Part shown: piece by piece, positions 1 through 64,000 of the stretch
Numbering within the stretch: the stretch's first letter is position 1
Layout of the letters: each line of letters begins with the position of its first letter
Virus record (IMG/VR): IMGVR_UViG_3300045988_098461
Location: 1 to 64,000 of that record
Origin: a virus
Length of the DNA stretch: 64,000 bases
Strand: one strand, 5' to 3'
Notes under the pieces: generated by a model
Databases searched by the model: none
Seen by the model: only the letters and a program-made list of their open reading frames with translations
Told to the model about the DNA's origin: nothing
Translations under genes and position numbers: made by a program

Positions 1-154
1 GCCTATTTAATAGTTTTTTTTGCATATTCACCATAAATATTTCAATATTTTTTTTGTATCAGTATGGTGTAGAATAACCTATTGATAACCAAATCGTTAC
101 GCTTTCTATTAAAATGCGTTTGCACGAAATTTGCATGTTTTACGTATTTTAACG

Positions 155-781
155 TTACTTTATGGTAATGCAACAGCGCACTCTGTACCATCCTCTAATA
201 TCAGAAACATCAATAGTAAAGTCTGCAAAATTAGGGTTTACGGAGCGGCATATGACCTTCGTATCATCACCCTTTGCTTGGAATACATTCTTAATGATAG
301 CTCCGTTTACTGTATCGAGCACATAGGTGTTGCCCCATTCAATGAAAGCCTTCTCGTTAATCTTCTGCACAAGAACCTTACTACCGCTTGGGTACTCTGG
401 CGACATACTATCCCCCGTGACTGTGATTGCCATCGAAATATTCTCAATAGGAGAAATCATCATTTCGCAATCATGCTTCTTTATCTGATACTCGAAATTG
501 TTTGGTGTACCACCTTGCGCTGCAACGGGAAGAAGCGGTACTTTATAGAATTTGCCTTCCTCCTGTAGCTTATCGGTGTTAGTCATAAAACCCTCACCCG
601 TTTCTAACCAATCAGCATTAATATCAGGGAAGACCTCTGAAACAGCTCTCTTTGTCTTCAATGATAATTTATCTGTATTATAGAAATGACTGATGCTCAC
701 ACCAATCTTTTCCTGAAACTGAGCCATTGACATTCCCTTGTGCTCAGCCACCTTTTTTGCTCTTTCCAATAGTTCACCCAT
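155..781 (-). CDS. CI/LexA-type phage repressor (N-terminal HTH, C-terminal S24 peptidase)
   Basis: 208-aa ORF. HTH-like MSMAQFQEKIGVSISHFYN, then VTGDSMSPEYPSGSKVLV (S24 GDSM serine motif). Divergent from the early operon. Confidence 0.8.
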   Translation of the reverse strand: MGELLERAKKVAEHKGMSMAQFQEKIGVSISHFYNTDKLSLKTKRAVSEVFPDINADWLETGEGFMTNTDKLQEEGKFYKVPLLPVAAQGGTPNNFEYQIKKHDCEMMISPIENISMAITVTGDSMSPEYPSGSKVLVQKINEKAFIEWGNTYVLDTVNGAIIKNVFQAKGDDTKVICRSVNPNFADFTIDVSDIRGWYRVRCCITIK

Positions 782-934
782 ACGTTTATATTAATTATTA
801 TTAAAATATTAATAGAAAATAATAGTATCTCAATTTTTTTTATTAATTTTGCGGTGTAATTATAAAACACCGATATATTTCGGATGCAAAGATAATAATT
901 TAATATTAATTTCTATATAAATTTATAGTTAAAT
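782..934. promoter_or_regulatory. Divergent lysogeny-switch region with face-to-face promoters
   Basis: TAATTTTG at 844-851 (+). TATCTTTG on the minus strand at 887-894. Between them, inverted repeats CGGTGT-N9-ACACCG (852-872) and CCGA-N6-TCGG (870-883). TATTA-N6-TAATA at 799-814. Confidence 0.55.
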
Positions 935-1132
935 ATGGTTATTAAATCTCAAAAAGAAAAAGAAAGCTTGGTAGTTCAATCAGTTGAGAACTACATGAAG
1001 CAGGGCTTCAAGAAGTCTGAGGCTGTGCGGCGGACAATGAGTGACTTCAAATATGCGTGTGAGGCTAGCATCTATGGCATCCTCAAACGCAACAAGGAGA
1101 AAGGAGGTAATGATGATAAACGAACCGCCTGA
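935..1132 (+). CDS. small early protein in Cro position (hypothetical)
   Basis: 65-aa ORF, first gene divergent from the repressor. Basic, helix-rich. No motif recognised. Confidence 0.35.
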   Translation: MVIKSQKEKESLVVQSVENYMKQGFKKSEAVRRTMSDFKYACEASIYGILKRNKEKGGNDDKRTA

Positions 1133-1310
1133 TGTAAAACCGAAAGGTAGATATTCGGTTAAGGAGACTGCTGAAAAGTTACGAGTTAGTGCAAACACTA
1201 TCTATCGTTACATCAAGGGTGGATTCCTAAAGAGTATTGTAAGACCGAATGGGCAAGTTGCTATCGCAGGGTCAGAGATTACTCGATTTTGGGGTGGCGA
1301 GTATATATAA
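1110..1310 (+). CDS. HTH DNA-binding protein (excisionase/MerR-like HTH type)
   Basis: ATG at 1110 preceded by AAGGAGG. YSVKETAEKLRVSANTIYRYIKGG is a typical HTH_17-like motif. Confidence 0.6.
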   Translation: MMINEPPDVKPKGRYSVKETAEKLRVSANTIYRYIKGGFLKSIVRPNGQVAIAGSEITRFWGGEYI

Positions 1311-1329
1311 TATATAATAAGGTGTAAAT

Positions 1330-1707
1330 ATGGAAAAGGAGATACAAGAAGCAATCACATTATTAGAATCCCAAGGTTACGAGATTATCCCACCACAATC
1401 TATCTCTGTTATAAATGAAGAGTTTGAAAAATGGTGGAAGATGTATGGTAAGTGTGTCGGTAAGCAGAAATGCTTAAAAAAGTGGATGCACATGACTAAG
1501 AAGGATAGAGCCGCTTGTATGGCAGCTACGCCACGATATGTTGCATCAATCACTCAGAAAGTATATCAAAAACACCCTCTTACTTATCTTAATTCCCGTG
1601 CTTGGGAGGATGAAATATATTCTGAGTATGACGAAGTACAGCAACAACAGCAGCGAACAGAGCTTAATTTCGCAAGAACAGCAGCAGAGGTCTTTAACGC
1701 TGATTAA
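1330..1707 (+). CDS. conserved phage early protein (hypothetical)
   Basis: 125-aa ORF. The FEKWWKMYGK...LNSRAWEDE pattern recurs in phage replication-region proteins. Confidence 0.5.
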   Translation: MEKEIQEAITLLESQGYEIIPPQSISVINEEFEKWWKMYGKCVGKQKCLKKWMHMTKKDRAACMAATPRYVASITQKVYQKHPLTYLNSRAWEDEIYSEYDEVQQQQQRTELNFARTAAEVFNAD

Positions 1708-2275
1708 TTTCGAAGAGTGGGTAGAAACCAATTATCCTTTAATCAGTAAGCGAAAAGAGCCAGTATATTCACTAACTTCTGCTCTTAAAGATACCAATAC
1801 ATTAGCATCTTTAGATAATGATTATGGAGAAGGGTTCGCTCTAAAATGGGTAAAAGCTCAGTTATTAGATACCTTTAGACTTCTCGGTGCTGGTAGTTCT
1901 GTTAATAGTCTTCAAATTGTCTTCATGGCAAGACGAATAAGAAGTATCTATTATTATCTATCTCCTAGCGAACTTACCTACTTTTTGGAATCATTGGTAG
2001 GTGGAGGATATGGAAAGATATATGTAGGTAATACTATCAATCCTCAGAACCTTATGGAGGCATTACAGAAGTTCGATTCCGAAAGAGCACAGATGTTATC
2101 ACAGATGGAATCCGATGCTAATAAGGAGCGAAAAAAGAACGTAAAGGCTGATATTAATGCTGTTAATGCTATCTGTAATAAGATACGCAAGGAATTGACT
2201 ATTAAGCTTATGGGTTCTAGGGCTGGAAATGAATACAAATCGTTTAACGTTAATAAAAACAACAATGAAAATTGA
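1628..2275 (+). CDS. hypothetical protein
   Basis: Start chosen at ATG 1628 within track ORF 1538..2275; overlaps the previous gene. Start uncertain. Confidence 0.4.
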   Translation: MTKYSNNSSEQSLISQEQQQRSLTLINFEEWVETNYPLISKRKEPVYSLTSALKDTNTLASLDNDYGEGFALKWVKAQLLDTFRLLGAGSSVNSLQIVFMARRIRSIYYYLSPSELTYFLESLVGGGYGKIYVGNTINPQNLMEALQKFDSERAQMLSQMESDANKERKKNVKADINAVNAICNKIRKELTIKLMGSRAGNEYKSFNVNKNNNEN

Positions 2276-4193
2276 AATCAAATCAATGACTTTACAGAAC
2301 TTCAAGAAGGTTCGGAGTCAAGAAATTAATTTTAGCCACAATATGGTTATTAGTGGCGCAAATAAGGTAGGTAAGACAACTATCTATGATGCCTATCTTT
2401 GGACAATCTTCGGCGTTATCAGCAAGAAGAATGCCACCGTACAACCTCTTGATATTAATAATGATGTTATTCATCATCTTGAAACCTCTGTCACTGTAGT
2501 ACTTAACTATAATGATGAGCGAGAGATTAAGGTACAGCGTATTCTTTCTGAGAATTGGAAGAATAAGGGTACAGCAGATGAGAAGTTGCAAAGTACTACA
2601 CAGGATAGACTTATCGATGACGTTCCTCTTTCACAGAAAGATTTCAACGCCAAACTTGAAGAACTTTGTCCGTTCAATAAATGGCTCGTACTGTCTAATA
2701 TCAACATCTTTATGTCCTATAAGGTTGATGACCGCCGTAAAATGCTTATGTCGCTGGCAGGCAAAATCAATGAAGAAGAATTGATGAAGCCTTATCCTAT
2801 GGTGTATAAGGGCGTAATTGAAGAGAAGAAAGAACTCTCCGATATGCTTACACAGCAGAAGGCAACAAAGAAGAAAGCGGAAGAGGAGTTAGATTTGATA
2901 CCTGTAAAGGTTCAGGCACAAGAGGCTTTTAGAGTTGATGCCGATTTTACTGCTCTCAAAGCGCAGAAGGTAAAGATTGATGCTGATATTGCTGCTATAG
3001 ATGCGGCATTGGAGGGAACGACTGAGAAAGACCCTGCTATGGAAGAGTACCTCAATAAGTTGCAAGCGCATAACGTAAAGGTTGCGAATGCACAGAAGGT
3101 ATGGCAAGATGCTAAGATTAAGGCGATTGATGAGCTTACGAAGAAGATTTCTACGGCTTCAACGAAACTCAATGACGCTAAATCTGCATATACTACAAAT
3201 ATGGAGACCAATACAAAATACAAGGTTTCCTTGGCAGAGGTCACTATTAATTTCAATAACAAGATTAAAGAGTGGAATGATGCTAACGAAAAGAAATTTA
3301 ACTATAAGCAAACAGATGTTTGTCCAGTTTGTGGTCGTCCTTATACGGACGAAATGAAGGCAAAAGAATATGATAACGCCGTTGCCGAGTTCAATAAGAA
3401 TAAGTCTGATGAACTCACGAAAATACAGAATGAGGCTGCTCAGATTAAGCAACAGATGAATGTCCTCAAAGGTAATATTAATACCTATGAGCAGATTACC
3501 AAAGCACAAGATGAGGATAAGGTAAAGAATGCCCAATCTGAGTATCAGAAGTTAATTAACGAGCGTACAGAGAAGCAGAACCAAACTTGGGAAGCTGCTG
3601 CGGAAAAGGTGGTCTTTGATAAAGACCTCGCCGATATTGAAGCAAGTAAGCCTGTTGTGAAGGTTGATGCTACAATCGAAGAGAATAAGGAGAAAAAGAA
3701 GACCCTTACTTCTCAGCGTGATGTATTGGTTAATCAAATCGCAGGTGAGGAGACTAATAAGCGTATTGATACAGAGAAAGAAAAGCTCAATCATCGCTCT
3801 GTTGAGTTATCTCAGATTATTGCTGATTGTGGTGAAGTTATTAGCCAAATCAAAGCTTACAAGAAGGCAAAGATTAATCTTGTTGAGCAAAAGGTAAATT
3901 CATACTTCTCACTCATTCGTTGGAAGTTCTATGAGCAGAATAAGACCAATGACGATGAGAAGGAAATCTGCACCGCTATTGATAAGGATGGTATTGACTA
4001 CGATAATACGAATGATGGAACTGTTATTGATATGGGCGTTGATATTATCAGCGGTATATCTAAGGCTTCAAATATCTTCGTACCTTTGTTCGTTGACCGC
4101 AAGGAATCAGCAGAACACATCGTGCCCGTTGAACAGCAGATTATCTACTTGCAATGCATCTACGATCAGCCTTTGGAGATTAAATCAATTTAA
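2265..4193 (+). CDS. SbcC/Rad50-like AAA ATPase with long coiled coil and CxxC hook
   Basis: MKIEIKSMTLQNFKK start, Walker A GANKVGKTT, about 400 aa of coiled coil with central CPVCGRPY, C-terminal FVDRKES. Confidence 0.7.
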   Translation: MKIEIKSMTLQNFKKVRSQEINFSHNMVISGANKVGKTTIYDAYLWTIFGVISKKNATVQPLDINNDVIHHLETSVTVVLNYNDEREIKVQRILSENWKNKGTADEKLQSTTQDRLIDDVPLSQKDFNAKLEELCPFNKWLVLSNINIFMSYKVDDRRKMLMSLAGKINEEELMKPYPMVYKGVIEEKKELSDMLTQQKATKKKAEEELDLIPVKVQAQEAFRVDADFTALKAQKVKIDADIAAIDAALEGTTEKDPAMEEYLNKLQAHNVKVANAQKVWQDAKIKAIDELTKKISTASTKLNDAKSAYTTNMETNTKYKVSLAEVTINFNNKIKEWNDANEKKFNYKQTDVCPVCGRPYTDEMKAKEYDNAVAEFNKNKSDELTKIQNEAAQIKQQMNVLKGNINTYEQITKAQDEDKVKNAQSEYQKLINERTEKQNQTWEAAAEKVVFDKDLADIEASKPVVKVDATIEENKEKKKTLTSQRDVLVNQIAGEETNKRIDTEKEKLNHRSVELSQIIADCGEVISQIKAYKKAKINLVEQKVNSYFSLIRWKFYEQNKTNDDEKEICTAIDKDGIDYDNTNDGTVIDMGVDIISGISKASNIFVPLFVDRKESAEHIVPVEQQIIYLQCIYDQPLEIKSI

Positions 4194-4213
4194 TAACTTT
4201 ATAAATATAAATT

Positions 4214-5044
4214 ATGGCAGAAAATGGTATCGTGGTTTCACAGCCACAAGTTAGCGGACTTAATATGTTCGCAAATCAAGAAAGTTTTAATACTGGCTAT
4301 AAGATGGCGCAGATTTTGTCTGCATCCACAATTATTCCTGATACATTTAAAGGGAACGTAGGTAATGTAATGATTGCTATTGATTTAGCACAGCGCATTC
4401 ACACAAATCCACTTATGATTATGCAAAATATGTCGGTAATTTATGGTATGCCTTCTTTCTCCGCTAAATTCCTTATTGCTTGTATCAATGCAAGTGGATT
4501 GTTCGCAACACCTCTTCGCTATGAATTTGTTGGTGAGCAAGGAAAAGACGATTGGGGCTGCTATGCCTATGCAATAGATAAGCAAGGCGAAGTACTTAAA
4601 GGTTCTACTGTTACCATTCGCCAGGCAAAAATAAAAGGGTGGTATGATAAAAAAGGTAGCAACTGGCAAGCTGACCCAGAGCAGATGCTTCGTTATCGTG
4701 CTGCTACAAGATTTCAGAACGCCTATTGCCCAGAGATTACTTGCGGTCTTGCTGTTAAGGAAGACTTGGAGGATGGCGATTATACTGAGGTTACCGCTAA
4801 TAACGTTGAGCAGCTTTCTGCCGAAGAGAAGCTCGCACAAGCTCAGCAGCAAGAGGAACAGCAAGCCAATACTCAGTCGCTCGATATGAATAACGGCGAG
4901 AATAAGGAAGAAAATAAGGCTGCTAATAATTCCTCAAGCGAAGAGCAGAAAACCGCTCAGACCGCAGAAAATGCGGCTCAAACAAAGCCTAAGGCAAAAC
5001 CGATGGGTAAGCAGGAAATGCCTGATATGTTTAAGCAGCAGTAA
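4214..5044 (+). CDS. RecT-like single-strand annealing protein
   Basis: 276 aa. RecT-like core (GWYDKKGSNWQADPEQMLRYRAATRF) and a Q/E-rich tail. Sits between the ATPase and a putative nuclease. Confidence 0.6.
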   Translation: MAENGIVVSQPQVSGLNMFANQESFNTGYKMAQILSASTIIPDTFKGNVGNVMIAIDLAQRIHTNPLMIMQNMSVIYGMPSFSAKFLIACINASGLFATPLRYEFVGEQGKDDWGCYAYAIDKQGEVLKGSTVTIRQAKIKGWYDKKGSNWQADPEQMLRYRAATRFQNAYCPEITCGLAVKEDLEDGDYTEVTANNVEQLSAEEKLAQAQQQEEQQANTQSLDMNNGENKEENKAANNSSSEEQKTAQTAENAAQTKPKAKPMGKQEMPDMFKQQ

Positions 5045-5099
5045 AATGACGGATAGGAGAGGGAGAAATCTCTCTCCTATATATAAAAAGGTATAGAAT

Positions 5100-5834
5100 A
5101 TGCAATTAATTACATTAGGTAGTGGAAGCTCTGGTAATGGGTATATCCTACAGAATGATGATGAAGCACTTATCATAGAATGTGGAATGCCCTTAAAAGA
5201 TGCCGTAGAAGCACTTGGAGGAAATCTCAAAAAGGTTGTCGGTTGCTTGATTACTCATAGCCACGGCGACCACGCAGGGTTTATTCTTCAGTATGCACGA
5301 CCTTTCAATATCTTTGCAACCAAAGGTACTTTGGAAGAAAAGAAGATTAAGGAAGGTGATTTTCATTACAATGCCATACCGATGCTTAAAGAGTTTCGTA
5401 TTGGTAACTTCGTTATAAAAGCTTTCGATACAGTTCACGACACCAAAGAGCCTTGCGGCTTTATCATTTATCATCCCGATATGGGAGATATGCTTTTTCT
5501 CACGGATAGCCATCATATCAAATATAAGCTATCGTTTCCGCTTGACTATATCCTTATCGAATGCAATCACATGGATTCTTTGGTTGATAAGAGTGTGAGA
5601 GAGGGTATTATTCCTAAGAAGATTGGCATTAGAGCAAAAGCTACTCACATGAGCTTGGAAAGATGTCTGAACTGCCTTAAAGAGAATAAATTGGAAAGAA
5701 CGAAAGCGATAGTGCTTATTCACATGAGTGCAAACAACGGCGATGCCGTATTATTCTCTTCTGAGGTAGCGAAAGCCACGGGCAAGGCGGTTCACGTTGC
5801 GAAGAAAGGATTCTCATTGGAGCTGATAAAATGA
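5100..5834 (+). CDS. MBL-fold metallo-hydrolase (candidate recombination nuclease)
   Basis: ITHSHGDHAG (HxHxDH motif) near the N-terminus. 244 aa. Confidence 0.8.
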   Translation: MQLITLGSGSSGNGYILQNDDEALIIECGMPLKDAVEALGGNLKKVVGCLITHSHGDHAGFILQYARPFNIFATKGTLEEKKIKEGDFHYNAIPMLKEFRIGNFVIKAFDTVHDTKEPCGFIIYHPDMGDMLFLTDSHHIKYKLSFPLDYILIECNHMDSLVDKSVREGIIPKKIGIRAKATHMSLERCLNCLKENKLERTKAIVLIHMSANNGDAVLFSSEVAKATGKAVHVAKKGFSLELIK

Positions 5835-5962
5835 AAACTCTTGAAGAAATGTCGTATTTACATATCATAAAGCAGTTAGAAGAGGAAGTAAGAAAGCTTA
5901 CCGATGAAAATAAGTTATTGCGTGAATCAATAAAACGTTATTTATATGAAAAAAGAGAATGA
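5831..5962 (+). CDS. small coiled-coil protein (hypothetical)
   Basis: 43-aa ORF below the track cutoff. ATGA overlap with the upstream stop. Confidence 0.3.
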   Translation: MKTLEEMSYLHIIKQLEEEVRKLTDENKLLRESIKRYLYEKRE

Positions 5963-6086
5963 AGAGCCTTGTTGCGGTAATTGCGTTTCATTTACTAACG
6001 AAAGTGTTTATGGTGATGGCTTTTGCTGCGATAAAGAAGAATGTACAGATTGTGGAAAATGGTGTAATAAACATAAATACAGATAA
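5946..6086 (+). CDS. small Cys-rich (zinc-ribbon-like) protein
   Basis: 46-aa ORF MKKENEEPCCGNCVSF...CCDKEECTDCGKWC; fills a gap. Confidence 0.3.
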   Translation: MKKENEEPCCGNCVSFTNESVYGDGFCCDKEECTDCGKWCNKHKYR

Positions 6087-6145
6087 TTATGGTAATAGAA
6101 GGAAAATAAGTTAAAGAATGGGTTGAACGTGCCTATAACAATGCC

Positions 6146-6682
6146 GTGAAACACGGATGGCACGAAGAGAAGAAGCCTACGGCACACTGGGTTATGATGA
6201 TTAGCACAGAGGTTACGGAAGCCGTTCAAGCTGACCGCAAGGGGCGTTGGATGGATGACCTTGATAAAAGTGGACTTGATTGCGTTATCGCTAACGACCA
6301 CCACGGAGGTTTGCTTGAAAAGTTCTACGGCGAACATATTGAGGGAACTGTTGAAAGCGAATTGGCAGACATCTGCATTCGTTTATTTGACCTTATGGGG
6401 TTGAAAAACGTGAAGTGTAGAACGGAATATACAACCGATGAAGAAAATGTAGAACTCTGTGAAACAAGAGATTTTACAGTTAATGCGTACTTCATTTCAA
6501 GAGGTATCTTAAACTTTACAACCTCTGATAATCCTTTGCTCTGTGAAGCTTATTTTAATGATATAATCGTTGCTACCTTTGAATGGGCAGAATCACTAGG
6601 TATCGACCTCGTACAGCACATTAATCTAAAGATGCGCTATAATGAGACCCGTGAGTATCATCACGGAGGCAAGAAGTACTAA
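6146..6682 (+). CDS. MazG-like nucleotide pyrophosphohydrolase (N-terminus unresolved)
   Basis: HGWHEE...MMISTEVTEAVQADRKGR resembles the MazG-like helix pair. The conserved-looking upstream helix lies beyond an in-frame TAA (see findings). Confidence 0.5.
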   Translation: MKHGWHEEKKPTAHWVMMISTEVTEAVQADRKGRWMDDLDKSGLDCVIANDHHGGLLEKFYGEHIEGTVESELADICIRLFDLMGLKNVKCRTEYTTDEENVELCETRDFTVNAYFISRGILNFTTSDNPLLCEAYFNDIIVATFEWAESLGIDLVQHINLKMRYNETREYHHGGKKY

Positions 6683-6689
6683 AAAAAAT

Positions 6690-6720
6690 AAGGCGGCTGC
6701 TCATCACGAGTAACCGCCTT
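6690..6720. terminator. bidirectional intrinsic terminator
   Basis: AAGGCGG...CCGCCTT hairpin flanked by an A-run and a T-run, between convergent genes. Confidence 0.6.
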
Positions 6721-6786
6721 TGTTATCCAACAATCTTATAACCAAAAAACTAAAACCTATAAATATTAGTAACTATTGAAAATGTC

Positions 6787-7368
6787 TTATCTTTTTCTAT
6801 TTTTATATATTGCCAAAAATATCATACCTACCATGAAGAGAAACACGAATACCGCCGTAACCTTACCTAATCGATAGAATACAGCATCTATTTTATTCAT
6901 CGGCTTCTCTATATACACGGGATATGGAACAGAATCTTGTTTAGCTTTATCTAAGGAATCGATTTTGAGTCGATACTTGCTTAGACTATCCTTATATGAT
7001 TTATAATAAGAAATACTATCTCTGAGCTTCTGTACGAATACCTCTGTATAGTTATGGCTCTCGTAGTGATATTTGGCTTGTCTGAGAATATTACCATCTT
7101 TATCAACCATTGTAGAAGTGCTATCTCTAATATGGTTTGTTTCAGACTTGCTATTTTCTTTTAGCTCACTTTGAGTTCTCTGATAGAGTTCAAAGGTCGC
7201 TGAAAGTCTAGCATTAAATATCGAATCCCAATGTGACTGCTTATCGCTGATATAAGTCTGTCGGGTAACCACCTTCGGGGTAGCCGTACACCCGATAACT
7301 ATCTGCGTCGTAAGAAACAGAAGCATTGAAATTGATAAACAATAAAACAAATCTTTAACCCATTTCAT
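6787..7368 (-). CDS. unimolecular spanin-like protein (N-terminal lipobox, C-terminal TMD)
   Basis: Signal plus lipobox LFLTTQIVIGC, C-terminal TM VTAVFVFLFMVGMIFLAIY followed by KNRKR. Immediately downstream of the endolysin. Confidence 0.5.
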   Translation of the reverse strand: MKWVKDLFYCLSISMLLFLTTQIVIGCTATPKVVTRQTYISDKQSHWDSIFNARLSATFELYQRTQSELKENSKSETNHIRDSTSTMVDKDGNILRQAKYHYESHNYTEVFVQKLRDSISYYKSYKDSLSKYRLKIDSLDKAKQDSVPYPVYIEKPMNKIDAVFYRLGKVTAVFVFLFMVGMIFLAIYKNRKR

Positions 7369-7372
7369 AAGC

Positions 7373-7921
7373 TTATATATTAAAGGCTCTCAAAGCTCTC
7401 TTCCAATATTTGGTTCTGCTCGCCAAGCCGTTTGTTCCACCATTGATTTTTTTTGTAACCGCTTCAATATCATTCTTGTCAGCTACGGCATTCAATCCTC
7501 TTGTCAGCCAATACCACATACCGCTCTTTACTGCTCCTCTCGGTTGTTCCAAGAGCTTTGGCGCAGCCACAACATTACCTTTGCAGTACTTTGAGTTCGT
7601 GTATGCTTGATAATTCGCCCTTCCTGTTAAATGCAAGAAGCCACGACCTTTATATCTGTAGCCGTCACCCTTTTGAGTATTGCCCAACATCTTTGCGAGC
7701 CTACCAACCTCATACTTATGGCAATAGTCAGCATTACCAATTTCTCGCATGTGTACCAACTCTGCGGTTTCGTGCGCCACTTGCGCAAGGAAATGTGCCA
7801 TGCGAAGTGGAGTATTTATATTAAAAGCATCTGCGTAATCGTTGATATAAGGAAGATATATATCAATCCTTTCTCCAGCTTTCGGCATGATGGCTTTCAT
7901 TTGTTCTTTTGTTACTTTCAT
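7373..7921 (-). CDS. GH19 (chitinase-like) endolysin
   Basis: FLAQVAHETAEL...YKGRGFLHLTGRANY...INGGTNGLASR matches the GH19/COG3179 phage lysin pattern. Confidence 0.85.
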   Translation of the reverse strand: MKVTKEQMKAIMPKAGERIDIYLPYINDYADAFNINTPLRMAHFLAQVAHETAELVHMREIGNADYCHKYEVGRLAKMLGNTQKGDGYRYKGRGFLHLTGRANYQAYTNSKYCKGNVVAAPKLLEQPRGAVKSGMWYWLTRGLNAVADKNDIEAVTKKINGGTNGLASRTKYWKRALRAFNI

Positions 7922-8463
7922 TTTTTATCCTCCGTTGCTTTAAATCCTTCTTCTAAGGCATCACCAACACCTTCACTCTTTGATTTAGCAAGAGCTACGA
8001 TAAAGGCTTTAATGAAGCCCTTTATTGTTTTCTTTTCTACCGCTACGCCACGAACAAACAAGAAATGTCCTACTATGCTCGGAATCTCTATTCTTACCGC
8101 AATAAATGCAGTAACAACCCATCCACCCCAAATATAATCAATATCAATCTGCGGCAATAAAGCTCTACCAAGAGATACACCTACCATTATATAGATAAGG
8201 TAGTCCACAAATTTATTTACAGTTCTGCGCCTTGCCCGTGATGCTCTGAACTCATATCTATCAGCAAGGAGAGGGCTCTTGCTTTCTAAAGCATTTTTAT
8301 GTCGAAGGCTACTTTCTTCACAACCAAAGCGATAGTCAGCAATGATAAGTAGAACGATAGCAATGAGCATCCATCGGGTATCGAGTAACATACAACTCAA
8401 CTCATCCCCGAATAGCATCATCCCTGCCGCTCTTGTACCCGTATTTCCTACTTGTCCTGCCAT
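7918..8463 (-). CDS. holin candidate (multi-TM membrane protein)
   Basis: Overlaps the endolysin start. Hydrophobic segments WMLIAIVLLIIADY, YLIYIMVGVSLG, WVVTAFIAV. ATG 8463 lies just downstream of the promoter box. Confidence 0.5.
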   Translation of the reverse strand: MAGQVGNTGTRAAGMMLFGDELSCMLLDTRWMLIAIVLLIIADYRFGCEESSLRHKNALESKSPLLADRYEFRASRARRRTVNKFVDYLIYIMVGVSLGRALLPQIDIDYIWGGWVVTAFIAVRIEIPSIVGHFLFVRGVAVEKKTIKGFIKAFIVALAKSKSEGVGDALEEGFKATEDKK

Positions 8464-8478
8464 ATTTTGTTTTTGATG

Positions 8479-8486
8479 CAAAGATA
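8479..8486 (-). promoter_or_regulatory. Bacteroidota -7 box (TATCTTTG) for the lysis operon
   Basis: Reverse complement reads TATCTTTG, about 16 nt upstream of ATG 8463. Confidence 0.5.
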
Positions 8487-8588
8487 GCTTTTAAAATTGA
8501 AAGACAAAAGAAAATAGATAATCGGGTGTAAACAAATAAAGAGGAACTTACCAAAAGCTCCTCTTTACAAATGATTCAAACAGTATAT

Positions 8589-9095
8589 CTACTTCAAAAA
8601 GTATTCTCTTATATTATATACGCCATCCTTATCTTTCAGTAGGTCAAGGGCTAATTTGTAGGCGTATTCTACAAGTTCTTCCTCATTTATATCAGAAAGA
8701 GATTTCTCGCCCTTTATTATGGCAATGGTCTCTCCGTGGTCGCTTATTACTTGATTCATGGCTATATACAGCGCATAATCATTGTAATATGGCTTATCCT
8801 CCATACATAAGCCCAACTTCTCCATTTCGTCCAACCATCCTTGCATATTCCAAGTTGCTTCGGGATTCATCTTACCGATAATATCCAAAGCCTCATTCTT
8901 GGTGAGATAGTTCTTCCATTTGATGGCGCAGAGCTTATCAAGATACTCTTGCGCCAACTCTGGGTGTTTGGCTGCCATATCCTGCATCATGCAACGCATG
9001 GTGTCTCCGAATGTGTGCATATACTTTACGTTGGTTGATGAAGCCATCATTCCATACAGCTCATCAAATTTACTCATAATCTCTTTTGCTTCCAT
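8589..9095 (-). CDS. hypothetical protein
   Basis: 168-aa ORF in a 4-gene minus-strand operon. Ends in TAG. Confidence 0.5.
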   Translation of the reverse strand: MEAKEIMSKFDELYGMMASSTNVKYMHTFGDTMRCMMQDMAAKHPELAQEYLDKLCAIKWKNYLTKNEALDIIGKMNPEATWNMQGWLDEMEKLGLCMEDKPYYNDYALYIAMNQVISDHGETIAIIKGEKSLSDINEEELVEYAYKLALDLLKDKDGVYNIREYFLK

Positions 9096-9107
9096 ATCTT
9101 ATATATT

Positions 9108-9539
9108 TTAACCTATTATCAAATCTTTCAACTCTACAAAATCCTCCTCTGTGAAGTTGATGCTTCGCTTGCTTCCAAAGAGGATAGCGGTTGCAATTCC
9201 ATCCGGCAGGTCAATAGACACAACGCCTTTATCGATATGTCCGTGAATAAAACCTACATCGAATTTGTAATCTTCCACGGATTTTAGCATCTGCATCATA
9301 TCTTCAAATATCGTGTTGGCATCTATGTTTCCGTTCTCATCGGCGATGAATAGGGTAGCGTTGTCTATCGATTTATCCCACTTATCCTTATTCTTGGATA
9401 TGATATTATGCGCCGCACGTTTCATATACACTGATGGTATGGCTAGCATCGGGTTAGCCTTAACCATATCGTCTATTCTTGCGTCTGCCCAAACGTCAAC
9501 CGATTCAAGCAGTTTCTCTTTAAGCTCTGTTACGTTCAT
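9108..9539 (-). CDS. hypothetical protein
   Basis: 143-aa ORF. ATGA overlap with the upstream gene. Confidence 0.5.
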   Translation of the reverse strand: MNVTELKEKLLESVDVWADARIDDMVKANPMLAIPSVYMKRAAHNIISKNKDKWDKSIDNATLFIADENGNIDANTIFEDMMQMLKSVEDYKFDVGFIHGHIDKGVVSIDLPDGIATAILFGSKRSINFTEEDFVELKDLIIG

Positions 9540-10033
9540 TTCCTGCCTCCTTTCTTAGTTTCTGTTTGCCCGCTTCTGATAGCGAGATATTCCTCCCAAG
9601 TCTTGCCTGGATAGTTCTTGATGAAGTCAGCGACCAAGGCATTCTGCTGTTCCGTCTCTCTAGCCATTTCCTTCTTTAGCTTCTGCACTACGGAGAGATG
9701 ATGCTTCAAAGCGTCCTTGCCTTGCTCAGTTGCCTCGATGCGAGGGCGTATGATGCGAAGTTCCTCATCTTGCACTAGCTTGGAGACGTATTGCAAGCTC
9801 TCAACATACTCCTTGTCTTGCATAAGGTACTGCTTCTGTGCATCGGTAAAGCTATCCTCTATCTTGTCTATCTCATCAAAGAGTGGGGTAGAAGACTGCT
9901 GCGCTTGCATATTGATAGATGCTCGCTTCTGCTGTATTGCCTCGTACATCTTCTGTAGTTCGGCATCCATCATCTGCGGTTGCTGCTGATTTGTGCCCAT
10001 ATCCAATAATGGGCTGTTACCAAAATTCATCAT
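9536..10033 (-). CDS. hypothetical Q-rich protein
   Basis: Start moved to ATG 10033 (MMNFGNS...). Coiled-coil-like. Confidence 0.45.
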   Translation of the reverse strand: MMNFGNSPLLDMGTNQQQPQMMDAELQKMYEAIQQKRASINMQAQQSSTPLFDEIDKIEDSFTDAQKQYLMQDKEYVESLQYVSKLVQDEELRIIRPRIEATEQGKDALKHHLSVVQKLKKEMARETEQQNALVADFIKNYPGKTWEEYLAIRSGQTETKKGGRK

Positions 10034-10157
10034 AACAATCAATTTCTTTAAAGTTGGTGATATATTATAGAGAGGTGAGAGGGCATCCACCAACGAGGGC
10101 AAACACCCCTCACCAACTCATTTTTTCTTAGTCTTTTTTACGGACTTTCTTGCTCTG

Positions 10158-10883
10158 TTACGCTCCTGTAGTGGGCGTGGAAGGAGCAGTGCTGTTACAG
10201 CAATAGCTTCCGTAGCCTGAAATTACTGGCGTAGATGGGAGTACCAACTGACCACGCAAGCAATTGCAGGTCTTCTCGTTAACGTAAGCCATCATAAGCT
10301 TCTCCTTGTAAGGAGTGAGGGCTTCCATAACGGCTACCTTCTTGTCGAGGTCGCTATACTTAGCCTGTAGTGCGTCATACTGGTCTCTCTGATTCTTGTA
10401 CAAACCAAAGTCTGCATCAATCTGAGACTTGTAAAGACCGAACTCAGCCTGCATTGCACGGCGGTTCTCAGCGTTGATAGCATCGTTAGCACCCTTATAC
10501 ATAGAGAACTTCTCTGCGATGTCAGTTTCACGCATAGCGTAGAACTTGTTAGCGGTGTCGAGCTTCAAACCGAACATGTCGGTAAGCAGCTTAACCTCAT
10601 CAGCGCATTCCTTCTCCATTACCTGCAAGGCAGTTGGCTGATTAGCATTCGCATTTGCGCCATAACCGTAAGCGTTGATGTTAACGTTCTCAGGCATATT
10701 GCCGCCGAGTGAACCAAACACACTGCGATTACCGCCAAACAGCCAAGCACCAAGACCGAGTGCAGTGCCTGCTATTCCTAAGCCCAAGCCTGTACCTGCG
10801 ATACCTTTAGAAGCATACTCATCGTGCTTCTTTCCCTCTTCGTAGATTTTCTTCTCTACGACCTTTGCATCTGTCATTTCCAT
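10158..10883 (-). CDS. glycine-zipper membrane protein with Cys-rich C-terminus
   Basis: GIAGTGLGLGIAGTALGLGAWLFGG glycine-zipper TM, central coiled coil, C-terminal CNCLRGQ...SYCCNS. Confidence 0.5.
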   Translation of the reverse strand: MEMTDAKVVEKKIYEEGKKHDEYASKGIAGTGLGLGIAGTALGLGAWLFGGNRSVFGSLGGNMPENVNINAYGYGANANANQPTALQVMEKECADEVKLLTDMFGLKLDTANKFYAMRETDIAEKFSMYKGANDAINAENRRAMQAEFGLYKSQIDADFGLYKNQRDQYDALQAKYSDLDKKVAVMEALTPYKEKLMMAYVNEKTCNCLRGQLVLPSTPVISGYGSYCCNSTAPSTPTTGA

Positions 10884-10940
10884 AATACAATCTTTTGAAA
10901 TCCTTAATATTAACTAACACTATGTAATCGATTACGGATG

Positions 10941-10948
10941 CAAAGGTA
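10941..10948 (-). promoter_or_regulatory. -7 box (TACCTTTG) for the 10883-8589 operon
   Basis: Reverse complement TACCTTTG upstream of ATG 10883. Confidence 0.5.
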
Positions 10949-11204
10949 CAAAGAACATAGAAGAGCAAATATAACTCTATCACACTTTCTTTTAGTGGTT
11001 GATTATCAATGATTTAAGCTGATAGTAGGTGGTATCATATATTGTTATGTATAATTTAAGGCAAAAAGTGCGTATATTTTTCGGGGAAATATGTGTGTTT
11101 TTGTCTATTATATTGCACCAAATAAAAAAGAGAGGCAATCACTTACCTCTCTTACTCAACTTGTAAGGAACACTTACATGTTCAACTATTAGGATAGAAG
11201 TAGA

Positions 11205-11296
11205 AACAAAAATCCCCTATACCACGCCAATAGTATAGGGGAAATATCACATTCCTGCTCGGAAATGCGATGCTCAAATATGCGATGCTCAAAAAG
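11205..11296 (-). ncRNA. candidate ~90-nt sRNA (promoter to intrinsic terminator)
   Basis: Minus-strand TATCTTTG box at 11302-11309, a tandem 15-nt repeat, then hairpin CCCCTATA...TATAGGGG (11241-11214) followed by ATTTTTG. Confidence 0.3.
11264..11293. repeat. tandem direct repeat, 2 x 15 nt (xATGCGATGCTCAAA)
   Basis: AATGCGATGCTCAAA / TATGCGATGCTCAAA are directly adjacent. Confidence 0.85.
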
Positions 11297-11343
11297 CATT
11301 GCAAAGATAGACAATAATTCCGAAACCACCAAATTTTTCATCA

Positions 11344-11541
11344 TTAATTTGTTAGATACAGATACAATCCTTCCACGAACCACATTATCAATATCATAGT
11401 TGATGATGTCACCCAAGCCATGAAGAACTTATCTATCGTTTTATACTTATAGGAAAGGTACAGGTAAGCAATAAACGTGCTGTTGATTATTACCAGTATC
11501 GCTACTATAATCAAAGTACAAAACATATAATCCATACTCAT
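11344..11541 (-). CDS. small 2-TM membrane protein (hypothetical)
   Basis: 65-aa hydrophobic ORF downstream of the HTH gene. Confidence 0.35.
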   Translation of the reverse strand: MSMDYMFCTLIIVAILVIINSTFIAYLYLSYKYKTIDKFFMAWVTSSTMILIMWFVEGLYLYLTN

Positions 11542-11580
11542 ATATGCTCGCTTATCCGTGCTGCGATAGGGCTTAATTGA

Positions 11581-11925
11581 TTATGATTTTCTCTTACTCT
11601 TAATGAAGTGAAGAATATCCCACTTCTTAAAATATCGGGTGTGTCCTCGTTTTTTGCACACGCCATTCGGAATGTCGCCCCTTGCAACCATCCTGTTAAG
11701 GGTAGCATCAGAAACGTGCAGTTTCTCCTTGACTTCCTCGGTAGATAGCATCGGGTTGAGAGCATACGGCAGATAGTTCTCACAAAGGTCTTCTATCTCA
11801 TCGCTACTCATTCCGCAAGCAGTTACCTTCTCCCCTCTCTTCTCTTGCTCGTCTGCTCGAAAACAAGAATCCGATAACGATTTTAATAACACTCCCAAGG
11901 TGTGATAACCAAATAACTTTCCCAT
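11581..11925 (-). CDS. HTH DNA-binding protein (excisionase-like HTH at C-terminus)
   Basis: KLHVSDATLNRMVARGDIPNGVCKKRGHTRYFKKWDILHF. Confidence 0.55.
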   Translation of the reverse strand: MGKLFGYHTLGVLLKSLSDSCFRADEQEKRGEKVTACGMSSDEIEDLCENYLPYALNPMLSTEEVKEKLHVSDATLNRMVARGDIPNGVCKKRGHTRYFKKWDILHFIKSKRKS

Positions 11926-11929
11926 ATCA

Positions 11930-12481
11930 TTATAATCTAGAGATTAAACTTTGACAGCCCTTGCCTGAGAAATACTTATCGGCAAAACCATATATATAAA
12001 ATATAATGGTCATTACAAGTATTACAACATTAGCTTCCACCATTTCGTTGGTAGTAAAAACATTCCAGTATACGATATGAATAGCATTTATCCCAAATAG
12101 GTAGATGATCATCGGAATACGCCATCTGTAGCAGAGCCAAAAGAATCTGCTCGCAATTATAAGCACAAGCGGATGGATGTAAACGGAAAAATAGATAAAT
12201 GCTGCCGATACCCAATTCTCCTTAAACCATACGCACATTTCTTTTTCATGAGACGCAAATGTTACCATGCATGCAATATGAAAAAGCATGATAAACAGAG
12301 GCATCACTTCACAATAATACTTAAACCAAGTGAGTAGCTTTATGCTGTAGCCTCTACCTGCAAGGATAATGACGTTTATCATTTCGCTAACGTCCATGTC
12401 CTTAAACATTACTCTTGACAACTGTACAACACCGACTGATTGAACTAACCGATGGACTTCATCTTCTTCCTCTTTAGTCAT
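11930..12481 (-). CDS. multi-pass membrane protein (hypothetical)
   Basis: 183 aa with at least 4 hydrophobic segments. Own promoter box at 12521-12528 (reverse complement TATCTTTG). Confidence 0.55.
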   Translation of the reverse strand: MTKEEEDEVHRLVQSVGVVQLSRVMFKDMDVSEMINVIILAGRGYSIKLLTWFKYYCEVMPLFIMLFHIACMVTFASHEKEMCVWFKENWVSAAFIYFSVYIHPLVLIIASRFFWLCYRWRIPMIIYLFGINAIHIVYWNVFTTNEMVEANVVILVMTIIFYIYGFADKYFSGKGCQSLISRL

Positions 12482-12617
12482 AAGCTATTATATTTTAGTT
12501 GATTTAAAAGATTGATGCCGCAAAGATACGCATTTTTAAAAGTAAGAAGTCGGCTTTAGGTTAATTTTTGTGTTAAACTTTATAAAATGTAACAATCTGA
12601 AAGTAGATGGCTACAAA

Positions 12618-12659
12618 AATAGCGTTAGAACGGCTTTCTTGCCAAATTCTAACGCTATT
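12618..12659 (-). terminator. intrinsic terminator
   Basis: 13-bp stem AATAGCGTTAGAA / TTCTAACGCTATT followed (minus sense) by TTTTTG. Confidence 0.65.
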
Positions 12660-12677
12660 ATTATATCTACACTGGTA

Positions 12678-13142
12678 TTATCCTATCACAACATCAAGGG
12701 TCTCCATATCAGCGAACTTCAAGCCGCAATCTTTCGCTGCCTTGAACAGCTCCTTCTCGTCAACGTCCTCGATGGCTACCTCTACCTCGGCATTGGCAAG
12801 GTCTGAGAAGTACTTCTCGGTCTTCTGCTTCTGATTGAAGAAGTACTCATTGACCTCAGCGAACTTGGCTGAATCGTCCTTGGTGTATTCGTAGCCCTCA
12901 TCGGCGTGCTTCTGTTCCAACTGCTGGCACTCCTGAAGCTTGTGCTGCATCTCCTCGAACTTATCGTCCTTCAGGCTCTCCTGCGCTTCCTTCACATCCT
13001 TGTCGTAAGTGTCGGCTACTTGGCGCAGTGCCTTCATGTTCTTCCAAACTCGCATAGCGGCATCATCACTCATTGATGATGTCTTCAATGCCTTCAATGT
13101 TCTGTAGGCATCAACTGCCTCAATTGTCTTAATCTTTTTCAT
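12678..13142 (-). CDS. hypothetical acidic coiled-coil protein
   Basis: 154-aa ORF. Promoter box at 13220-13227 (reverse complement TAACTTTG). Confidence 0.5.
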   Translation of the reverse strand: MKKIKTIEAVDAYRTLKALKTSSMSDDAAMRVWKNMKALRQVADTYDKDVKEAQESLKDDKFEEMQHKLQECQQLEQKHADEGYEYTKDDSAKFAEVNEYFFNQKQKTEKYFSDLANAEVEVAIEDVDEKELFKAAKDCGLKFADMETLDVVIG

Positions 13143-13394
13143 AATTGTTTCTTTATTTTTATGTTATACAATATTCTTCGCCAGATTGCCATAGCAGAAT
13201 ACCTTTCCTATTAACAGTGCAAAGTTAAGAAAATAATTCCGAATAACAATGCAGGAGGAGCAAAATTTACGAATTTTAAAAACAGCTTCCCCACGTTGGA
13301 TAATCACTAGGACGTAATGTGTCTGCTTTCTCGGTGAGAACGTAAACCACAAATACATTTCTAGCATATTTGTTATATTAAGAACATCTGCTTT

Positions 13395-14681
13395 TTAATG
13401 CATAATATAACTACCACCTGGAGGAACTTGTTTCCATCCACCATCTATATTAATTTCAAAAGATAATTGACACATTTGTCCATAATAACCTCCTTCATAA
13501 ACATTATCAAATCTTATATATATATCAACATAATCTGTTCTATCACCTTCAGGAATAGTTACAGAACCTGTAATTTGACCAGAGCTATTAGATACATAAC
13601 CTCTTCCGTATGTTGTCTTATTGTTACCATAAGCACAAACACTTCTAAATATACCATCAGTAATTGTAATTGTAGCATCAGGAAGTTTATATATTCTAGC
13701 TTTACAAATACAACTAGCACCAACTAATTCTCTCAACGATGAGAAATCAACAAAACCACTAGAACCACTTTTAATACTTTCCATATTAATTTGTCTAGGA
13801 TAATATTTAAAAGTAATAGCACCCGGAAGAGATATAAAAATTATTTTTGTATTATCATATAAAGTTGCATTACGAGTATATGCTAAAAAAGGCACAATAT
13901 CAATAAACTTATCTCCACTGCCTATATCAAAAGTTATTTCTTTACTAGCGTATACAAAATCTGTTGGTTTTTTGCAATTACCGACATAATAATTTTTATA
14001 AATCTTATCATTAACATTATATGGTGAATCATAACGAATTTGAATCCAAAAAGACCAACCTAAAGATAAATCAGGTATTATATCATCCATAGTAACATTT
14101 GTATTATAATCCGCATTTGTTTTCTTATATAGAATACAATTAAATTTAGGAGTTGAAGAATAATAAATTTCAACGGTATGAAATTGAGGAATAGAAGTCA
14201 GAAATACATTACTTATTGCTTTACTACTATAGTTTCTAAAATCACTTAATCTATAAGGAGAATTAGCACCACCTTTTGGAAAATGTTTTCCTGATACCAT
14301 TGTACTTGTGTTATCACTAATATAACCATTATTACCATATACATTATCTTTATAAAGGTTGTTACAAGCTTTAATTGCAAAACCTTCTCCTCCATAATTA
14401 TAACGTAAGTTATAATAAGTGTCCATAGGTATATTCATACCACAACGAACAACACAAGTGTAGTTACTATATGAAGATGTTACTATTTCCTCAGAGTCTT
14501 CTCTAATAGGATATTCTTTAAATTCACCTTTACAACTAATAGGTTTATACTTACTCCATATATTTATATTTTCACTCTTACAAAGAGTAGCAAGGTCATT
14601 GCTACTCTCTCCAAGAGCTCGTTTAACATCATCAATGCTAACAGGAGCACTAATAATTCCAGTTTCACTATTGTAAGGCAT
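13395..14681 (-). CDS. hypothetical N/Y-rich protein in an AT-rich cassette (possible receptor-binding or tail accessory protein)
   Basis: Start moved to ATG 14681 (MPYNSETG...). Visibly lower GC than flanking tail genes. Located distal to the tail fibre. Confidence 0.55.
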   Translation of the reverse strand: MPYNSETGIISAPVSIDDVKRALGESSNDLATLCKSENINIWSKYKPISCKGEFKEYPIREDSEEIVTSSYSNYTCVVRCGMNIPMDTYYNLRYNYGGEGFAIKACNNLYKDNVYGNNGYISDNTSTMVSGKHFPKGGANSPYRLSDFRNYSSKAISNVFLTSIPQFHTVEIYYSSTPKFNCILYKKTNADYNTNVTMDDIIPDLSLGWSFWIQIRYDSPYNVNDKIYKNYYVGNCKKPTDFVYASKEITFDIGSGDKFIDIVPFLAYTRNATLYDNTKIIFISLPGAITFKYYPRQINMESIKSGSSGFVDFSSLRELVGASCICKARIYKLPDATITITDGIFRSVCAYGNNKTTYGRGYVSNSSGQITGSVTIPEGDRTDYVDIYIRFDNVYEGGYYGQMCQLSFEINIDGGWKQVPPGGSYIMH

Positions 14682-14874
14682 AATCTTTATTTTTTTAATA
14701 TTCAACTTTAGTTTCTAATTCTGTTACAACTTCTTTAGTAACAACTCGCTCTACTGTTACATTGAACACTTTCGCAAGCTATAATATAAATCGTTCCATA
14801 CGCTAATCTTTAGAACTTAAAACACTAGGCAAGGCAGCTCTATAAGAGCCACCCTGCGTTAATGCTCACGATAC

Positions 14875-15180
14875 TTACTCTGCTGCCTCGCTTGCCATAT
14901 TAGCGGCGATAGCGGAATTGACCTCCTTAATCAATGCTGATACCTCACTGAGCTTGCTCTGAGGGATGCCGCTGATGTTGTAGGTCAGCTCGCTGCCGTT
15001 GTAGCTAGCGTTCGCATTGCCGAGATAATTACCATTTGGGTCACCATAGATACTCATATTGATGCTCTCGATGTTGCCACCCGTCTTGTCAACATTGTAG
15101 GTGATTTCTACTCGATTGCCGCCCTTGGTATAAGTGGCGGTTGTCTGTTCACTCTTCTTGTTAATCTTTAAATTCTCCAT
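14875..15180 (-). CDS. hypothetical small protein downstream of the tail fibre
   Basis: 101-aa ORF, 8 nt after the fibre stop. Confidence 0.5.
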   Translation of the reverse strand: MENLKINKKSEQTTATYTKGGNRVEITYNVDKTGGNIESINMSIYGDPNGNYLGNANASYNGSELTYNISGIPQSKLSEVSALIKEVNSAIAANMASEAAE

Positions 15181-15188
15181 TTTCTTAA

Positions 15189-18100
15189 CTAATTTAATGA
15201 ATTAATATTCTTGTTATCTAATCTCTTCTTGTTGCAGTCTTCCTTATCTCCACTCAATCGCTGAACCTCTGATTCAAGGAAGACCACCCGAGCCTTCAAC
15301 CTGCTGACCTCATCGCCCACCTGCTCGATAGCACCGAATGCCGTTGCAATCAGCTTCGGAGACCAGTAGTTAATCTTGTAGTAGCCCTTCTCGTCCGTCT
15401 CCACGATGTCCTTTAAGTGAGGGTTGCACAAGACGTGCTGGGCAATCCAACCGATAGACCTTGTGTTGTCCTTCTTCCAAGCGAAGCCATAAGTGCCACC
15501 CATCGCCTTGATGATACCCAAGTAGTCCAGCTTGCGCAAATCCTGCTTCAAGCGGATGTCTGAAGATTGATAAGCTGTAACTCCACCTTTAGCAAGAATG
15601 CTATTAGGGAAGTAAGTATTCATATTATAATCGAAATTATATATATGACCTGTATGCCCCATAAATCTATCAGTAGGAAATGAATACTTAGTAAAAGAAA
15701 ATATTCGTATTTTATTTATTACAGCATTACGTAAAGCAGTAGTCTTTTGGTCATGTTTAAATTTAAATCTAATATATCTGTTACTATTACTTCCTAAATC
15801 ATAACCAGCATTACCATTAGGTAATAGATATATATAATTAATTTGATTCCATCCAGTAATATGTTTAGTATAAGTTCCAACTACAGCACCACTATTGTTT
15901 AGTGTTTCTATAGTACAAATAGTATCAATACCAGATGATATATCAACACTAGCAAAATAAACTTGAGAATAACAATTATTAGATATTTCAAAAGTAACCA
16001 TTAATTCATTCTTTTTTACTTGAGCTAACTTCTCAGCATCATTATTACCAGTGATAACATTATAACCTAAATAAATCTGATTTAAACCTGCATTACTAGC
16101 ATACATATTAAATTTCGCATCATTGCTCATAGGATAATTAGTCCAACTATTACCGCTATCGTTAGAATATTGTACAGTTACTTGATTAATTTGTATACTA
16201 TCAGTAATAGCAGTAATTCCAGAGCATAAAGCATCAGCTGAAACATAACAACTAGTTCCTTTATTATTAAATTCATAATTTGCAGGTAGTATACCTTTAT
16301 TAGATATTAATCCAGTAACTGATAAATTACCATTGATAGTAGCATCACCATTAATAGTAGCACCAGTTAAACCAATATTATTAAAATGAGCATTACCGTT
16401 TTGATATATATACCAATAATTAGAACCGTTATGACTACATATATTTTGAACTTTCACCCAATTACTATTATTAGCATTACCTAAATATAAATCACCACCA
16501 CTACCTCCAATTCTAGCTCCACTATCAGGAGTTATAGTTTTAATACCTGGAAATTTAAGTGTACCATTACTTTGTGCACTATTAGCAGTAAACACAGATT
16601 TATCAGCTATACCAAGATAAATAGTTTTATTAGAATGAGTATATTTAAGTCCAGCCCATTGATTCCAATCCCAGTTTGTCTCGCCAAAGCGAATAGCCGC
16701 ACCTGTGTTGAAAATAACTTGCGCATCAATGGCACTAATAGGAGTTAACTTGTTGCCAATCTTAAGCGCACCATTCTGCAAGGTGGTACTGATGGTGTTG
16801 CTTGCGCTGATGGTGGTCGCACCGCTCAAAGCACCGCTCACGTTAGCCGTTCCGTTGAACGACTGTCCCCAGATGGTTCTTGCCGTTACAAGTTTGTCTG
16901 CTTGATTCACGATGCCAATTCTCGTAGCACCATCAAGCAAGGTGTAAGGGCTATCCCCTGTGGTTGCTGGCAAGCTTTGAGCCGCAGAGAACGATATATT
17001 TGTCACCAAAGTTCCTTGGCTTGTGAAATCGGCAGACGTGCGTCCTGTCTTCTTGATGATTGTGTAAGACAGACTTCCATATTGATGTTGGCAATTTCCC
17101 CAAAGTTGAACATTACCAGTTGCATTGTTGTAGTACACACGCAACCTTGAAGACATGTTTCCAACCAACTCACGCAAGGATATGATAAAGTTGTATGCCC
17201 CAGAGTCCTTCGCTCCATTCTGACGGATTCTCAACACGACAACCGAAAAGGTATCGTTATATCCGTTGGAGAAGAGGAACGTGAAATTTCTATCATCATA
17301 TTGGTTGCCTGTGACGGTAATGTCAAACAACTTCGCCCAATAGTGGGAAAGGCTTGCGGTGTTGCTGTTTACCGCTCCCGACCATACGATGTTGTTTTTG
17401 TGCCAACCATCGAGCAAATCCGCATTGAGGTTTGTCCATTGTGCGGTAGTCGAAGCTATGTGATTCAAGCCGTTGTAACCGAATTGCATACCTCCCTTGC
17501 CGAACTTCACCATTCCTGCGTTGTTGTTGCCAACGCCCATCAAGCCGATAGTGTTGCCAAAGTTACAATCACCAATGTAGCAATCATCGCCAATGCGCAA
17601 TCCATTGTAAGCACCATTCAATGCGCTAGCTTCAATCTTAAGCTGACCTGTGAGCGTTCCACCTGTCAAAGGCAAGTACTTTGCGGCGATGGTATCCACC
17701 TGTGACTTCGTATAAGCATCAGTAATGCCATACCCACTTATCGTTGTCGGCTTGCTTGTGAGTTCTGAGAAGGCAAGGCTGTTCTTGATTGCAAACGAGC
17801 CGAAAGCACCCTTGTTGCAATAGGCGAGGTTTGAACTAGTGCCACTATATGCTCCGTTCCAGTAAGCTATGAAGCTCATGTCAGGAATGATGTTGCCATC
17901 GATCGATGCGTTAGTCCATCCCGAAGTGCCCACCGCAGAAAGGCTCTTCTTCGTGTAGCTCTTGGTGTAGGTGATGGCTGTTCCACTGGTGGATATGCCA
18001 GTCACGAACACATTGCTTCCACTTGGCTGAGTAACCGAGCGCAAGCCATCCGTAATGCCAAATCCCGACAAAGTGGTTGGCTTGTTGGTGATATAGCTCC

Positions 18101-21100
18101 ACGCAAGGTTTCCTTGGAACGCCGTGAGTGCCTTGATGTGTGGAGCGATGAAGTAAGCATCGCCTTGGTTCGTAACGAAAGAAAGGCTTACACCTGCTCC
18201 TATAGTGTTATGGTCAGTATAAACCAATGCAGCCGATTGAATGCCACTTGCATCAGGGTTATCGCAAGTTGAGAAAACCAATTGCGGACCGCCATCGCCA
18301 TAGGACAGCTTTCCAGCCGACTTGATGTAGTTTGCATCGTTGCCATAGGTAGTTCCATAAATCACCAAGCGATTCTGCTCTGCCTTGTAACTTGTGTTGA
18401 CGGTGACACTAGCCTTTGACAACTTCAAGATGTTGTCTATCTTGGTGATTCCTGTCAAGGCTTGCTCGGCACTGCTGCCCTGCACCTGTGTCGTTCCCAC
18501 ATAATGAGTATGGTTAGACAAGCTGAAAGAACTACCCTTCGTCAAGGTCAAGGTATGCCCACTGATAGATGCGGTTGTTATCGCATTCCCAGAACCTGTT
18601 ACGCTAACGGCATTCACACCGTCTGTGATACCATATCCGCTGAGACTTGTTGGCTTAGAGGTCAAACTTGCAAAAGTATGTGTATGCCCATTGAGCGAGA
18701 ATGTAGAGCCTTTTGTGAAGGTGATGGTCTTGCCGCTCTTTGTAACGGCAGTAACGGCATTTCCACTTCCGCTAACTGCTATCGCATTCACGTAACCATC
18801 GAGCGATTGGTGTGCGGTAAGGTAGTTTCCCTTCGGTTGATACAAGCTGGCAGCGTCAGTCTTAGTAAGGTAGCTCGCAAGGCTCTGATGTGAAGTCAAG
18901 AACGTTGTTCCCTTTGTCACGATGATAGTCGTTCCGCTCTTACTGATGGCTGTCACTGCGTTTCCACTACCGCTAACACTAACGTCCATAGCCGAGCCTC
19001 CTTCTAGGCTAGAGATACGAGAATCAAGAGCCTTGATGGAGTAGGCAGAGGCAATCTCACTCAGCGATTCTGATGTAAGCTTCAAGGCATTTGAATAACT
19101 CTTCACACTGCCGTTCAAGCCGCCACCACTGGATGAGGATGTCCCAACACCATAGGCAGAAACACCACCACTAGTATAGAGGTTTGCCACCTCGTTAGTC
19201 GTAGTGTTCGTAATCTTCAACGCCTTATTGGTTGCATCATACTCCATCTTTATGTTGCCGATGGAGATGTACTTTCCGTCAGGCACGATGATACTTCCGT
19301 TAATATCGGCAGTACCGTTAAACGAGTTACCCCAAAGCTTGCGAGTATTCGTGAGCTGGAGAGCCTTTTTCGCTGAACCGCTTGTAAAGTAGCCCTGCAA
19401 GGTGGTGATACTCGTCTTGTTGGTGGATATGCCCGAAGCGTTCACCCCTTCTGCCTTTTTCGCTCTTGTTACCTCGTCAGATATAGACTTATTGATTCCA
19501 TCAACGATACCACTTAAAGTGTCTGTCTGCGCAATATTGGCGAGGAAGCTCACCACCTCGTTCCACTTATTGATAACGCCGTCCGCAGTCTCCTCGTCAG
19601 TAGTTATAAGGGCGTACCAGTCATAGGCACTATCCCAACAAGTTACCTTCGTTGATGTAATGCCGTCCAATACAGACTTATTGCTATGAGTATGCTTTGC
19701 TGATACCGCACCATCCCAAGCCGTCTGCTTTGCAGTAGTAGGAATAGAGTAACCCGAGGCAAGACTAATGGCAAACGTACCGCTTGTTGTGATAGTCTTA
19801 GTTGCGCACGTCAAACCAGTAGGAAGGGTAAGAGCTACAGATGTAACAGTACCCTTATTGGTAGTATAGCCCTTTGCATCAATCTCCGCTTTGGTATAAT
19901 AGCTTGCGAGAGACTGATGAGCAGTCAGATACCCTTTATCATTGGTAAGCTGGCTTACCTTCGTGATGCGGTCAGTGATTTCTGTCCACTTATGGGTATG
20001 CGCACTAGGTGTGAATGTTGATGGCTTACCCGTGATGTTATTCCAAGAGAGATTAAGACCGCCAAGTTCTGTGGCTATGTTGTCAATTCGGCTGCTGAGA
20101 GCCTTTATAGCATAGGCATTCGGAATGCTAGTCAAGTCCGCATCCGTATAGTCTCCCTTTATGATTCTCGCATAGCTGATTACGCTTGCATTCAATCCGC
20201 CACCGCCAGTAGTACCTGCACCTTTTCCGTATGCGGTAATACCACCAAGAGCATAGAAGTTAGCAGCCTCCTTTCCTGCCGCATCCTTGGATAGTCGAAG
20301 GGCATTGTTGGCACTATCATACGATAGATAGATTCCACCAATTTTTAAGCTACCTTCGGTTGTCACGTTACCCGATACGTCAAGATGAGTGAACGGCTTC
20401 TGTGGGTCGATAGACAAGACGTTTGCCAACTTTGTCGTATCTGTAGTTCCGCTTTTCCATATAGGAGCGAAGAGAGCAAGCTGAACACCAACATTATCCT
20501 TGTTGATAATGAAAGATGTCGGGTCTGCGTGCAAAATACCGTCTGCGTCCCACCAAAGGTTTCCATTTGCGAAATAGCCTGTTCCGTCAAAGCGCAAGAG
20601 GGACTTGGCAGCAATTTTCTTCTCTTCCTCTGTTGTCGTGGAGGCTTGCTTGTCGATAGCCTTTCCACCTAGCCAAAGGGCGATGCCATTCTCCTTCGTG
20701 TCCGCTCCATTGATACCTGCGGTAACATTTCCCTTATCGTTACGTAAGGCTATCAATGTGGAGAGGATAAGACCACCCTTGACTACTGTGTCTCCATCAA
20801 CAAGAGCAGCCTTGATGTATTCAAGACCAGCCATATTAGTGATGAGCTTAGTATTGAGACCATCAAACAGATTAGACGTGATATAGTTGTTCGCCACACC
20901 CAGCTTGTCGTAGAAAGCCTTATAAGCATTCGTGAAGTTGGTATACTTCTGAGCCGCAGCCGCCTTGATGGTAGCCTTTCCATTTGAATCAGAAGCGTTG
21001 TATCTGCTTACGATGTCAGAAAGATAGGTAATGAGTTCATTTTTTGCGCTATCGAGTGTAGCCTTAGCTGAAACCAAATCCGTTTTATAGGTCGTTTCAT

Positions 21101-24100
21101 TACCATCCTTATCCAACAAGAACTTAGAGCCAACAACATTATTATACGACTCAACGGCTGCATTATAATCATCCTCCAGTCGCTTGCTATCCTGTGCGAT
21201 AGCCGCAATCTCCGAGCTATCCAAGTAGCCATCAGAGGTAAAATCATCGAAAGCCTTCTTGTTGTTAGATACGGTCGTTCCGAGGGTATTCAAGTTGCTC
21301 TGTGTCGTCTTAATCTCTTCTTGCGCCTTCTCAGCAGCTTTCTTGGCTTCCTCTGCCTTCGTGTCATCGGTATACTTGCTAGCCAATTTCCAATCGGCAA
21401 TATCGAACTTTTCTCCTTCTGCCTTGGCGGTGGAACACTTCAAGATTTCATTCTTGTAGGTACTTCCATCGCTAGGATAGGTGGCATTGACCCACATATC
21501 GTTCACGTCGTATGGGGGAACTGGCTGTGAACCGAAAATGCGTCTCTTGTCTGCGATATACTTATCCAAGGTTTTGCCATCATAGGTGGACTTTATATCC
21601 AATTCTCCCTTGATGGTAACTTTCTTCGTCTCGCTATCAAACTTGACATAGGATTCACCCTCGTAGTTATTGGCACTAGTAGGTCGGTCTCCGAAGTACA
21701 TATCTCCGTAGACGTGGAAGAAAGCCTTGTTCGTGGAATGGTTCACGCCATAGTTCACATACTCCTTGTTATTAAAGGTGTAGCCGTCAACTCCGTGATA
21801 GAGTGTTATGCAAGGGGAATAGGTGTCAACGGCAGAGAATACCAAGCAACTTTGCCTTGTGATGTTCGTTCTATTACCGCACTGATTCAGAATGTCATCA
21901 ACCATAGGCTCATCGCTGGCTGCGTCCTTGTCGATGTCCGATAAATCCACATAATGATATTTCTTGCCATCTATCTCCACTGCCTCGGAAGACACACCGA
22001 TGACTAGCCTCCAATAGTAATGGTTGCCTACGTTATGATACTTTCCTGCCGTAAGATTGAAGCTCTTGCTCCTTGCTTGGTCTCCAACCTTCCATTTATT
22101 CTCCACCTTTGAGCCATCTTGCTCACCAAGGAAGTAGCATCTGTAAGCCTTCTGACTAACACCATCATAGGTAATATTCACCTCCTCAACCTTCAATATT
22201 CGGTTACTGCCTACTGGGGTGATGAACAATTCACCACCCAATGTGTCTGTATGCAATATTTCCAAGGTCTCGAAGATTGCTTTCATTCTGACTTGTAGAT
22301 AATCTGTGGTTAGATGGGTGTTATCTAGTTCGTCAAGAGTCCAATCCCCGTTCGCCCCGACCTTCATTCCCTTCAAGAACTTCTGGAGCTTTTCCCAAGT
22401 GATAGTGCCTTTTGCAATGTCATCGAACTGCTTAGATATAAAATTATCACTTCCGTACTTCGCAATGAGTTTTCTTAGCTGGGAAACGGAATATCCACCT
22501 CCGTTACCGCTACTTCCTCCGCTCGCAATAATTGTCTGTACGTCTTCTTTGAGCTGCGTGATAGTGCCCTTAATTACTTGATTGCCTATTGTAATCGACT
22601 GAATAAAGTCGTAATCAATATTAGTCGATAGCTTCAACACTCTTGTCGCAAGCTCATATCCGTGTCCGTCCTTATACGTTATACTCTGACCGATTTGTAG
22701 TTGAGGGTTATCTTCCAAGAATACATCAGAATATGATTTAACCTCATAGTTATTCAAATCAGAGAGTAATCGCACAATCTCCTCCTTTGCTTTCTCTAAC
22801 AATCTATTTTGAGCATCCTCGTAATAGATAGTATCAGCCATTGCAATATTATAGAGTACCGTGATATTACACTTCAAAGAAGGTTTGCTTTCTCCACGAG
22901 GAATGAGCATTTCTGCTTCATTTGTAGGTATAATGACCTCATTATCCTCTTGATAGATAATTTCGTAATCACCAGCCAATACAGAGAAATTACTATCACT
23001 AACATCATCTGACGTATGCGAGGATGATGCCTCTTTATGATAGATAAGTTCAAAGCCTACATATTCGCCGTTAGAGCCACGACCAGCAAGTGGAGTAGAA
23101 AGCGCACCCGTATTAAAGTTTGGTTCAAATGAGCATCCGATATTCTTACCATTGATAAGCAAATCATCTGTAACCTCAAAGTCATACCAATAATGAGTAA
23201 CGCCATCATCAACTGTTGTATTGATAATTGTCTTTCCTTCTACTTTTTCTGTAGCAGGATAAGCCAATTTCATATACCATACTGTAAAGGTCTTATATTC
23301 CTTAACCGAGCCATCAGCATTATAAGAAATAGGTATTTTCTTATTATTATCATCAAGCACATACTTAACTCGCCCACGTACATTATATACATAGGTATTG
23401 AGCGAAGGATAAATCTGAGAAAAATCAAGCACCTTCGTAAAGAGAGGTTCTTTCGTTTTATCCGCTCTAAGGTCAAGGGTAGAATACTTATCAATAGAGT
23501 AGGAGCGTTCCTTTCCGTCTATTAATATTGTACCATTGCCCTCATCTAATTGCAGACGAATATCGCCAGATGAAACATTCTCACCTTTGCTATTTACTTG
23601 TGTAATATTTCTAGTACCGCCGAAGATAGAGAAAGCGTTATAGTAGCCTTCTTTGCTATTATTGATACTTGGTACACCTACATTCTTTCCAACCTCTAAA
23701 ACGACAGGAGTTGCACCGATTAAGACCTTACCGATGTAGATAATTTCATCATCATAGTCAATATGCCATTCGCAGTTATCTCCAATAGCATTTGTAATTG
23801 CTGTAAGTGCAGAAATAAAATCGTTATCGCTGAATGATACATTGACAGTATTTGCCGTTACATTTGAAAAGATAACTTTCCATCCGCATTCGCCAAACAT
23901 TAAATCCTTGTTAAGGAAATCTTTTATTTTTTCGCTAAGTGCAGATGTAGTACCTACGAAAGACCATACATTTTGCTTTACCTCTACATTCTGTGAATTA
24001 CGAGTATAGATAAAGAATGGGGTCTTCGATAGAATCATCTTCGGATGCTGGAATTGAGGAGTGTACTTCCAAGAGCATTCATCTGATTGAGTAGGCTCAT

Positions 24101-24317
24101 ACGATTCCAAGAGAAGAAACTTCCTAGTAACCTCTCTTACTTTATCAATCTTATATGTATAATTGATATACGCACCAATGGGCAGAATAACCTTCTCAGC
24201 AGCAGAGAAAGACAGAGAAATGTAATCTGACTTAGACATTTCCTGTTCTCTCTTAGCCGCTGATGTTACTTCTGCTTGCATCAGCAATTTATCGTTAATA
24301 TCATATATCTTAATCAT
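15189..24317 (-). CDS. giant tail tip/tail fibre protein with C-terminal S74-type intramolecular chaperone
   Basis: 3042 aa. Repeated KPTxLSGYGITDG fibre motifs, repeated SGSGNAVTA..KSG.TI..TKG units, duplicated ~50-aa modules ending GGGLN. C-terminus SDIRLKQDL...GWIAQ matches the autoproteolytic chaperone pattern. Confidence 0.85.
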   Translation of the reverse strand: MIKIYDINDKLLMQAEVTSAAKREQEMSKSDYISLSFSAAEKVILPIGAYINYTYKIDKVREVTRKFLLLESYEPTQSDECSWKYTPQFQHPKMILSKTPFFIYTRNSQNVEVKQNVWSFVGTTSALSEKIKDFLNKDLMFGECGWKVIFSNVTANTVNVSFSDNDFISALTAITNAIGDNCEWHIDYDDEIIYIGKVLIGATPVVLEVGKNVGVPSINNSKEGYYNAFSIFGGTRNITQVNSKGENVSSGDIRLQLDEGNGTILIDGKERSYSIDKYSTLDLRADKTKEPLFTKVLDFSQIYPSLNTYVYNVRGRVKYVLDDNNKKIPISYNADGSVKEYKTFTVWYMKLAYPATEKVEGKTIINTTVDDGVTHYWYDFEVTDDLLINGKNIGCSFEPNFNTGALSTPLAGRGSNGEYVGFELIYHKEASSSHTSDDVSDSNFSVLAGDYEIIYQEDNEVIIPTNEAEMLIPRGESKPSLKCNITVLYNIAMADTIYYEDAQNRLLEKAKEEIVRLLSDLNNYEVKSYSDVFLEDNPQLQIGQSITYKDGHGYELATRVLKLSTNIDYDFIQSITIGNQVIKGTITQLKEDVQTIIASGGSSGNGGGYSVSQLRKLIAKYGSDNFISKQFDDIAKGTITWEKLQKFLKGMKVGANGDWTLDELDNTHLTTDYLQVRMKAIFETLEILHTDTLGGELFITPVGSNRILKVEEVNITYDGVSQKAYRCYFLGEQDGSKVENKWKVGDQARSKSFNLTAGKYHNVGNHYYWRLVIGVSSEAVEIDGKKYHYVDLSDIDKDAASDEPMVDDILNQCGNRTNITRQSCLVFSAVDTYSPCITLYHGVDGYTFNNKEYVNYGVNHSTNKAFFHVYGDMYFGDRPTSANNYEGESYVKFDSETKKVTIKGELDIKSTYDGKTLDKYIADKRRIFGSQPVPPYDVNDMWVNATYPSDGSTYKNEILKCSTAKAEGEKFDIADWKLASKYTDDTKAEEAKKAAEKAQEEIKTTQSNLNTLGTTVSNNKKAFDDFTSDGYLDSSEIAAIAQDSKRLEDDYNAAVESYNNVVGSKFLLDKDGNETTYKTDLVSAKATLDSAKNELITYLSDIVSRYNASDSNGKATIKAAAAQKYTNFTNAYKAFYDKLGVANNYITSNLFDGLNTKLITNMAGLEYIKAALVDGDTVVKGGLILSTLIALRNDKGNVTAGINGADTKENGIALWLGGKAIDKQASTTTEEEKKIAAKSLLRFDGTGYFANGNLWWDADGILHADPTSFIINKDNVGVQLALFAPIWKSGTTDTTKLANVLSIDPQKPFTHLDVSGNVTTEGSLKIGGIYLSYDSANNALRLSKDAAGKEAANFYALGGITAYGKGAGTTGGGGLNASVISYARIIKGDYTDADLTSIPNAYAIKALSSRIDNIATELGGLNLSWNNITGKPSTFTPSAHTHKWTEITDRITKVSQLTNDKGYLTAHQSLASYYTKAEIDAKGYTTNKGTVTSVALTLPTGLTCATKTITTSGTFAISLASGYSIPTTAKQTAWDGAVSAKHTHSNKSVLDGITSTKVTCWDSAYDWYALITTDEETADGVINKWNEVVSFLANIAQTDTLSGIVDGINKSISDEVTRAKKAEGVNASGISTNKTSITTLQGYFTSGSAKKALQLTNTRKLWGNSFNGTADINGSIIVPDGKYISIGNIKMEYDATNKALKITNTTTNEVANLYTSGGVSAYGVGTSSSSGGGLNGSVKSYSNALKLTSESLSEIASAYSIKALDSRISSLEGGSAMDVSVSGSGNAVTAISKSGTTIIVTKGTTFLTSHQSLASYLTKTDAASLYQPKGNYLTAHQSLDGYVNAIAVSGSGNAVTAVTKSGKTITFTKGSTFSLNGHTHTFASLTSKPTSLSGYGITDGVNAVSVTGSGNAITTASISGHTLTLTKGSSFSLSNHTHYVGTTQVQGSSAEQALTGITKIDNILKLSKASVTVNTSYKAEQNRLVIYGTTYGNDANYIKSAGKLSYGDGGPQLVFSTCDNPDASGIQSAALVYTDHNTIGAGVSLSFVTNQGDAYFIAPHIKALTAFQGNLAWSYITNKPTTLSGFGITDGLRSVTQPSGSNVFVTGISTSGTAITYTKSYTKKSLSAVGTSGWTNASIDGNIIPDMSFIAYWNGAYSGTSSNLAYCNKGAFGSFAIKNSLAFSELTSKPTTISGYGITDAYTKSQVDTIAAKYLPLTGGTLTGQLKIEASALNGAYNGLRIGDDCYIGDCNFGNTIGLMGVGNNNAGMVKFGKGGMQFGYNGLNHIASTTAQWTNLNADLLDGWHKNNIVWSGAVNSNTASLSHYWAKLFDITVTGNQYDDRNFTFLFSNGYNDTFSVVVLRIRQNGAKDSGAYNFIISLRELVGNMSSRLRVYYNNATGNVQLWGNCQHQYGSLSYTIIKKTGRTSADFTSQGTLVTNISFSAAQSLPATTGDSPYTLLDGATRIGIVNQADKLVTARTIWGQSFNGTANVSGALSGATTISASNTISTTLQNGALKIGNKLTPISAIDAQVIFNTGAAIRFGETNWDWNQWAGLKYTHSNKTIYLGIADKSVFTANSAQSNGTLKFPGIKTITPDSGARIGGSGGDLYLGNANNSNWVKVQNICSHNGSNYWYIYQNGNAHFNNIGLTGATINGDATINGNLSVTGLISNKGILPANYEFNNKGTSCYVSADALCSGITAITDSIQINQVTVQYSNDSGNSWTNYPMSNDAKFNMYASNAGLNQIYLGYNVITGNNDAEKLAQVKKNELMVTFEISNNCYSQVYFASVDISSGIDTICTIETLNNSGAVVGTYTKHITGWNQINYIYLLPNGNAGYDLGSNSNRYIRFKFKHDQKTTALRNAVINKIRIFSFTKYSFPTDRFMGHTGHIYNFDYNMNTYFPNSILAKGGVTAYQSSDIRLKQDLRKLDYLGIIKAMGGTYGFAWKKDNTRSIGWIAQHVLCNPHLKDIVETDEKGYYKINYWSPKLIATAFGAIEQVGDEVSRLKARVVFLESEVQRLSGDKEDCNKKRLDNKNINSLN

Positions 24318-24760
24318 AACTTAATTCTATCATTCGGGTTATACTCCGTTAATTTGAGTACAAATTTACCTCTTTTTAGACCGTAATCACCAAACTGCGA
24401 GCATTGCGTGTAAACAAGTTTAAAAACCCTCTTTAGGCGAGGAACTTTCAAGCAAAATTCACCCGAATAAGCTATCTTATCAAGGAAAGCCTCATACTTC
24501 TGTAAGTAATCTTCTTCTGAACTACCTTCAAGAAAGAAAGAGATACTTACTTCACGCTTATCTTTCTTTACATACTTCGATGTAGCGATAACCGATTGTC
24601 CATGTTCCAATCGACTATCGTTAGTTACATAGCTTTTTACTGGGGCTGGGGTCAGCAGAGCTTCTCGCCAACCCCTTACCAATGTAATACCGAAAGTATC
24701 AAGGTCAATGTAAGCAGTATCCGCTTCATCGACCAATTTTATAAAAGCATCATTCTTCAT
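24314..24760 (-). CDS. distal tail protein-like (position-based)
   Basis: 148-aa ORF between the tape measure and the tail tip protein. Overlapping stop/start. Confidence 0.45.
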   Translation of the reverse strand: MKNDAFIKLVDEADTAYIDLDTFGITLVRGWREALLTPAPVKSYVTNDSRLEHGQSVIATSKYVKKDKREVSISFFLEGSSEEDYLQKYEAFLDKIAYSGEFCLKVPRLKRVFKLVYTQCSQFGDYGLKRGKFVLKLTEYNPNDRIKL

Positions 24761-24763
24761 AAC

Positions 24764-27700
24764 TTAATACTTATCCTTCATTAATTTATACATACTTGCG
24801 ATGTCTTCACGTATCAATATAATAGGGGCAGTATTCTTATTGATTGCTTCCAACTGCTGTAATCCTTGATACTGAATATCTCGCATTTCAGAGATATTAT
24901 TATATGTCTGCTCAGCATAGATGCGCAAGAAAGAAACATCAACTGCGATAGCCTTACGAACCTCATTACCTTGCTCTTGGGCAATTTGCACCGCATAACC
25001 GATACCGATAAGGCTGCTTGCTTGGTCTGCGGTGATAGCTTCGATAGCCTTGCCCGTTGCCGTCTGCTGAGATTGCGCCTCCTTATACCCTGTTATTGCA
25101 GCAATATTATCTCTTATCTTTAAACCTTCATTAACGATGTTATCGTACTCTTTTTTAAGAGCATTCAAATCATCATCCGAAAGCTGTCCCTGCTTCATCT
25201 TATCAGCCCACTTTTCATAAAGGACTTTAAGTCTCTTGTTTGCAATATCATCAACGGCAAAGTTAAGCATTGACTTATTGAGCATCGTTGTGAAATCATT
25301 TGCGAAATCTTGCGCCGATTTACTCATATCCATAAGATTGCTAATAAAGTTGTCCTTTAACGAATCGAAGGTTGTCTGCGTAAGATTCTGATTGATTTTA
25401 TCAGTCAGCTCTTCAAGCTTCTCGGCAAGGTCGGTATAATTCTCCCAATATTCAGTTTTATCATATTTACCTTGGTCGGTCATATTCTTCCATACATCTT
25501 GGTTGTATGTGCGAATATCCTTCATCTGCTCTGGAGTGAGCTTATAAATATCCTCCAAGGAATTTACCTTGCTTATCGTAGAATTAACATAACCGCCTCT
25601 TACTGCTGATTGCTGTGCCAACGTGCGATTGATAGCAGCATAATCCTGTGCCGACAGATTCCAATAATAAGCATTAGAATGATGCGAGCCATGGTAACCC
25701 ATCTGTGCTTGAAGAATTTCCATACTCTGCTTATTGATTTGCTTCTGTGCATCATAGGCTTTTTGATAATTGCTGACGGCACTCATTCCCGAAGTCTTAT
25801 CAATCGAACTCTTCAACTGCTCAATAGAGTATTGCAATCGCTCGTTTGATTCTGTAAGGCGATTCGTAGTCTCGGCAACCTCCTTCGCATTACTTCCATT
25901 GCCGATACCAAAAGCACTACCAAGCGATTTGATAGCCCCTATGCCGTTAATAGCTGCCCCGATATAGTTGCCCGTAGCAAAGTCTGATGCCGCTTGCGAA
26001 CCCTTATTGAAGGCATCTGCACCACTTTTAAGCTTCTTTCCAAGGTCTGAATCACCGAAGCCGAGAACATCAATCAATTCACTTGCTTCTTGTAGCTTCT
26101 TAGCAACGTTACCGATGCTTTCTGCCCATTCATTAGCAATCTGCTTAATTGACTTTCTTGCCTTATCTTGTGATACATTTGCATCTTCTTGTGCCTTCTT
26201 TACGTCCTTTGTTGCCTTTCCGACTTTTACCTCAGAAACAGCGAGCTCATCAAAGAGTTTCTTTAATTTTTCGAGCTGTTCGTTGCTGAGATTCATCTTA
26301 TTCTCATTAAAGAGTGCGCTCTTATTCTGAGAGGTTATCTTATTGGTGCTTACAGATACCCCCGTCTCCGCAAAGACTTTTTGTATAGCAATTTTCGTAG
26401 AAGACTGCTGTTCTTGTGCATTATATTGCTCTACTGTAGCTTTTCTTAATCGCTCTTGTGCATCAGCAGCCTCTTGTAAGAGCCGATTATATTCACGCAC
26501 CTTCTCGTTAGACCAACCCCATTTATCGGTCTGCTCAGAAATAGCATCATCAATCTTACCAATCTGTTCAGATACAACCTTCATATCATCAATATCAAGA
26601 GTACCCGAACCGAGAAGGTCTTTGAGCTTTTTTCTTAGGTCTTCGAGATAAGATTTGCTCAATCTTCCCATATCAGAGAAAACAGAATCCCAGTTGATAG
26701 AATCCTTGAAATCATTAAAGTTGAGCTTCTTTAGCTGCTCTTCAAGGTCAGTTTTCAACTTTGCTTCCTCGAAAATATTACCCTTTGCCCTTGCTTCTTT
26801 GATTTTCTCGTTATATTCCTCAACGATGGCGAGCTTCTGCTGTTCGAGATTGCCATACTCCTTCAGGTATTCACGATATGATTTTAATTCATCAGCATAA
26901 ATCTCATTATTATATAATTCTACAGTCTTCTGTTCAATGATGGTGTACTGCTCGGTAATCTTCTGAATATTCTTTGAATCAAGATGGTTCTTATCATCCC
27001 AAGTCTCAGCCTTGCCACCCTTTGCCTTAATAACAGACTGCTGTGCGTCAAATTCAGCTTTCTGTCGGTCACGCTCTGCCTTGATAGCTGCATTCTTTCG
27101 CTCTTCAATCTGCTCAATTTCTTTGGATAGCTCTCTTTTGCGCTCGGCAATAACCTTCTCTTCGCCTTCTTTCATCGCCTTAATCTTTGCATCGGTTACC
27201 TCCTGTTCCAAAGATTGCCAAGCTTTTGCTCTTTCATAAGCATTCTTATAGATAACATCATCAAGCTTCCCTTCTGCTGAATTAATCTGCTTCTGTTGAG
27301 TAGCATCTTTCTTAGCATCCGATTTTGCTTTATTCGCTAGAGAACGTTTTGCTGCTGCCTCTTGTCTGATGAGCATTCTCTGTTCGCTATTCTGCTGAAC
27401 TTGCGTTCTAAGAACTTGCATTCTAAGTTCACGCTCTGCGGCAATATCCTTCAAAGATTGAGTATGCAATTTAGCTTGCTTTTCATGTAACTCAACGAGC
27501 TGTTGCTGCTGCTTTATCTGAAAATCGTATTTCTGCTTAACAAGAGCCTTTGCCTCCTCAATTGCAGCGATTTTCTCCTTTCCTTGTAAGGTATATATTT
27601 TATTTCTTACATCGGCAATTTTTCCATCAAGTTTGAGCTGAGTTTCCTTATTCTTATTGATAGCGATTTGCGTTTCTTGAATCTTACCTGCAAGGGAAGC

Positions 27701-29908
27701 CGCTTGCTCTGCCTTTGTAAGTATTCCATTGAATGCCGCTCCTAACTTCTTTGATAAATCTTCATTGGTAAAAGCATCATAGATAGTCTTTGTTGCGCCA
27801 ATAACACCTGATACTTGTGTTTTGAATACATCAATAACAGTTTCACCAGCACCCTTAATTCCATCCCAAGTCTTTTTAAGACCAGCAGTAAAGGTGTCCC
27901 AGTCCATATTTAATACACCTTTAATGGTAGTTCCGAGACCTCCAATAAGATTTACCGCTGCTTTCACGGCAGTTTTGAACGTCTTTACGAAGTTATTACC
28001 GAAGTCACGAAGGGGAGCGTTTGGCTTTGTGAAGCACTTATACAAGTATTCTCCGAAGATAATCACAATATCTGTGATAGACTTAGCAAGAGAACCAAAG
28101 TAAGCCATCAGCTTTGTATAGACCTTCTGACCCTCTGCGGATTTAGTCATCCATGTATGCACCGCCTTGAAAGCAAGAGCGATTGCAGCAATTACCGCAC
28201 CCACAGGTGTTGCACACATTCCCCATAGAGCCTTTGTTACAGACTTGATGGCAGTAAGAGACCCCGTTACGGGAATACCAAGAGCCTTGAAAGCTTCACC
28301 GACCTTACCAATCTCACCTTGCAACTTACCATTGGCAGTCATTACATTAATGATTCCGTCTTTAAAATCATTGAGACCAGACTTTGCTTGTGTAAACTCC
28401 TCGCTAAAACGCTGACCAATGGAAGAGCCGCTTATCTTGGATTTTAGCTCATCAATAGGCTGTGTGATTTTATCCTTTATACTCTGCCCAAAATCAGAGA
28501 TATTTTGCAAGGAATCGGAAATCTGATTACGTAATCTGCCAATAAAAGTCTCTTCGTTCTTCTCACGAATAGCCTCTTGTAATACAGATATATTATTCTT
28601 CGTCTTTTCAATCTCAGATTGCAAATTTCCCAAATCCGCTTTCTGCTTATCACCAAGAGGCTTTCCGCTGAATTTATCGGTTTCCGCTTCAAGCTCCTGC
28701 AATCTTTGCTTACTCTCGTCAAGTTTATTATTAAGCTCAGATAGAGAAGTATCTTCTATATTGATGCTTACAGTTGAAGATGAAGAATCAGGTTGAACGA
28801 TAGCTTTTCCACCTTGTATCTGATTTGCAGCTTCAAGCAAGGTCGTGTACTCACGGAGGTCAGCATTAAGTCTTTGCTGCTCTCCACTCATTGCGTTTAT
28901 CTTAGATTGTAAAGAATCTATATTATCCTGCGCTACCTGTATAAGTTGATTATAGTAATTAGCACCTTGCCCAGATTGATTATCCTCAGAAGAGAGATTT
29001 GATATAGCTTCCTTATAGCTATTAATTTTCTCTTTCTGAATCTCTATTTTCTTTGTTGCCTCTTCAATATTCTTAGCATAATCAGTAGAGCCAAGCTTTT
29101 GCTGAATATCATTGATGGCTTGCTCATATAGTTTAATATCAGCTTTAAGTTCCTTTGTGCTTTCAGATTGCATTCGTTCAATCTCGGCACGACCCGAAGC
29201 AACGGAAATATACTGTTGCAAGGCTTCTGTAAGATGTTTGGTTGCTTCTACGTTCTGATTCTCAGCTTCGGCATTCTGTGTTGCCGCCTCGGCATTTGCT
29301 ACGTGTGCTGCCGCTTCTGCCGAGGTAGCAGTTGCCGCCGTTGTAGCCGTTGCTCCTACAGCAATATTCGTTGCAGATTGTACACTATTAGCACTTGTGC
29401 TTGCAACCGAGAAAGCACTTAATGCCTGATATGCACCATTTACCTGAGAGATAGAATTTCTAACACCATCATAAGATTCAACAAGGTCTTTTACATCACC
29501 TTTCGCCAATTCCAAAGAGTGCTTTTGAGCATCAATCTGCTTTGTAAGCGAACCGAATGCCTCTGAGCCCTTTTCTGTCTTAGCTAACTGCTCGTTAAGT
29601 TTACCGATAGTACCTTCAATGGTTTCTACTCGTCTATTGGCAGTATCAATCATTTCTGGTACTACCTGTATCCCCTTTGTGGCTTCATCCATAGCAGATT
29701 TAAGAACCTGCATAGCCTTGGTGGTCTTTGTCGCAAGGTCTTCATCGGATTGCGCCACATCGTTAAGTGCCTTATTCATTCTCTGAGATAAGGCTTCTGT
29801 ATCAACGCCGACACGATTCAAACCATCACAAAGCTTATCAAGTGATGCTTGAATATCGGAAATATCCATCTGTCCGCTGATTCCAAGTATTTCATCTGCT
29901 GCTGCCAT
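24764..29908 (-). CDS. tail tape measure protein
   Basis: 1714 aa, mostly coiled coil, with central hydrophobic/glycine-rich segments. Follows the chaperone pair. Confidence 0.85.
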   Translation of the reverse strand: MAAADEILGISGQMDISDIQASLDKLCDGLNRVGVDTEALSQRMNKALNDVAQSDEDLATKTTKAMQVLKSAMDEATKGIQVVPEMIDTANRRVETIEGTIGKLNEQLAKTEKGSEAFGSLTKQIDAQKHSLELAKGDVKDLVESYDGVRNSISQVNGAYQALSAFSVASTSANSVQSATNIAVGATATTAATATSAEAAAHVANAEAATQNAEAENQNVEATKHLTEALQQYISVASGRAEIERMQSESTKELKADIKLYEQAINDIQQKLGSTDYAKNIEEATKKIEIQKEKINSYKEAISNLSSEDNQSGQGANYYNQLIQVAQDNIDSLQSKINAMSGEQQRLNADLREYTTLLEAANQIQGGKAIVQPDSSSSTVSINIEDTSLSELNNKLDESKQRLQELEAETDKFSGKPLGDKQKADLGNLQSEIEKTKNNISVLQEAIREKNEETFIGRLRNQISDSLQNISDFGQSIKDKITQPIDELKSKISGSSIGQRFSEEFTQAKSGLNDFKDGIINVMTANGKLQGEIGKVGEAFKALGIPVTGSLTAIKSVTKALWGMCATPVGAVIAAIALAFKAVHTWMTKSAEGQKVYTKLMAYFGSLAKSITDIVIIFGEYLYKCFTKPNAPLRDFGNNFVKTFKTAVKAAVNLIGGLGTTIKGVLNMDWDTFTAGLKKTWDGIKGAGETVIDVFKTQVSGVIGATKTIYDAFTNEDLSKKLGAAFNGILTKAEQAASLAGKIQETQIAINKNKETQLKLDGKIADVRNKIYTLQGKEKIAAIEEAKALVKQKYDFQIKQQQQLVELHEKQAKLHTQSLKDIAAERELRMQVLRTQVQQNSEQRMLIRQEAAAKRSLANKAKSDAKKDATQQKQINSAEGKLDDVIYKNAYERAKAWQSLEQEVTDAKIKAMKEGEEKVIAERKRELSKEIEQIEERKNAAIKAERDRQKAEFDAQQSVIKAKGGKAETWDDKNHLDSKNIQKITEQYTIIEQKTVELYNNEIYADELKSYREYLKEYGNLEQQKLAIVEEYNEKIKEARAKGNIFEEAKLKTDLEEQLKKLNFNDFKDSINWDSVFSDMGRLSKSYLEDLRKKLKDLLGSGTLDIDDMKVVSEQIGKIDDAISEQTDKWGWSNEKVREYNRLLQEAADAQERLRKATVEQYNAQEQQSSTKIAIQKVFAETGVSVSTNKITSQNKSALFNENKMNLSNEQLEKLKKLFDELAVSEVKVGKATKDVKKAQEDANVSQDKARKSIKQIANEWAESIGNVAKKLQEASELIDVLGFGDSDLGKKLKSGADAFNKGSQAASDFATGNYIGAAINGIGAIKSLGSAFGIGNGSNAKEVAETTNRLTESNERLQYSIEQLKSSIDKTSGMSAVSNYQKAYDAQKQINKQSMEILQAQMGYHGSHHSNAYYWNLSAQDYAAINRTLAQQSAVRGGYVNSTISKVNSLEDIYKLTPEQMKDIRTYNQDVWKNMTDQGKYDKTEYWENYTDLAEKLEELTDKINQNLTQTTFDSLKDNFISNLMDMSKSAQDFANDFTTMLNKSMLNFAVDDIANKRLKVLYEKWADKMKQGQLSDDDLNALKKEYDNIVNEGLKIRDNIAAITGYKEAQSQQTATGKAIEAITADQASSLIGIGYAVQIAQEQGNEVRKAIAVDVSFLRIYAEQTYNNISEMRDIQYQGLQQLEAINKNTAPIILIREDIASMYKLMKDKY

Positions 29909-29932
29909 ATTGTTTGCTTATTTATGTGATTA

Positions 29933-30142
29933 TTACATCATGCCCATAAAGAAATCATTAGCAGAAATTGACTTATCTATCTTATGATACTCTTTTTGTG
30001 GCTTCTTTTGCTGTCTGCTGCCTTTTCTCGGTTCATCCTTGGTATTTGTATTAAAGGGCGGAATCGAGCGGTTAAGCAGAATAATATTAAGGTATGAGCG
30101 ATTAAATACGACCTCCTCGTAACTCATACGAAAGTACTTCAT
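29933..30142 (-). CDS. tail assembly chaperone, distal part (position-based)
   Basis: 69-aa ORF with TAATG overlap to the upstream chaperone ORF. Confidence 0.45.
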   Translation of the reverse strand: MKYFRMSYEEVVFNRSYLNIILLNRSIPPFNTNTKDEPRKGSRQQKKPQKEYHKIDKSISANDFFMGMM

Positions 30143-30588
30143 TACTTCTCCGATTGTTGCCCACGGGGAGTCGTTTTCGGCTCCGTCATTATCTTCGTCT
30201 GAGTTAGGAAAGTTATAGAGGTTAAGAAAAAATTTGCATTGAAAGAACCACTTATAAACTTCACAAGCTCATTGAATGCCATAATATCAAGGTGCTTGCG
30301 TATATATCGCCCCCATACCTTGCGTGCCCACTTCTTTCGAAAGGCGCACACGATAAAAATCTCGCTCATTAAACGAGCCGTCTCAGAGTGCTCAAACAAA
30401 AGAGGGATGATATTCATCATATCGCCTTCTTTCCATGTTGGTTCTTTGATAGAGTTACCGAATACACCCATTTCATAAATCTGCATAAAGGTAAGTGGCT
30501 TCACTTTAAAGCGAAACATACCAACCTTAATCTTTACAGATGCCTCGGAAAGCGTTTTTGCTACCTTTTCCTTATCTGATGTTTTCAT
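30142..30588 (-). CDS. tail assembly chaperone (position-based)
   Basis: 148-aa ORF between the major tail gene and the tape measure. Confidence 0.5.
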   Translation of the reverse strand: MKTSDKEKVAKTLSEASVKIKVGMFRFKVKPLTFMQIYEMGVFGNSIKEPTWKEGDMMNIIPLLFEHSETARLMSEIFIVCAFRKKWARKVWGRYIRKHLDIMAFNELVKFISGSFNANFFLTSITFLTQTKIMTEPKTTPRGQQSEK

Positions 30589-30611
30589 ATCAAAATATGT
30601 TTTATAACATA

Positions 30612-30656
30612 AAAAGCGGTGCGGCTTGGGAAAGTTCCCTTACCTCACCGCCTTTT
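30612..30656. terminator. hairpin/attenuator after the major tail gene
   Basis: AAAAGCGGTG...CACCGCCTTTT with flanking A/T runs. Confidence 0.5.
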
Positions 30657-30696
30657 GAAGTTTAATTTTAAATCATATAAAAGATAAAAGCTTTAC

Positions 30697-31266
30697 TTAC
30701 TTCACAATAGCCGCAGCACTAATATCCTTTGTGAGGATATTGCGATGACCGCTCTTCTTGTCACCCTTTGCATCGAATACCGCCATCTGACGGAACTCAA
30801 TGTTAAGATTAGGAAGTCCACTCTTACCGATAGAACCACTGCGAGTGATTGTAAGTTTCATCTTAGACCACTGGAAGGTACGAGAAGGAATATCATCCAA
30901 ATATTTTGTTACAATCTGTACAGCCTTGTAAATCTCGGTTTCTTGCGGAAGCTCATTCAACCAAGCATCCTTACCACCAGTACCAGAATCCTTTGTGTAA
31001 CCAAGAAGCTTCGTAAAGTTTTCTTCTGAGAAATCGTATGTCTGCAAGGTAAAGCCCTTTGTTGCTGCTGATGTGGTCAGCACTGCGTAAGGGTCTTCTG
31101 AATCCTCAACCTCTACATCCGATGTCTGTGCTGCCTGGTCGTTAAAACTCAAGCTACCAGAAACGACAGCCTTAATTTTGTCGCTCCATGTTGTTGGGTA
31201 GCCGCCATTTTCGACACAATCGGCAAAACGGAAGCTTTCCAAGCCATATACACCATTCTTTGCCAT
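30697..31266 (-). CDS. major tail protein (position-based)
   Basis: 189-aa ORF upstream of the chaperones, followed by a hairpin typical of highly expressed tail tube genes. Confidence 0.55.
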   Translation of the reverse strand: MAKNGVYGLESFRFADCVENGGYPTTWSDKIKAVVSGSLSFNDQAAQTSDVEVEDSEDPYAVLTTSAATKGFTLQTYDFSEENFTKLLGYTKDSGTGGKDAWLNELPQETEIYKAVQIVTKYLDDIPSRTFQWSKMKLTITRSGSIGKSGLPNLNIEFRQMAVFDAKGDKKSGHRNILTKDISAAAIVK

Positions 31267-31270
31267 AGTT

Positions 31271-31675
31271 TTATTCTTTTAAATTATTATACGTTACATT
31301 AAATTTCATATTGATGTAATAAGTGTTATCACTATCACGAGTAGGGCGAGAGATAGAATAGAAATCGAAGTAACAGCCACCGAGGTAAGTACCGTCACCA
31401 AACAGAGAAAGAATCTTCTCCGAGTAATCAGAGAGCTTCTTTATGTTAGGTAGATTTGATAAGGTCTTAGGGCAATGAATATTCAAATTCACTACACCCT
31501 CATTAATAGCATCACTATACACAAAGGGAAGATGATTGATTGCGATATAATCACAAACCGCCAACTTCTCGGGTATCTCATATTTAAAGATACGACCTTT
31601 CTTTATGCCTATTCTCTCAACATTATCATTGAGATACTTAAATAATGCCGTAACGGCTGTATCACCGAGTATCAT
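31271..31675 (-). CDS. tail terminator/neck protein (position-based)
   Basis: 134-aa ORF between the gp10-like gene and the major tail gene. Confidence 0.35.
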   Translation of the reverse strand: MILGDTAVTALFKYLNDNVERIGIKKGRIFKYEIPEKLAVCDYIAINHLPFVYSDAINEGVVNLNIHCPKTLSNLPNIKKLSDYSEKILSLFGDGTYLGGCYFDFYSISRPTRDSDNTYYINMKFNVTYNNLKE

Positions 31676-31677
31676 AT

Positions 31678-32157
31678 CTAACTATCGCTTTTAATCATTT
31701 CAGCTACTTCTTCAAAAATCTTCTTCATTTCGTCACGAAGGAAATACTTTGTAAGGTGTAAGACATTGTAACCTTTATCCTCTACATGTTTTCCGTAATT
31801 CATACCAGCAACAATGACGAGAGAGTACCCTTTGGGTGCTACTACCCCTTCTTTCTGTGCATACTCACTGAGTGCAGCACTTACGCCTTCCTGTCCTCCT
31901 TCCGCTTCTTCTGCCTTTGGAATCTTACCAACTGCCGAGGTGATGAGTTGACCATCAAGGTAGAGAGCGAAAGAAATTGAGTTCTTTAAATTTGCAGTTC
32001 GGTCTTGATAACCTTTATTTTCTTTGGAAAAGGTGACCGCTTCTTCGGCAAGTTGCATCAAACGCATATTAAGGTAGCTGATAATCTGCTACCTCTTTTC
32101 ATTCAACCTTTTCTGTAAGGCTTCACGACCTTTGATTTGTAATTCAACCTTTGCCAT
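31678..32157 (-). CDS. HK97-gp10-like neck/tail-completion protein interrupted by in-frame TAG (codon 23)
   Basis: ATG 32157, TAG at 32089-32091, same frame as track ORF 31678..32067. Full length aligns residue for residue with the intact paralogue 53008..53484, including the 22 aa before the TAG. Confidence 0.6.
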
Positions 32158-32168
32158 ATTACCGCCTA

Positions 32169-32504
32169 TTAGAGCCAAATTCTAAGATAGCGTTTTTTTA
32201 AGGTTACGAAGCCTTTAACCTCCATTTCCTTATCAATCGTGCCATCTTTCTTGGTTATCCAAACCTTTTCGCCTTCCTTCGGTATGAGAGGGTATTTTGC
32301 TTTTGAGAGAGGAGCATAGATTTCGTGTGAATACACGTACTGCTGCCCGTCTGCCAGAGTGATAATCTTCGCCTGCGAATTAGGCAAAATAACGCACTTT
32401 CCAAAGGTTTGCCATTCTCCTTCGGGCTGTTCGATAGGATTTCCGTCCTCATCAAAGCCATCTTGTGGAGCACCTTTTACTTTAAGTATATCTTCAAAGT
32501 TCAT
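32169..32504 (-). CDS. head-tail joining protein (position-based)
   Basis: 111-aa ORF in the connector region. Confidence 0.4.
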   Translation of the reverse strand: MNFEDILKVKGAPQDGFDEDGNPIEQPEGEWQTFGKCVILPNSQAKIITLADGQQYVYSHEIYAPLSKAKYPLIPKEGEKVWITKKDGTIDKEMEVKGFVTLKKRYLRIWL

Positions 32505-32519
32505 ACGCTATCTATATGA

Positions 32520-32873
32520 TTACCATACCTTCACACTCTGAACCCAATAATCATCAGAAGTACTATCAATAACAAGGTCAGCATCCAATCCAGCATCCTT
32601 CGCAATAGATTTAATCATCTTATCAATAAGATTCTTGTCGTTCTTGTAACTCTGAGAGATACCGCCAACATTCTCACTTGATAATGGATTCATCTTGTAG
32701 AGGATACGCATAGCCGCATAGGCTACGGGTTTCTTTACCGATACAGAGTATTCATCAGCCACGGATGCCGTGATGCTAAACTTATCAGTAGCATCAATAA
32801 ACATCTTCTCCAAGGTCTCATCTGAGGTAGAGAAAGGCTGAATCTCGCTTGCTATGGCTTCTGAAATTGTCAT
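32520..32873 (-). CDS. head-tail connector/adaptor (position-based)
   Basis: 117-aa ORF directly downstream of the capsid gene. Confidence 0.4.
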   Translation of the reverse strand: MTISEAIASEIQPFSTSDETLEKMFIDATDKFSITASVADEYSVSVKKPVAYAAMRILYKMNPLSSENVGGISQSYKNDKNLIDKMIKSIAKDAGLDADLVIDSTSDDYWVQSVKVW

Positions 32874-32940
32874 GCTAATCTTGTTATTTTATGAAGTTTC
32901 ACTTATTAAATCAAAATATCCATAACTGAGGGTCAGTGCA

Positions 32941-34035
32941 TTAAGCACCAACCTTCAAGATAAAGAAGTCTTCGATACCATCGAATACTGGTTGCATCCA
33001 CATTTCGTTGGTAAGGTGATAACCCTTCTTATCTCTCCAATAACCGATAAGGTTGTTATCGTATGTAGAGTAAGAAACGCCATCAACTGGGTCAATAGCC
33101 TCCAAGCACTCTGCGCACTTAGGTACAGCCACCTTATCGGCACACATCGCAACAACTCGGTTATCTGGGATAAGGTTAAAGACTGTCTTGTCAGGCAGCT
33201 CAACAAACTTATCTTCATCAATCTGAATTGTTGGCAAGAGGATAGAGCGCAGATAGATATTCATCTGGTCAACGCTAATCATCGGTGCAGTAGGATTGAT
33301 GGTAATCTGACCGAGGTTCAAGCGGAAGGTGTCCTTAATCTCCTTTGCCTTACACATTGCGAAGAATGTGTTCTCAGACATACGAAGACGCAGAATCTTA
33401 CGACCCTTTTTGCGAGCCTCGTCCTTCAACTTCTTAATATCCTCAATAGGAGTTGCGTTCTCCATTCCCCAATTTGTGGTAGCAGAAAGCTGCTTAACAC
33501 CCAAATTAAAGGTATAAGATACGTTAGCCTTAGAGTTATTGGTACGTGATACAGTCTGAGTACCCTTGAACAATCCCTCGAAGTACAACATATCAATACG
33601 CTTATGAGGAGAGATAACCGCCAACTCAAAAGGTTTGAATGAGTACTTGATAAGTTCATCGTACTTAGCATTGAGCTGTGACTGTGTATAACCGCCACGT
33701 CCCGACATATCATTAAACTTACCCTCCAAGAGGTGCATCTGTTCGAGGTAATCGTTATCAAGCTCCCACTCATCGGCGATACGACCGATAGAGCCAGTAA
33801 GCTGACCCCAATCAGGCATAGTATGCAATGGACGCTCTGCGTTCTTAGCGACAACAGAACCAACCATAGCAGCAGCATAGGTAGCCATATTTGCCTGATA
33901 TACCTTTGCAGCACAATACTCAACAGGCTTCAACTCGTTCTTCCACTCAGCCTTGTAGGTGGAAGTCTTCATGTATTCGTCAATGTAGGTCTGAAAAGAC
34001 TTTGGGTCTTGCAGATTCTTCAAAATACTATTCAT
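32941..34035 (-). CDS. major capsid protein
   Basis: 364-aa ORF after the scaffold and decoration-position genes. Size and order match lambda E-like capsid modules. Confidence 0.75.
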   Translation of the reverse strand: MNSILKNLQDPKSFQTYIDEYMKTSTYKAEWKNELKPVEYCAAKVYQANMATYAAAMVGSVVAKNAERPLHTMPDWGQLTGSIGRIADEWELDNDYLEQMHLLEGKFNDMSGRGGYTQSQLNAKYDELIKYSFKPFELAVISPHKRIDMLYFEGLFKGTQTVSRTNNSKANVSYTFNLGVKQLSATTNWGMENATPIEDIKKLKDEARKKGRKILRLRMSENTFFAMCKAKEIKDTFRLNLGQITINPTAPMISVDQMNIYLRSILLPTIQIDEDKFVELPDKTVFNLIPDNRVVAMCADKVAVPKCAECLEAIDPVDGVSYSTYDNNLIGYWRDKKGYHLTNEMWMQPVFDGIEDFFILKVGA

Positions 34036-34060
34036 AATCTATAATCTCCACTTTTAAAGG

Positions 34061-34639
34061 TTACTGAATCTTAAACAAAGCGATACCATTTGCTCTGATA
34101 CCTTCCTTAATCTCATCATTGATAGGATAAGGGAGTGAATCTTCCTCTACCTCCATTACCTGTAAGGTAGGAGTAGCTGCGATAGAAGACTCTTGGTCTC
34201 TTACATCGAGAGTATCATATGAGAAGCCAAGAAGTACGTCCTTGGTCTTATCGTAATCCGATACAATCGCATTTGCGGCAACTTCGTTAGCGAGTTCTGA
34301 TACAGTTAATGTATCTACACCATCGGAAGAAGTAATTGCCGAAATGGTCGCACCAGCAATCTTATCATTAACCTGGAATAAAGAACCACTAGCAATCTTT
34401 AAGGTTGTAGCAGCCTTGGCTGCTTTTTCTGTGACCTTTGCAGTCTTTACAACCTGTGCCTTACCACCAGTTACAAGTCTGAGAACTGTACCCTTCGCTA
34501 CAAACTTTAAAGTAGCTGGAAGGTTGGTGCGGTCGAGGTCATAACCACCTTGTCGGCGAAGGCACTGCTCTTCAAGCCAAAGTGCTTCCTTGATATCCTC
34601 TGGCTTGGTTCTATGCAAAAAATAGCCTCTGTTTGACAT
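34061..34639 (-). CDS. head protein in decoration position (hypothetical)
   Basis: 192-aa ORF between the scaffold and the capsid gene. Confidence 0.35.
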   Translation of the reverse strand: MSNRGYFLHRTKPEDIKEALWLEEQCLRRQGGYDLDRTNLPATLKFVAKGTVLRLVTGGKAQVVKTAKVTEKAAKAATTLKIASGSLFQVNDKIAGATISAITSSDGVDTLTVSELANEVAANAIVSDYDKTKDVLLGFSYDTLDVRDQESSIAATPTLQVMEVEEDSLPYPINDEIKEGIRANGIALFKIQ

Positions 34640-34684
34640 AATTTTCTTCTTTTAAAGAGTTTAACATAATTCATTGATAATGCC

Positions 34685-35371
34685 TTACTCCTTTGGAGCA
34701 TTACGCTCCGAGAAGCCTTGCATTTTTGTAATGAAATCATTCTGCTCGTCTTCGGGAGAGGTTGCCTTGGGTGCTTCAACAAAATTGCCGTTTGCTACAA
34801 GTGACTGCTTCAATGCTGTCCAATCATCGGCACATTGCTGTGCGAGAGTTTCAAGATTCTCTTCCTTGTCGAGCTGATAACGTGAACGGAACTGCTGCGG
34901 AACGTCCTTCAATTTTTCGCTCTTACCGAAAAGGTCATCAAGACGTGCTCTTTCTTCCTTTTCCTTGTATGGGGCAATGGCGGCGGCTACAGCTTCGCTA
35001 ACTGCTTTCTGGGTACTTTTGGTAGCCTCGGCAATCATCTGCTGAACCTGCTCTTGCGTAAGCCCTGTTGGAGGTACTGGAGGGGTAGGAGGAACTGGTG
35101 GAGTAGGCTTATGGTTAGGGTCGTTAGGGTCAATCCATCCATCGAATTTCTTCGTTGTTTCACTGACCGCACGATTGAATGATGATTGCATCATACCAAC
35201 ATAAGGTTCAACTGCCGAGATAGCACTCGTTACATCCTCGTCCTTTGACTCATCTGTTAGACCACGACTTGCAACAATCAGGTCAACCAGCTTTGAAAGT
35301 TCATCCTTCTTCAAACCATACTTTGCAAATGATGTTTTGGCAGAAGCAAGCACTTTTTCTTTTATTGTCAT
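34685..35371 (-). CDS. scaffolding protein candidate
   Basis: 228 aa, helical and acidic, with PTPPVPPTPPVPPT linker. Immediately upstream of the capsid genes. Confidence 0.55.
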   Translation of the reverse strand: MTIKEKVLASAKTSFAKYGLKKDELSKLVDLIVASRGLTDESKDEDVTSAISAVEPYVGMMQSSFNRAVSETTKKFDGWIDPNDPNHKPTPPVPPTPPVPPTGLTQEQVQQMIAEATKSTQKAVSEAVAAAIAPYKEKEERARLDDLFGKSEKLKDVPQQFRSRYQLDKEENLETLAQQCADDWTALKQSLVANGNFVEAPKATSPEDEQNDFITKMQGFSERNAPKE

Positions 35372-35415
35372 AGTAATTCTGTTTTAAACGTTAATAAATA
35401 AATAATTTCTGATTG

Positions 35416-35423
35416 CAAAATTA
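35416..35423 (-). promoter_or_regulatory. -7 box (TAATTTTG) upstream of the scaffold/capsid operon
   Basis: Reverse complement TAATTTTG about 45 nt upstream of ATG 35371. Confidence 0.4.
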
Positions 35424-35575
35424 CTATTTCTATTAGTAAAATAATAATAAATAATAAAAGCTGTGTAAACAAATGCTATTTTTGACGATTTTCTTGCGGT
35501 CTAAGCGGCTTTCTTTTAGTTTATGTATAGTTATTAAGAAACAAAAATAAAAGGCAAGATAGCCAATATTCTTGG

Positions 35576-35932
35576 TTACTTTGCCTTGCGTTGTATCAAA
35601 TCTATCTTTGCCTTAACCTTCTTCGGATTCCTAGCATCGTGATTACTCAATCTTACCACATGATACCCAAGCCGCCATATACCCGAAGAGCGGTTACCAT
35701 CCTTGCGCTTTTGGTCTTTAGTAAAATGATAACCACCATCGAGCTCAATAATCGTTTTTATCTCGGGCAGATATATATCAGCGAAGTATAGCTTTCTGCC
35801 CGTGACTATCGGCTGCTGTGGTATCACCTTATATCCTAACAGAGTGCAGATTTTCGCCGCAGCCTTCTCCGCATCGGTTGTATGTGAAAGTAGGTCGCAG
35901 CGAATCTGATATATGAGTTTCTTGGATAGCAT
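35576..35932 (-). CDS. DUF559/Vsr-like endonuclease-fold protein
   Basis: ADIYLPEIKTIIELDGGYHF...GYHVVRLSNHD matches the DUF559 restriction-endonuclease-like core. Confidence 0.65.
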   Translation of the reverse strand: MLSKKLIYQIRCDLLSHTTDAEKAAAKICTLLGYKVIPQQPIVTGRKLYFADIYLPEIKTIIELDGGYHFTKDQKRKDGNRSSGIWRLGYHVVRLSNHDARNPKKVKAKIDLIQRKAK

Positions 35933-36402
35933 TATTTATAATACTTTTTGAAATTTTCTTCGTTTGCGAAGTATTTTCCTGTAGTAGATGTTACTTCTTG
36001 CTTGAATTTTTTAACGCCATTAGCTAGTTTATTAAACTTATCTTTTGGCATAGCACTCTTAATAATAGATACGAATGCTTCGTGCGCTTTATCTGTTACA
36101 TTCGGCTTTAATATGGCATTAAAAATGCTTCTATCATCGCTGAAATTTATATTTCCAGAGATATTTTCTCCATGATTTATCGCACTCATAATTTTCGTTA
36201 CATCGTACGTTGCATTTTTGAGGAGTTGATACAAATCTTGTTTATCATATTCACTCAAATTGCTTATAGCACTATTTGGCGAGTTTGTCTTCAAGACTAT
36301 ATTTTCATTTGTCCCTCCCCCGATTGCGCTCTGCGCAAAGGTTCTGCTTGCGGCAGCATTTGCGCTGCTCACGGTTCTTGTACCGCCACTTGCCTTACTC
36401 AT
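35932..36402 (-). CDS. hypothetical head-module protein with conserved N-terminal tag
   Basis: N-terminus MSKASGGTRTVSSANAAASRT is paralogous to the N-terminus of 61297..61689. Confidence 0.5.
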   Translation of the reverse strand: MSKASGGTRTVSSANAAASRTFAQSAIGGGTNENIVLKTNSPNSAISNLSEYDKQDLYQLLKNATYDVTKIMSAINHGENISGNINFSDDRSIFNAILKPNVTDKAHEAFVSIIKSAMPKDKFNKLANGVKKFKQEVTSTTGKYFANEENFKKYYK

Positions 36403-36536
36403 AATCTTTATATTTTTAAATGTTAAACTTATTTTTTCGATGCAAAGATACTATTTATATACCAGATATTGAGTACCTTTGAAACTTCCCGTCTAAACTA
36501 TTTACCCATCTTCTCCGCTCTTTTTCTTTCCAATCT

Positions 36537-36656
36537 TTAAAGATGCTTGATATGTCGCTTCTTCTTTTGCTCTCGCTGCGCAGGTGTTAGCATAAAGTAA
36601 GCCTGCGTCTTAGTCATTACCTTAATGATAACGTCTTGCACCTTCGAGTATTTCAT
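36537..36656 (-). CDS. small basic protein (hypothetical)
   Basis: 39-aa ORF with ATGA overlap to the upstream stop. Confidence 0.3.
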   Translation of the reverse strand: MKYSKVQDVIIKVMTKTQAYFMLTPAQREQKKKRHIKHL

Positions 36657-37174
36657 TTGCTCTTCTTTATCATATCTATCTCATCCTGTAGATAGAAGAT
36701 TGCTTTGCTCAAATCCTGCACTCTCTGTTCTCGCTCTGAAAGGTTCATTTCCTTCTTTCCCTTGCATAAAAGATACTTTACTGCCGAGCCGCAGTTAAAA
36801 TCAAGGTGTCGGCAAATATCAATCGGCTCTATGCCGCAGAGTTCCTTTAGCCAAGCGTAATGGTTAGGGTGATTAACCATTTCTTCCTTTTCCTCTGTGA
36901 CAATAGTACCATTTTTTGCAATCTCTTCAAACTGAATTGGAATATTCTTTCTATATACAAGATTGTATTCGTCTGGTATAATATTGCATCCTACAATACA
37001 TCTACCTACCTTGATAACTTTCAATCTGAGAGGGCAAATATTGGCTAGCGAAAATCTTTCTTCTCCGATGTTATAAACGTAAACTTCTAGTCTATCATTT
37101 ACATGGACTACCATACTAGGCTCTATTGGTAAGGTAAATACCAACCCTTCACGTATCTTCATTGATTCTATCAT
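36653..37174 (-). CDS. DUF3310-like protein
   Basis: C-terminal VNHPNHYAWLKELCGIEPIDICRHLDFNCGSAVKYLLCKGKK resembles the DUF3310 signature. Confidence 0.55.
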   Translation of the reverse strand: MIESMKIREGLVFTLPIEPSMVVHVNDRLEVYVYNIGEERFSLANICPLRLKVIKVGRCIVGCNIIPDEYNLVYRKNIPIQFEEIAKNGTIVTEEKEEMVNHPNHYAWLKELCGIEPIDICRHLDFNCGSAVKYLLCKGKKEMNLSEREQRVQDLSKAIFYLQDEIDMIKKSK

Positions 37175-37218
37175 AATTCTTACTTTTTAAAAAGTTTATC
37201 AACTGCTAATTCCTGTAA

Positions 37219-37440
37219 TTACGGATGCATACATCTTACAACCCTTGCTTCTGTATTATTTTTCTTCTGATACCTACAAAGATTGCATTCAATAGCACCG
37301 ACTTTATTTAGAGCGTGCGTATATCGACCACATTCACCGAAAGGGCAATCTGTTGCATATTCAATACCGCCGTGAATAAACTCACGTACCTCATACTTAA
37401 TTGCCGTATTCGGCTTCTTTTCTTTCTTTTGGTATAACAT
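37219..37440 (-). CDS. small Cys-rich protein (hypothetical)
   Basis: 73-aa ORF with CPFGEC...CNLC. Confidence 0.45.
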   Translation of the reverse strand: MLYQKKEKKPNTAIKYEVREFIHGGIEYATDCPFGECGRYTHALNKVGAIECNLCRYQKKNNTEARVVRCMHP

Positions 37441-37441
37441 A

Positions 37442-37672
37442 TTATCTTATCTCAATTTTGATTTTATAAATCGACTTCTGCTTCAAGTTTTCCGTGCCAT
37501 CAAGCAAAAGATGAGCAATGATGTCATCTACGGATTCGCTGATAGCTCTCTTCGTATATTCGTGATAACTGCCGTCTTCTTTTTCTTGATAGACGTTTAC
37601 AGAGCCAGAGCTATTATCTGTGACAATAACCCCATTATCGGCGAACTCTAGCTTAAAATTAAGTTTTTCCAT
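37442..37672 (-). CDS. hypothetical protein
   Basis: 76-aa ORF tightly packed in the operon. Confidence 0.45.
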   Translation of the reverse strand: MEKLNFKLEFADNGVIVTDNSSGSVNVYQEKEDGSYHEYTKRAISESVDDIIAHLLLDGTENLKQKSIYKIKIEIR

Positions 37673-37676
37673 ATAA

Positions 37677-37976
37677 TTATTTTTTTTGTTCCATGAAATG
37701 TTTTTGTTGTATTAACATCATTCTTGTAATCAGATTCTGCATCTTTTCAATAATGAACTTCGGGGTTTCCGAAGTTCTGATAAAGAAAGGATGCTTTCCT
37801 CTCTTATGCTTATTGAAGAACAATGTATCATCTTTACCCTCTATCTTTACAGCAATCATGTACTGACCGATGAAGAGGTGAGCACTTCCCTCTTTTCTCT
37901 TTCGAGGTGTAGTGTACTTAATGCCGTTCTCATCTAAGAAAGACATCAGCTTCTTTAATTTCGTTTCATTTTTCAT
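37677..37976 (-). CDS. hypothetical protein
   Basis: 99-aa ORF preceded by TAGGAGATATGCAAG-ATG. Confidence 0.45.
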   Translation of the reverse strand: MKNETKLKKLMSFLDENGIKYTTPRKRKEGSAHLFIGQYMIAVKIEGKDDTLFFNKHKRGKHPFFIRTSETPKFIIEKMQNLITRMMLIQQKHFMEQKK

Positions 37977-37995
37977 CTTGCATATCTCCTATAGT

Positions 37996-38439
37996 TTAGT
38001 TATCGCTTAACATTTTCTCAACCTCATCATCGTATTTATTTCTTTTACACCAAGTAGTGAGGTCAAAGATTACTTCCGCATCCTTTCTAAAGCTTTTGTA
38101 TAAGCTCAGATAGTTTTTCTTTGTTTGTGCGTTAGCCTTTCTCGCCTCGTGAAAAAAGGCAAAGTAATTCTTAAAATATTCAGAATGTATTGTGATAATA
38201 TCGGCATCTTCGCATTTTTGCATCATAAACAGCGTTGCTTCTACGATAACGACCGCCTTTGAAGCGCAATAGATGTGATTCATTTCATTTGCTACAACTT
38301 CTCCGTTCCTTATAATGATAACTGAAAATTTTCCTGTTGCGAACTTATCTTCATAATCACAACTTACGTAGCACTCATATCCAACAAGTTCTTTTGCTGG
38401 CGTGAGGTAAGTATCGAGCCAATTTTTCTTTTTCTCCAT
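37996..38439 (-). CDS. hypothetical protein
   Basis: 147-aa ORF preceded by CAGGAGATACAAA-ATG. Confidence 0.45.
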   Translation of the reverse strand: MEKKKNWLDTYLTPAKELVGYECYVSCDYEDKFATGKFSVIIIRNGEVVANEMNHIYCASKAVVIVEATLFMMQKCEDADIITIHSEYFKNYFAFFHEARKANAQTKKNYLSLYKSFRKDAEVIFDLTTWCKRNKYDDEVEKMLSDN

Positions 38440-38585
38440 TTTGTATCTCCTGTGTTATTATATAATCGGGTGGGGGCATATGTGCGCCCGTTAGTTAATT
38501 CTTTCTTGGGGCTGTCGCCCCTATAAGGGAATAAATTTTATTAAAGCCCTCATCCCTTATTTTATTATTTTTGATTTTACATAAA

Positions 38586-39383
38586 CTACATTTTTGCCTC
38601 CTTTCTTTTCATACCATGACGAGATATTGATATAGCATCGTCCATCTGCATACGATAAATATTCGATTCAATGGAAAATGCACTTCTATTTTTTGCGCTT
38701 ATCACTATTATAGAACCTTCAAAATCCGTAATAGCCATATTATTGGTACATACCTTTGCATCGCACCTTACTTCCTTGATTCTTGTGCGCTTATTGATGA
38801 TACCCTTGTTTACAAGCTGATTTGTAACTTTGAACGCTTGGTACATCGTACCATAGATAACATCCTTGATTCTGTCATAAGATAAACCTTTGTTATCACT
38901 GAACTTCTTCCTCAACATACGACTTTCACGTTTGAGAGCCTTGCAAATAGTCTTCGCATTTCTCCCATTCGTCCCCTTATTGTGCGTATTGATTACGTCT
39001 TCTTGCATTCTAACTTGGTTCTCCATGACAATTCTTCTCAAAAGGTTTTTGAGGGCTGGAAATGTCATCTTCGTTAAATCATCCTTGCGAAGCTTATAAC
39101 TATATCCATTATTTGAATGTATGCTACGTGCAATGAATCTCTTCTTTCCATTTTTCTCTTCAAAACGGAAATACCCTATCTTGCAACCATATTCAAGTAG
39201 TCTCTTTAATTTATTATTGTCAATATGCAAAAGCTTGGCGCAATGATTGTATGACACAAGATTAAGGTCTGATGAGCGGAATAAGAGCTTTATTTTAAGA
39301 AGTAAACAGAAGGCATCCAAGCGATTCTTATCGCTCAGAGCAAACTTAGCTTCCTGTATTCCTATTCTTATTCTTTTCATCAT
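38586..39383 (-). CDS. hypothetical protein (possible winged-helix DNA-binding protein)
   Basis: Start moved to ATG 39383 (MKRIRIG...). Own promoter box at 39530-39537 (reverse complement TAATTTTG) and a long leader. Confidence 0.45.
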   Translation of the reverse strand: MMKRIRIGIQEAKFALSDKNRLDAFCLLLKIKLLFRSSDLNLVSYNHCAKLLHIDNNKLKRLLEYGCKIGYFRFEEKNGKKRFIARSIHSNNGYSYKLRKDDLTKMTFPALKNLLRRIVMENQVRMQEDVINTHNKGTNGRNAKTICKALKRESRMLRKKFSDNKGLSYDRIKDVIYGTMYQAFKVTNQLVNKGIINKRTRIKEVRCDAKVCTNNMAITDFEGSIIVISAKNRSAFSIESNIYRMQMDDAISISRHGMKRKEAKM

Positions 39384-39559
39384 TATATATATTAATGTAA
39401 AAACCAAACAGATGAAAGGTGCTATCTATCATTCTGCTTGGTTTGTATATCGAACCCTTTCACTTGTGTTGATTGGGCATATATGATTCTTTTCTTTGCT
39501 TGGAAAATAGCACTTTCCTTTTTATGCCGCAAAATTATAAAGAAAATCTGAGATATTCG

Positions 39560-39665
39560 CTTAAAATCTATTAAAAAACTAATAGTTAGTATTAATAAAC
39601 TAAAAATAGCTATTAGAAAATTTGGTAGTCTAAGATAAAGTTATTAATTTTGCGGTATCAAAGTT
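39560..39665 (+). promoter_or_regulatory. early promoter cassette
   Basis: TATTA-N6-TAATA at 39569-39584, TTTGGTAGT -33-like element, TAATTTTG at 39655-39662. Confidence 0.55.
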
Positions 39666-39736
39666 AATAAAATAGCTTTTGATACATATAATTAATGTGG
39701 AAATTATTAATAAATTAAAAATAGGAGATACGAAAA

Positions 39737-39868
39737 ATGAAAAAAGAAAAAGACATGATGAATCCATGTAATTGGAGAACCGAAGATGTAAAAGATGCGG
39801 TACAAGCAGCAATGCTCGCCGCTAGTGGAATTATCTTAGCGTATGCTGTTATCTGGCTCGCTTACTAA
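39737..39868 (+). CDS. small C-terminally anchored membrane protein
   Basis: 43-aa ORF preceded by ATAGGAGATACGAAAA. C-terminal hydrophobic AAMLAASGIILAYAVIWLAY. Confidence 0.35.
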   Translation: MKKEKDMMNPCNWRTEDVKDAVQAAMLAASGIILAYAVIWLAY

Positions 39869-39881
39869 AAAAGGAGGTAAT

Positions 39882-40163
39882 ATGGAGATAGTAACAACAT
39901 TAGTTAAGTTCCGTTGTCGCAAGGATGAAATGATGGAGCAATCAAAGAATGCTCAGATTTTTCTCTTTGAAGGCAAAGAAGGTAAGACTAAGGTATTCGT
40001 GCCTAAGTCTAAACTAATTATCAAGGATGATGCTTTAGATAGCAACTATAATCTTTGCATCATACCTAAATGGGTATTTCTTAGCACAAAGAACCTTTCG
40101 CAGAATGTTGAGTTGGTAGGAGAAACGCAACACATGGAGGTTCTCAATGATATTGAAGATTAA
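39882..40163 (+). CDS. hypothetical protein
   Basis: ATG 39882 after AAGGAGGTAAT. 93 aa. Confidence 0.5.
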   Translation: MEIVTTLVKFRCRKDEMMEQSKNAQIFLFEGKEGKTKVFVPKSKLIIKDDALDSNYNLCIIPKWVFLSTKNLSQNVELVGETQHMEVLNDIED

Positions 40164-40219
40164 TAGTATATATAGTAATAATTATTTTGTTTAATGTATT
40201 AAAAATAGGAGATACAACA

Positions 40220-41194
40220 ATGAACACAATGGCAATGAATTTGATGGCACAGCCAAGAGTAAATGAAGTAGCGGTTGCAAAGCAGCCAGAGTTGAAGAGT
40301 GATAACATGAATCAGTTCTTGGATTTCGAAACATCTAAGGTACAGATTCTGACAATCGACCAGCTTGAACGCACCGAGAAAGAGAATGATGTGTACGGAA
40401 AGCCTTTGAAGGGTATATATCATTTTGACCTCATTCATCAGGTTGAAGACTTGTGCGAGAAGCACGGCTATAAGGCTGAGATTTACGACCTCTTTGCGGC
40501 GAATAACAAAGACCGCAATACTCCAGGTGTTACCCGTTTGCCTCAAAAGGAAGCTTTGATGGGTGATAGAGCTGTAGAGGCTCATATCCTTCGCCGAGTA
40601 TTCTGTAATATTCGCTTGCGTGACTTTGATAAAGGAGAGGGCAATGATGAGATTACAACCAATATGGCGGTATCATTCCATCAGAAGGGTATTCAGTTAG
40701 GTATCGGTAGAAACGTAGTTATCTGTCACAATCAATGTATGCTTAGTGCTGAACATTACGCTGCTACCTACTCAGATATCAATAGCGGAAGAGGAGCTTT
40801 TAAGCTCGATGAGCTTCTTCAACGTGCTGATGCTTGGCTCGCTAATCTAAGAGGTATCATTGATACTAATGATGAAATGATTGAGCGTATGAAGAATCGC
40901 GAGATTAAAGCACAGGAAATGTTTACCATCATCGGTATGCTGACCTCGCTTCGTGTTGCTGCTGAAACGAAATATAAAGGCATCCGCAACCCTCAGGTCA
41001 TTCCTCTCAATCAGGCACAGATTGGTCGCTTGACCGAGAAAATGATGATTGCCTACTACGAGCGCAATATTGTTACCGCTTGGGATTTGTACAATGCGGC
41101 TACAGATATGTATAAGTCAACTCAGCTCGACCAGCCAATGATTCTTTCACAGAACTTGGCAATGAGTAGCTTCATTCAGAATAAGTTGATTTAA
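40220..41194 (+). CDS. DUF932-like phage/plasmid protein (tentative)
   Basis: 324 aa. ATG 40220 after the ATAGGAGATACAACA motif. Family call from overall resemblance only. Confidence 0.45.
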   Translation: MNTMAMNLMAQPRVNEVAVAKQPELKSDNMNQFLDFETSKVQILTIDQLERTEKENDVYGKPLKGIYHFDLIHQVEDLCEKHGYKAEIYDLFAANNKDRNTPGVTRLPQKEALMGDRAVEAHILRRVFCNIRLRDFDKGEGNDEITTNMAVSFHQKGIQLGIGRNVVICHNQCMLSAEHYAATYSDINSGRGAFKLDELLQRADAWLANLRGIIDTNDEMIERMKNREIKAQEMFTIIGMLTSLRVAAETKYKGIRNPQVIPLNQAQIGRLTEKMMIAYYERNIVTAWDLYNAATDMYKSTQLDQPMILSQNLAMSSFIQNKLI

Positions 41195-41244
41195 GATATA
41201 ACTACATAAGATTGAATATTGAAGTCATAAGAAAGTCGATTTTG

Positions 41245-41345
41245 AAGAGCCATAAAGCCGCCGTGAGGTGTCGGCTCTTTCTCTTAGAAGAATTATTTTA
41301 TTCAGATAAATCTTGCCGTGAGGTAAGTTTTAAGACGTTATTTTT
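41245..41345 (+). terminator. two tandem terminator-like hairpins sharing GCCGTGAGGT
   Basis: AAGAGCC...GGCTCTT (41245-41279), and CTTGCC-GTGA-GGTAAG (41312-41327) followed by a T-rich run. Confidence 0.5.
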
Positions 41346-41541
41346 GAAAATTTTATCTTTTTGCCCTACGGCGGTATGGCATTTATATCCCGAGAAAAAC
41401 CAATCGCACGGGGTGCGTGAGCTGTAGAATAGTGGTTCCGACTTCTTTTAGTTAGAATAGATGTATGTATTATTTTCCATGCTTTTAAAGTATATGCGAA
41501 GATACTCCGTAATAAGCAGCTCTTAATAAGCGGAGGTTGGC

Positions 41542-41566
41542 GAGGGTTCGATTCCCTCTCTTGGGG
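41542..41566 (+). other. tRNA-like 3' half (T-arm plus acceptor 3' strand), not a complete tRNA
   Basis: GAGGG-TTCGATT-CCCTC followed by TCTTGGG-G. No canonical D-arm or anticodon arm could be folded upstream. Confidence 0.45.
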
Positions 41567-41590
41567 CTATGTTTTTTTAATATATATAAT

Positions 41591-41977
41591 ATGACAGATT
41601 TTAACGGAAAATTAAATTTGCTGAAGCTCAAAAGAGCTGGCGTAATGCAAATCCAAGGTCGAACCGAGGTGCTTCGGTGTGTGGTTATTCCTATCGAAGA
41701 TAATAGTATCTTCGTTACAACAGATGATAATAATCAACCAAAGGCTGCTTATCTCGACCTTACTGCTTGGGAATTAAAGAACCCTAAGTATGACGAGACT
41801 CACATGATTAAACAGTCGTTGCCTAAAGAGGTTCGTGAGAAAATGACAGATGAGGAGAAAAAGGCGATGCCTATCCTTGGTGGTTTAAAGCCTGTAATTT
41901 TTGAAAGTCAGAATGCGGCTTCTTCTTGTGCTGCACCTTTTGCTCAAACACAGGATTTGAATGACTTACCTTTCTGA
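41591..41977 (+). CDS. putative ssDNA-binding protein
   Basis: ATG 41591. 128 aa ending in the acidic tip QDLNDLPF, reminiscent of SSB C-terminal DDxPF tails. Confidence 0.45.
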   Translation: MTDFNGKLNLLKLKRAGVMQIQGRTEVLRCVVIPIEDNSIFVTTDDNNQPKAAYLDLTAWELKNPKYDETHMIKQSLPKEVREKMTDEEKKAMPILGGLKPVIFESQNAASSCAAPFAQTQDLNDLPF

Positions 41978-42029
41978 GCACAGACTCTCTTAAATAATGG
42001 TTTTAGATTAGTTTTAGATTATTAGAAAT

Positions 42030-42521
42030 ATGAGAATTAGAACGAGTAATTGGTTTGAGGTAGGAATCCGCTACCAAAAGACCCAAGAAGATGGTTCAGA
42101 GAAATCTGTGACCGAAAAGTATGCGATTGATGCCTTATCCTTCACGGAAGGTGAGAGCGCAATCACAGAAGAAATGGCTGCTTATATTAGCGGTGAGTTC
42201 AAGGTTAAGTCGATGCAAGAGGCTTCGTACAGAGAGGTGTTCTTTTCTGATAAGGATGATGATGATTGCTGGTACAAGGCAAAATTGCAATTCATTTCCT
42301 ATGATGATAAGACCAACAAAGAGAAGCGTAGCAACGTGACATACCTCGTGCAAGCAAAGTCTATGCACCGAGCAATCAGTAACATTGATGAGGTAATGGG
42401 GAAGACCATGATAGACTATGAAATCATCGGTCTCAGCAAAACCAACGTATACGATGTCTTCGAGCATAAGACAAAAGAGGAGAAGGAACAGAAGTCTAAC
42501 GAAGAAAAGAAGGAGGAGTAA
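42030..42521 (+). CDS. DUF4494-like protein (tentative)
   Basis: NWFEVGIRYQKTQEDGSEKSVTEKYAIDALSFTEGE pattern. Confidence 0.45.
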   Translation: MRIRTSNWFEVGIRYQKTQEDGSEKSVTEKYAIDALSFTEGESAITEEMAAYISGEFKVKSMQEASYREVFFSDKDDDDCWYKAKLQFISYDDKTNKEKRSNVTYLVQAKSMHRAISNIDEVMGKTMIDYEIIGLSKTNVYDVFEHKTKEEKEQKSNEEKKEE

Positions 42522-42524
42522 AAT

Positions 42525-43061
42525 ATGGCAAGACCTAAGAAAAATGGCGTAGAACAGCCTTTAAATTTAGATGGCAATAATATGCCTATGGAGAACGAGA
42601 ACGCTCAGCAGAGCCACGAAAATGCGGCTCAGCAGCAAAGTGAGGAGCAAGTTGAGGAGTTTGAGGAAGAGGATGAGCTCCCTTTTGAAGTAGAGGATGG
42701 AGTTCCTTCCCCTATTGATAATGATAGTAATTCATTTGTTATCTATGCTCCAAATGATATTGAAACTCGTAAGGGGCGAATGGAGGTGGTAACGGGCATT
42801 ACTCTTAAAGAGGGTTATCGTGGATTGATTGTTCCAATTACATTTAACGCTCTTCATGGTTTGCCTACGGAGTCAGATTATCGCCTACAGCACTCCGATG
42901 TGATTTCTACGCATGTAGGGGAGAAGGAGATGGTAAGACTTGTACTCTCCATCAATGATGAAACAATGATACAAGAGCAGACGAACTTCGGTTCACGCTC
43001 TCGCTACCTTATCATTCCGAAGGGCTCTCCGCTTGCCGTTCTTTTGATTTTTAAGCTGTGA
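42525..43061 (+). CDS. hypothetical protein with strongly acidic N-terminal region
   Basis: EEQVEEFEEEDELPFEVEDG, then a beta-rich C-terminal domain. Confidence 0.5.
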   Translation: MARPKKNGVEQPLNLDGNNMPMENENAQQSHENAAQQQSEEQVEEFEEEDELPFEVEDGVPSPIDNDSNSFVIYAPNDIETRKGRMEVVTGITLKEGYRGLIVPITFNALHGLPTESDYRLQHSDVISTHVGEKEMVRLVLSINDETMIQEQTNFGSRSRYLIIPKGSPLAVLLIFKL

Positions 43062-43123
43062 AATATATAATTGCGGATGGAGGTCTATTCTATAGTATCT
43101 CCTTCCGCTCTATTAAGTAAACT

Positions 43124-43276
43124 ATGACAGAAGTTGAACGTAAAATGCGCAGAAGTAAATACGGCAAGACCTACTATCAAAAGCATCGTGAAGCTTGCAT
43201 CGAAAGAGCCAAAGCTTGGTACAATGCTCATAAGGAGTATCGTAGGCTGTATATGCTTGCGTATAATGGTAAATAG
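43124..43276 (+). CDS. small basic protein (hypothetical)
   Basis: 50-aa ORF MTEVERKMRRSKYGKTYYQKHRE... Ends in a TAG that is in frame with the next ORF. Confidence 0.35.
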   Translation: MTEVERKMRRSKYGKTYYQKHREACIERAKAWYNAHKEYRRLYMLAYNGK

Positions 43277-43285
43277 TATTTTTAT

Positions 43286-43480
43286 ATGGATGAGTTGGAT
43301 AAAATTAAAGAGTTGAATACTCAATATAAATTGCTGCGAAATAACGGAATGGTGGTAAAAGTAGACCTCGTAACCAATGTGGGAACTTATGTAGTAAAGA
43401 ACCCTAACATTATTAGCAAGGTGCTTGACTTACTTATCCGTGAATCGCAGAAGCAGATAGAAAGTGAGGTGAATACATGA
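43286..43480 (+). CDS. hypothetical protein
   Basis: 64-aa ORF. Confidence 0.45.
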   Translation: MDELDKIKELNTQYKLLRNNGMVVKVDLVTNVGTYVVKNPNIISKVLDLLIRESQKQIESEVNT

Positions 43481-43719
43481 TAGGATTGAATGATAGACCA
43501 ACAAGAGCAAAAAGGGTTGTTGTGGTTCAGTTAAAAGACAAAAAGCCTGAACCTTTCCTTACTTGCCCAGAGATTTATTTAAAGTACGATAAAGAGAAGA
43601 TTGGCATCTGTCTTAATGCTCTATGGAATGCTCTTGCTAAAGATGGTTGCTACGAGAATAAGAAATGCAAAATCTCTTATCAGAGTATCGAACAATTAAA
43701 AACATTGGCATGGGAGTAG
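43477..43719 (+). CDS. hypothetical protein
   Basis: 80-aa ORF with ATGA overlap. Confidence 0.45.
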   Translation: MIGLNDRPTRAKRVVVVQLKDKKPEPFLTCPEIYLKYDKEKIGICLNALWNALAKDGCYENKKCKISYQSIEQLKTLAWE

Positions 43720-44252
43720 GTAATAAAGGGTGTTGTGTGCTAAAATATCCTCATTCTATAGATGATGGATTATTAGCTCTGTACGCACAGGGGCTTACCA
43801 TACCCGAAATTAGTAAAAAGGTAGGTATACCTTATGAAACAGTACGGCGGCGACTAAAAGGAAATGGAGTTAAACCTGCATCACCACGATTTATCGCTAA
43901 GTATGGTGAAATCCGTTATTTAGGGCGTTTCCGCTACTGGAGCGAGGAGGAGGAACAGAGATTTATTAGATTATTTCCCTTTCGTACAAATAAAGAAATT
44001 GCTAAAATCTTCTGTTGTAATATCAGAACAGTTAAGAATAAGGCTATGTCTCTTGGGTTAAGAAAAGATGCCGTATGGTTGCATGAGTATAGATTATCTT
44101 CCATGAAGATTGCTGCCATTATATCCAAATCAAGCTCTAAGAAGTTTAGGTTTAAGGAAGGGAATAAATTCGGACATAAGTTTAAGAAAGGGTTTAAGTA
44201 CGATAAAGAATTTTGGGAGAAATATAGAAGAGGTGAGGTTTCTTTGCCTTGA
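43710..44252 (+). CDS. DNA-binding protein with two HTH/Myb-like motifs
   Basis: GLTIPEISKKVGIPYETVRRRLKGNG and WSEEEEQRFIRLFPFRTNKEIAKIF. Start at ATG 43710. Confidence 0.5.
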   Translation: MGVGNKGCCVLKYPHSIDDGLLALYAQGLTIPEISKKVGIPYETVRRRLKGNGVKPASPRFIAKYGEIRYLGRFRYWSEEEEQRFIRLFPFRTNKEIAKIFCCNIRTVKNKAMSLGLRKDAVWLHEYRLSSMKIAAIISKSSSKKFRFKEGNKFGHKFKKGFKYDKEFWEKYRRGEVSLP

Positions 44253-44285
44253 TTACATTTTCTCGGAATATAAAATGAATAAACT

Positions 44286-44921
44286 ATGAAATTTAATAAA
44301 GAACTATCGAAGGATTTGCAAGTAAAGACAATTATGCAAAACTTCGACAAAAAGCAAGCCGAATGCGATGCTCTTAAAAAAGAAAACGAAGAATTGAAAA
44401 AGAAGTTAGAGCAGAAGGATATTCTGTATCGTAATATGCTCAATCGCTTTAGTAATATGAGTAGTCAAACAAATATTGACTATAAGGAAAGATACGAACA
44501 GCTCAAAGCTGAAAAGGCTGAGAGCGGTATGAGATATAGCCGAATCCTTAACGATTTAAATAAGGCTTATGGAATGCTTGAATCCGTCAATGGTATTATG
44601 AATAGCGCAAACGAAAAGATAGAAGCATTCTGCTCTGATAATATGGTTAAAAACGATATTCGTTCCAAAGTTATTGAGCCTGCAACAGATAGCACTCCAT
44701 CTTCTGTAAGCGTTAAAGAACAGAAGTTCGTTAGTTATGTCCGTGAACTTATTGCTAACTTTAAGGAAACAGGCTCTCTTCGAGGAATAGCTATGATAGC
44801 AAAAGACTATGGGGTTAGTTCTTTATCTAAGGAGCAATTCTTTCGCTACGGATTGAACAATGAGGTTATAACTGATGAATATATCATTAGTATTTACGAA
44901 AAGGCTAAAAAACATTTGTAA
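44286..44921 (+). CDS. hypothetical coiled-coil protein
   Basis: 211-aa ORF. Confidence 0.5.
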   Translation: MKFNKELSKDLQVKTIMQNFDKKQAECDALKKENEELKKKLEQKDILYRNMLNRFSNMSSQTNIDYKERYEQLKAEKAESGMRYSRILNDLNKAYGMLESVNGIMNSANEKIEAFCSDNMVKNDIRSKVIEPATDSTPSSVSVKEQKFVSYVRELIANFKETGSLRGIAMIAKDYGVSSLSKEQFFRYGLNNEVITDEYIISIYEKAKKHL

Positions 44922-44922
44922 T

Positions 44923-45213
44923 ATGGAAGAAACTAAGTATAATAATGATGTACCTTACGAAAGAGTAGTGCTTAGAGTGTTAGAAAACTACTTGAAGATG
45001 CAAATCAAGCTAACTCGTTACCAGAAGAAGGTCAAAGAGCAAGGTGAGTTGCTTAATAAATTAAACAACAAACACAATGATTACGAGAAGGTCGTAGCTG
45101 AGCGTGATGAGCTTCTCCAAAAGAATAAAGAACTTTCTCGGCAATTGAAGATTTACGAAGGTGTGCGCAAATACTTCAATAGTCAAGTCTCAAAAATAGA
45201 AACTGATAAATAA
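44923..45213 (+). CDS. hypothetical coiled-coil protein
   Basis: ATG 44923 (MEETKYNN...). Confidence 0.5.
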   Translation: MEETKYNNDVPYERVVLRVLENYLKMQIKLTRYQKKVKEQGELLNKLNNKHNDYEKVVAERDELLQKNKELSRQLKIYEGVRKYFNSQVSKIETDK

Positions 45214-45222
45214 TATATCAAT

Positions 45223-45645
45223 ATGAAGAAGATTTTATCTTGGTGCGGTTCTCATACAGATATGCTGTGTGCATTCTTTCTGATGGGATTCTGTTTCAAT
45301 GCGGTGAAGGATGGTTGGTCTGAGGCGATATTATTCTTGCCGTTTATCGTTACGTGGATATATGTCTATTACTTACAGAAATTTATTTGTCGTCTTATCA
45401 AAAAGAACGAAGAGTTGAAAGAAATCAATAAGCAGCTTGAAAAGGCTTACGAAGAAAAGACCTTGGCGTTTATCAGAACTGATGATTTGAAGATGCTCTA
45501 CATCTATAAGTATTTGTTGGCTCAAAATAATGTGGATTTATGTAAGCGAAAGATTAACTGTACGAAGTATCTTGAAAGAAGAGAATATTATGAACGTATG
45601 ATTGAATTTTTCGTTAAGGATATTAAGGCTAAAGAAATGCAATAA
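45223..45645 (+). CDS. hypothetical membrane-anchored protein
   Basis: N-terminal hydrophobic segments, then coiled coil. Confidence 0.5.
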   Translation: MKKILSWCGSHTDMLCAFFLMGFCFNAVKDGWSEAILFLPFIVTWIYVYYLQKFICRLIKKNEELKEINKQLEKAYEEKTLAFIRTDDLKMLYIYKYLLAQNNVDLCKRKINCTKYLERREYYERMIEFFVKDIKAKEMQ

Positions 45646-46046
45646 TGAAGTACGATGAGCTTTTAAAGAAGGAGAGCCAGAAGAAAGGCAGAAGCAAACC
45701 ACGGCATATTGAATCGCAGATTCAGATTCAGATGGTGAAGTGGTTTCGCTTGCAATACCCTCGCTATATCATTGCCGCCATCCCTAACGGAGGACAACGA
45801 AATGCGCTTGAAGCGAAGATTATGAAAGGCGAGGGCGTTTTGGCTGGCTTCTCCGACCTTATTATTATAGCAAGAGAAAATGTCCTATTTATTGAAGTTA
45901 AAACTAAGGACGGGTATCAATCTGATTTGCAAGCCAAATTTCAGTCTGACGTTGAGCGATTAGGCTTTCAGTACAGCATTTGCCGCTCATTGGATGAGTT
46001 TATCTTAACCATCCAAAAATGGTTAAAAGATAAGTTTTCTGTGTAA
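45645..46046 (+). CDS. VRR-NUC domain nuclease
   Basis: ESQIQIQMVKWFRLQYP...IPNGG...GFSDLIII...FIEVKT matches the VRR-NUC PD-(D/E)xK core. Confidence 0.7.
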   Translation: MKYDELLKKESQKKGRSKPRHIESQIQIQMVKWFRLQYPRYIIAAIPNGGQRNALEAKIMKGEGVLAGFSDLIIIARENVLFIEVKTKDGYQSDLQAKFQSDVERLGFQYSICRSLDEFILTIQKWLKDKFSV

Positions 46047-46074
46047 AAATATCCGATTTTCTTAGTTTTGTATT

Positions 46075-46147
46075 AATATCTATTAAAATACTAATAAAAA
46101 CACTGAAAAGATTTGTTAGTTTCAAAAGAAATTATTAATTTTGCGGT
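46075..46147 (+). promoter_or_regulatory. early promoter cassette (near-identical copy of 54995-55065)
   Basis: TATTA-AAATAC-TAATA at 46081-46096, GATTTG -33-like element, TAATTTTG at 46137-46144. Confidence 0.6.
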
Positions 46148-46190
46148 GTAAATAATTAATAAATAGGTTTAACAATTAAAAGATACAACA

Positions 46191-46409
46191 ATGGAAACAA
46201 AGAAAATTGCTCGATTCAGATTTACAGCACTTGCCCATACTTTCGATAGTTGGGATGAGGTTATAAGTTATTACGAAAGACTTGTAGAGTGTGGTGAATG
46301 TATGGTACTTCCTACTCTTTCATTTTGGGATGGTAAGGTAAGAACCAATAAGTGGCACGCACATGTTAAAAAGAATGGTAAAATTGAGTTTACAGAAATT
46401 GAAAAATAG
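46191..46409 (+). CDS. hypothetical protein
   Basis: 72-aa ORF. Ends in TAG. Confidence 0.5.
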   Translation: METKKIARFRFTALAHTFDSWDEVISYYERLVECGECMVLPTLSFWDGKVRTNKWHAHVKKNGKIEFTEIEK

Positions 46410-46420
46410 GAGATACGACA

Positions 46421-46786
46421 ATGGAGACAATAAACGTAAATGAGCTTTTAAATAAGCTCTCAGATAAGCAGAAGCAACTTCTAAAAGATACTATTATTAA
46501 TGGCTGTTGGGGTACATGTGATAGTGAATTTGTAAACGAAAAAGGTATTATTATTGTGTCTAATTGTTATGGATATGTTGTTAATTTAGCAAAGGAAGCA
46601 GGGCATTTCAATGGTCGCCAAATATCAGCAATGTTCCGTTCTATATATAGCAAACTCTGCCCGAATAATGGTACAGGTAATTTTCTTTCTCATATCTCTA
46701 ATTATTGGGGTAATGGTTCGGGTGATGCTTTATTCATAAAGAGAGATTATGTTATAGCTTTCGAGCGTTGGGCAAGAGAGCAATAA
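46421..46786 (+). CDS. hypothetical protein
   Basis: 121-aa ORF after TAGGAGATACGACA. Confidence 0.5.
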   Translation: METINVNELLNKLSDKQKQLLKDTIINGCWGTCDSEFVNEKGIIIVSNCYGYVVNLAKEAGHFNGRQISAMFRSIYSKLCPNNGTGNFLSHISNYWGNGSGDALFIKRDYVIAFERWAREQ

Positions 46787-46807
46787 CTCAATGAAGGAGA
46801 TACGACA

Positions 46808-47038
46808 ATGATTACAATTATTAATAAATACACTGGCGAGGTTATCACCAAGTACTCAGGTGCTTTGGTTGGTGAATCTACAGAGGATTCTTTTATTGCC
46901 AACGCAAAGGGTTCGGGTACGTTCAGAGGACGTTGGAATGCTATCGTAGAGTATTTTATTCCTCTGAAAGGGTTGAATGCAACACAATGCCTTCTTAAAA
47001 GCCAATACGCTGTGAAGGAATGTATGAAGAAGAAATAA
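46808..47038 (+). CDS. hypothetical protein
   Basis: 76-aa ORF after AAGGAGATACGACA. Confidence 0.5.
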   Translation: MITIINKYTGEVITKYSGALVGESTEDSFIANAKGSGTFRGRWNAIVEYFIPLKGLNATQCLLKSQYAVKECMKKK

Positions 47039-47066
47039 TTAACGTTTAAAAATAGGAGATACAATT

Positions 47067-47453
47067 ATGGAAATCAAGGTAAATATACCACAAAACGATT
47101 ATGTTCAACCAACCGAAGTTAGAGAGGAAGTCGTACAGGCAATCTGTAATGCCTTCTTATCTAATAGTTGTTGGGATATTTTTCATCCTTTCTCAGGTGC
47201 AAATAATGGTAGCCGACCTGCTACAAGACGTATTAGTTTGAGCAATCCATGTTTTAGTGGACATGCCAACGATAAGGATATGGTTAGAATACATGGATGT
47301 GAAATGAAAGCTGCCTTTAAGGTGTTGATGAAGGCTGGTTATCACATGTATAAAGTGTATGACTATGGCTCTTGGATGGGTTACGCTTGCGATAAGAAAC
47401 CTTTCCGTGAGGGTGCATCTGAGGTTCTTACGTTTAACGACTTTATTGATTAA
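47067..47453 (+). CDS. hypothetical protein
   Basis: 128-aa ORF after TAGGAGATACAATT. Confidence 0.5.
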   Translation: MEIKVNIPQNDYVQPTEVREEVVQAICNAFLSNSCWDIFHPFSGANNGSRPATRRISLSNPCFSGHANDKDMVRIHGCEMKAAFKVLMKAGYHMYKVYDYGSWMGYACDKKPFREGASEVLTFNDFID

Positions 47454-47457
47454 GCTT

Positions 47458-48057
47458 ATGTTTATAGAATTTAAGGATTTAAACGTAGTATTTAGGAAAA
47501 AGTTTCCTTTGGCTATCGTGTATCTTGATAAGTATGATAGTGAACAATTCTTGAAGAAGCAAGGAATGGCAAAATCTGGCTCATATTGCAATTTTAGCCC
47601 ACTTATTGCTATCGTTGATTTTGTTCCGCAGAAAATCGGGTGTGAGATAATTTTTACTAATTATCGCATTCTTAATAAAAAGGAAGAGGAAGATGCTTTA
47701 GCTATCTTTAAAAGAAGCAATCTTACTATCAATGATAAAGGGTTTGTTTCCTTCCTTGATTATAAGCAGATTTGCTTTGAGGTAGATGGAAATATTCTTC
47801 CTTATGATGATTTCTGTAAGTATCAGCTACCTAAGAATAAGGTATTCAAACTAGTCTTTGATAATGGCTTCTCCTATCATGGCTCAGAACCTTTTAAGGG
47901 TGATGCAAAGAAGTATGCTGATACCGCAATAAGGATTGCTGAGAAGATTGGTTATCTTTGGTTTAGTTGGAGAATGGGTTTCACACTTAACAATCTTCTT
48001 AACGTAAGAGTTGTTTACGGAAAAAATGAAAGTTATTCAGAAATATCTAATACATAA
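47458..48057 (+). CDS. hypothetical protein
   Basis: Start at ATG 47458 (MFIEFKDL...). Confidence 0.5.
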   Translation: MFIEFKDLNVVFRKKFPLAIVYLDKYDSEQFLKKQGMAKSGSYCNFSPLIAIVDFVPQKIGCEIIFTNYRILNKKEEEDALAIFKRSNLTINDKGFVSFLDYKQICFEVDGNILPYDDFCKYQLPKNKVFKLVFDNGFSYHGSEPFKGDAKKYADTAIRIAEKIGYLWFSWRMGFTLNNLLNVRVVYGKNESYSEISNT

Positions 48058-48416
48058 TGATTATGGAAGAGATTAAAGAAAAGAAGTTTATCATAGAAGC
48101 AAAGGGCGAAGTGCCCTTTGCACAACGCACGGGTGATGGCTACGAGCTATTCAATAACGAACGAACAATGAAGTTCTGTGCGAGAAGGCAACAGATACTG
48201 GATAATGAAACGGGTGAACAGAAATCTTGTTTTGCTGTTTTCTGCTTCGTTAAAGAGGATGATGGATGGGTACAAGGTGATAACTATCATCAGACGGAAA
48301 CCATCACCTCTTTTGTTAAGGATTTGAATATCTCTCCTTATTTTACCAATGCTGTAAAGGAATATCGTGAGCAGATGGAAATCACAGAAATATGGGAGGT
48401 GAAAAAATGGGAATAG
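48057..48416 (+). CDS. hypothetical protein
   Basis: 119-aa ORF. Ends in TAG. Confidence 0.5.
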   Translation: MIMEEIKEKKFIIEAKGEVPFAQRTGDGYELFNNERTMKFCARRQQILDNETGEQKSCFAVFCFVKEDDGWVQGDNYHQTETITSFVKDLNISPYFTNAVKEYREQMEITEIWEVKKWE

Positions 48417-48607
48417 GAGCGATTTTAATCATCATAGGCGCATCCGTCATCGCATTGAGCAGCGTTGTTGCTGTTGGCGCAATGAATGGAAAATTAGAAG
48501 GTGTGGTAACCATACAAGAAAAAATCTTGATTACTATATTCTTATTCATCTTACTCATAACGGGTTGGGTGCTATTGTATAACGGAATATCAATAATTAA
48601 TCTGTAA
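48407..48607 (+). CDS. small 2-TM membrane protein
   Basis: ATG 48407 after GGAGGTG. Hydrophobic throughout. Confidence 0.45.
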   Translation: MGIGAILIIIGASVIALSSVVAVGAMNGKLEGVVTIQEKILITIFLFILLITGWVLLYNGISIINL

Positions 48608-48611
48608 TAAA

Positions 48612-49172
48612 ATGGGAAAGAGATTAAGCTTAGAAGATAAAGCTAAAATAGCTAACGGCAATGAACGTCATTGTAGGCAATGCAATCATCGTGTTTGCCC
48701 AGATGGTTTGCTTGAAGTATGTTCGGAGGCTTTTATTCGAGGGTACAAGAAAGGCTATAAACAAAGTCAGAAAGAACAGAAAGAACGTATTGATAAGATA
48801 CTCCACCCTGTTACTGAGCCTTGTGGTAGTAATGCTATCTTTGTCTTTTTTAGAGACGTAAGAAGTGGTGAATTACAACCTTATATTGAGGATATGAGAA
48901 TGCCTGATGCTAAACGTTACCAAGATATAGGTTCAATAAAGTTTTCGCCAGAAAAAGACGAGCCGCAGAAACTACAGATTGCATGGTGTTATCCGAAGGA
49001 TTTGATTAAGCTTCTTGGATATGACAAGAAGTATGCCGATTTTGAGCGTATAGCTCTTTCTGAAGGCGCATTCTCTTATCCTCGTGAGGAATATGAGGAA
49101 AATCTTCAGAAGTACTCTTCCGTGCGCTATGAACACAAAAAATATTATCATTATCGGAAATTAAAAAAATAG
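48612..49172 (+). CDS. hypothetical protein with N-terminal Cys cluster
   Basis: CRQCNHRVCPDG. Ends in TAG. Confidence 0.5.
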   Translation: MGKRLSLEDKAKIANGNERHCRQCNHRVCPDGLLEVCSEAFIRGYKKGYKQSQKEQKERIDKILHPVTEPCGSNAIFVFFRDVRSGELQPYIEDMRMPDAKRYQDIGSIKFSPEKDEPQKLQIAWCYPKDLIKLLGYDKKYADFERIALSEGAFSYPREEYEENLQKYSSVRYEHKKYYHYRKLKK

Positions 49173-49179
49173 CTTTGCT

Positions 49180-49374
49180 ATGGATAAAAATGATATTAGT
49201 CTAACAGTTATACTTGAAATCGGTGGTAACCTTTGCGGTATGACCATAAAGGATAAGGATGATAAAGTTGTGCTATTCGAGCATTTGTCATTTAATGAGC
49301 AAATTAAGATTCTCAATAGCCTTAGTCAGAATTATAACTGCCTTGTGCGGTTCTTAAAAGAAAAGGAGGGATAA
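49180..49374 (+). CDS. hypothetical protein
   Basis: 64-aa ORF. Confidence 0.45.
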   Translation: MDKNDISLTVILEIGGNLCGMTIKDKDDKVVLFEHLSFNEQIKILNSLSQNYNCLVRFLKEKEG

Positions 49375-49377
49375 GGT

Positions 49378-49467
49378 ATGAATTTGGTTCTATTTGTATT
49401 GATTATCATATCTGTTGGGGTTACTTTCGGATGTCTTGTGCAAGGTAATAATAATAAGGAGAAGTAA
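49378..49467 (+). CDS. 29-aa membrane peptide (hypothetical)
   Basis: MNLVLFVLIIISVGVTFGCLVQGNNNKEK fills the gap after an AAGGAGGG motif. Confidence 0.3.
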   Translation: MNLVLFVLIIISVGVTFGCLVQGNNNKEK

Positions 49468-49470
49468 AGT

Positions 49471-50319
49471 ATGGAAGCAACTATTTTATTAGGCAATCAT
49501 AATGATTGTAAGATTGATACGGGAAGATATGTAGAAACGGACGTTATGGGTTGGAAAGCCACTATCTATGTACCGAGTGGTATTGATAATGAGCAGATTC
49601 AGAAAGCCCTTGATTACGCTTATTCTACTCTCTGTCAGAGTTGCTATATGGAGTTTATCTTGGCAGACAACTTCCTTCTTATCTCTAAGGAGGTCTTTGA
49701 TAAGAAGAAGGTGTTTAAGTTCAATCTTAAAAAGCACTTTACTGAATGCCAAACATCTATTCGTGATACGATGAAGTTGTATGAGCGAAATATGGATGAA
49801 GACTACTATAATGAGTATTCTACCTATCTTTGGGATTTGATTAAGGATAAGGTTGAGAAGTTACGAAAGATGATTGAGGATAAGCTTCGCAATCTGAAAT
49901 GTAAGTATAACCCTTATCTCTGCTCGTATGTCATTATGATTCAGAACCTCGTACAGCAGATTAATGATACCCATATACACGTTATGGAGATTACCGAAAG
50001 GGAGTATGGAGTTGATATTGCTCCAAGCTACGAAAATTATCGGGCTAAAATGGCATTCACGCAAGCGGATAATTGTCTGTACGACATCATGCACGATGAA
50101 GCAGAGAAATTCCGTGACAATATCGTTAAAGATAAGAAGGTTATCGCCGTATGGTCTGATATAACAAGAACTCTCTATGACCCTATCAATGCAAAGAAGG
50201 CTCGTTTCTCGGCTTTCTATAGTATGCCTAAGGAAACACAAGCTCTCTATAATTTGAGAGAGGAGGATGGCTTCTGCGAGCCTAAAGAAGGTACTAAGAA
50301 ATTCAAGAAAGGAGCGTAG
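49471..50319 (+). CDS. hypothetical protein
   Basis: 282-aa ORF. Confidence 0.5.
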   Translation: MEATILLGNHNDCKIDTGRYVETDVMGWKATIYVPSGIDNEQIQKALDYAYSTLCQSCYMEFILADNFLLISKEVFDKKKVFKFNLKKHFTECQTSIRDTMKLYERNMDEDYYNEYSTYLWDLIKDKVEKLRKMIEDKLRNLKCKYNPYLCSYVIMIQNLVQQINDTHIHVMEITEREYGVDIAPSYENYRAKMAFTQADNCLYDIMHDEAEKFRDNIVKDKKVIAVWSDITRTLYDPINAKKARFSAFYSMPKETQALYNLREEDGFCEPKEGTKKFKKGA

Positions 50320-50322
50320 GGT

Positions 50323-51066
50323 ATGGAGTTAGATAATATTTACTTCGGAGATTGCATTAACCTTATGCGTGATATTCCTGATAAAAGCATAGATTTATGT
50401 GTTACGGATGCACCATATCTCCATAATAAATCGCCACTTAGTCCTACGTATGATGGGAGTGAATGGAATCAGAAAAGTTCCTTTGGAAAATCGGAGCTTT
50501 ATAAATATGGTGGTGATATGATGGGAGGGATGAGTTGTTTTGGCGAAGAAGAAATAGATAAGTTCCTTGATGCATTAAAGCCGAAAATGAAGATAATGAA
50601 TGCTTATATGTTCTGTTCGGAAGAACAGGTACCGTATTATTGTAACTGGGCTAATAAGAATGGCTTGATGTTTACAATACTCGTTTGGGAAAAGCCGTTA
50701 TCTATCATTAACAAAAATCGTTTTTCGCAGAACCTGGAGTACATAGTACGAGTATATGATTACGGTACTGCTCTTAATCGGTTAAATAATAACTTGTATT
50801 ATAATCGGGTAAAGAAAGAAAAACCGATTAACGGGAAAAGTAAGAATCATCCAACAGAAAAACCTGTCTCAATTATGCAAGAGTTCGTTGAACTGAGCAG
50901 TAATGAGGGTGATGTGGTCTTGGATGCGTTCTGTGGCTCTGGTACGCTTGCGATAGCGTGCATTAATACTAACAGACATTTCATTTGCTTTGAGAAGAAT
51001 AAAAAATTCTTTGATATTGCTAAGAAACGGGTTAAAGAACGGAAGCAACAACAAACAATTTGGTAA
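50323..51066 (+). CDS. DNA methyltransferase (beta-class N6A/N4C type, orphan)
   Basis: Motif IV-like VTDAPY near the N-terminus and motif I FCGSGT near the C-terminus. No adjacent restriction gene. Confidence 0.8.
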   Translation: MELDNIYFGDCINLMRDIPDKSIDLCVTDAPYLHNKSPLSPTYDGSEWNQKSSFGKSELYKYGGDMMGGMSCFGEEEIDKFLDALKPKMKIMNAYMFCSEEQVPYYCNWANKNGLMFTILVWEKPLSIINKNRFSQNLEYIVRVYDYGTALNRLNNNLYYNRVKKEKPINGKSKNHPTEKPVSIMQEFVELSSNEGDVVLDAFCGSGTLAIACINTNRHFICFEKNKKFFDIAKKRVKERKQQQTIW

Positions 51067-51078
51067 TTAGTTATAGGT

Positions 51079-51237
51079 ATGAATAGAGAAGATATGCGTA
51101 GGCTGATACATTATGCACGTATTCGTGCTAAGCAAAGAGGATTAAAATTATCCCAAATTACCATTGAAGAATGTATTAAAGATATGCAATTTTGGGAGAA
51201 AGGGATTTTTGCGTATGCGCCTTTTAAGGTATCTTAA
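51079..51237 (+). CDS. small protein (hypothetical)
   Basis: 52-aa ORF MNREDMRRLIHYARIRAKQRG... Confidence 0.35.
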   Translation: MNREDMRRLIHYARIRAKQRGLKLSQITIEECIKDMQFWEKGIFAYAPFKVS

Positions 51238-51399
51238 AGAATAGACGGATTCTCATTTTATCTTAATATATATGTTGTATCTCTTTGGGGGCGGTGGTCT
51301 CGGCTGCTGCTCCCTTCTGTAAGTATAATAAGTTTATCAAGGTAAAGAAATAAGTCTCTGATTCTTAACACGAAAGCTATTAAGCACTATTAATTCCGA

Positions 51400-51471
51400 T
51401 TTATTTCTATTAATATCAAAAATAGTTGGAGAAAAATTTGGTAGTTCGCAGATTTCTTTTTAATTTTGCGG
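51400..51471 (+). promoter_or_regulatory. promoter of the antirepressor unit
   Basis: AAATTTGGTAGTT -33-like element and TAATTTTG at 51461-51468. Confidence 0.55.
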
Positions 51472-51477
51472 CGTTCA

Positions 51478-51699
51478 ATAAAATATCAGTGGTGAGGTTA
51501 GAAGCTCTGCCACAAAAAGGTAGGGCGTTTTTTATGCTCGCTTCTTAACGGATTACGATATACGTGTATCGCTTCCCTTGGGTGTATTGTAATGGTGCAT
51601 CCGTGCTTTCACTGATAGGCATTGAACAAAGGGTAAAGCGGTACACTCTTTTTGTTGTATCAACCCGACAAGTGTTTAACGTTCAAAAATATCAGTTCA
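51478..51699 (+). promoter_or_regulatory. ~220-nt structured leader with early terminator-like hairpin
   Basis: GCTCTGCC-N7-GGTAGGGC plus GTTTTTT at 51504-51533. ATCAGTG (51485-91) is complementary to CACTGAT (51610-16). AAATATCAGT is repeated at 51481 and 51687, next to the ATG. Confidence 0.4.
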
Positions 51700-52563
51700 A
51701 TGGACGAAATTAAAATTTTGCACAAATCTACTTTCCTAGGTAAGGAAATAGATGTATGGGGAACTTTTGATAACCCATTATTTCGGGCAAGTGATGTAGC
51801 AGATTGGCTACATAACACAAATGTCTCTAATATGGTTAAGAAGGTTGATGAGGACGAAGTGACTAAGTTTAACTTAGGCAGTCGTCAAGGTGAAACTCTT
51901 TTTCTTACAGAGAATGGTCTTTATGAGATACTTATGTTATCTCGCAAGAAGGAAGCCAAGCAGTTTAAGAAGGGAGTAAAAGCTATCCTTCACGAAATCC
52001 GCACCAAGGGCGGCTACATTGCTTCTTCGGTCAATGATACTCCCGAAGCTATCATGGCACGAGCCTTGAAGATTGCGGATGAGACATTGAAGCGGAATGA
52101 GCAAAGAGTTCGTGAGCTTGAAGCTTAGACCGAGCAGCAGGCACAGACCATCGGCATTCAGCAGAAAGAACTGACTGTTGCCGCACCAAAGGTAAAGTAC
52201 TACGATGATACACTTGCATCAACGGACTGCCTTACCACCACACAAGTTGCTGATGACCTCGGTATCAGCGCAAGAGCACTCAATCAACAACTTTCCAATG
52301 CAGGTATTCAATACTTTCAATCAGGTTCTTGGCATTTGAAGGGCAAGTTCCGTGAATGGCAGCTCGCAAGCACCCGAACCTACAATTATATCAAGGGTGA
52401 TGGTTCTACGGGCACAAAAGTAAACCTCGTATGGAATCAACGTGGCAAGCGTTTTATTCTTGCTCTCTATAACAACGACTTTAATGTGAAAGATGCTATC
52501 GCTGAAATCAACGGCGAGAAGAGAGCTGCGCTTGTATCTAAAAACAATCAGTCTAACTTTTAA
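51700..52563 (+). CDS. BRO-N / KilA-C antirepressor interrupted by in-frame TAG (52126-52128)
   Basis: N-terminal BRO-N pattern (FRASDVADWL...LFLTENGLYEILMLSRKKEAKQF). After the TAG the same frame encodes APKVKYYDDTLAS...TTTQVADDLGISARALNQQL...WNQRGKRFI (KilA-C pattern) up to TAA 52561-63. Confidence 0.6.
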
Positions 52564-52583
52564 TTGAATAGGAGAAATCAAAA

Positions 52584-52826
52584 ATGGATAATCAGAATAT
52601 GATGATAGAGGTAACAGTTGATAATGATGCTACTCAGCGGTGTGTCGGTCTGCTTAAAGAACTTATGGCGGTACAGGAGAAGGCTATGAAGTTCTTGGTA
52701 TCTGAGGGTATTGATGATAGCAATGAGGGTACGATGATTGCCGAGGGCATCGGTAACGCAGTGAAAGCCTTTGGTGGCGTACTGCCAGAGGGTATCTACA
52801 ATAATGTAGTCGGTATTGAGGTTTAA
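52584..52826 (+). CDS. hypothetical protein
   Basis: 80-aa ORF after TAGGAGAAATCAAAA. Confidence 0.5.
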   Translation: MDNQNMMIEVTVDNDATQRCVGLLKELMAVQEKAMKFLVSEGIDDSNEGTMIAEGIGNAVKAFGGVLPEGIYNNVVGIEV

Positions 52827-52893
52827 TGTTATGCGTGAATAGGAGATACGCAATACAACAAGGTGTAAATAATTATAGGAGATACAAATGTAA

Positions 52894-52933
52894 AAGGCAG
52901 TACTTTGAAATACGTGCTGCCTTTGTTTTGTTT
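52894..52933 (+). terminator. intrinsic terminator
   Basis: AGGCAG...CTGCCT hairpin followed by TTGTTTTGTTT. Confidence 0.6.
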
Positions 52934-52976
52934 ATATATAATCTCTGTATTTTCCTGTTATTTACAGAAAAAACTA

Positions 52977-52984
52977 TACCTTTG
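52977..52984 (+). promoter_or_regulatory. -7 box (TACCTTTG) for the gp10-like paralogue
   Basis: 24 nt upstream of ATG 53008. Confidence 0.5.
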
Positions 52985-53007
52985 ACATGGTAAACAAAAT
53001 ATAAGTT

Positions 53008-53484
53008 ATGGCAAAAGTACAATTACGAATTAAGGGTATTGAAGCCCTCAAAAAGAAACTAATGGAGCAAAGAGAGATAATGATTAATTATCTTACATAC
53101 GCTATGGCTGAACTAGGTGAGCGTGCTGTCACCTATTCTAAGGATAACAAGGGTTATCAAGACCATACAGCAAATTTAAAGAACACCATTGATTATGCTT
53201 TATTTCTTGATGGCGAACTTGTGTGCGTTGGCGACCACGAGGAATTAAATGGAACTGAAAAAGATAAGGCTCATTTTATCCCTGATGCAGCAGTTAAGTA
53301 TGCTCAACAGCAAGGTGTTATTGCCCCCGAAGGATATTCTCTTATCATTGCATCTGGTGTAGATTACGGTCAACATGTAGAAAATAAGGGCTACAACGTA
53401 TTGTACCTAACAAAATTCTTTCTTAAAGATGAAATGAAAAAGATAATACTTAAAGCTATAGAGAATGCGAAGCAAAATAACTAA
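53008..53484 (+). CDS. HK97-gp10-like protein, intact second copy
   Basis: 158 aa. Collinear with 31678..32157 (MAKVQLRIKG..., KDNKGYQDHTANLKNTI, GYNVLYLTKFFLKDEMKKI). Confidence 0.6.
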   Translation: MAKVQLRIKGIEALKKKLMEQREIMINYLTYAMAELGERAVTYSKDNKGYQDHTANLKNTIDYALFLDGELVCVGDHEELNGTEKDKAHFIPDAAVKYAQQQGVIAPEGYSLIIASGVDYGQHVENKGYNVLYLTKFFLKDEMKKIILKAIENAKQNN

Positions 53485-53508
53485 GAGTGAGCCAACTGAC
53501 CCACTCTT
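53483..53508 (+). terminator. terminator hairpin
   Basis: AAGAGTG...CACTCTT directly at the stop codon. Confidence 0.5.
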
Positions 53509-53540
53509 AGTTTAGTATAGATGTCCGTAATTCTTATAAG

Positions 53541-53571
53541 AAAGGCAGGGCACTATCTGCGCTCTGCCTTT
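53541..53571. terminator. bidirectional terminator
   Basis: AAAGGCAG...CTGCCTTT with a T-run. Lies between convergent units. Confidence 0.6.
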
Positions 53572-53717
53572 TCTTTTTCTCTTTGCTTTCGTTCAGCCCT
53601 TGCGAGCCGAATTTCTTCATTAATCTCGTCCATCGTCATATTGACGTTATTCTTCCTAGCTTCTTCTATGAGAGCATTGAAGTTCTCTAAAGCCTTCTTC
53701 TTTTCTTCTTCTGTCAT
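53553..53717 (-). CDS. small charged helical protein (hypothetical)
   Basis: 54-aa ORF MTEEEKKKALENFNALIEEARKNN... TAATG overlap upstream. Ends in a TAG inside the terminator stem. Confidence 0.4.
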   Translation of the reverse strand: MTEEEKKKALENFNALIEEARKNNVNMTMDEINEEIRLARAERKQREKEKAERR

Positions 53718-54304
53718 TATTTTATATTAATCAGTTCGTTTCTATCTATCTTAGGAGCTTCCTTTTTATCTGAATCAAAGTCGAGTATATATTTTTGAGG
53801 ATAACTAATACAATGTAGAAAAATATACTTCCTCTCATCAATATTTATAGCCCTTACGACAAAGGTATCATTTCTATAAAAATATGAGTTATTATCATTG
53901 AGAGTGAAATCAGCTCTTATCTTCTCTTTGATGATATTATTATCAACGGGCGTTTGCTCATATCCGTTCTCGGTAAGTAGATAAAGAAGCTTTTCGTTAC
54001 TTTGCAGTTTTAAGTCTTTATATTGGTAATCCTGTCCAACAACAATAAAGCTACCTGTTAGCTCACCAAGATGTTTATCTACATAACTATATCCTATAAG
54101 GCTATATATGTTAGACAATACAACCGTATCTTTATTCATTTCATCAATAGGATGAGTAGAGATATATTGCTTGATAGTTTGTTTGGTTGCATCTGGTATA
54201 GGCGATAAGCTTGTTATCTTCTGTTGAGCGTTGGCTGTTATACAAAAGAGAAGTTCACTAAATATACATATCTTCTTTATCTGTTTCATATTATTTATCT
54301 TCAA
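53717..54304 (-). CDS. secreted protein (signal peptide), hypothetical
   Basis: N-terminal KKICIFSELLFCITANAQQ. Confidence 0.55.
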   Translation of the reverse strand: MKINNMKQIKKICIFSELLFCITANAQQKITSLSPIPDATKQTIKQYISTHPIDEMNKDTVVLSNIYSLIGYSYVDKHLGELTGSFIVVGQDYQYKDLKLQSNEKLLYLLTENGYEQTPVDNNIIKEKIRADFTLNDNNSYFYRNDTFVVRAINIDERKYIFLHCISYPQKYILDFDSDKKEAPKIDRNELINIK

Positions 54305-54641
54305 GTGTTATAAAAGTCAGATTATCTTTATCACAAGAAAACATAGCTTGCCCCACATTATAACCTCCGAAGCCATTTTTTGCTCTATATGTAACAACAA
54401 ACAACTTCTCTCCCTGTTTTGACGTTTCTTGCTCTTGCATATCAACGAACTCATAACTATCTGGGTCACGTAATCGTTGTTTGATTAAATCGCCAGCCAT
54501 CGTCTCAACATACTCCTTGTTTTCGTACAGAGGGGTATTCATAAGTTTTTCTGTCTCTTTTTTGTTTTCATTCTGTCCGATAGCTATCATTAAAAAGAAC
54601 AAAATAACAAGGATTCCAAGACATCCACATCCCTTCTTCAT
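54291..54641 (-). CDS. membrane-anchored/lipoprotein-like small protein
   Basis: MKKGCGCLGILVILFFLMIAIG anchor, then RLRDPDSYEF...YRAKNGFGGY domain. Confidence 0.55.
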   Translation of the reverse strand: MKKGCGCLGILVILFFLMIAIGQNENKKETEKLMNTPLYENKEYVETMAGDLIKQRLRDPDSYEFVDMQEQETSKQGEKLFVVTYRAKNGFGGYNVGQAMFSCDKDNLTFITLEDK

Positions 54642-54657
54642 AACTATATCTCCTATA

Positions 54658-54885
54658 TTAATATTTATAAATTGTACAATACCTACTTAAAACACGCTCT
54701 GCGGCGTTATCTTTTCCTTGCTTGGTATATACTAAGGCAAGGCGAAGATAACCCGTTCTGCGCAAGCAACCGAGGTACATCAGCCGCTCGTAGCAATATG
54801 TGGCTCTGCTTAGTATTCCATCACGGAGGTAGCGTTGAGCCATTGCCGCCAACTCCTTTGGTGATGCGTTATAAATCTGTGTCAT
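54658..54885 (-). CDS. small TPR-like protein (hypothetical)
   Basis: 75-aa helical ORF, first gene after the promoter. Confidence 0.45.
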   Translation of the reverse strand: MTQIYNASPKELAAMAQRYLRDGILSRATYCYERLMYLGCLRRTGYLRLALVYTKQGKDNAAERVLSRYCTIYKY

Positions 54886-54910
54886 AACTCGTCTGATTTG
54901 GTTATGTATG

Positions 54911-54918
54911 CAAAGGTA
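54911..54918 (-). promoter_or_regulatory. -7 box (TACCTTTG) for the accessory cassette
   Basis: Reverse complement TACCTTTG about 26 nt upstream of ATG 54885. Confidence 0.5.
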
Positions 54919-54994
54919 GCGAAAAAATGAATACTATATATTTATATTGCATTTTTTATATTAATATAACCTTAATTTACATATCAATATATTA

Positions 54995-55065
54995 AAAGCT
55001 ATTAAAATACTAATAAAAATACCGAAAAGATTTGGTGGTTTTAAAAGAAATTATTAATTTTGCGG
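54995..55065 (+). promoter_or_regulatory. early promoter cassette (near-identical copy of 46075-46147)
   Basis: TATTA-AAATAC-TAATA at 55000-55015, GATTTGGTGG, TAATTTTG at 55055-55062. Identical downstream GCGGTGTAAATAATTAATAAATAGGTTTAA. Confidence 0.6.
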
Positions 55066-55116
55066 TGTAAATAATTAATAAATAGGTTTAATATTTAAAT
55101 TATAGGAGATACAACA

Positions 55117-55299
55117 ATGAAAGTTAAATTGATTAATGGAACAGAAGTAGAAGCTAACGTTTTTGATTACGTTGCTCAGATTTACGAAGGTGGCAAATGG
55201 CAGGCAGTTGCCGTTAGCTCTGATTACAATGAAGCTGAAAAGAAACGTAAAGAGTATGCCGTAAAGGGCTGCTATACAAGAATAGAACAGCTTTACTAA
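55117..55299 (+). CDS. hypothetical protein
   Basis: 60-aa ORF after TAGGAGATACAACA. Confidence 0.5.
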   Translation: MKVKLINGTEVEANVFDYVAQIYEGGKWQAVAVSSDYNEAEKKRKEYAVKGCYTRIEQLY

Positions 55300-55324
55300 T
55301 TAATGATATATAGGAGATACGACA

Positions 55325-55750
55325 ATGAATAAGTACGCAGAATTAAAGAAGAAGCATCAGAAAGAGCTTAATAAATTGCCAATGAAAGCTGCTTTTGGTA
55401 AAGAGCAGTTTAAGAAAATGATGGAAGAGTGGGGGCTTACCACCAACGCCGAAGATATTAGTAAGATTGATATGCTCGTTTGTGGTTGCTATTGCTTAAA
55501 GGAAGATACCCATCTTTTCGAGGAGTACTTTCAGAGAACACAGAAAGAGCTTAAAGAGTTCTTAAAGGATGATGATAATCTTAAATCAGCATTCAAATAT
55601 GAGTTCGCTAACCATGAATGCGGATATACATATACACCGCAAGATGCGCTTCCTCCGCTTAATCTTACCTATGAAGAGGTTGAGAAGAATGAGCGTTTAA
55701 ATAGGGTCTTTAACGAGGCTTGGTGTGAATATTTAGATAAATGTGAATAA
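55325..55750 (+). CDS. hypothetical protein
   Basis: 141-aa ORF after TAGGAGATACGACA. Confidence 0.5.
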   Translation: MNKYAELKKKHQKELNKLPMKAAFGKEQFKKMMEEWGLTTNAEDISKIDMLVCGCYCLKEDTHLFEEYFQRTQKELKEFLKDDDNLKSAFKYEFANHECGYTYTPQDALPPLNLTYEEVEKNERLNRVFNEAWCEYLDKCE

Positions 55751-55753
55751 GAT

Positions 55754-56065
55754 ATGTATAAAGAAGGCGATGTTTTAGTACTTTATAATAATTGGCGTGC
55801 TGAGTATTGCATATTCATTCTACACAGAATATACAATGATGATTGGATAGAAGCTCATGCAAAGTATTCTCTCCCATTCAAAAAGCTTGGAGTAGGAGCA
55901 AATAATGCTTCTACAAACGTAAAATACTCTACGGGGTGTTTGAGAAAAGCGTATGAGGATGAAAGAGAATTTTTGTTAGAAAAAATGAAGGAAAAAGGTT
56001 ATTCATACGATTTTAAGAAGAATAAACTGCTACATTCATTCAATTATGAAAAAGGAAGAAATTAA
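55754..56065 (+). CDS. hypothetical protein
   Basis: 103-aa ORF. Confidence 0.5.
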   Translation: MYKEGDVLVLYNNWRAEYCIFILHRIYNDDWIEAHAKYSLPFKKLGVGANNASTNVKYSTGCLRKAYEDEREFLLEKMKEKGYSYDFKKNKLLHSFNYEKGRN

Positions 56066-56164
56066 GATAAATGAGCATTGTAAGCACTATTTCTTAGGCT
56101 TCTGCCACTTCTATTTAGGTGGCTGCTGCTCTGGTATTAAATGCGGATATAAATAATTAAGATT

Positions 56165-56386
56165 ATGACAAAGTTTATTGAGGTAAAGTATAAAGGGCAT
56201 TGTACCCTTGTAAATATAGATAATATCGCTTACGTTGAACCTTCACGAAATGGCGATATAGTAACATCTATAAAGCTTAATTGCAAGACCACACCAACGG
56301 GCGGTCAAGTGATTCTCTGCGAGGATGATTACCACACATTCTTGACTAGATTGGAAAACCTTGTTGTCGTTGATAAAGCTGAGTAA
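56165..56386 (+). CDS. hypothetical protein
   Basis: 73-aa ORF. Confidence 0.5.
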   Translation: MTKFIEVKYKGHCTLVNIDNIAYVEPSRNGDIVTSIKLNCKTTPTGGQVILCEDDYHTFLTRLENLVVVDKAE

Positions 56387-56389
56387 GAT

Positions 56390-56623
56390 ATGAGAGCATT
56401 TGACGTACTTTTAGCCTTACATCGCTTGGATATGCGACAGGGCAAGGATTATCTTGAAGCTCCTGAAAAGAATGATTTGGAGCTGAATGTGATAGAAGGT
56501 AAGCTGAAACGGAATCATTGGTATTGGTGCGATTTCCATAAGCAGCCAATGCTCGGCGAGCCTTCGGTTATCCTCACTCTTGGCGGTGGGGATATTCAAT
56601 ACCTTTATGAAGTAGAAAAGTAA
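56390..56623 (+). CDS. hypothetical protein
   Basis: 77-aa ORF. Confidence 0.5.
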   Translation: MRAFDVLLALHRLDMRQGKDYLEAPEKNDLELNVIEGKLKRNHWYWCDFHKQPMLGEPSVILTLGGGDIQYLYEVEK

Positions 56624-56636
56624 ATTAATATAAGTT

Positions 56637-56903
56637 ATGTATCAGATAAATGTTGTAACATATAGCACAAGAGTGGACGTAAAGAACGCTCGCCGCAAGG
56701 TAGCGAATCGACAAAAGAGAATGCTCGGAGGATGGTTTGAAAGCGTGAAATTAGCAAGAAAAGCCTTGAAAGAATTCTTTGAGAAGGAAGGCTATCAGAT
56801 AGGTAACGAGGTCGAGGAAAAGGGCAGCGAGACCTATGTTAAGACGTTATTCTTCGGTAACATTATGCTCGAAATGGAGTATAAGATAATCAAGTATAAT
56901 TAA
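56637..56903 (+). CDS. hypothetical protein
   Basis: 88-aa ORF. Confidence 0.5.
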   Translation: MYQINVVTYSTRVDVKNARRKVANRQKRMLGGWFESVKLARKALKEFFEKEGYQIGNEVEEKGSETYVKTLFFGNIMLEMEYKIIKYN

Positions 56904-56906
56904 TCT

Positions 56907-57146
56907 ATGGCTCGTTTCGCTCTCAGAAATCAGGAGAAGATAAAGCAAGCATTCGGGGAAGAAAGGTTGGATGAGCTTTTGAAAGCATTGAAGCTGTATT
57001 CTGCCAAGTACCCGAAATTATCGTTGAACACAATCATCGAAGAGGGTAAGCCTTATCCTTCTTTCGTAGTTGATAAGATTGCCGTATTATATGTAACTCG
57101 CCTGATGTATGACGTTTATCACGTTGCTTTAAAGGAGTTCTTATAA
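56907..57146 (+). CDS. hypothetical protein
   Basis: 79-aa ORF. Confidence 0.5.
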   Translation: MARFALRNQEKIKQAFGEERLDELLKALKLYSAKYPKLSLNTIIEEGKPYPSFVVDKIAVLYVTRLMYDVYHVALKEFL

Positions 57147-57300
57147 ACAAAAAGCACCGCCCTCGGAGATACGAATGAGGACGATGCTAGATGTAAATAA
57201 TTATTATGTTTAACGTTGTGAGTACATAGGAGATACGCACTCGATATAACAATTAATGCAAAAGTAATAAAAAATATTTGGTTATCTGAATATTTCTTCG

Positions 57301-57308
57301 TAAATTTG
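57301..57308 (+). promoter_or_regulatory. -7 box (TAAATTTG) upstream of the ADP-ribosylglycohydrolase gene
   Basis: 34 nt upstream of ATG 57342. TTTGG -33-like element at about 57278. Confidence 0.5.
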
Positions 57309-57341
57309 CGAATAATTAACATTAAAATAGGAGATACAGCT

Positions 57342-58130
57342 ATGATAGGAGCAATTATAGGTGATATTGTAGGCTCTAAATATGAGTTTAATAACACATT
57401 TGATTATAACTTTAAACTATTTGACGAAGGTTGTAATTTTACAGATGATACTATCTGTACAATAGCCGTAGCAGATGCTATTCTTAAAGAAGGTGGTGAT
57501 AAAAAGCCGAATGTCGGAGATTATTGTATCTCGCTTCAATACTGGTGTCAGAAGTATCTAAACCCAATGGGTGGGTATGGCGCAAGCTTCGCAAAATGGG
57601 TTCGTAGCTCTAATCCACAGCCTTATGATAGTTTTGGAAATGGAGCAGCTATGAGAGTTAGTCCTGTGGGTTGGGCATTCAAAGAAAATTCTGATATCAT
57701 TCATCAGGCAATGATGAGCGCAAAGGTTTCGCATAGCCATGTTGAAGGATTGATTGGTGCTATTGCGGTAGCAGATTGTGTACATGCTTTAAAAGCATAT
57801 AAACAAAAAGATTTGATTAGGGTAATAGCAAAACAATATTATGGCTCTGATTGGAATAAGAATCTTGTACCAAGAGGTAGATGGGCAGAAACTTGCCAAG
57901 AGTGCGTTCCTCTTGCCTTTAGAATAGTCCTTGATAGTGATAGCTTCGAGGACGCAATCAGAAATGCTGTATCCTACGGCGGTGATAGCGATACGATGGG
58001 AGCAATCGTTGGTTCAATCGCTCAGCCACTCTTTGGTATTCCACAAGAAATGAAGGAAAAAGCATTGAACTATCTCCCTTTGGATATGAAGAATGTAGTA
58101 ACTAAATTTATTGATAGATATGGTGAATAA
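57342..58130 (+). CDS. ADP-ribosylglycohydrolase family protein
   Basis: IGAIIGDIVGSKYE, FTDDT, GNGAAMRVSP, SHSHVEG and GGDSDTMGAIVGS are the canonical ARH metal/substrate motifs. Confidence 0.85.
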   Translation: MIGAIIGDIVGSKYEFNNTFDYNFKLFDEGCNFTDDTICTIAVADAILKEGGDKKPNVGDYCISLQYWCQKYLNPMGGYGASFAKWVRSSNPQPYDSFGNGAAMRVSPVGWAFKENSDIIHQAMMSAKVSHSHVEGLIGAIAVADCVHALKAYKQKDLIRVIAKQYYGSDWNKNLVPRGRWAETCQECVPLAFRIVLDSDSFEDAIRNAVSYGGDSDTMGAIVGSIAQPLFGIPQEMKEKALNYLPLDMKNVVTKFIDRYGE

Positions 58131-58455
58131 GGAAGATTTAATCAAGCACTGCCGATACTATAGAGGTGGTGAGAACCCAAATACCAACGAAAATATGGCT
58201 TGGTTTTGGGATATGGAAAGAGTGTATGTTAATAGCGAAGGAAAGTTTAAAGGTGAGGAAGAATATTATAAGAAAATCAATGGTAAGGAATATAAGGGGA
58301 TTCCACATACATTGCTTATTATAATGTTCACTTCATGGGCTAAAGCAGCCTTCAATATTAAGGAAGAGATAGGTAGGTTCTATAAGCTGATAGACGAATA
58401 CCTCTTTATCCCAAACGACCATTTCCCAGAGGATAAAATTCCAAACGAACTATAA
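58120..58455 (+). CDS. hypothetical protein
   Basis: ATG 58120 overlaps the ARH 3' end. CRYYRGGENP...WFWDMERVY. Confidence 0.5.
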   Translation: MVNKEDLIKHCRYYRGGENPNTNENMAWFWDMERVYVNSEGKFKGEEEYYKKINGKEYKGIPHTLLIIMFTSWAKAAFNIKEEIGRFYKLIDEYLFIPNDHFPEDKIPNEL

Positions 58456-58457
58456 CG

Positions 58458-58490
58458 AAAAAAGGTGCGCCGTAATGGTACACCTTTTTT
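58458..58490. terminator. bidirectional intrinsic terminator
   Basis: AAAAAAGGTG...CACCTTTTTT between convergent genes. Confidence 0.7.
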
Positions 58491-58492
58491 GT

Positions 58493-61297
58493 TTAATATC
58501 CGATATTGCTATCCTTTACATAAGATAAATCTCTTATTTCTTGCCCTATAACCTCGCAGTCTATGTAGGTCTTTCCACCTTCTTCATAAACCTTTGTTAT
58601 TCGCATTCGTGTTCCTCTCTGAAAGAGTGTTTCGTGCTCGGAACTATATGTTGAGAAACGACTTACTCCATCCCAACTTCTTTTATCACCACAACCGAAA
58701 GCAGAGAAAGGTTCTACGTAAGCAGCCTTTGTTCCTTTTGGTGCATATATGTTCATAATAACACTTCGAGTATTGAAGCCTTTTCCTTTTCGGCTACCAG
58801 TTGACATAAAACCACCTTCTTGCATTTCCATTCCAACAAGGTCTTGAAGGTTTTTTGGCATAGAACCGCCAGCAAACTTAATTCGTGATTCAATAACTTT
58901 CATTCCATCATCACCTCTTGTAAACCACATATCGGTAGGAAGTTCGTTCTTTTCTATATAGCTTGTTATATTATTAACCTTCTCTATGAACCTTTCCTTC
59001 GTTTGGTAACTATCATATTTTCTTCCTTGTAATGGTTCATTTACATCGCAATAATGATGAGTGTATTCGTATGTGAAATCTTTTTCTTTTTCTGTTGCTG
59101 CTATCCATTGTTTGGATGCAACATCTACGAGGGTTTTATCAGCTTTTGCACCATTACCCTTATCCCATACTGCGGCATCTTTCCTTGATTGAGAGAATCG
59201 GTCTGTATCAAATACAACATTCTTCGCATTTCGTTTTGCTTTCGCATTAATAAGCGTTTCTTTCTTTTGCTTAGCTTCATAAAGCAACTGCTCAGCAAGG
59301 GTCTTATCCTTTGCGAGCATGGCGTGTTCAAGGTCATAGATAAGCTTATGATATATCTTGCTCTGTGTCTTATAACCTTTTACGTCAGCATAAGCTTTAT
59401 TGATATTCACCCAATCAATCGCCGTTTTTACCTCATCAAGCTTTTTGAGATATGCCGCTTGCGATACCTTCCATGTAGCATACTTCTGTTGAACCCCGTG
59501 CATATTTCCACCAAGGAAATCAACTGCCTCAAATTGCAATTTGCTAACTTGCTTTTCAAGCGTCAAGCTTTGCCATTGAGCCAACTTTGCTTCTACGGCA
59601 TCATATACTCCGTGCAATTCCTGGGACGTGAACTGCTTATGCCACTTATTAACATCAGGGATGAGAGCAGAAAGTGATAATTCATCCTTTTTAATAGCAG
59701 AAATGGCGTTTGCGAGCGTTTTTGCTTCTTTCCTTGCTAATGTATAGTTAGCAGACTTTAATGCGATTAGAACGGCAGAAACATCGGTTTCTCCGTAATT
59801 AGCAGCCACCTTCATAACATTTATCGCAACCTTGCGGTCAGTCCATGCAAGTTTAGTCTGATAACCTCGCTTGAATCTATCAAACAAAGATGCTATCTCA
59901 GAAGCACTCTTTTTGTCCTTGATTGCGTAGCGGATAGCATAGTAACGTTCAAAGAGGTCTTGGCTCTTTATATCCGTAACAGATTTGCTACCGAGCAGAT
60001 TATGAACTAAGCCATTGTAATAGTCACGTCTATGCTTATCCCATCGGCTCTGTATCTTATCTATCTGCTCTTTAGTTCTAAGGGCGTGACGTTCCTTTGC
60101 CTTCGCAAGTATAAGCTCCTTAGAAGAAACCGCCTTTAACCCCAATTTCTTGCGGTCTAACGGGCTTAAAAGATGTGCCCAATACTTTGTATTATCTTGT
60201 AAGTGCCAAGCCAATTTACCCCTCATTCCTGCCTTCACAATAGCTTCGGAGTTATCCTTAATGTACTGATTGTACTTCTCGGGCATAGTGAGCACGGCAA
60301 AAGGGGATACGTAGTTGCTCATATCCTCGCCAGCCATTAAGCGTTTATAAAACTCCTTTTTCTCATCGCCTTGTATAGTGATAGGGTCTGAGGTACAGAT
60401 ACATTGAGGATGCCAAGAAATCCATACGTAATCTTTCGGGTAGCGACCTTCAAGGTCATTGCATATATCATCAATATTGTGCTGTGGTGATACGTGAATA
60501 TACTGACCGATAACGAACGGCTCGTTCTGCCATCGCTCGTTTCTTGCCTTGTGATATGCGGCATTTATCTCCGTTCTTGCTACTCTGAGAGCATTCTTTC
60601 TTGCCGAGCGGTAAACACCCATGCCTACTTTCTCTAATGGCTCTTCAATAAAGCGCACCTTGCCGTCAATGATTCTACGTCTGCGCCAAGTCACCACATC
60701 TTTCTTCTTTCCGTTCTTCTGAACCTTGATGGTATGATAACGGCGATACATCATATCTGGGTCATTAAGGTATCTGCGAATACTCTTGCCGATTTCCTCT
60801 GCTGATGAGCCTTGTTTGATTCCGTCCGCAATGGTGTTGCTCATAGCCATTTCAAACTCGCTCTTCGTCTGTTGGCAATAGTTCCAAACAATCTGAGCGA
60901 GATTCAATCCATTCTTTGTTTTCAAACGATTTGCAATAAACGTGGCTGCGGCGGTATCTCGTGCGACCCTTATTGCTTTATCAGTAAGCACGGAATAACC
61001 GCCTATAACCATTTCATCGTGGTTATACGCCAACGCAACGCCATCGGTGATGCCGCTCTTATAACAAAGAAGGCTATTCTGATAGTAATCATTAAAGATG
61101 TCGTTCAAACGAGCCTTTAACTGCGGAAAGTTATCAAAGTTAAAAAGCGCATCATCTTCGAGCACATCTTCTCCATAGCCAAGAGAGGTAAGCTTCTTGA
61201 CATAATCGCTGTATAATCTGCCCAACCGCTTATTATAAACGGCGAACAGATTATTCAGTTGTTCTTTCTGTTGTTTTGATGTGAGCTTCTTAGACAT
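58493..61297 (-). CDS. minor head protein (Mu F / SPP1 gp7-like) fused to a C-terminal ADP-ribosyltransferase domain
   Basis: N-terminal ARTEINAAYHKARN and WHPQCICT (MuF pattern). C-terminal WFTRGDD (Arg), FMSTGS (STS-like) and SSEHETLFQRGTRMRI (ExE), in R-S-ExE toxin order. Confidence 0.8.
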   Translation of the reverse strand: MSKKLTSKQQKEQLNNLFAVYNKRLGRLYSDYVKKLTSLGYGEDVLEDDALFNFDNFPQLKARLNDIFNDYYQNSLLCYKSGITDGVALAYNHDEMVIGGYSVLTDKAIRVARDTAAATFIANRLKTKNGLNLAQIVWNYCQQTKSEFEMAMSNTIADGIKQGSSAEEIGKSIRRYLNDPDMMYRRYHTIKVQKNGKKKDVVTWRRRRIIDGKVRFIEEPLEKVGMGVYRSARKNALRVARTEINAAYHKARNERWQNEPFVIGQYIHVSPQHNIDDICNDLEGRYPKDYVWISWHPQCICTSDPITIQGDEKKEFYKRLMAGEDMSNYVSPFAVLTMPEKYNQYIKDNSEAIVKAGMRGKLAWHLQDNTKYWAHLLSPLDRKKLGLKAVSSKELILAKAKERHALRTKEQIDKIQSRWDKHRRDYYNGLVHNLLGSKSVTDIKSQDLFERYYAIRYAIKDKKSASEIASLFDRFKRGYQTKLAWTDRKVAINVMKVAANYGETDVSAVLIALKSANYTLARKEAKTLANAISAIKKDELSLSALIPDVNKWHKQFTSQELHGVYDAVEAKLAQWQSLTLEKQVSKLQFEAVDFLGGNMHGVQQKYATWKVSQAAYLKKLDEVKTAIDWVNINKAYADVKGYKTQSKIYHKLIYDLEHAMLAKDKTLAEQLLYEAKQKKETLINAKAKRNAKNVVFDTDRFSQSRKDAAVWDKGNGAKADKTLVDVASKQWIAATEKEKDFTYEYTHHYCDVNEPLQGRKYDSYQTKERFIEKVNNITSYIEKNELPTDMWFTRGDDGMKVIESRIKFAGGSMPKNLQDLVGMEMQEGGFMSTGSRKGKGFNTRSVIMNIYAPKGTKAAYVEPFSAFGCGDKRSWDGVSRFSTYSSEHETLFQRGTRMRITKVYEEGGKTYIDCEVIGQEIRDLSYVKDSNIGY

Positions 61298-61689
61298 TAT
61301 TTACCCTTATAGTTCCTCTTGTAGAAAATAGCGATATTCACAGCACCGTTATCTTCGTAATAATATCCTTTCTTCGTAAGGTACGACTTTACGGTTGCTG
61401 CCTCGTTGTTTTTTAGCTGATTAAAATCAATATTGATGTAACCACCTAATTTCTTAGAAGTACCGTTTATAGCCTTGCTAATATCTACATTCGTCATATC
61501 CTTTATGTGTCGTGGCAAGGTTTTTGTGAATAAGGAAAACTTTGAACGGTCTATTTCTGTGATATTCTGATAATTCATCTGCTTACTTTCTGCCTTTGAT
61601 TTAATCTGAATATCTTTATTCGCATTTGTTCTGCTACTTGCAGCGTTTACACTGCTTATAGTACGTGTATTTCCACTTCCTTTTGCCAT
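61297..61689 (-). CDS. hypothetical head-module protein with conserved N-terminal tag
   Basis: MAKGSGNTRTISSVNAASSRT is paralogous to the N-terminus of 35932..36402. Lies between the portal and MuF genes. Confidence 0.5.
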   Translation of the reverse strand: MAKGSGNTRTISSVNAASSRTNANKDIQIKSKAESKQMNYQNITEIDRSKFSLFTKTLPRHIKDMTNVDISKAINGTSKKLGGYINIDFNQLKNNEAATVKSYLTKKGYYYEDNGAVNIAIFYKRNYKGK

Positions 61690-61691
61690 AG

Positions 61692-63203
61692 TTATTCCTC
61701 CTCTTCTTCTTCATTGGAAACTGACTGTCTTCCACTTGCGGCACTACCAAGTCCCGAAAGAGCTGCCTGCTGCGCCAACGCTTCTTCCTGTTCACTCTTC
61801 ATTTCTTCCTCAACCTTATCAGGGTCATCATTGAGAGGGTTAAGCTCGATGGCACGGCGATTAGAGGTAGATTTCGCACCACCATTGGATGAAGTGATAA
61901 GTTGCAACATTTCAACATCATTCTTTGGTAGATATGGCTTGAAGACTGGTTCAAAGTCAATCTGCTCAGCAACACTCTGGTCGATACCCTTTACGTAAAC
62001 TCCCGTATTACAGATGCCGTTAGCTACGATATTCGAGCGGCGAGTAAACATTTCACCGAACATTTCTGTCTTCAAATCTGCTTTCATATAAGGAGCAGTG
62101 AACATCAAACGGATAGCCGCACCCGAGGTGTTGCTGCCCAAGGTTTTCATATTCTCAAAGCTGATATCGGCTGTTGAGGTGAATGAATAGATGATATTGA
62201 AGAGGTAAGCAATTTCACCCTTCACACTCTCAGGTGATTTATCCCATGAAAGGACGTTCATACTTGCATCACTGCCACCTTGGAAGACTGTGCCTTGCTC
62301 GCCCTTCTCAGCGAAGCCCTCCAAACGACCTTTAATAAAGTACTTAGGCGTGCCGAAGTAGTCATTCGTATCACCCCAATTTGAGATACAAGTTTCCACT
62401 CTGTCAATAGCCCATTGAACATCTTCCCACTCAGCTTGGTCTTGTCTATAGTAAACGACAGGCACTTTGGTGAAGCCATGAGGTAGGGCAGAAATAAGCT
62501 TCCAACCTGCGCCATCAATATTAGTGTACTGATAGCACAATCTATCTGTATATACATCAAAATGTAGCTCAGATTTTCCAAGCTCATCATATACATAGTA
62601 CTCACGGGCGAAGCCGTCCATGATATGGAAATCGTTGAAATGAGGGTAGAGCTTATCGCCGTTTGAAGGTGAAAGCAACTGAACTCGGATTTCGCCTCGA
62701 AGCTTTCCCTCTGCGTCTGTTGGCATATACCATAACTCGGCGCACTCACATTCCTTGAAGAGGGTACGGGCAAGTCGCTTATCGAAGTACTTCATCTTGT
62801 TGTCGTGATAGCAGTGCATGATGCCGTCATATAGCTTCTGCTGCTTATCGTCCATCTTCTTTATATCAACACCATGTGCCGTAGCTTTATAGGTAACGGC
62901 ATTCATAAACAAGAAACCAACAGTAAGATTTGTGATTGACTTCTGAGCAGGGATAGCGATTCTTACTGGCTCAACTTTCTTATCCTTATAAATCGGTTTC
63001 TGTGTGATAGGGTCATACTGACCCGTAGGTACTTTGATTCGTTTCTTAGGACGGAAATCCTCATCAAAGATTTTATGCTTTGATGGATTCCATTGTTCTT
63101 CAAGCACACTCAGTGATGTCTTAAAGCCTTTCTTTCTTGCGGTCAATACCGAGCGGACTGTGTTCGCATCTTGTATTGATACTATCTGTTCTATTGCTCT
63201 CAT
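61692..63203 (-). CDS. portal protein
   Basis: 503 aa between the terminase and MuF genes. Acidic C-terminal tail ending EEEEEE. Confidence 0.75.
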   Translation of the reverse strand: MRAIEQIVSIQDANTVRSVLTARKKGFKTSLSVLEEQWNPSKHKIFDEDFRPKKRIKVPTGQYDPITQKPIYKDKKVEPVRIAIPAQKSITNLTVGFLFMNAVTYKATAHGVDIKKMDDKQQKLYDGIMHCYHDNKMKYFDKRLARTLFKECECAELWYMPTDAEGKLRGEIRVQLLSPSNGDKLYPHFNDFHIMDGFAREYYVYDELGKSELHFDVYTDRLCYQYTNIDGAGWKLISALPHGFTKVPVVYYRQDQAEWEDVQWAIDRVETCISNWGDTNDYFGTPKYFIKGRLEGFAEKGEQGTVFQGGSDASMNVLSWDKSPESVKGEIAYLFNIIYSFTSTADISFENMKTLGSNTSGAAIRLMFTAPYMKADLKTEMFGEMFTRRSNIVANGICNTGVYVKGIDQSVAEQIDFEPVFKPYLPKNDVEMLQLITSSNGGAKSTSNRRAIELNPLNDDPDKVEEEMKSEQEEALAQQAALSGLGSAASGRQSVSNEEEEEE

Positions 63204-63231
63204 ATATGAATATTTTTTGTTATAACAAGGG

Positions 63232-63239
63232 CAAAGTTA
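63232..63239 (-). promoter_or_regulatory. -7 box (TAACTTTG) upstream of the portal gene
   Basis: Reverse complement TAACTTTG about 29 nt upstream of ATG 63203. Confidence 0.4.
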
Positions 63240-63299
63240 GTAATAATATAACTTATATAGGCATGAAGAAGAAACCCTGTGTAAACAAAAGAAAAACGC

Positions 63300-63503
63300 C
63301 TATTTCGGCAGTCTTCCAATGTGCCAATGATTGCACTCACTACAAAGATATGCGGAGTAACCGAGTAGCCGCTTTTTCTTTATGTATCTTGCGGCTACCT
63401 TCTCATTATCAAAGGATAATTTGGCTACTCCTCTGCTATTATAGTGGGAGCGTTTACGATGATGCTCCCTTGGCTGTTTATCATATATTCGTTTCATAAG
63501 CAT
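63300..63503 (-). CDS. small basic zinc-finger-like protein (hypothetical)
   Basis: 67 aa with CSECNHWH. Lies between the terminase and portal genes. Confidence 0.4.
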   Translation of the reverse strand: MLMKRIYDKQPREHHRKRSHYNSRGVAKLSFDNEKVAARYIKKKRLLGYSAYLCSECNHWHIGRLPK

Positions 63504-63510
63504 TTCGATT

Positions 63511-64000
63511 TTAACCCATCAGACCGAGAATGTCGGCGGCTTGCATTCCGCTGCCATAATCGCCCAATAACTTCTCCATAACAACATATCGGCATGCATC
63601 TATAGCGTGATTATACATATCTATAGGCTCATTAAGCCACTTTCCTTCCTTATCTTGGCGATAGGTATAATTATTAAATTCCCTTCTTACATTTGTAGAG
63701 CGTTTTGTTATATGAATTGTGTATTCTTGCATCTTCATAATACTAGCTTGAATAGAACCTTTGAACTTCTTTACAGGTTTTATATCAATACCAGCATTAT
63801 AGATTTCATCTATCAGACGAGGGTCGGCACTCTCTGATATTACCTCAATATTTTTTTTATCCTCTTTCAATACTCTGATAATATCAGAAGAAAGCATTTC
63901 TGTCTGATAGCATATTTCATCTATATAGATAATCTTTCCGTAGATATATACATCAATAATCGCTGTAGGGTCATTGGAGTAACCAAAGTCAATGGCTCTG
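63511..64000 (-). CDS. terminase large subunit, C-terminal part (gene continues beyond the window)
   Basis: The frame is open to the window edge (…DFGYSNDPTAIIDVYI…). C-terminal IDMYNHAIDACRYVV nuclease motif. Confidence 0.8.
   Translation of the reverse strand, partial: RAIDFGYSNDPTAIIDVYIYGKIIYIDEICYQTEMLSSDIIRVLKEDKKNIEVISESADPRLIDEIYNAGIDIKPVKKFKGSIQASIMKMQEYTIHITKRSTNVRREFNNYTYRQDKEGKWLNEPIDMYNHAIDACRYVVMEKLLGDYGSGMQAADILGLMG

Follow-up and report, generated by a model that had tools for sequence, protein, structure and literature searches.

An in-frame TAG codon in the neck gene of a putative Segatella copri prophage is very probably a recent amber mutation

Does a TAG codon that interrupts a late structural gene of a gut phage encode an amino acid, or has the gene been broken by a mutation? 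Recoding of stop codons is described in gut phages, among which crAss-like phages, Lak phages and the Garnet/Topaz prophages use genetic code 15, with TAG reassigned to glutamine (bioRxiv 10.1101/2021.08.26.457843, PMC9523058). The question was raised by a minus-strand gene in a 64,000-nt stretch of viral DNA (positions 1 to 64,000 of the IMG/VR record IMGVR_UViG_3300045988_098461; hereafter, the window). This gene starts at the ATG at 32157-32155. Its codons 1-22 read MAKVELQIKGREALQKRLNEKR and are followed by TAG (32091-32089), beyond which the frame remains open as far as the gene's own TAG (31680-31678). Sequence and translation agree on the in-frame TAG at codon 23 (TAG-23) reported by the first-pass annotation. 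The program-made list of ORFs contains the gene only as a 129-aa ORF starting from the ATG at 32067.

The first-pass annotation favored translation through a recoded or read-through TAG, and named initiation downstream of the stop and a recent nonsense mutation compensated by the second copy as alternatives. Our analysis points to a recent nonsense mutation, for which such compensation would be possible: TAG-23 represents, with high probability, a recent CAG-to-TAG nonsense substitution in the neck gene of a standard-code S. copri prophage. The features of the window that are relevant to this question are presented in Table 1.

Table 1. Coordinates of the interrupted neck gene, its surroundings and related features of the window
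Feature	Position	Strand	Remarks
Neck-module gene (HK97 gp10-like / 'Ne1' position)	31678..32157	-	159 codons; TAG interrupts codon 23
In-frame TAG, codon 23	32089..32091	-	from CAG (Gln) by a single C-to-T change
Candidate restart ATG, codon 31	32065..32067	-	129-aa product; 21 nt past the TAG
Neck gene's own terminator TAG	31678..31680	-	followed by ATA TGA
Inverted repeat AGGTAGC-9 nt-GCTACCT	32071..32093		RNA fold; perfected by the C-to-T change
Upstream neighbor, 111 aa, head-closure position	32169..32504	-	by position only; phrog_13251, function unknown
Downstream neighbor, 134 aa, tail-terminator position	31271..31675	-	by position only; phrog_5597, function unknown
Major capsid protein, module anchor	32941..34035	-	Phage_cap_E, E = 2.9e-5; phrog_29, major head protein
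Intact paralogue, 158 aa	53008..53484	+	early-gene block, downstream of the antirepressor gene
Antirepressor gene (Bro-N + ANT)	51700..52563	+	second private in-frame TAG at 52126-52128 (codon 143)

The interrupted gene is located within a siphovirus head-tail module, in which the genes are arranged in the following order: capsid gene (Phage_cap_E), genes for proteins of 117 aa and 111 aa, the neck gene, genes for proteins of 134 aa, 189 aa, and 148 aa plus 69 aa, and a gene encoding a tape-measure-sized protein of 1714 aa. The 111-aa upstream neighbor is of the same length in 15 of the 15 listed members of its cluster. The ATG of the gene for the 134-aa protein overlaps the TGA that comes after the stop codon of the neck gene. 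Placement between the capsid/connector genes and those for the major tail protein, chaperones and tape measure fits HK97 gp10-like proteins, the neighbors having been assigned by position; Lopes et al. (2014) reportedly named this position of type-1 siphovirus necks 'neck protein 1'.

The first-pass label of an HK97 gp10-like neck protein is supported indirectly. The Pfam family PF04883 (HK97-gp10_like) is matched by 19 of the 80 aligned homologs of the neck protein (best E = 1.5e-5), and the gene order agrees with this assignment, whereas neither the neck protein nor its paralogue has a Pfam match of its own at E <= 0.1. The neck protein is also without a match in NCBIfam. An exhaustive search retrieved 895 relatives of this protein. 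Like the HK97 gp10-like proteins, it belongs to a family with homologs matching PF04883, has a length within the range of about 150-160 aa, and has its gene flanked by the positions of head closure and tail terminator, with the major tail protein encoded farther downstream. It differs from them in falling below every Pfam threshold and in matching no solved structure; the duplicated copy in the early region of the same genome is likewise unusual for this group. The match to phrog_5377 covers residues 12-152 of the neck protein, and the paralogue also matches this family from residue 12, so the N-terminus of the family spans the site of the TAG.

The AlphaFold2 (AF2) model of the neck protein (pLDDT 90) is composed of a long helix (residues 11-46) followed by an alpha/beta core. 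A Foldseek search of the PDB with this model matched no solved structure (best E = 0.09), and a profile search of PDB sequences returned nothing relevant. Predicted viral proteins in BFVD are matched by the model, and among them is a 'putative tail-component' (E = 3.8e-9).

Comparison with related loci showed the interruption to be recent. Relatives of the neck protein are encoded by 72 IMG/VR loci. Codon 23 is CAG in nearly all of the close relatives and CAA in the next tier, while distant ones have GAT, GAC or GAG. Among these loci, only L049 shares the TAG of the window. Over all fetched loci (106 sequences) the counts are CAG 92, CAA 7 and TAG 7, and every one of the 25 contigs from an independent metagenome scan combines CAA at codon 7 with CAG at codon 23. 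The alignment of the TAG with a Glu codon, as first described, is correct for the paralogue (GAG), but in orthologues the corresponding codon is CAG or CAA, i.e. Gln. In the nearest allele (L001), 479 of the 480 nt match the window gene. Since the sole difference is at nt 67 (T in the window, C in L001), the TAG arose by one recent C-to-T change, and it is a derived, minority allele of a CAG codon. The intact protein of the window haplotype (P0121) is encoded on 181 public contigs, compared with 15-19 contigs for the 129-aa product, counted as the exact product called by public pipelines. An exact 28-mer around the TAG had no match in IMG/VR, the C/T version of this 28-mer had none in GTDB species-representative genomes, and megablast of window positions 30000-36000 against GenBank phages also gave no match.

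These data account for the observation on which the case for translation of the TAG had been built. The first-pass annotation regarded conservation of the codons upstream of the TAG as a sign that it is translated. The family does show constraint on the 66 nt in question: a set of 45 distinct intact alleles gave dN/dS values of 0.069 (codons 1-22), 0.04 (codons 1-30) and 0.082 (codons 31-159). This purifying selection was measured in intact relatives, and the window copy, which matches its nearest intact allele at all 479 remaining nt, has not had time to decay. The upstream region is therefore undecayed because the mutation is too recent, and the conservation does not imply that the TAG is read.

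We also looked for other broken neck alleles by using the exact 129-aa product as the query; this lookup finds exclusively lesions located upstream of Met31. Ten contigs were examined. Six of them (L152, L154, L155, L158, L159 and L161) carry TAG-23 in a gene 100% identical to that of the window. The remaining four (L153, L156, L157 and L160) have, on the window haplotype, CAG at codon 23 and TAA at codon 7 (TAA-7; CAA to TAA at nt 19 of the gene). The occurrence of TAA-7 on the same haplotype rules out an explanation specific to TAG. Five of the TAG-23 contigs (L152, L154, L158, L159 and L161) differ from the window by 0-1 mismatch per kb over 20 kb. The TAG lineage is thus nearly clonal and is present in at least six assemblies with widely spaced run accessions. 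In the sixth contig (L155) the TAG-23 allele lies in a recombinant background, and the TAA-7 contigs represent four different mosaics. The TAG haplotype of L049 is 27 nt away from that of the window, with differing sites as near as 10 nt upstream and 14 nt downstream of the codon; its TAG would therefore have arisen either independently or by conversion over a tract of less than 24 nt.

Other lesions in the population are not stop codons. The 118-aa alleles P0124 and P0125, present on 26 and 20 contigs, respectively, contain a one-base deletion causing a frameshift at codon ~111. Several of these contigs also carry a broken tape-measure gene, which indicates general decay. In one further contig (L191), of low coverage, the neck gene is frameshifted near codon ~88.

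The pattern corresponds to an ordinary amber mutation in a minority prophage lineage. As in ordinary amber polymorphism or early pseudogenization of a prophage, (i) a single C-to-T change has affected a Gln codon, (ii) the allele is in the minority, (iii) the rest of the gene is untouched, and (iv) lesions of other types occur elsewhere in the population. Unlike in the simplest case, the allele occurs in several assemblies and in a recombinant background, the same site is mutated on a second haplotype, and the genome contains a diverged second copy of the gene. The spread of the alleles (TAG-23 in at least six assemblies and a recombinant, TAA-7 in four mosaics) counts to some extent against a simple nonsense mutation, as they were not quickly purged, which hints at tolerance.

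If TAG-23 is an ordinary amber mutation, ribosomes would stop at codon 23 and full-length protein would be made at most by background near-cognate read-through, which could matter if few copies of the protein are needed per virion. Restart at Met31, 21 nt past the TAG, is mechanistically plausible and would give a 129-aa product. Judged by the AF2 model, this product would be missing the N-terminal arm together with 20 residues at the start of the 36-residue helix 1, a region that is under purifying selection elsewhere. Residues 23 and 31 are both placed within the single predicted helix 11-46, so the earlier description of the product as a protein without its first helix does not fit the model, in which Met31 lies in mid-helix. 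The prophage would then either have recently lost the ability to join heads and tails or owe its viability to the paralogue, whose product is 52% identical to the neck protein.

It is possible, but on the whole unlikely, that the nonsense alleles are tolerated through this restart, i.e. that the 129-aa product is functional enough to make stops before codon 31 nearly neutral. Both TAA-7 and TAG-23 lie upstream of Met31, an ATG follows the TAG within 21 nt, and the alleles occur in several mosaic backgrounds with the remaining gene 100% identical to the intact allele. The first of these points is affected by ascertainment bias, as the contigs were found through the exact 129-aa product. Moreover, tolerance of such stops is difficult to reconcile with the strong purifying selection on codons 1-30 and with the position of codons 23 and 31 in one helix. 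Met31 itself is not conserved in the paralogue or in distant homologs, and the frameshift alleles at codon ~111 are beyond such rescue. A 127-aa form (P0294) that starts at the equivalent of Met31 was considered as evidence of restart and set aside, since it comes from a single 545-bp contig with 1.7x coverage and is uninformative.

A further explanation involves the second copy of the gene. As reported by the first-pass annotation, the window contains an intact paralogue with a conserved N-terminus (14 of 22 residues identical in the N-terminal stretch); over their full length the two proteins share 52% identity (BLASTP E = 2e-59), a similarity well beyond chance. The slot occupied by the paralogue is filled in 10 of 79 antirepressor-centered loci, including that of contig 129654, as well as in the more distant relatives L064, L065 and L067 (about 10001-10470; about 67% identity). 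Since distant relatives fill the same slot, the paralogue has long been conserved there and did not arise by recent duplication. Its exact protein occurs on 18-22 contigs, and one member of its cluster is named Segatella copri. In L204-L206, three contigs from a single project, a tandem duplication of 31 nt in the N-terminal region (about 2930-3000) shifts the frame of the paralogue.

We consider it rather improbable that loss of the neck gene is compensated, or even favored, through this copy, so that knock-outs recur specifically in paralogue-bearing prophages, driven for example by escape from a defense system sensing the neck protein or by host-driven grounding of the prophage. Such a relationship would agree with the presence of the paralogue in the TAG-23 lineage of the window, including scaffold_480 of ERZ28596186, and in the independent TAG-23 contig 129654. 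According to our own count, the neck gene is disrupted in ~2 of 11 genomes with the paralogue and in 0 of ~28 without it (Fisher p about 0.07), an association that is not significant. Truncated alleles are listed for the neck cluster, and no truncated forms were found among the listed cluster members of the eight neighboring structural genes; this control is biased by length-coverage cut-offs of the clusters, and the contig counts suffer from pseudo-replication, as the run accessions are consecutive. Unbiased sets contain a disrupted neck gene in 1 of 58 and 1 of 25 sequences, similarly to other genes. The broken tape-measure gene in several frameshift contigs suggests general decay instead, the paralogue is itself broken in some contigs, and 52% identity may be too low for replacement of a ring-forming neck protein.

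A broader proposal, which we regard as distinctly doubtful, is that the neck gene is a preferred target of repeated knock-out, with the paralogue supplying the function or taking it over and with contributions from both selection and a mutational hotspot at codon 23, or alternatively that the ambers are suppressed conditionally, upon co-infection by TAG-recoding phages of Prevotella. The lesions behind the idea of repeated knock-out are TAG-23, which occurred twice, TAA-7, and the frameshifts at codons ~88 and ~111. That codon 23 became TAG more than once was weighed as a sign of selection, and the value of this argument is reduced by the small number of targets: by our count the gene contains ~10 codons that a C-to-T change can convert into a stop, 4 of them among the first 30. 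What is novel in this locus, beyond an ordinary amber mutation, is the possibly non-random targeting of the neck gene, together with the conserved second copy.

Decoding of TAG as glutamine, by code 15-like recoding or by amber suppression, would yield the full-length protein whenever a suppressor is present, and this is very unlikely to be the explanation. The suppressor might be encoded by the phage outside the window, might be a host supE-like tRNA, or might be provided by a co-infecting TAG-recoded phage of Prevotella such as a Lak megaphage or a Garnet-type prophage. Decoding as Gln would be consistent with the fact that all four in-frame TAGs of the two TAG-23 genomes replace CAG codons, which is also a point against the preferred explanation, as well as with the persistence of the TAG-23 allele across several assemblies. 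TAG-recoded phages and a TAG-recoded prophage of Prevotella have been described (bioRxiv 10.1101/2021.08.26.457843, PMC6784885). Against this stand (i) CAG or CAA at codon 23 in 99 of the 106 sequences, (ii) the TAA-7 and frameshift alleles of the same gene, and (iii) the mutational spectrum: C-to-T at CAG is the commonest route to an amber codon, and the CAA-to-TAA and CGA-to-TGA changes are similarly frequent in relatives.

The genetic code of the window argues in the same direction. ARAGORN detected no tRNA genes in the 64-kb window, and in 60 related loci no suppressor tRNA was found, the only tRNA being a lone tRNA-Met. By a crude estimate, code 11 gives a coding density of 0.808, and treatment of TAG as a sense codon gives 0.818, a gain of 1%; a preprint screen for recoded phages used a rise in coding density of >10% for contigs of 5-100 kb (bioRxiv 10.1101/2021.08.26.457843). 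The long ORFs of the window end with TAA (50), TGA (9) or TAG (8), and reading through TAG merges just two real genes, the neck gene and the antirepressor gene. The neck gene's own stop codon is TAG in 104 of 104 aligned relatives, and other TAG stops are kept in 74 of 75 and 45 of 45 cases. At the end of gene 49471-50319, relatives have TAG (36), TAA (9) or TGA (1), and such interchange is the pattern of a true stop. TAG is therefore a true terminator in this phage group, which uses the standard code, and the recoded or read-through TAG proposed by the first-pass annotation finds no support. In-frame stops of all three types occur in relatives (about 10 in ~320,000 and about 20 in ~153,000 aligned codons), mostly by C-to-T changes at CAG, CAA or CGA, while the tape-measure gene of the relatives has no in-frame stops in 82,876 aligned codons.

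The ORFs 49471-50319 and 50323-51066 were examined as a candidate single gene interrupted by TAG, and this was rejected: the start of the second ORF is that of an ordinary N6/N4 methyltransferase, every relative has the two called as separate genes, and the stop between them can be TAG, TAA or TGA. The TAG stop of gene 48057-48416 (48414-48416) is replaced by CAG in 10 of 48 relatives, so the length of the C-terminus varies.

Like the code-15 gut phages, the window has an in-frame TAG in place of Gln, within a late structural gene of a phage whose host belongs to the Prevotella group. Their defining features are absent from the window, which has only two in-frame TAGs in 64 kb, conserved TAG terminators, no suppressor tRNA, a coding-density gain of 1%, and relatives with CAG. 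A programmed read-through site, with a conserved stop and a conserved context, is also not seen, as the relatives carry sense CAG or CAA. The mutation itself created a hairpin, imperfect in relatives, whose 5' arm contains the TAG; the 131-nt region analyzed folds with a z-score of -1.57. Finally, a sequencing or assembly error, suggested by the single-base difference from the commonest allele, can be practically dismissed, given that the identical allele occurs in at least six other assemblies from different runs (the six TAG-23 contigs named above).

The locus therefore serves as a cautionary case: in a gut phage, a lone TAG that replaces Gln within the frame of a late gene resembles recoding, and population data reveal an ordinary, recent amber mutation. 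Conservation upstream of a stop codon speaks for read-through only where relatives conserve the stop as well. Should the side observations hold, i.e. the repeated lesions of the neck gene, the conserved copy in the early region and the persistence of nonsense alleles in several mosaics, they would provide a small natural system for the study of neck-protein redundancy and prophage inactivation in an important gut bacterium.

The sequence surrounding codon 23 suggests a possible contribution of local structure to the mutation. The C-to-T change extends the perfect stem at this site from 2 bp to 7 bp, and among 6000 random transitions in the window only 88 create such a stem (p about 0.015). Quasipalindrome template-switch hotspots of mutation, of the E. 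coli thyA type, are said to have been characterized by the Lovett laboratory. Such a hotspot may possibly have contributed to the change at codon 23, including its recurrence in L049. The likeness consists in an imperfect inverted repeat made perfect (7 bp) and in the recurrence of the change; the difference is that the present case is a coincidence of sequence only, and that the perfect stem of the second haplotype would be 5 bp. Two other mechanisms were considered. Damage or mutagenesis was rejected, since it would have left an excess of C-to-T among the private substitutions of the window, and these are balanced (C>T 25, T>C 25, A>G 21, G>A 14). A deamination hotspot at a methylation motif (GCWGC) receives no support from the other nonsense sites.

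Most of the private changes of the window fall within a single segment of the 1714-aa tape-measure gene (28373-29634, minus strand), which contains, within 1.3 kb, ~100 substitutions absent from all IMG/VR relatives. This cluster is a recombinant patch, and it is common to the clonal Logan contigs L152 and L154.

The second private TAG of the window is located in the antirepressor gene. Codon 143 of this gene is CAG in 53 and CAA in 25 of 80 relatives, and rarely GAG or GAC. The intact protein of 286-287 aa (Bro-N + ANT) is encoded in L162, L163 and L165-L170, and L164 has a 142-aa form with the same lesion as the window. Scaffold_480 of ERZ28596186 combines the neck TAG and the exact paralogue with an intact antirepressor gene; the antirepressor TAG is therefore the younger of the two. 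Two nonsense changes among the ~45 private point changes outside the recombinant patch are, as a rough estimate rather than a computed value, about what unselected mutation would give. Locus L073 (IMGVR_UViG_3300045988_129654), which also has TAG at codon 23 of the neck gene, contains a second Gln-to-TAG change in a VRR_NUC-like early gene, at residue 100 of the homolog of window gene 45645-46046. Both TAG-23 genomes thus carry two ambers each.

The window consists of phage DNA throughout. Its left part encodes an S24 repressor (155-781) and the early proteins RecT, AAA and MBL, and its right part an SPP1-type portal, a 934-aa protein with an ADP-ribosyltransferase domain, and an ADP-ribosylglycohydrolase. 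Proteins identical to those encoded by the neighbors of the neck gene are named Segatella copri or Prevotellaceae and are located on contigs of up to 3.75 Mb; in particular, a protein identical to the 134-aa neighbor is found in Segatella/Prevotella genomes on contigs of up to this length. Judging from these names and from the S24 repressor, the element is probably a temperate siphovirus, or prophage, of Segatella (Prevotella) copri. The host identity rests on the names of identical proteins, because the paralogue has no relative among the GTDB representative genomes.

Several other features of the window were observed. Between the genes for portal and minor-head proteins and those for scaffold, capsid and tail lies an 18-kb early block on the plus strand (39843-58455), which is an unusual layout of a head module; the flanking segments (58493-63203 and 6787-39407) are both on the minus strand. 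A metallo-beta-lactamase-fold protein encoded at 5100-5834 (plus strand) is weakly similar to Apyc1, an anti-Pycsar nuclease, with a match (E = 4.5e-5) that does not reach the Pfam cut-off. Within a gene for a 3042-aa protein, the segment 16000-22000 (minus strand) has a G+C content of 0.46-0.48, against a value near 0.39 elsewhere; this part of a giant tail or host-recognition gene may thus be mosaic or foreign. Beside the portal gene, 58493-61297 (minus strand) encodes the 934-aa protein, whose domain is of the ADP-ribosyltransferase exotoxin type (PF03496), and the adjacent divergent gene (57342-58130, plus strand) encodes the ADP-ribosylglycohydrolase (PF03747), both matches having been taken from identical genes in L162-L167. 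From their predicted domains, the two proteins could constitute an injected toxin and its antidote.

Follow-up and report, generated by a model that had tools for sequence, protein, structure and literature searches.

A private amber codon interrupts a Bro-N/KilAC regulator gene in a temperate phage of gut Segatella/Prevotella

Introduction

In the 64,000-nucleotide stretch of viral DNA analysed here (IMG/VR record IMGVR_UViG_3300045988_098461; hereafter, the window), a single in-frame TAG divides what otherwise reads as one two-domain phage regulator gene, which raises the question of what this codon does. Three options were put forward in an earlier note on the sequence, namely, a recent nonsense mutation, programmed read-through and decoding of TAG as an amino acid, with the additional suggestion that an antirepressor whose full-length form depends on suppression would represent a new kind of lysis-lysogeny control. 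Here we address the question through the alleles of related phages, the use of TAG elsewhere in the window and the known two-domain regulators of temperate phages.

Results

Structure of the interrupted gene

The gene comprises the following parts.

51700..52128, plus strand: N-terminal half with a 142-aa product, consisting of Bro-N and the start of a Q-rich linker, from ATG 51700 to the amber TAG 52126-28 (Pfam, PHROGs)
52126..52126, plus strand: the mutated base, CAG (Gln) to TAG; T in the window, C in all relatives
52129..52563, plus strand: C-terminal half, now untranslated, consisting of the remaining linker and ANT/KilAC, 144 codons, up to TAA 52561-63 (Pfam ANT, PF03374)

The frame that opens at ATG 51700 runs through ...NEQRVRELEA to the TAG at 52126-28 and then continues for 144 sense codons up to the TAA at 52561-63. 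The N-terminal half matches the Pfam Bro-N family (PF02498) over residues 22-94 with a score of 55.5 bits (gathering cutoff, 25.6; E = 8.8e-15), and the C-terminal half matches ANT/KilAC (PF03374) with 74.7 bits (cutoff, 25.3; E = 9.1e-21), the alignment spanning positions 1-106 of the 108 in the profile and residues 155-258, in frame beyond the TAG. Anti-repressor families of PHROGs are likewise matched by both halves, with the N-terminal one assigned to phrog_130, anti-repressor Ant (E = 2.8e-26). At the base composition of the window, the chance of 144 open codons past a stop is ~8.5e-5; this long open frame and the KilAC match together rule out coincidence and indicate that the interrupted gene is real. 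The earliest in-frame ATG, GTG or TTG downstream of the TAG is the TTG at 52336, well within the KilAC domain. The earlier note had described all of this from the letters, that is, a BRO-N half ending in RVRELEA at the TAG, a KilA-C-type frame open for 144 codons to the TAA and no ATG, GTG or TTG between the TAG and 52336, and each of these points is borne out. A tblastn search of the window disclosed no second Bro-N or KilAC gene able to compensate. Judged by its domains and frame, the window copy is a nonsense allele of the Bro-N/ANT-KilAC family of two-domain regulators (usually annotated 'antirepressor'): the Bro-N and the in-frame ANT/KilAC domains are both present, and what is missing is their union in a single polypeptide, the TAG standing at codon 143.

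The phage and its host

The genes that place the element are listed below.

155..781, minus strand: candidate repressor of the Peptidase_S24 (LexA/CI) type, from Pfam matches in the left-flank locus L054 (offset relative to the window, 7772)
5100-5834, plus strand: 244-aa metallo-beta-lactamase-fold protein of the Anti-Pycsar Apyc1 family (PF23023), in the early region
15189-24317 and 24764-29908, minus strand: giant ORFs of 3042 aa and 1714 aa, respectively, in the structural block, with no Pfam match on record
57342-58130, plus strand: ADP-ribosylglycohydrolase gene (PF03747), near the 934-aa PF03496 protein and on the opposite strand
58493-61297, minus strand: 934-aa protein with an ADP-ribosyltransferase exotoxin domain (PF03496), adjoining the SPP1-type portal gene at 61692-63203

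The element is a temperate phage of gut Segatella/Prevotella, and the source names of homologs and contigs thus correct the Bacteroides host assumed in the earlier note. Just to the left of the window is a tyrosine integrase, and small HTH genes are oriented divergently to the repressor. The structural block holds an SPP1-type portal besides the two giant ORFs. The interrupted gene belongs to an early-type block on the plus strand, where it adjoins DNA methyltransferase genes.

Several other features of the element deserve mention in their own right. The PF23023 protein, which is adjoined by an AAA_23 protein (2229-4193), is a likely anti-defence gene, and the PF03496 and PF03747 proteins may form a toxin-antidote pair in which the toxin is associated with the virion. 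Seen from the repressor, YopX and RtcB RNA-ligase genes (L054 3163-5034) lie beyond the integrase. GC content increases to 0.46-0.48 within the 3042-aa ORF.

Codon 143 in related phages

Used as a protein query, the conceptual read-through product retrieved 2986 homologs at E <= 1e-10. The best of these are intact proteins of 286-287 aa, at most 99% identical to the query; one homolog bears the name of a Segatella copri protein (NCBI) and another that of a Caudoviricetes antirepressor (nr). The TAG column, which the earlier note had proposed to inspect, holds Gln in 20 of the 20 homologs aligned, within the conserved string ELEA-Q-TEQQAQ. At the DNA level, the closest relatives have CAG, and pattern scans permitting either allele returned CAG in all 23 IMG/VR viral contigs and in the one Prevotella MAG that matched. 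In metagenome contigs, a targeted scan for the TAG allele gave 0 matches, and the version of the pattern with Y at the variable position matched 19 contigs; because the TAG-only pattern matched none, all 19 have CAG.

A further alignment was built from the gene copies at 50 loci in other samples. The 49 that cover position 52126 all have C, in agreement with the earlier proposal that the TAG is one transition away from a glutamine codon, and the T at this position is the sole base of the 864-nt gene that is absent from every relative in the 50-locus alignment. Among the full-length copies in this alignment, 29 of 31 are intact. A blastn comparison of the gene with 50,697 GenBank phage records yielded no match, and this phage group therefore has no deposited isolate among those records.

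Constraint and age of the mutation

In the intact relatives, purifying selection acts on the KilAC half, with a median dN/dS of 0.113 and a maximum of 0.152 over 20 pairs. Comparison of the KilAC half of the window with its nearest relatives gives values of 0.05-0.15, and every residue that it encodes also occurs in intact copies. Such lack of relaxed constraint downstream of the stop implies that the mutation is very young, and we consider it highly probable that the TAG is a very recent, private nonsense mutation with no sign of decay in the C-terminal half. The earlier note had named stand-alone Bro-N relatives followed by degraded downstream sequence as a pattern that would refute its reading. 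We did not find this pattern; although it is missing, the intact relatives and the single private transition lead to the same mundane result. Overall, the best explanation of the locus, to which we assign a probability of about 0.9, is a single C-to-T nonsense allele of an ordinary Bro-N + ANT/KilAC phage regulator.

Occurrence of the TAG allele

The foremost alternative is that the TAG is a sequencing or consensus artefact, or else a minority or majority polymorphism in a sample whose phage is mostly or partly CAG. Such a possibility comes to mind with a single-base change that is confined to assemblies from one run and is accompanied by no other private base in the gene. Part of contig k127_28869 (184,885 bp; ENA), assembled from the human-gut run ERR1190652, has exactly the sequence of the window, and TAG is likewise present in a Logan assembly made separately from that run. 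The agreement between two different assemblers on these reads shows that the TAG is not a quirk of one of them. Moreover, 5 contigs (JGI/IMG, Logan, ENA), the longest of 191,837 bp, are recorded as encoding exactly the 142-aa product, so that a JGI/IMG record, too, holds the truncated form, and the site at 52126 is free of homopolymers. Given this concordance, an artefact or a mixed population appears rather unlikely.

All assemblies in which the TAG allele has been seen so far trace to one human-gut run; it might be present in more than one sample. An apparent second sample (L003) was rejected as an artefact, since the gene call ends at the end of the contig and the next base is C, giving CAG. 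Deamination of C to T at a methylated AGCT was likewise discarded as an origin of the mutation: the mutated C comes just after AGCT, not within it. The ENA contig, at 184,885 bp, is long next to the related viral contigs, most of which are ~42-85 kb.

Suppression, read-through and recoding

A second alternative is conditional suppression, whereby the amber codon would be read as Gln whenever a suppressor tRNA is available, for instance, from a co-infecting Prevotella phage in which TAG is recoded to Gln. TAG-to-Gln recoded phages and prophages infecting Prevotella do exist, and the authors who described them proposed that suppressor tRNAs could allow a phage to sense co-infection (bioRxiv 10.1101/2021.08.26.457843). 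Insertion of Gln would, in addition, restore exactly the ancestral residue of the regulator. The amber allele would then act as a fortuitous sensor of co-infection, with the full-length regulator made only when a recoded phage supplies the suppressor tRNA, and regulation of the prophage would in this way be tied to superinfection of its Segatella/Prevotella host by a phage that uses an alternative code. Against this stand the private nature of the allele, which bears no sign of selection or spread, and the fact that no other gene has an in-frame TAG. Furthermore, ARAGORN scans of the window, of its left flank (the 7.8 kb covered by L054) and of 25 related loci detected no tRNA of any kind, and hence no phage-encoded TAG suppressor. 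If suppression took place at all, it would be incidental rather than an evolved control, and we regard conditional suppression, and likewise its sensor version, as very improbable.

The remaining alternative is that TAG is reassigned across the genome or module (code 15), or that read-through is programmed into the gene, the sole argument for either being a single in-frame TAG in a Q-rich context. TAG is a normal stop in this phage. In a greedy non-overlapping set of 89 ORFs, it terminates 14, namely, the 3042-aa ORF and 13 others, and the extensions that read-through would add are short, which is the opposite of the many in-frame TAGs and unused TAG terminators of a code-15 phage. A long extension is found only in the interrupted gene, apart from one adjacent pair of genes in the same frame. 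Coverage by greedy ORFs, which serves as a rough substitute for Prodigal, goes from 90.46% (code 11) to 90.63% (code 15), a gain of 0.17 percentage points, whereas the published criterion for recoding asks that, on contigs of 5-100 kb, the coding density under code 15 exceed that under code 11 by >10%, and a suppressor tRNA is present in ~40% of recoded genomes (bioRxiv 10.1101/2021.08.26.457843).

As for programmed read-through, the hallmark of this mechanism is a conserved stop. The relatives have near-identical flanking sequence and CAG in 49 of 49 cases, and no special RNA structure that could stimulate read-through was detected beyond the TAG (z = -1.19 versus shuffled controls for the 101 nt from the TAG onward). 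At the level that sequence analysis can test, reassignment and programmed read-through are refuted, and we give them next to no credence.

The same-frame gene pair was examined as a possible second instance of recoding. A 282-aa gene (49471-50319, plus strand) ends in TAG and is followed, after one codon, by a gene for an N6_N4 DNA methyltransferase (50323-51066, plus strand) in the same frame; fusion of the two by read-through would give 531 aa. We rejected this candidate, because the 248-codon extension is merely the next gene, with its own ATG and separately called in relatives. The shared frame of the pair is probably a coincidence.

Of the three options initially raised, recent nonsense therefore stands, and programmed read-through and TAG decoding fall, all relatives having CAG, TAG being a working stop and no tRNA having been detected in the window, the left flank or the 25 related loci. 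The proposed new kind of lysis-lysogeny control finds no support either, the locus being accounted for by an ordinary strain-specific nonsense mutation.

Other lesions and domain shuffling in orthologs

The nonsense allele is not the only lesion of this gene. In L051 and L052 (protein P0131), a 1-nt deletion shifts the frame inside the KilAC domain, and in L004-L006 (protein P0028), an IS segment of ~1.38 kb that carries a DDE transposase gene is inserted after nt 742 of the gene, with a 6-bp duplication. Three independent lesions, a nonsense mutation, a frameshift and an IS insertion, have thus struck the KilAC half of one orthologous gene, from which it follows that loss of the domain is tolerated in nature; it may sometimes even be favoured. 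Most copies are nevertheless intact and constrained.

The IS type involved (358-aa DDE_5/DDE_Tnp_1 transposase) was observed at two sites. The copy at 10743-12124 of L004 interrupts the Bro-N/KilAC ortholog, and the one at 14816-15892 of L055 lies between two unrelated genes. In the frameshifted relative L051, a second regulator (AntA + ANT/KilAC, 236 aa) is located directly upstream of the gene (L051 coordinates 1906-2616 and 3001-3863) and may provide redundancy; at the corresponding position, the window has a methyltransferase.

Many loci align to the gene only from ~nt 394 onward. In several related loci (L020, L031, L038, L042, L045 and L048), only nt 394-864, that is, the linker and KilAC, are common, with 96-98% identity, and the N-terminal part is different. 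Conversely, protein P0126 has an identical stretch of the first 142 residues followed by a different tail. These patterns of shared halves point to domain shuffling centred on the Q-rich linker.

Discussion

The nonsense allele can be pictured as follows. A C-to-T transition at 52126 has converted the conserved linker codon CAG (Gln143) into amber TAG in the phages of a single human-gut sample, a lesion that is recent and unique to this copy and that falls in a genome where TAG serves as a regular stop. Translation would end after 142 residues, and the KilAC domain would not be made, except for the trace that basal read-through might yield; bacteria naturally read through UAG at rates that are, as a rule, well under 1%, with a tendency towards insertion of Gln. 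KilAC activity would be lost, and the Bro-N fragment may persist, judging from experiments on homologous architectures. By the same analogy, a KilAC loss-of-function phenotype is expected. For a lysogen, the amber allele could be neutral, mildly deleterious or favoured. The three types of lesion suggest that KilAC is dispensable or costly in some lysogens, which fits the reports of growth and SOS inhibition considered below.

There is also a practical lesson, in that one isolated TAG, in frame and at a Gln position, can lead to a gut phage being wrongly taken for a recoded one. A quick set of tests for such cases consists of the allele in relatives, the count of private bases, the use of TAG as a terminator, the coding gain under code 15 and a tRNA scan.

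[quoted passage not shown] In AriS of Listeria phage phi10403S, the KilAC domain suppresses the host SOS response, and Lin2418 of L. innocua, a Bro-N + KilAC protein, is similar; the N domain of these proteins acts on the phage's own genes, and deletion of either domain lowers the virion yield (PMC9043618). The presence of an S24-type repressor in the present phage would make SOS-linked regulation of this kind relevant. However, the AriS-like systems reside in Bacillota and ours in Bacteroidota, the likeness holds at the level of domains only, and the copy in the window is truncated before the KilAC domain.

Gp07 of Staphylococcus phage Phi11 is comparable in domain order and size, with 274 aa, Bro-N at 25-118 and KilA-C at 160-263 (PMC5944126), against 287 aa, Bro-N at 22-94 and ANT at 155-258 in our case. 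Over-expression of Gp07 in E. coli inhibits growth and causes filamentation, effects that depend on KilA-C; Bro-N by itself acts only transiently (PMC5944126). The genomic settings differ: the Phi11 gene adjoins cro, whereas the gene described here lies ~51 kb from the repressor, beside DNA methyltransferase genes.

The code-15 phages of the Lak and Garnet clades that infect Prevotella share with our phage an in-frame TAG at a Gln position and a Prevotella-type host (bioRxiv 10.1101/2021.08.26.457843). Recoded phages, however, have many in-frame TAGs, genes that are fragmented under code 11 and, often, suppressor tRNAs (bioRxiv 10.1101/2021.08.26.457843), whereas here there is one TAG with no coding gain, TAG is a normal stop and the tRNA scans came back empty. 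Finally, the inactivation of accessory prophage genes by ordinary nonsense mutations, frameshifts and IS insertions follows the same pattern as that seen at this locus, and nothing that we found sets the present case apart from it. The locus holds a loss-of-function allele, at the level of a strain, of an accessory regulator that is common in phages.

Follow-up and report, generated by a model that had tools for sequence, protein, structure and literature searches.

The window analysed here, 64,000 nucleotides of IMG/VR record IMGVR_UViG_3300045988_098461, belongs to an uncultured human-gut phage of the Bacteroidales and harbours a locus that, judged by homology, gene order and predicted structure, is very probably a MuF-family polymorphic toxin-immunity module of the Bxa/BAH/Bsi type. 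Such a three-part system has already been characterized in Bacteroides stercoris, where it is encoded by prophage PhiBxa (Brown et al. 2021; Alexei et al. 2024, PMC11699363); the locus described here adds another example. The closest genome match of the phage is a Prevotella MAG, and many human-gut metagenome contigs carry the exact 934-aa toxin protein.

Organization of the locus

The MuF-ADP-ribosyltransferase (ART) toxin gene (58493..61297, minus strand; 934 aa) forms the end of a TerL-portal-orf130 packaging operon, following an SPP1-type portal gene (61692..63203, minus strand; PF05133, E 4.9e-43). Its product is matched by PHROG 16625, 'Bxa ADP-ribosyl transferase' (2.5e-123). Facing it, at the end of the plus-strand non-structural block and transcribed separately from the late operon, lies a complete gene for a 262-aa ADP-ribosyl hydrolase of the ARH family, BAH type (57342..58130, plus strand; PF03747, E 6.2e-32). 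The sequence-only reading had placed both ORFs at these positions and described them as a writer and eraser pair. Both enzymes were recovered, but the two-gene make-up did not hold. A third gene had been overlooked: the 362 bp between the ARH and toxin genes are filled by a 111-aa ORF, running on the plus strand from an ATG at 58120 to a stop at 58455, which is also predicted by independent gene callers. The two plus-strand genes share 11 nt, the small ORF beginning before the ARH stop codon is reached.

A promoter of its own had been ascribed to the ARH gene. A sigma-70 scan upstream of ARH found none, while a pattern search revealed a Bacteroidetes-type promoter-like site, TTTG-N20-TAAATTTG (57277..57308, plus strand; pattern TTTG-N20-TAnnTTTG), 34 nt 5' of the ARH start codon. 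Nine such sites were observed in the window versus 1.8 expected. The site is kept in relatives, directly preceding the small ORF in those that lack ARH, and would drive the ARH/small-ORF operon. The bidirectional terminator that ARH was thought to share with the head protein gene exists as an intrinsic-terminator-like hairpin with A-run and T-run flanks (58458..58490; dG -16.1 kcal/mol, z -3.74, equalled by 0 of 200 shuffles), which a consensus terminator scan did not pick up. However, it separates the toxin gene from the small ORF, and the latter, not ARH, abuts it.

The toxin protein

Three domains were distinguished in the 934-aa protein. The N-terminal MuF/gp7-like head-morphogenesis domain (aa 1 to ~390; 60128..61297, minus strand) is matched by PHROG head-morphogenesis and minor head families 7625, 115 and 1657 (8.8e-37, 2.6e-19), and its AlphaFold2 model resembles MuF-like minor capsid proteins (Foldseek, BFVD). 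The Pfam Phage_Mu_F model scored 18.5 bits on this domain, under its cut-off of 29.6. The middle domain (aa ~391-689; 59231..60127, minus strand) is all-helical according to the AlphaFold2 secondary structure, and a PDB search returned no significant match and no known fold. It is 85-97% identical across toxin alleles within the same phage lineage and thus evolves with the phage backbone, not with the toxin.

The C-terminal domain (aa 690-934; 58496..59230, minus strand) is an R-S-ExE ADP-ribosyltransferase of the C3/VIP2 type. Pfam PF03496 (ADPrib_exo_Tox) covers aa 723-912 with E 9.7e-25, and the three motifs noted previously occur in the order claimed: WFTRGDD at aa 791-797 (58907-58927), FMSTGS at aa 830-835 (58793-58810) and SEHETLFQRG at aa 886-895 (58613-58642), supplying the catalytic residues R794, S832 and E887-x-E889. 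A structure search placed the domain (AlphaFold2 pLDDT 95.7) in the ART fold and not in another one. The best structural match was 8za7_B, the Listeria ART of an ART-ARH toxin-immunity pair (Foldseek, E 6.7e-15), and further solved structures matching the model were Plx2A, C3bot, Certhrax, CDTa and VIP2. Diverse relatives all retain the catalytic residues; mutations there would have spoken against the ART reading. The fusion of a MuF domain to a C-terminal ART, proposed from the letters alone, is thereby borne out by Pfam, PHROG and Foldseek.

The two putative immunity proteins

E15, T34-D35-D36-T37 and D215-S-D217-T218 are conserved without exception in 65 distinct toxin-linked ARHs. The ARH studied here, with Glu at position 15, is 52% identical to ARHs adjoining Bxa-type toxins and weakly resembles DraG and Tri1, both Arg-ADP-ribose hydrolases; the Tri1 NCBIfam model reached 32.9 bits, its cut-off being 490, and 8za7_A was a weak match.

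The small ORF is matched by PHROG 19606, and its family alignment shows the conserved blocks CRYY.G, W..E..WV and P.TLKALLF. Pairwise similarity to the ORF in the Bsi position of Bacteroides phage Versailles is weak (25% identity, E 3e-4), and the published Bsi interface residues can be located on it in part only. It falls into a subclass that diverges from Bsi and has a IPNDHFPEDKIP tail at its C-terminus. It is a probable toxin blocker of the Bsi family, predicted to confer allele-specific immunity by binding the toxin.

Allelic variation of the module

Related loci with the same backbone, defined by clustering of the N-terminal 400 aa at 85% identity or more, numbered 58. Among them four ART-domain alleles were found that are mutually only 29-41% identical. 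The small ORF follows the ART allele one-to-one (adjusted Rand index 0.97; 0 of 2000 permutations), while ARH barely does so (adjusted Rand index 0.11). Moreover, 11 of the 58 loci lack ARH, through an exact ORF-level insertion/deletion that leaves promoter and 5' leader unchanged, so that the gene is not essential. The same combination of ART and small-ORF alleles also occurs on backbones only 27-33% identical. Sliding DNA identity against three related loci (L024, L046 and L040) delimited a hypervariable toxin-immunity cassette of ~1.2 kb (58176..59375), comprising the ART domain, the terminator and the small ORF without its first ~55 nt; the DNA on either side is 90% identical or more between alleles. 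Identity is 35-60% inside the cassette and at least 85-100% outside, with edges that are sharp at the DNA level; the left edge ranges over 59300-59450. This pattern fits a polymorphic MuF toxin that is countered in two ways, by an immunity specific to each allele and by a generic, enzymatic immunity that is optional. It is the small ORF, in place of the allele-independent and dispensable ARH, that emerges as the matched partner of the toxin. The published Bxa/BAH/Bsi type of MuF polymorphic toxin cassette had not been recognized in the sequence-only reading.

The loose coupling of ARH to the toxin could also mean that ARH is an independent accessory gene in a hotspot, directed against host Arg-ADP-ribosylation defence or shielding a lysogen from foreign ART toxins of other phages or T6SS attackers. 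It behaves as a clean presence/absence cassette nearly uncoupled from the toxin allele, it adjoins two MuF toxins (L101, L106) whose C-terminal domains are not called ART by Pfam, and ARH immunity to an incoming ART has a precedent in Tre1-Tri1 (cited in PMC11699363). We consider this reading improbable. Independence of the allele is to be expected anyway of a generic Arg-ADP-ribose eraser, ARH is always found in the immunity position and translationally coupled to the cognate small ORF, and it is missing beside the glutamine-deamidase MuF toxins L104/L105. Furthermore, BAH alone rescues Bxa-expressing cells (PMC11699363). A role in countering host ADP-ribosylation defence, raised earlier, found no support: PADLOC returned no match for ARH, and no Arg-ART anti-phage defence is known in such a context. 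ARH co-occurs with the toxin gene in 17 of 28 backbone clusters, a cultured Bacteroides phage included, and the association thus extends well beyond the phage studied here.

Proposed mode of action

In the preferred reading, that of a toxin with two antidotes, the late packaging operon would encode a minor head protein whose MuF and helical middle domains are part of the phage backbone, while its last ~245 residues form an exchangeable R-S-ExE ART, for which arginine modification of a wide range of proteins and toxicity to bacteria are predicted. The separate two-gene antidote operon, with its Bacteroidetes-type promoter, would run towards the toxin gene up to the shared hairpin terminator. 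ARH would strip Arg-linked ADP-ribose from any modified target, being generic, independent of the toxin allele and dispensable in related phages. For the 111-aa protein, translationally coupled to ARH, the prediction is that it binds and blocks the active site of the cognate ART allele, which would make it allele-specific. Both antidotes would keep the producing cell alive during toxin synthesis and, presumably, packaging. Packaging itself would proceed through the MuF domain, and the final target may be the infected bacterium, competitors after lysis or the host epithelium.

Comparison with Bxa, BAH and Bsi

In B. stercoris, the BAH hydrolase reverses Arg-ADP-ribosylation by Bxa, and Bsi binds and blocks Bxa; a Bxa E820A mutation abolished toxicity and BAH E15A was inactive (PMC11699363). 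The ability of BAH alone to rescue cells expressing Bxa gives experimental backing, through a homologue, to the earlier suggestion that ARH protects the producing cell. The 869-aa protein of cultured Bacteroides phage Versailles (ON453897) served as a proxy for Bxa, with which it agrees in length and in 16 of 16 published interface residues. The toxin is 30% identical to it over 981 columns (E 1e-104), and R794, S832 and E887/E889 align with Bxa R719, S757 and E818/E820. PhiBxa and Versailles likewise encode a MuF-middle domain-ART protein directly downstream of the portal gene, with R, S and ExE as catalytic residues of its ART and E15 in the ARH. Versailles and the Bxa-like loci L093-L099 also have the same arrangement, portal - small ORF - MuF-ART facing small ORF - ARH. 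Identity to proteins of this type amounts to 30% for the full-length toxin, 52% for ARH and 25% for the small ORF. The phage differs from the Bxa phage in its backbone (N-domain 31% identical) and probably in its host genus, given the Prevotella MAG match, and a BACSTE_RS09440-type third ORF beside ARH has no homologue at the locus. Toxicity, arginine specificity, reversal by a BAH-type enzyme and binding by a Bsi-type protein have been demonstrated for these homologues and, by analogy, may carry over to this allele. However, identity between its ART domain and those of Bxa type does not exceed 34-37%, which leaves room for other targets and a different potency.

The same divergence bears on a colonization role, in which ART released by lysis would modify epithelial cytoskeletal proteins and free nutrients for the lysogen, immunity being needed for production only. 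This is the published role of Bxa (PMC11699363), and the presence of the exact protein on many human-gut contigs is in line with it; nevertheless we regard it as unlikely for the allele studied here. One phage lineage carries four very different alleles, each with matching immunity, a diversity that is typical of bacterial or phage antagonism and not of one conserved eukaryotic target.

Relation to other systems

T4 Alt is packaged in the virion and injected with the phage DNA. The toxin described here likewise is an ART of the R-S-E type encoded by a phage and may be carried in the capsid, but Alt has no MuF fusion and no linked hydrolase or immunity gene, and a tblastn search of 50,697 phage records (E<=1e-5) returned no T4-like record. 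An injected writer with a timed eraser is a tentative possibility: a few capsid-borne toxin molecules would enter with the DNA and modify host proteins for takeover, and early expression of the ARH/small-ORF operon would switch the modification off. This scenario is compatible with the preferred reading as an additional role, and the operon does have its own promoter and is transcribed apart from the late operon. Injection was proposed by Jamet et al. (2017, PMC5576092), who described the MuF toxin family and its small downstream immunity ORFs; SPP1 gp7 is located inside the capsid, bound at the portal (PMC5576092), and the toxin has a MuF-type fold and follows the portal gene. On the other hand, the papers examined contain no packaging or ejection evidence for any MuF toxin, the biological role of which is called unknown in PMC11699363, and Bxa was reported as a promiscuous killer of bacteria that also acts on epithelial cells, not as a tuner (PMC11699363).

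The conserved MuF N-terminus, the exchangeable C-terminal toxin and the small adjoining ORF, predicted here to serve as immunity, are features of MuF polymorphic toxins in general (PMC5576092). In those, however, immunity genes lie downstream in the toxin operon, whereas at this locus they run towards the toxin gene from a promoter of their own. Two-tier immunity by one hydrolase and one binding protein is also found for the (p)ppApp synthetase toxins Apk2/Aph1/Tis1, which differ in chemistry, that of the present toxin being predicted to be ADP-ribosylation. In Serratia Tre1-Tri1 (T6SS) and Listeria Lmo0066-Lmo0067 (PDB 8za7) an arginine-type ART is likewise neutralized by an ARH-fold hydrolase, but there the toxin travels by T6SS or another secretion route instead of being fused to a capsid protein. 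Tri1 both binds and hydrolyses, while in the present module, as in BAH and Bsi, these functions would be split over two proteins.

Domain structure of the MuF-ART protein

The 934-aa protein encoded at 58493-61297 (minus strand) carries a C-terminal ADP-ribosyltransferase (ART) domain. Pfam family ADPrib_exo_Tox (PF03496) covers residues 723-912 (9.7e-25, 87.5 bits against a cut-off of 23.4). The motifs WFTRGDD (residues 791-797), FMSTGS (830-835) and SEHETLFQRG (886-895) supply the Arg, Ser-Thr-Ser and (Q/E)xE signatures on an ART fold that characterize C3/VIP2-like enzymes, as a sequence-only reading of this DNA had proposed. Alignments of 16, 27 and 21 diverse relatives show no or almost no variation at R794, S832, E887 and E889. 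The AlphaFold2 model of residues 690-934 (pLDDT 95.7, pTM 0.92) was placed by Foldseek in the ART fold and not in a non-ART fold. Among solved structures it best matches 8za7_B (E 6.7e-15), the ART from a Listeria “ART-ARH toxin effector-immunity pair”, followed by Plx2A, C3bot, Certhrax, CDTa and VIP2, with target-normalised TM-scores of 0.72-0.84 against 8za7_B, Plx2A and C3bot. An ExE motif, as opposed to QxE, goes with an arginine acceptor. Together with the weak affinities of the neighbouring ADP-ribosylhydrolase (ARH) to DraG and Tri1 (see below), this motif is consistent with arginine-specific ADP-ribosylation by the toxin.

The N-terminal third scores below the cut-off of the Pfam MuF family (PF04233; 18.5 bits against 29.6). 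Nevertheless it is most likely a MuF domain, since PHROG families for head morphogenesis and minor head proteins match it (8.8e-37 and 2.6e-19), and a model of residues 1-700 (pLDDT 82.7) finds predicted structures of minor capsid and MuF-like minor capsid proteins with Foldseek (E 8e-7 to 1e-3). The middle domain (residues 391-689), earlier described as free of recognisable motifs, is all-helical in the model; it matches nothing in the PDB, where Foldseek with residues 1-700 gave no significant match. The best structural match to residues 1-700 is BFVD entry A0A8S5Q538 (36% identity, E 2e-39), a 1098-aa protein of an uncultured siphovirus that is annotated as ‘Intein splicing domain’ and may be an intein-interrupted MuF homologue.

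Organization of the locus

The toxin gene is part of the packaging module and is the last in the order terminase (TerL) fragment (63511-63897), SPP1-type portal gene (61692-63203; PF05133, 4.9e-43), 130-aa ORF without family match (61297-61689) and toxin, all on the minus strand. This location beside the portal gene is that of MuF polymorphic toxins. Convergent with it, on the plus strand, lie a gene for a 262-aa ARH (57342-58130; PF03747, 6.2e-32) and, between the ARH and toxin genes, a small ORF of 111 aa with its ATG at 58120 and its stop at 58455. The small ORF starts within the ARH gene, with an overlap of 11 nt that takes in the ARH stop codon (ATGGTGAATAA), and the same 262-aa and 111-aa products were called by independent gene callers on metagenome contigs. 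The ORF survey thus revealed three genes at the locus. The sequence-only reading had taken ART and ARH for a two-gene writer and eraser pair and overlooked the 111-aa ORF; this picture gives way to a three-part system of published type, in which the small ORF is the allele-specific partner. A search across the window for a second ORF of the small-ORF family, as orphan or poly-immunity gene, found only this one. NCBIfam gave no match for toxin or small ORF, and PADLOC none for any of the four proteins searched.

A scan for sigma-70 promoters and terminators detected no promoter 5' of the ARH gene and also missed a terminator hairpin; a search for the Bacteroidetes promoter consensus (TTTG-N18-21-TAnnTTTG) and direct folding were used in its place. 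A promoter-like site of the Bacteroidetes type is located at 57277-57308, 34 nt before the ARH ATG. Such sites occur nine times in the window against 1.8 expected from shuffles. The promoter attributed earlier to the ARH gene would be this Bacteroidetes-type site, with nothing of the sigma-70 type found. The 37 nt between the stops of the small ORF and the toxin gene contain a hairpin with A6 and T6 flanks (dG -16.1 kcal/mol, z -3.7). This hairpin agrees with the bidirectional terminator suggested before. It closes the operon of ARH and small ORF, and not the ARH gene alone.

Four plus-strand promoter-like sites (39621-39652, 46112-46143, 51437-51468 and 55031-55062) have an extended consensus in common, TTTGGTAGTTT...AAATTATTAATTTTG, beyond the -33 and -7 elements and look like a phage promoter family for the plus-strand block of 40-58 kb. 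The 79-aa ORF 5' of the ARH gene (56907-57146) and the ORF of equal length that neighbours the ARH of the Bxa-like locus L093 are not homologous.

Relation to the Bxa/BAH/Bsi system

Bxa, from a prophage of Bacteroides stercoris, is a MuF-ART of 869 aa, placed in the MuF polymorphic toxin family, that kills E. coli by promiscuous arginine ADP-ribosylation; its E820A mutation abolishes killing. BAH, the ARH adjoining bxa, reverses the modification (BAH E15A is inactive), while Bsi, a small neighbouring protein, binds Bxa and blocks it. In gut Bacteroidales, genes like those for BAH and Bsi are found together with bxa orthologues (Alexei et al. 2024, PMC11699363). PHROG 16625, ‘Bxa ADP-ribosyl transferase’, covers residues 492-928 of the window toxin (2.5e-123).

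Bxa-type proteins were recognised by 16 interface residues of Bxa given in Table S1 of PMC11699363. B. stercoris was not among the 18 loci obtained by a scan of species-representative genome contigs, and no 869-aa protein was among the matches listed for a search seeded with the Bxa-like protein P0173. All 16 Bxa residues recur at the same positions in an 869-aa protein of the cultured Bacteroides phage Versailles (ON453897), whose host is B. caecimuris, and this protein served as stand-in for Bxa of B. stercoris in the comparisons. Its gene is followed by a facing 107-aa ORF, in which, read by eye, 9 of 11 Bsi residues from the paper can be placed with an offset of 3 residues, and a 257-aa ARH with E15. 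The Versailles toxin locus spans positions 24222-27961 of the record, where the 869-aa protein is annotated only as ‘hypothetical protein’. Relatives of 969 aa in the loci L093-L099 have 14/16 Bxa residues in constant register and the same gene order.

The window toxin is homologous to Bxa-type proteins over its full length, with 30% identity to the Versailles protein over 981 columns (1e-104), 34% in the ART domain (3e-38), and an E-value of 1e-124 with P0173 (BLASTP). Its residues R794, S832 and E887/E889 align with R719, S757 and E818/E820 of Bxa, the catalytic glutamate included. The adjoining ARH is of BAH type, with Glu at position 15 and the metal-binding Asp residues, and shares 52% identity with its Versailles counterpart (4e-92). 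The small ORF occupies the position of Bsi, with a pairwise similarity to the Versailles ORF of just 25% (3e-4). Alignment showed that the small ORFs of the compared loci form one family with the blocks CRYY.G, W..E..WV and P.TLKALLF.R. A profile derived from this alignment, which includes the window ORF, scores that ORF at 3.8e-38. Within the family the window allele falls into a divergent subclass that has a IPNDHFPEDKIP tail at the C-terminus. R86 and K89 of the window small ORF carry the numbers of Bsi residues by coincidence, as the Bsi block NR..KY.E aligns with FTSWAK of the window in the family alignment.

The mechanism of Bxa/BAH/Bsi, a MuF-fused ART countered by an ARH and a small binding protein, was already demonstrated in 2024. 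Toxicity, arginine specificity, reversal by the ARH and inhibitory binding were shown for the homologues, whereas what is shown here for the window locus is its anatomy, its folds and catalytic residues, the homology and the allele co-variation.

The ADP-ribosylhydrolase

The ARH scores 111.8 bits with PF03747 (cut-off 26.2) and has the di-metal site of the ARH/DraG family, in line with the earlier identification; E15, TDDT and DSDT show no variation among 65 sequences. Sequence matches in the PDB are MJ1187, a Thermus ARH, ARH3, DraG and ARH1. The enzyme is related to DraG and Tri1 and a member of neither family, as the NCBIfam equivalog cut-offs were not reached (51.6 bits against 337 for DraG, 32.9 against 490 for Tri1). 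Identity to ARHs beside Bxa-type toxins is 52% (E 4e-92 to 6e-98). The earlier suggestion that the ARH protects the producing cell is probably right, reversal of the Bxa modification by BAH having been shown for the homologue (PMC11699363).

Two loci with MuF toxins (L101, 5001-7943; L106, 5001-7667) have C-domains without a Pfam match, yet harbour ARHs of 258-264 aa in the immunity position, that of L106 being 64% identical to the window ARH. Either the toxins there are ARTs that have diverged very far, or the ARH has been kept as an orphan immunity gene.

Toxin alleles and the exchanged cassette

A scan of IMG/VR yielded 74 loci, and 58 loci in hand share the backbone of the window (N-terminal 400 aa clustered at at least 85% identity). 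In these the N-terminal 400 aa are mostly 96-100% identical to the window, and the portal proteins mostly 94-100% (81-84% in about nine). The last ~245 toxin residues, on the contrary, occur as four alleles with 29-41% mutual identity, all recognised by Pfam as ARTs. Protein identity between the alleles drops from about 95% to about 35% around residues 650-690. DNA identity of the window to the other alleles is 35-60% within about 58176-59375 and at least 85-100% outside, and therefore the swapped unit is a cassette of about 1.2 kb, comprising the ART domain, the terminator and the small ORF minus its first ~55 nt. The allele of ART and small ORF seen in the window is found again, at 70-74% and 59-66% identity, on backbones with N-domains only 27-33% identical; the cassette moves between backbones.

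Small-ORF classes and ART classes correspond one to one (adjusted Rand index 0.97, reached by 0/2000 permutations), while ARH classes are scattered over the ART classes (index 0.11). The ARH is absent from 11 of the 58 lineage loci by a precise insertion/deletion at the level of the ORF that leaves the promoter-like site, leader and ATG context unchanged; in these loci the small ORF occupies the place of the ARH. Such polymorphic C-terminal toxins on a conserved N-terminus, each with a matching small ORF, are the pattern of MuF polymorphic toxins. Co-variation of this kind is typical of polymorphic toxins that have a cognate immunity protein which binds them and co-evolves with them, and the hydrolase behaves as a generic, optional second immunity layer. 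Beyond this phage, toxin genes have a Bsi-family ORF within 2.5 kb in 19, and an ARH in 17, of the 28 evaluable backbone clusters, which supports the genomic co-occurrence of ART and ARH. On related MuF backbones glutamine-deamidase C-domains are found without ARH and unrecognised C-domains with ARH.

A different account of the four-allele polymorphism is warfare between phages, in which a superinfecting phage would bring in the toxin along with its DNA and the ARH would be a ‘universal antidote’. A resident prophage would then survive only when its small ORF matches the incoming allele, and the ARH, guarding against every arginine-specific ART allele, would spread and be lost independently of the toxin allele. 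This would be a natural contest of specific versus generic immunity with a capsid protein as the delivery device, but we consider the account improbable.

Several neighbouring variants were noted. Loci L104 and L105 (5001-7133) have a backbone related to Bxa-like phages with a glutamine deamidase (PF15644, 1.2e-16), a different small ORF and no ARH, architectures as in PMC11699363. In L065 (744-3716) and L066 (4528-7500) the toxin, of 990 aa and on a related backbone whose N-domain is 79% identical, has a marginal ART match in its C-domain (E 0.0078, last ~40 aa); the 102-aa ORF at 3721-4029 of L065 aligns with the Bsi family, without the CRYY motif, and the ARH is absent. Only about 10 of the 58 lineage loci have the 130-aa ORF between portal and toxin genes (at 98-100% identity), which makes the portal-MuF junction a second variable spot.

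Proposed role and significance

MuF polymorphic toxins were defined by Jamet et al. (2017), who described ART domains and small downstream immunity ORFs among them and proposed capsid loading and injection with the DNA, with the T4 ARTs as precedent (PMC5576092). The injection idea of the sequence-only reading is this proposal. Among 50,697 phage records searched by tblastn with the ART domain, no T4-like one matched at E≤1e-5, and a sequence relationship to T4 Alt was thus not seen at this threshold. We infer that the product of the late operon is a minor head protein ending in a toxic ART, which the MuF domain would carry into the capsid, while the facing operon, from its own promoter, would produce an eraser and an allele-specific blocker that keep the producing cell, and possibly the lysogen, alive. 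The toxin could act in the newly infected cell, on competitors or on the host epithelium, as reported for Bxa, and its site of action may differ between alleles.

The observation made at first is confirmed and its interpretation partly supported, the three-component mechanism having been published in 2024 and the idea of capsid delivery in 2017. The value of the present data is descriptive. They extend the system to a different, very prevalent phage lineage of the human gut, delimit an exchanged cassette of about 1.2 kb with sharp borders, and provide population-level evidence for a division of labour between a small ORF tied to the toxin allele and a generic, optional hydrolase. The natural series of four toxin/immunity alleles, with and without ARH, is suited to questions of cross-immunity and of specific versus generic protection, and phage Versailles, being cultured, is a possible experimental handle on virion packaging and injection of MuF toxins.

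Phage context and distribution

The scanned window ORFs yielded no integrase, and megablast of 57000-61700 against the 50,697 phage records gave no match. The exact toxin protein is present on at least 23 metagenome contigs; the sole record naming a source is a human gut metagenome (contig of 184,885 bp). The nearest match in species-representative genomes is a Prevotella MAG (96%, contig of 124 kb). The host of the lineage is probably Prevotella, and these two contigs suggest integration.

The window is largely siphovirus-like, with a 1714-aa tape-measure gene (24764-29908), a major head protein and, downstream of the tape-measure gene, a 3042-aa ORF (15189-24317, minus strand) whose PHROG matches are all to families of unknown function and confined to the first ~850 aa. 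A block of ~18 kb on the opposite strand (40000-58455, plus) parts terminase, portal and MuF-ART (58493-63897, minus) from the head and tail genes (6787-39407, minus), and the GC skew changes sign near 40 kb and again near 58 kb.
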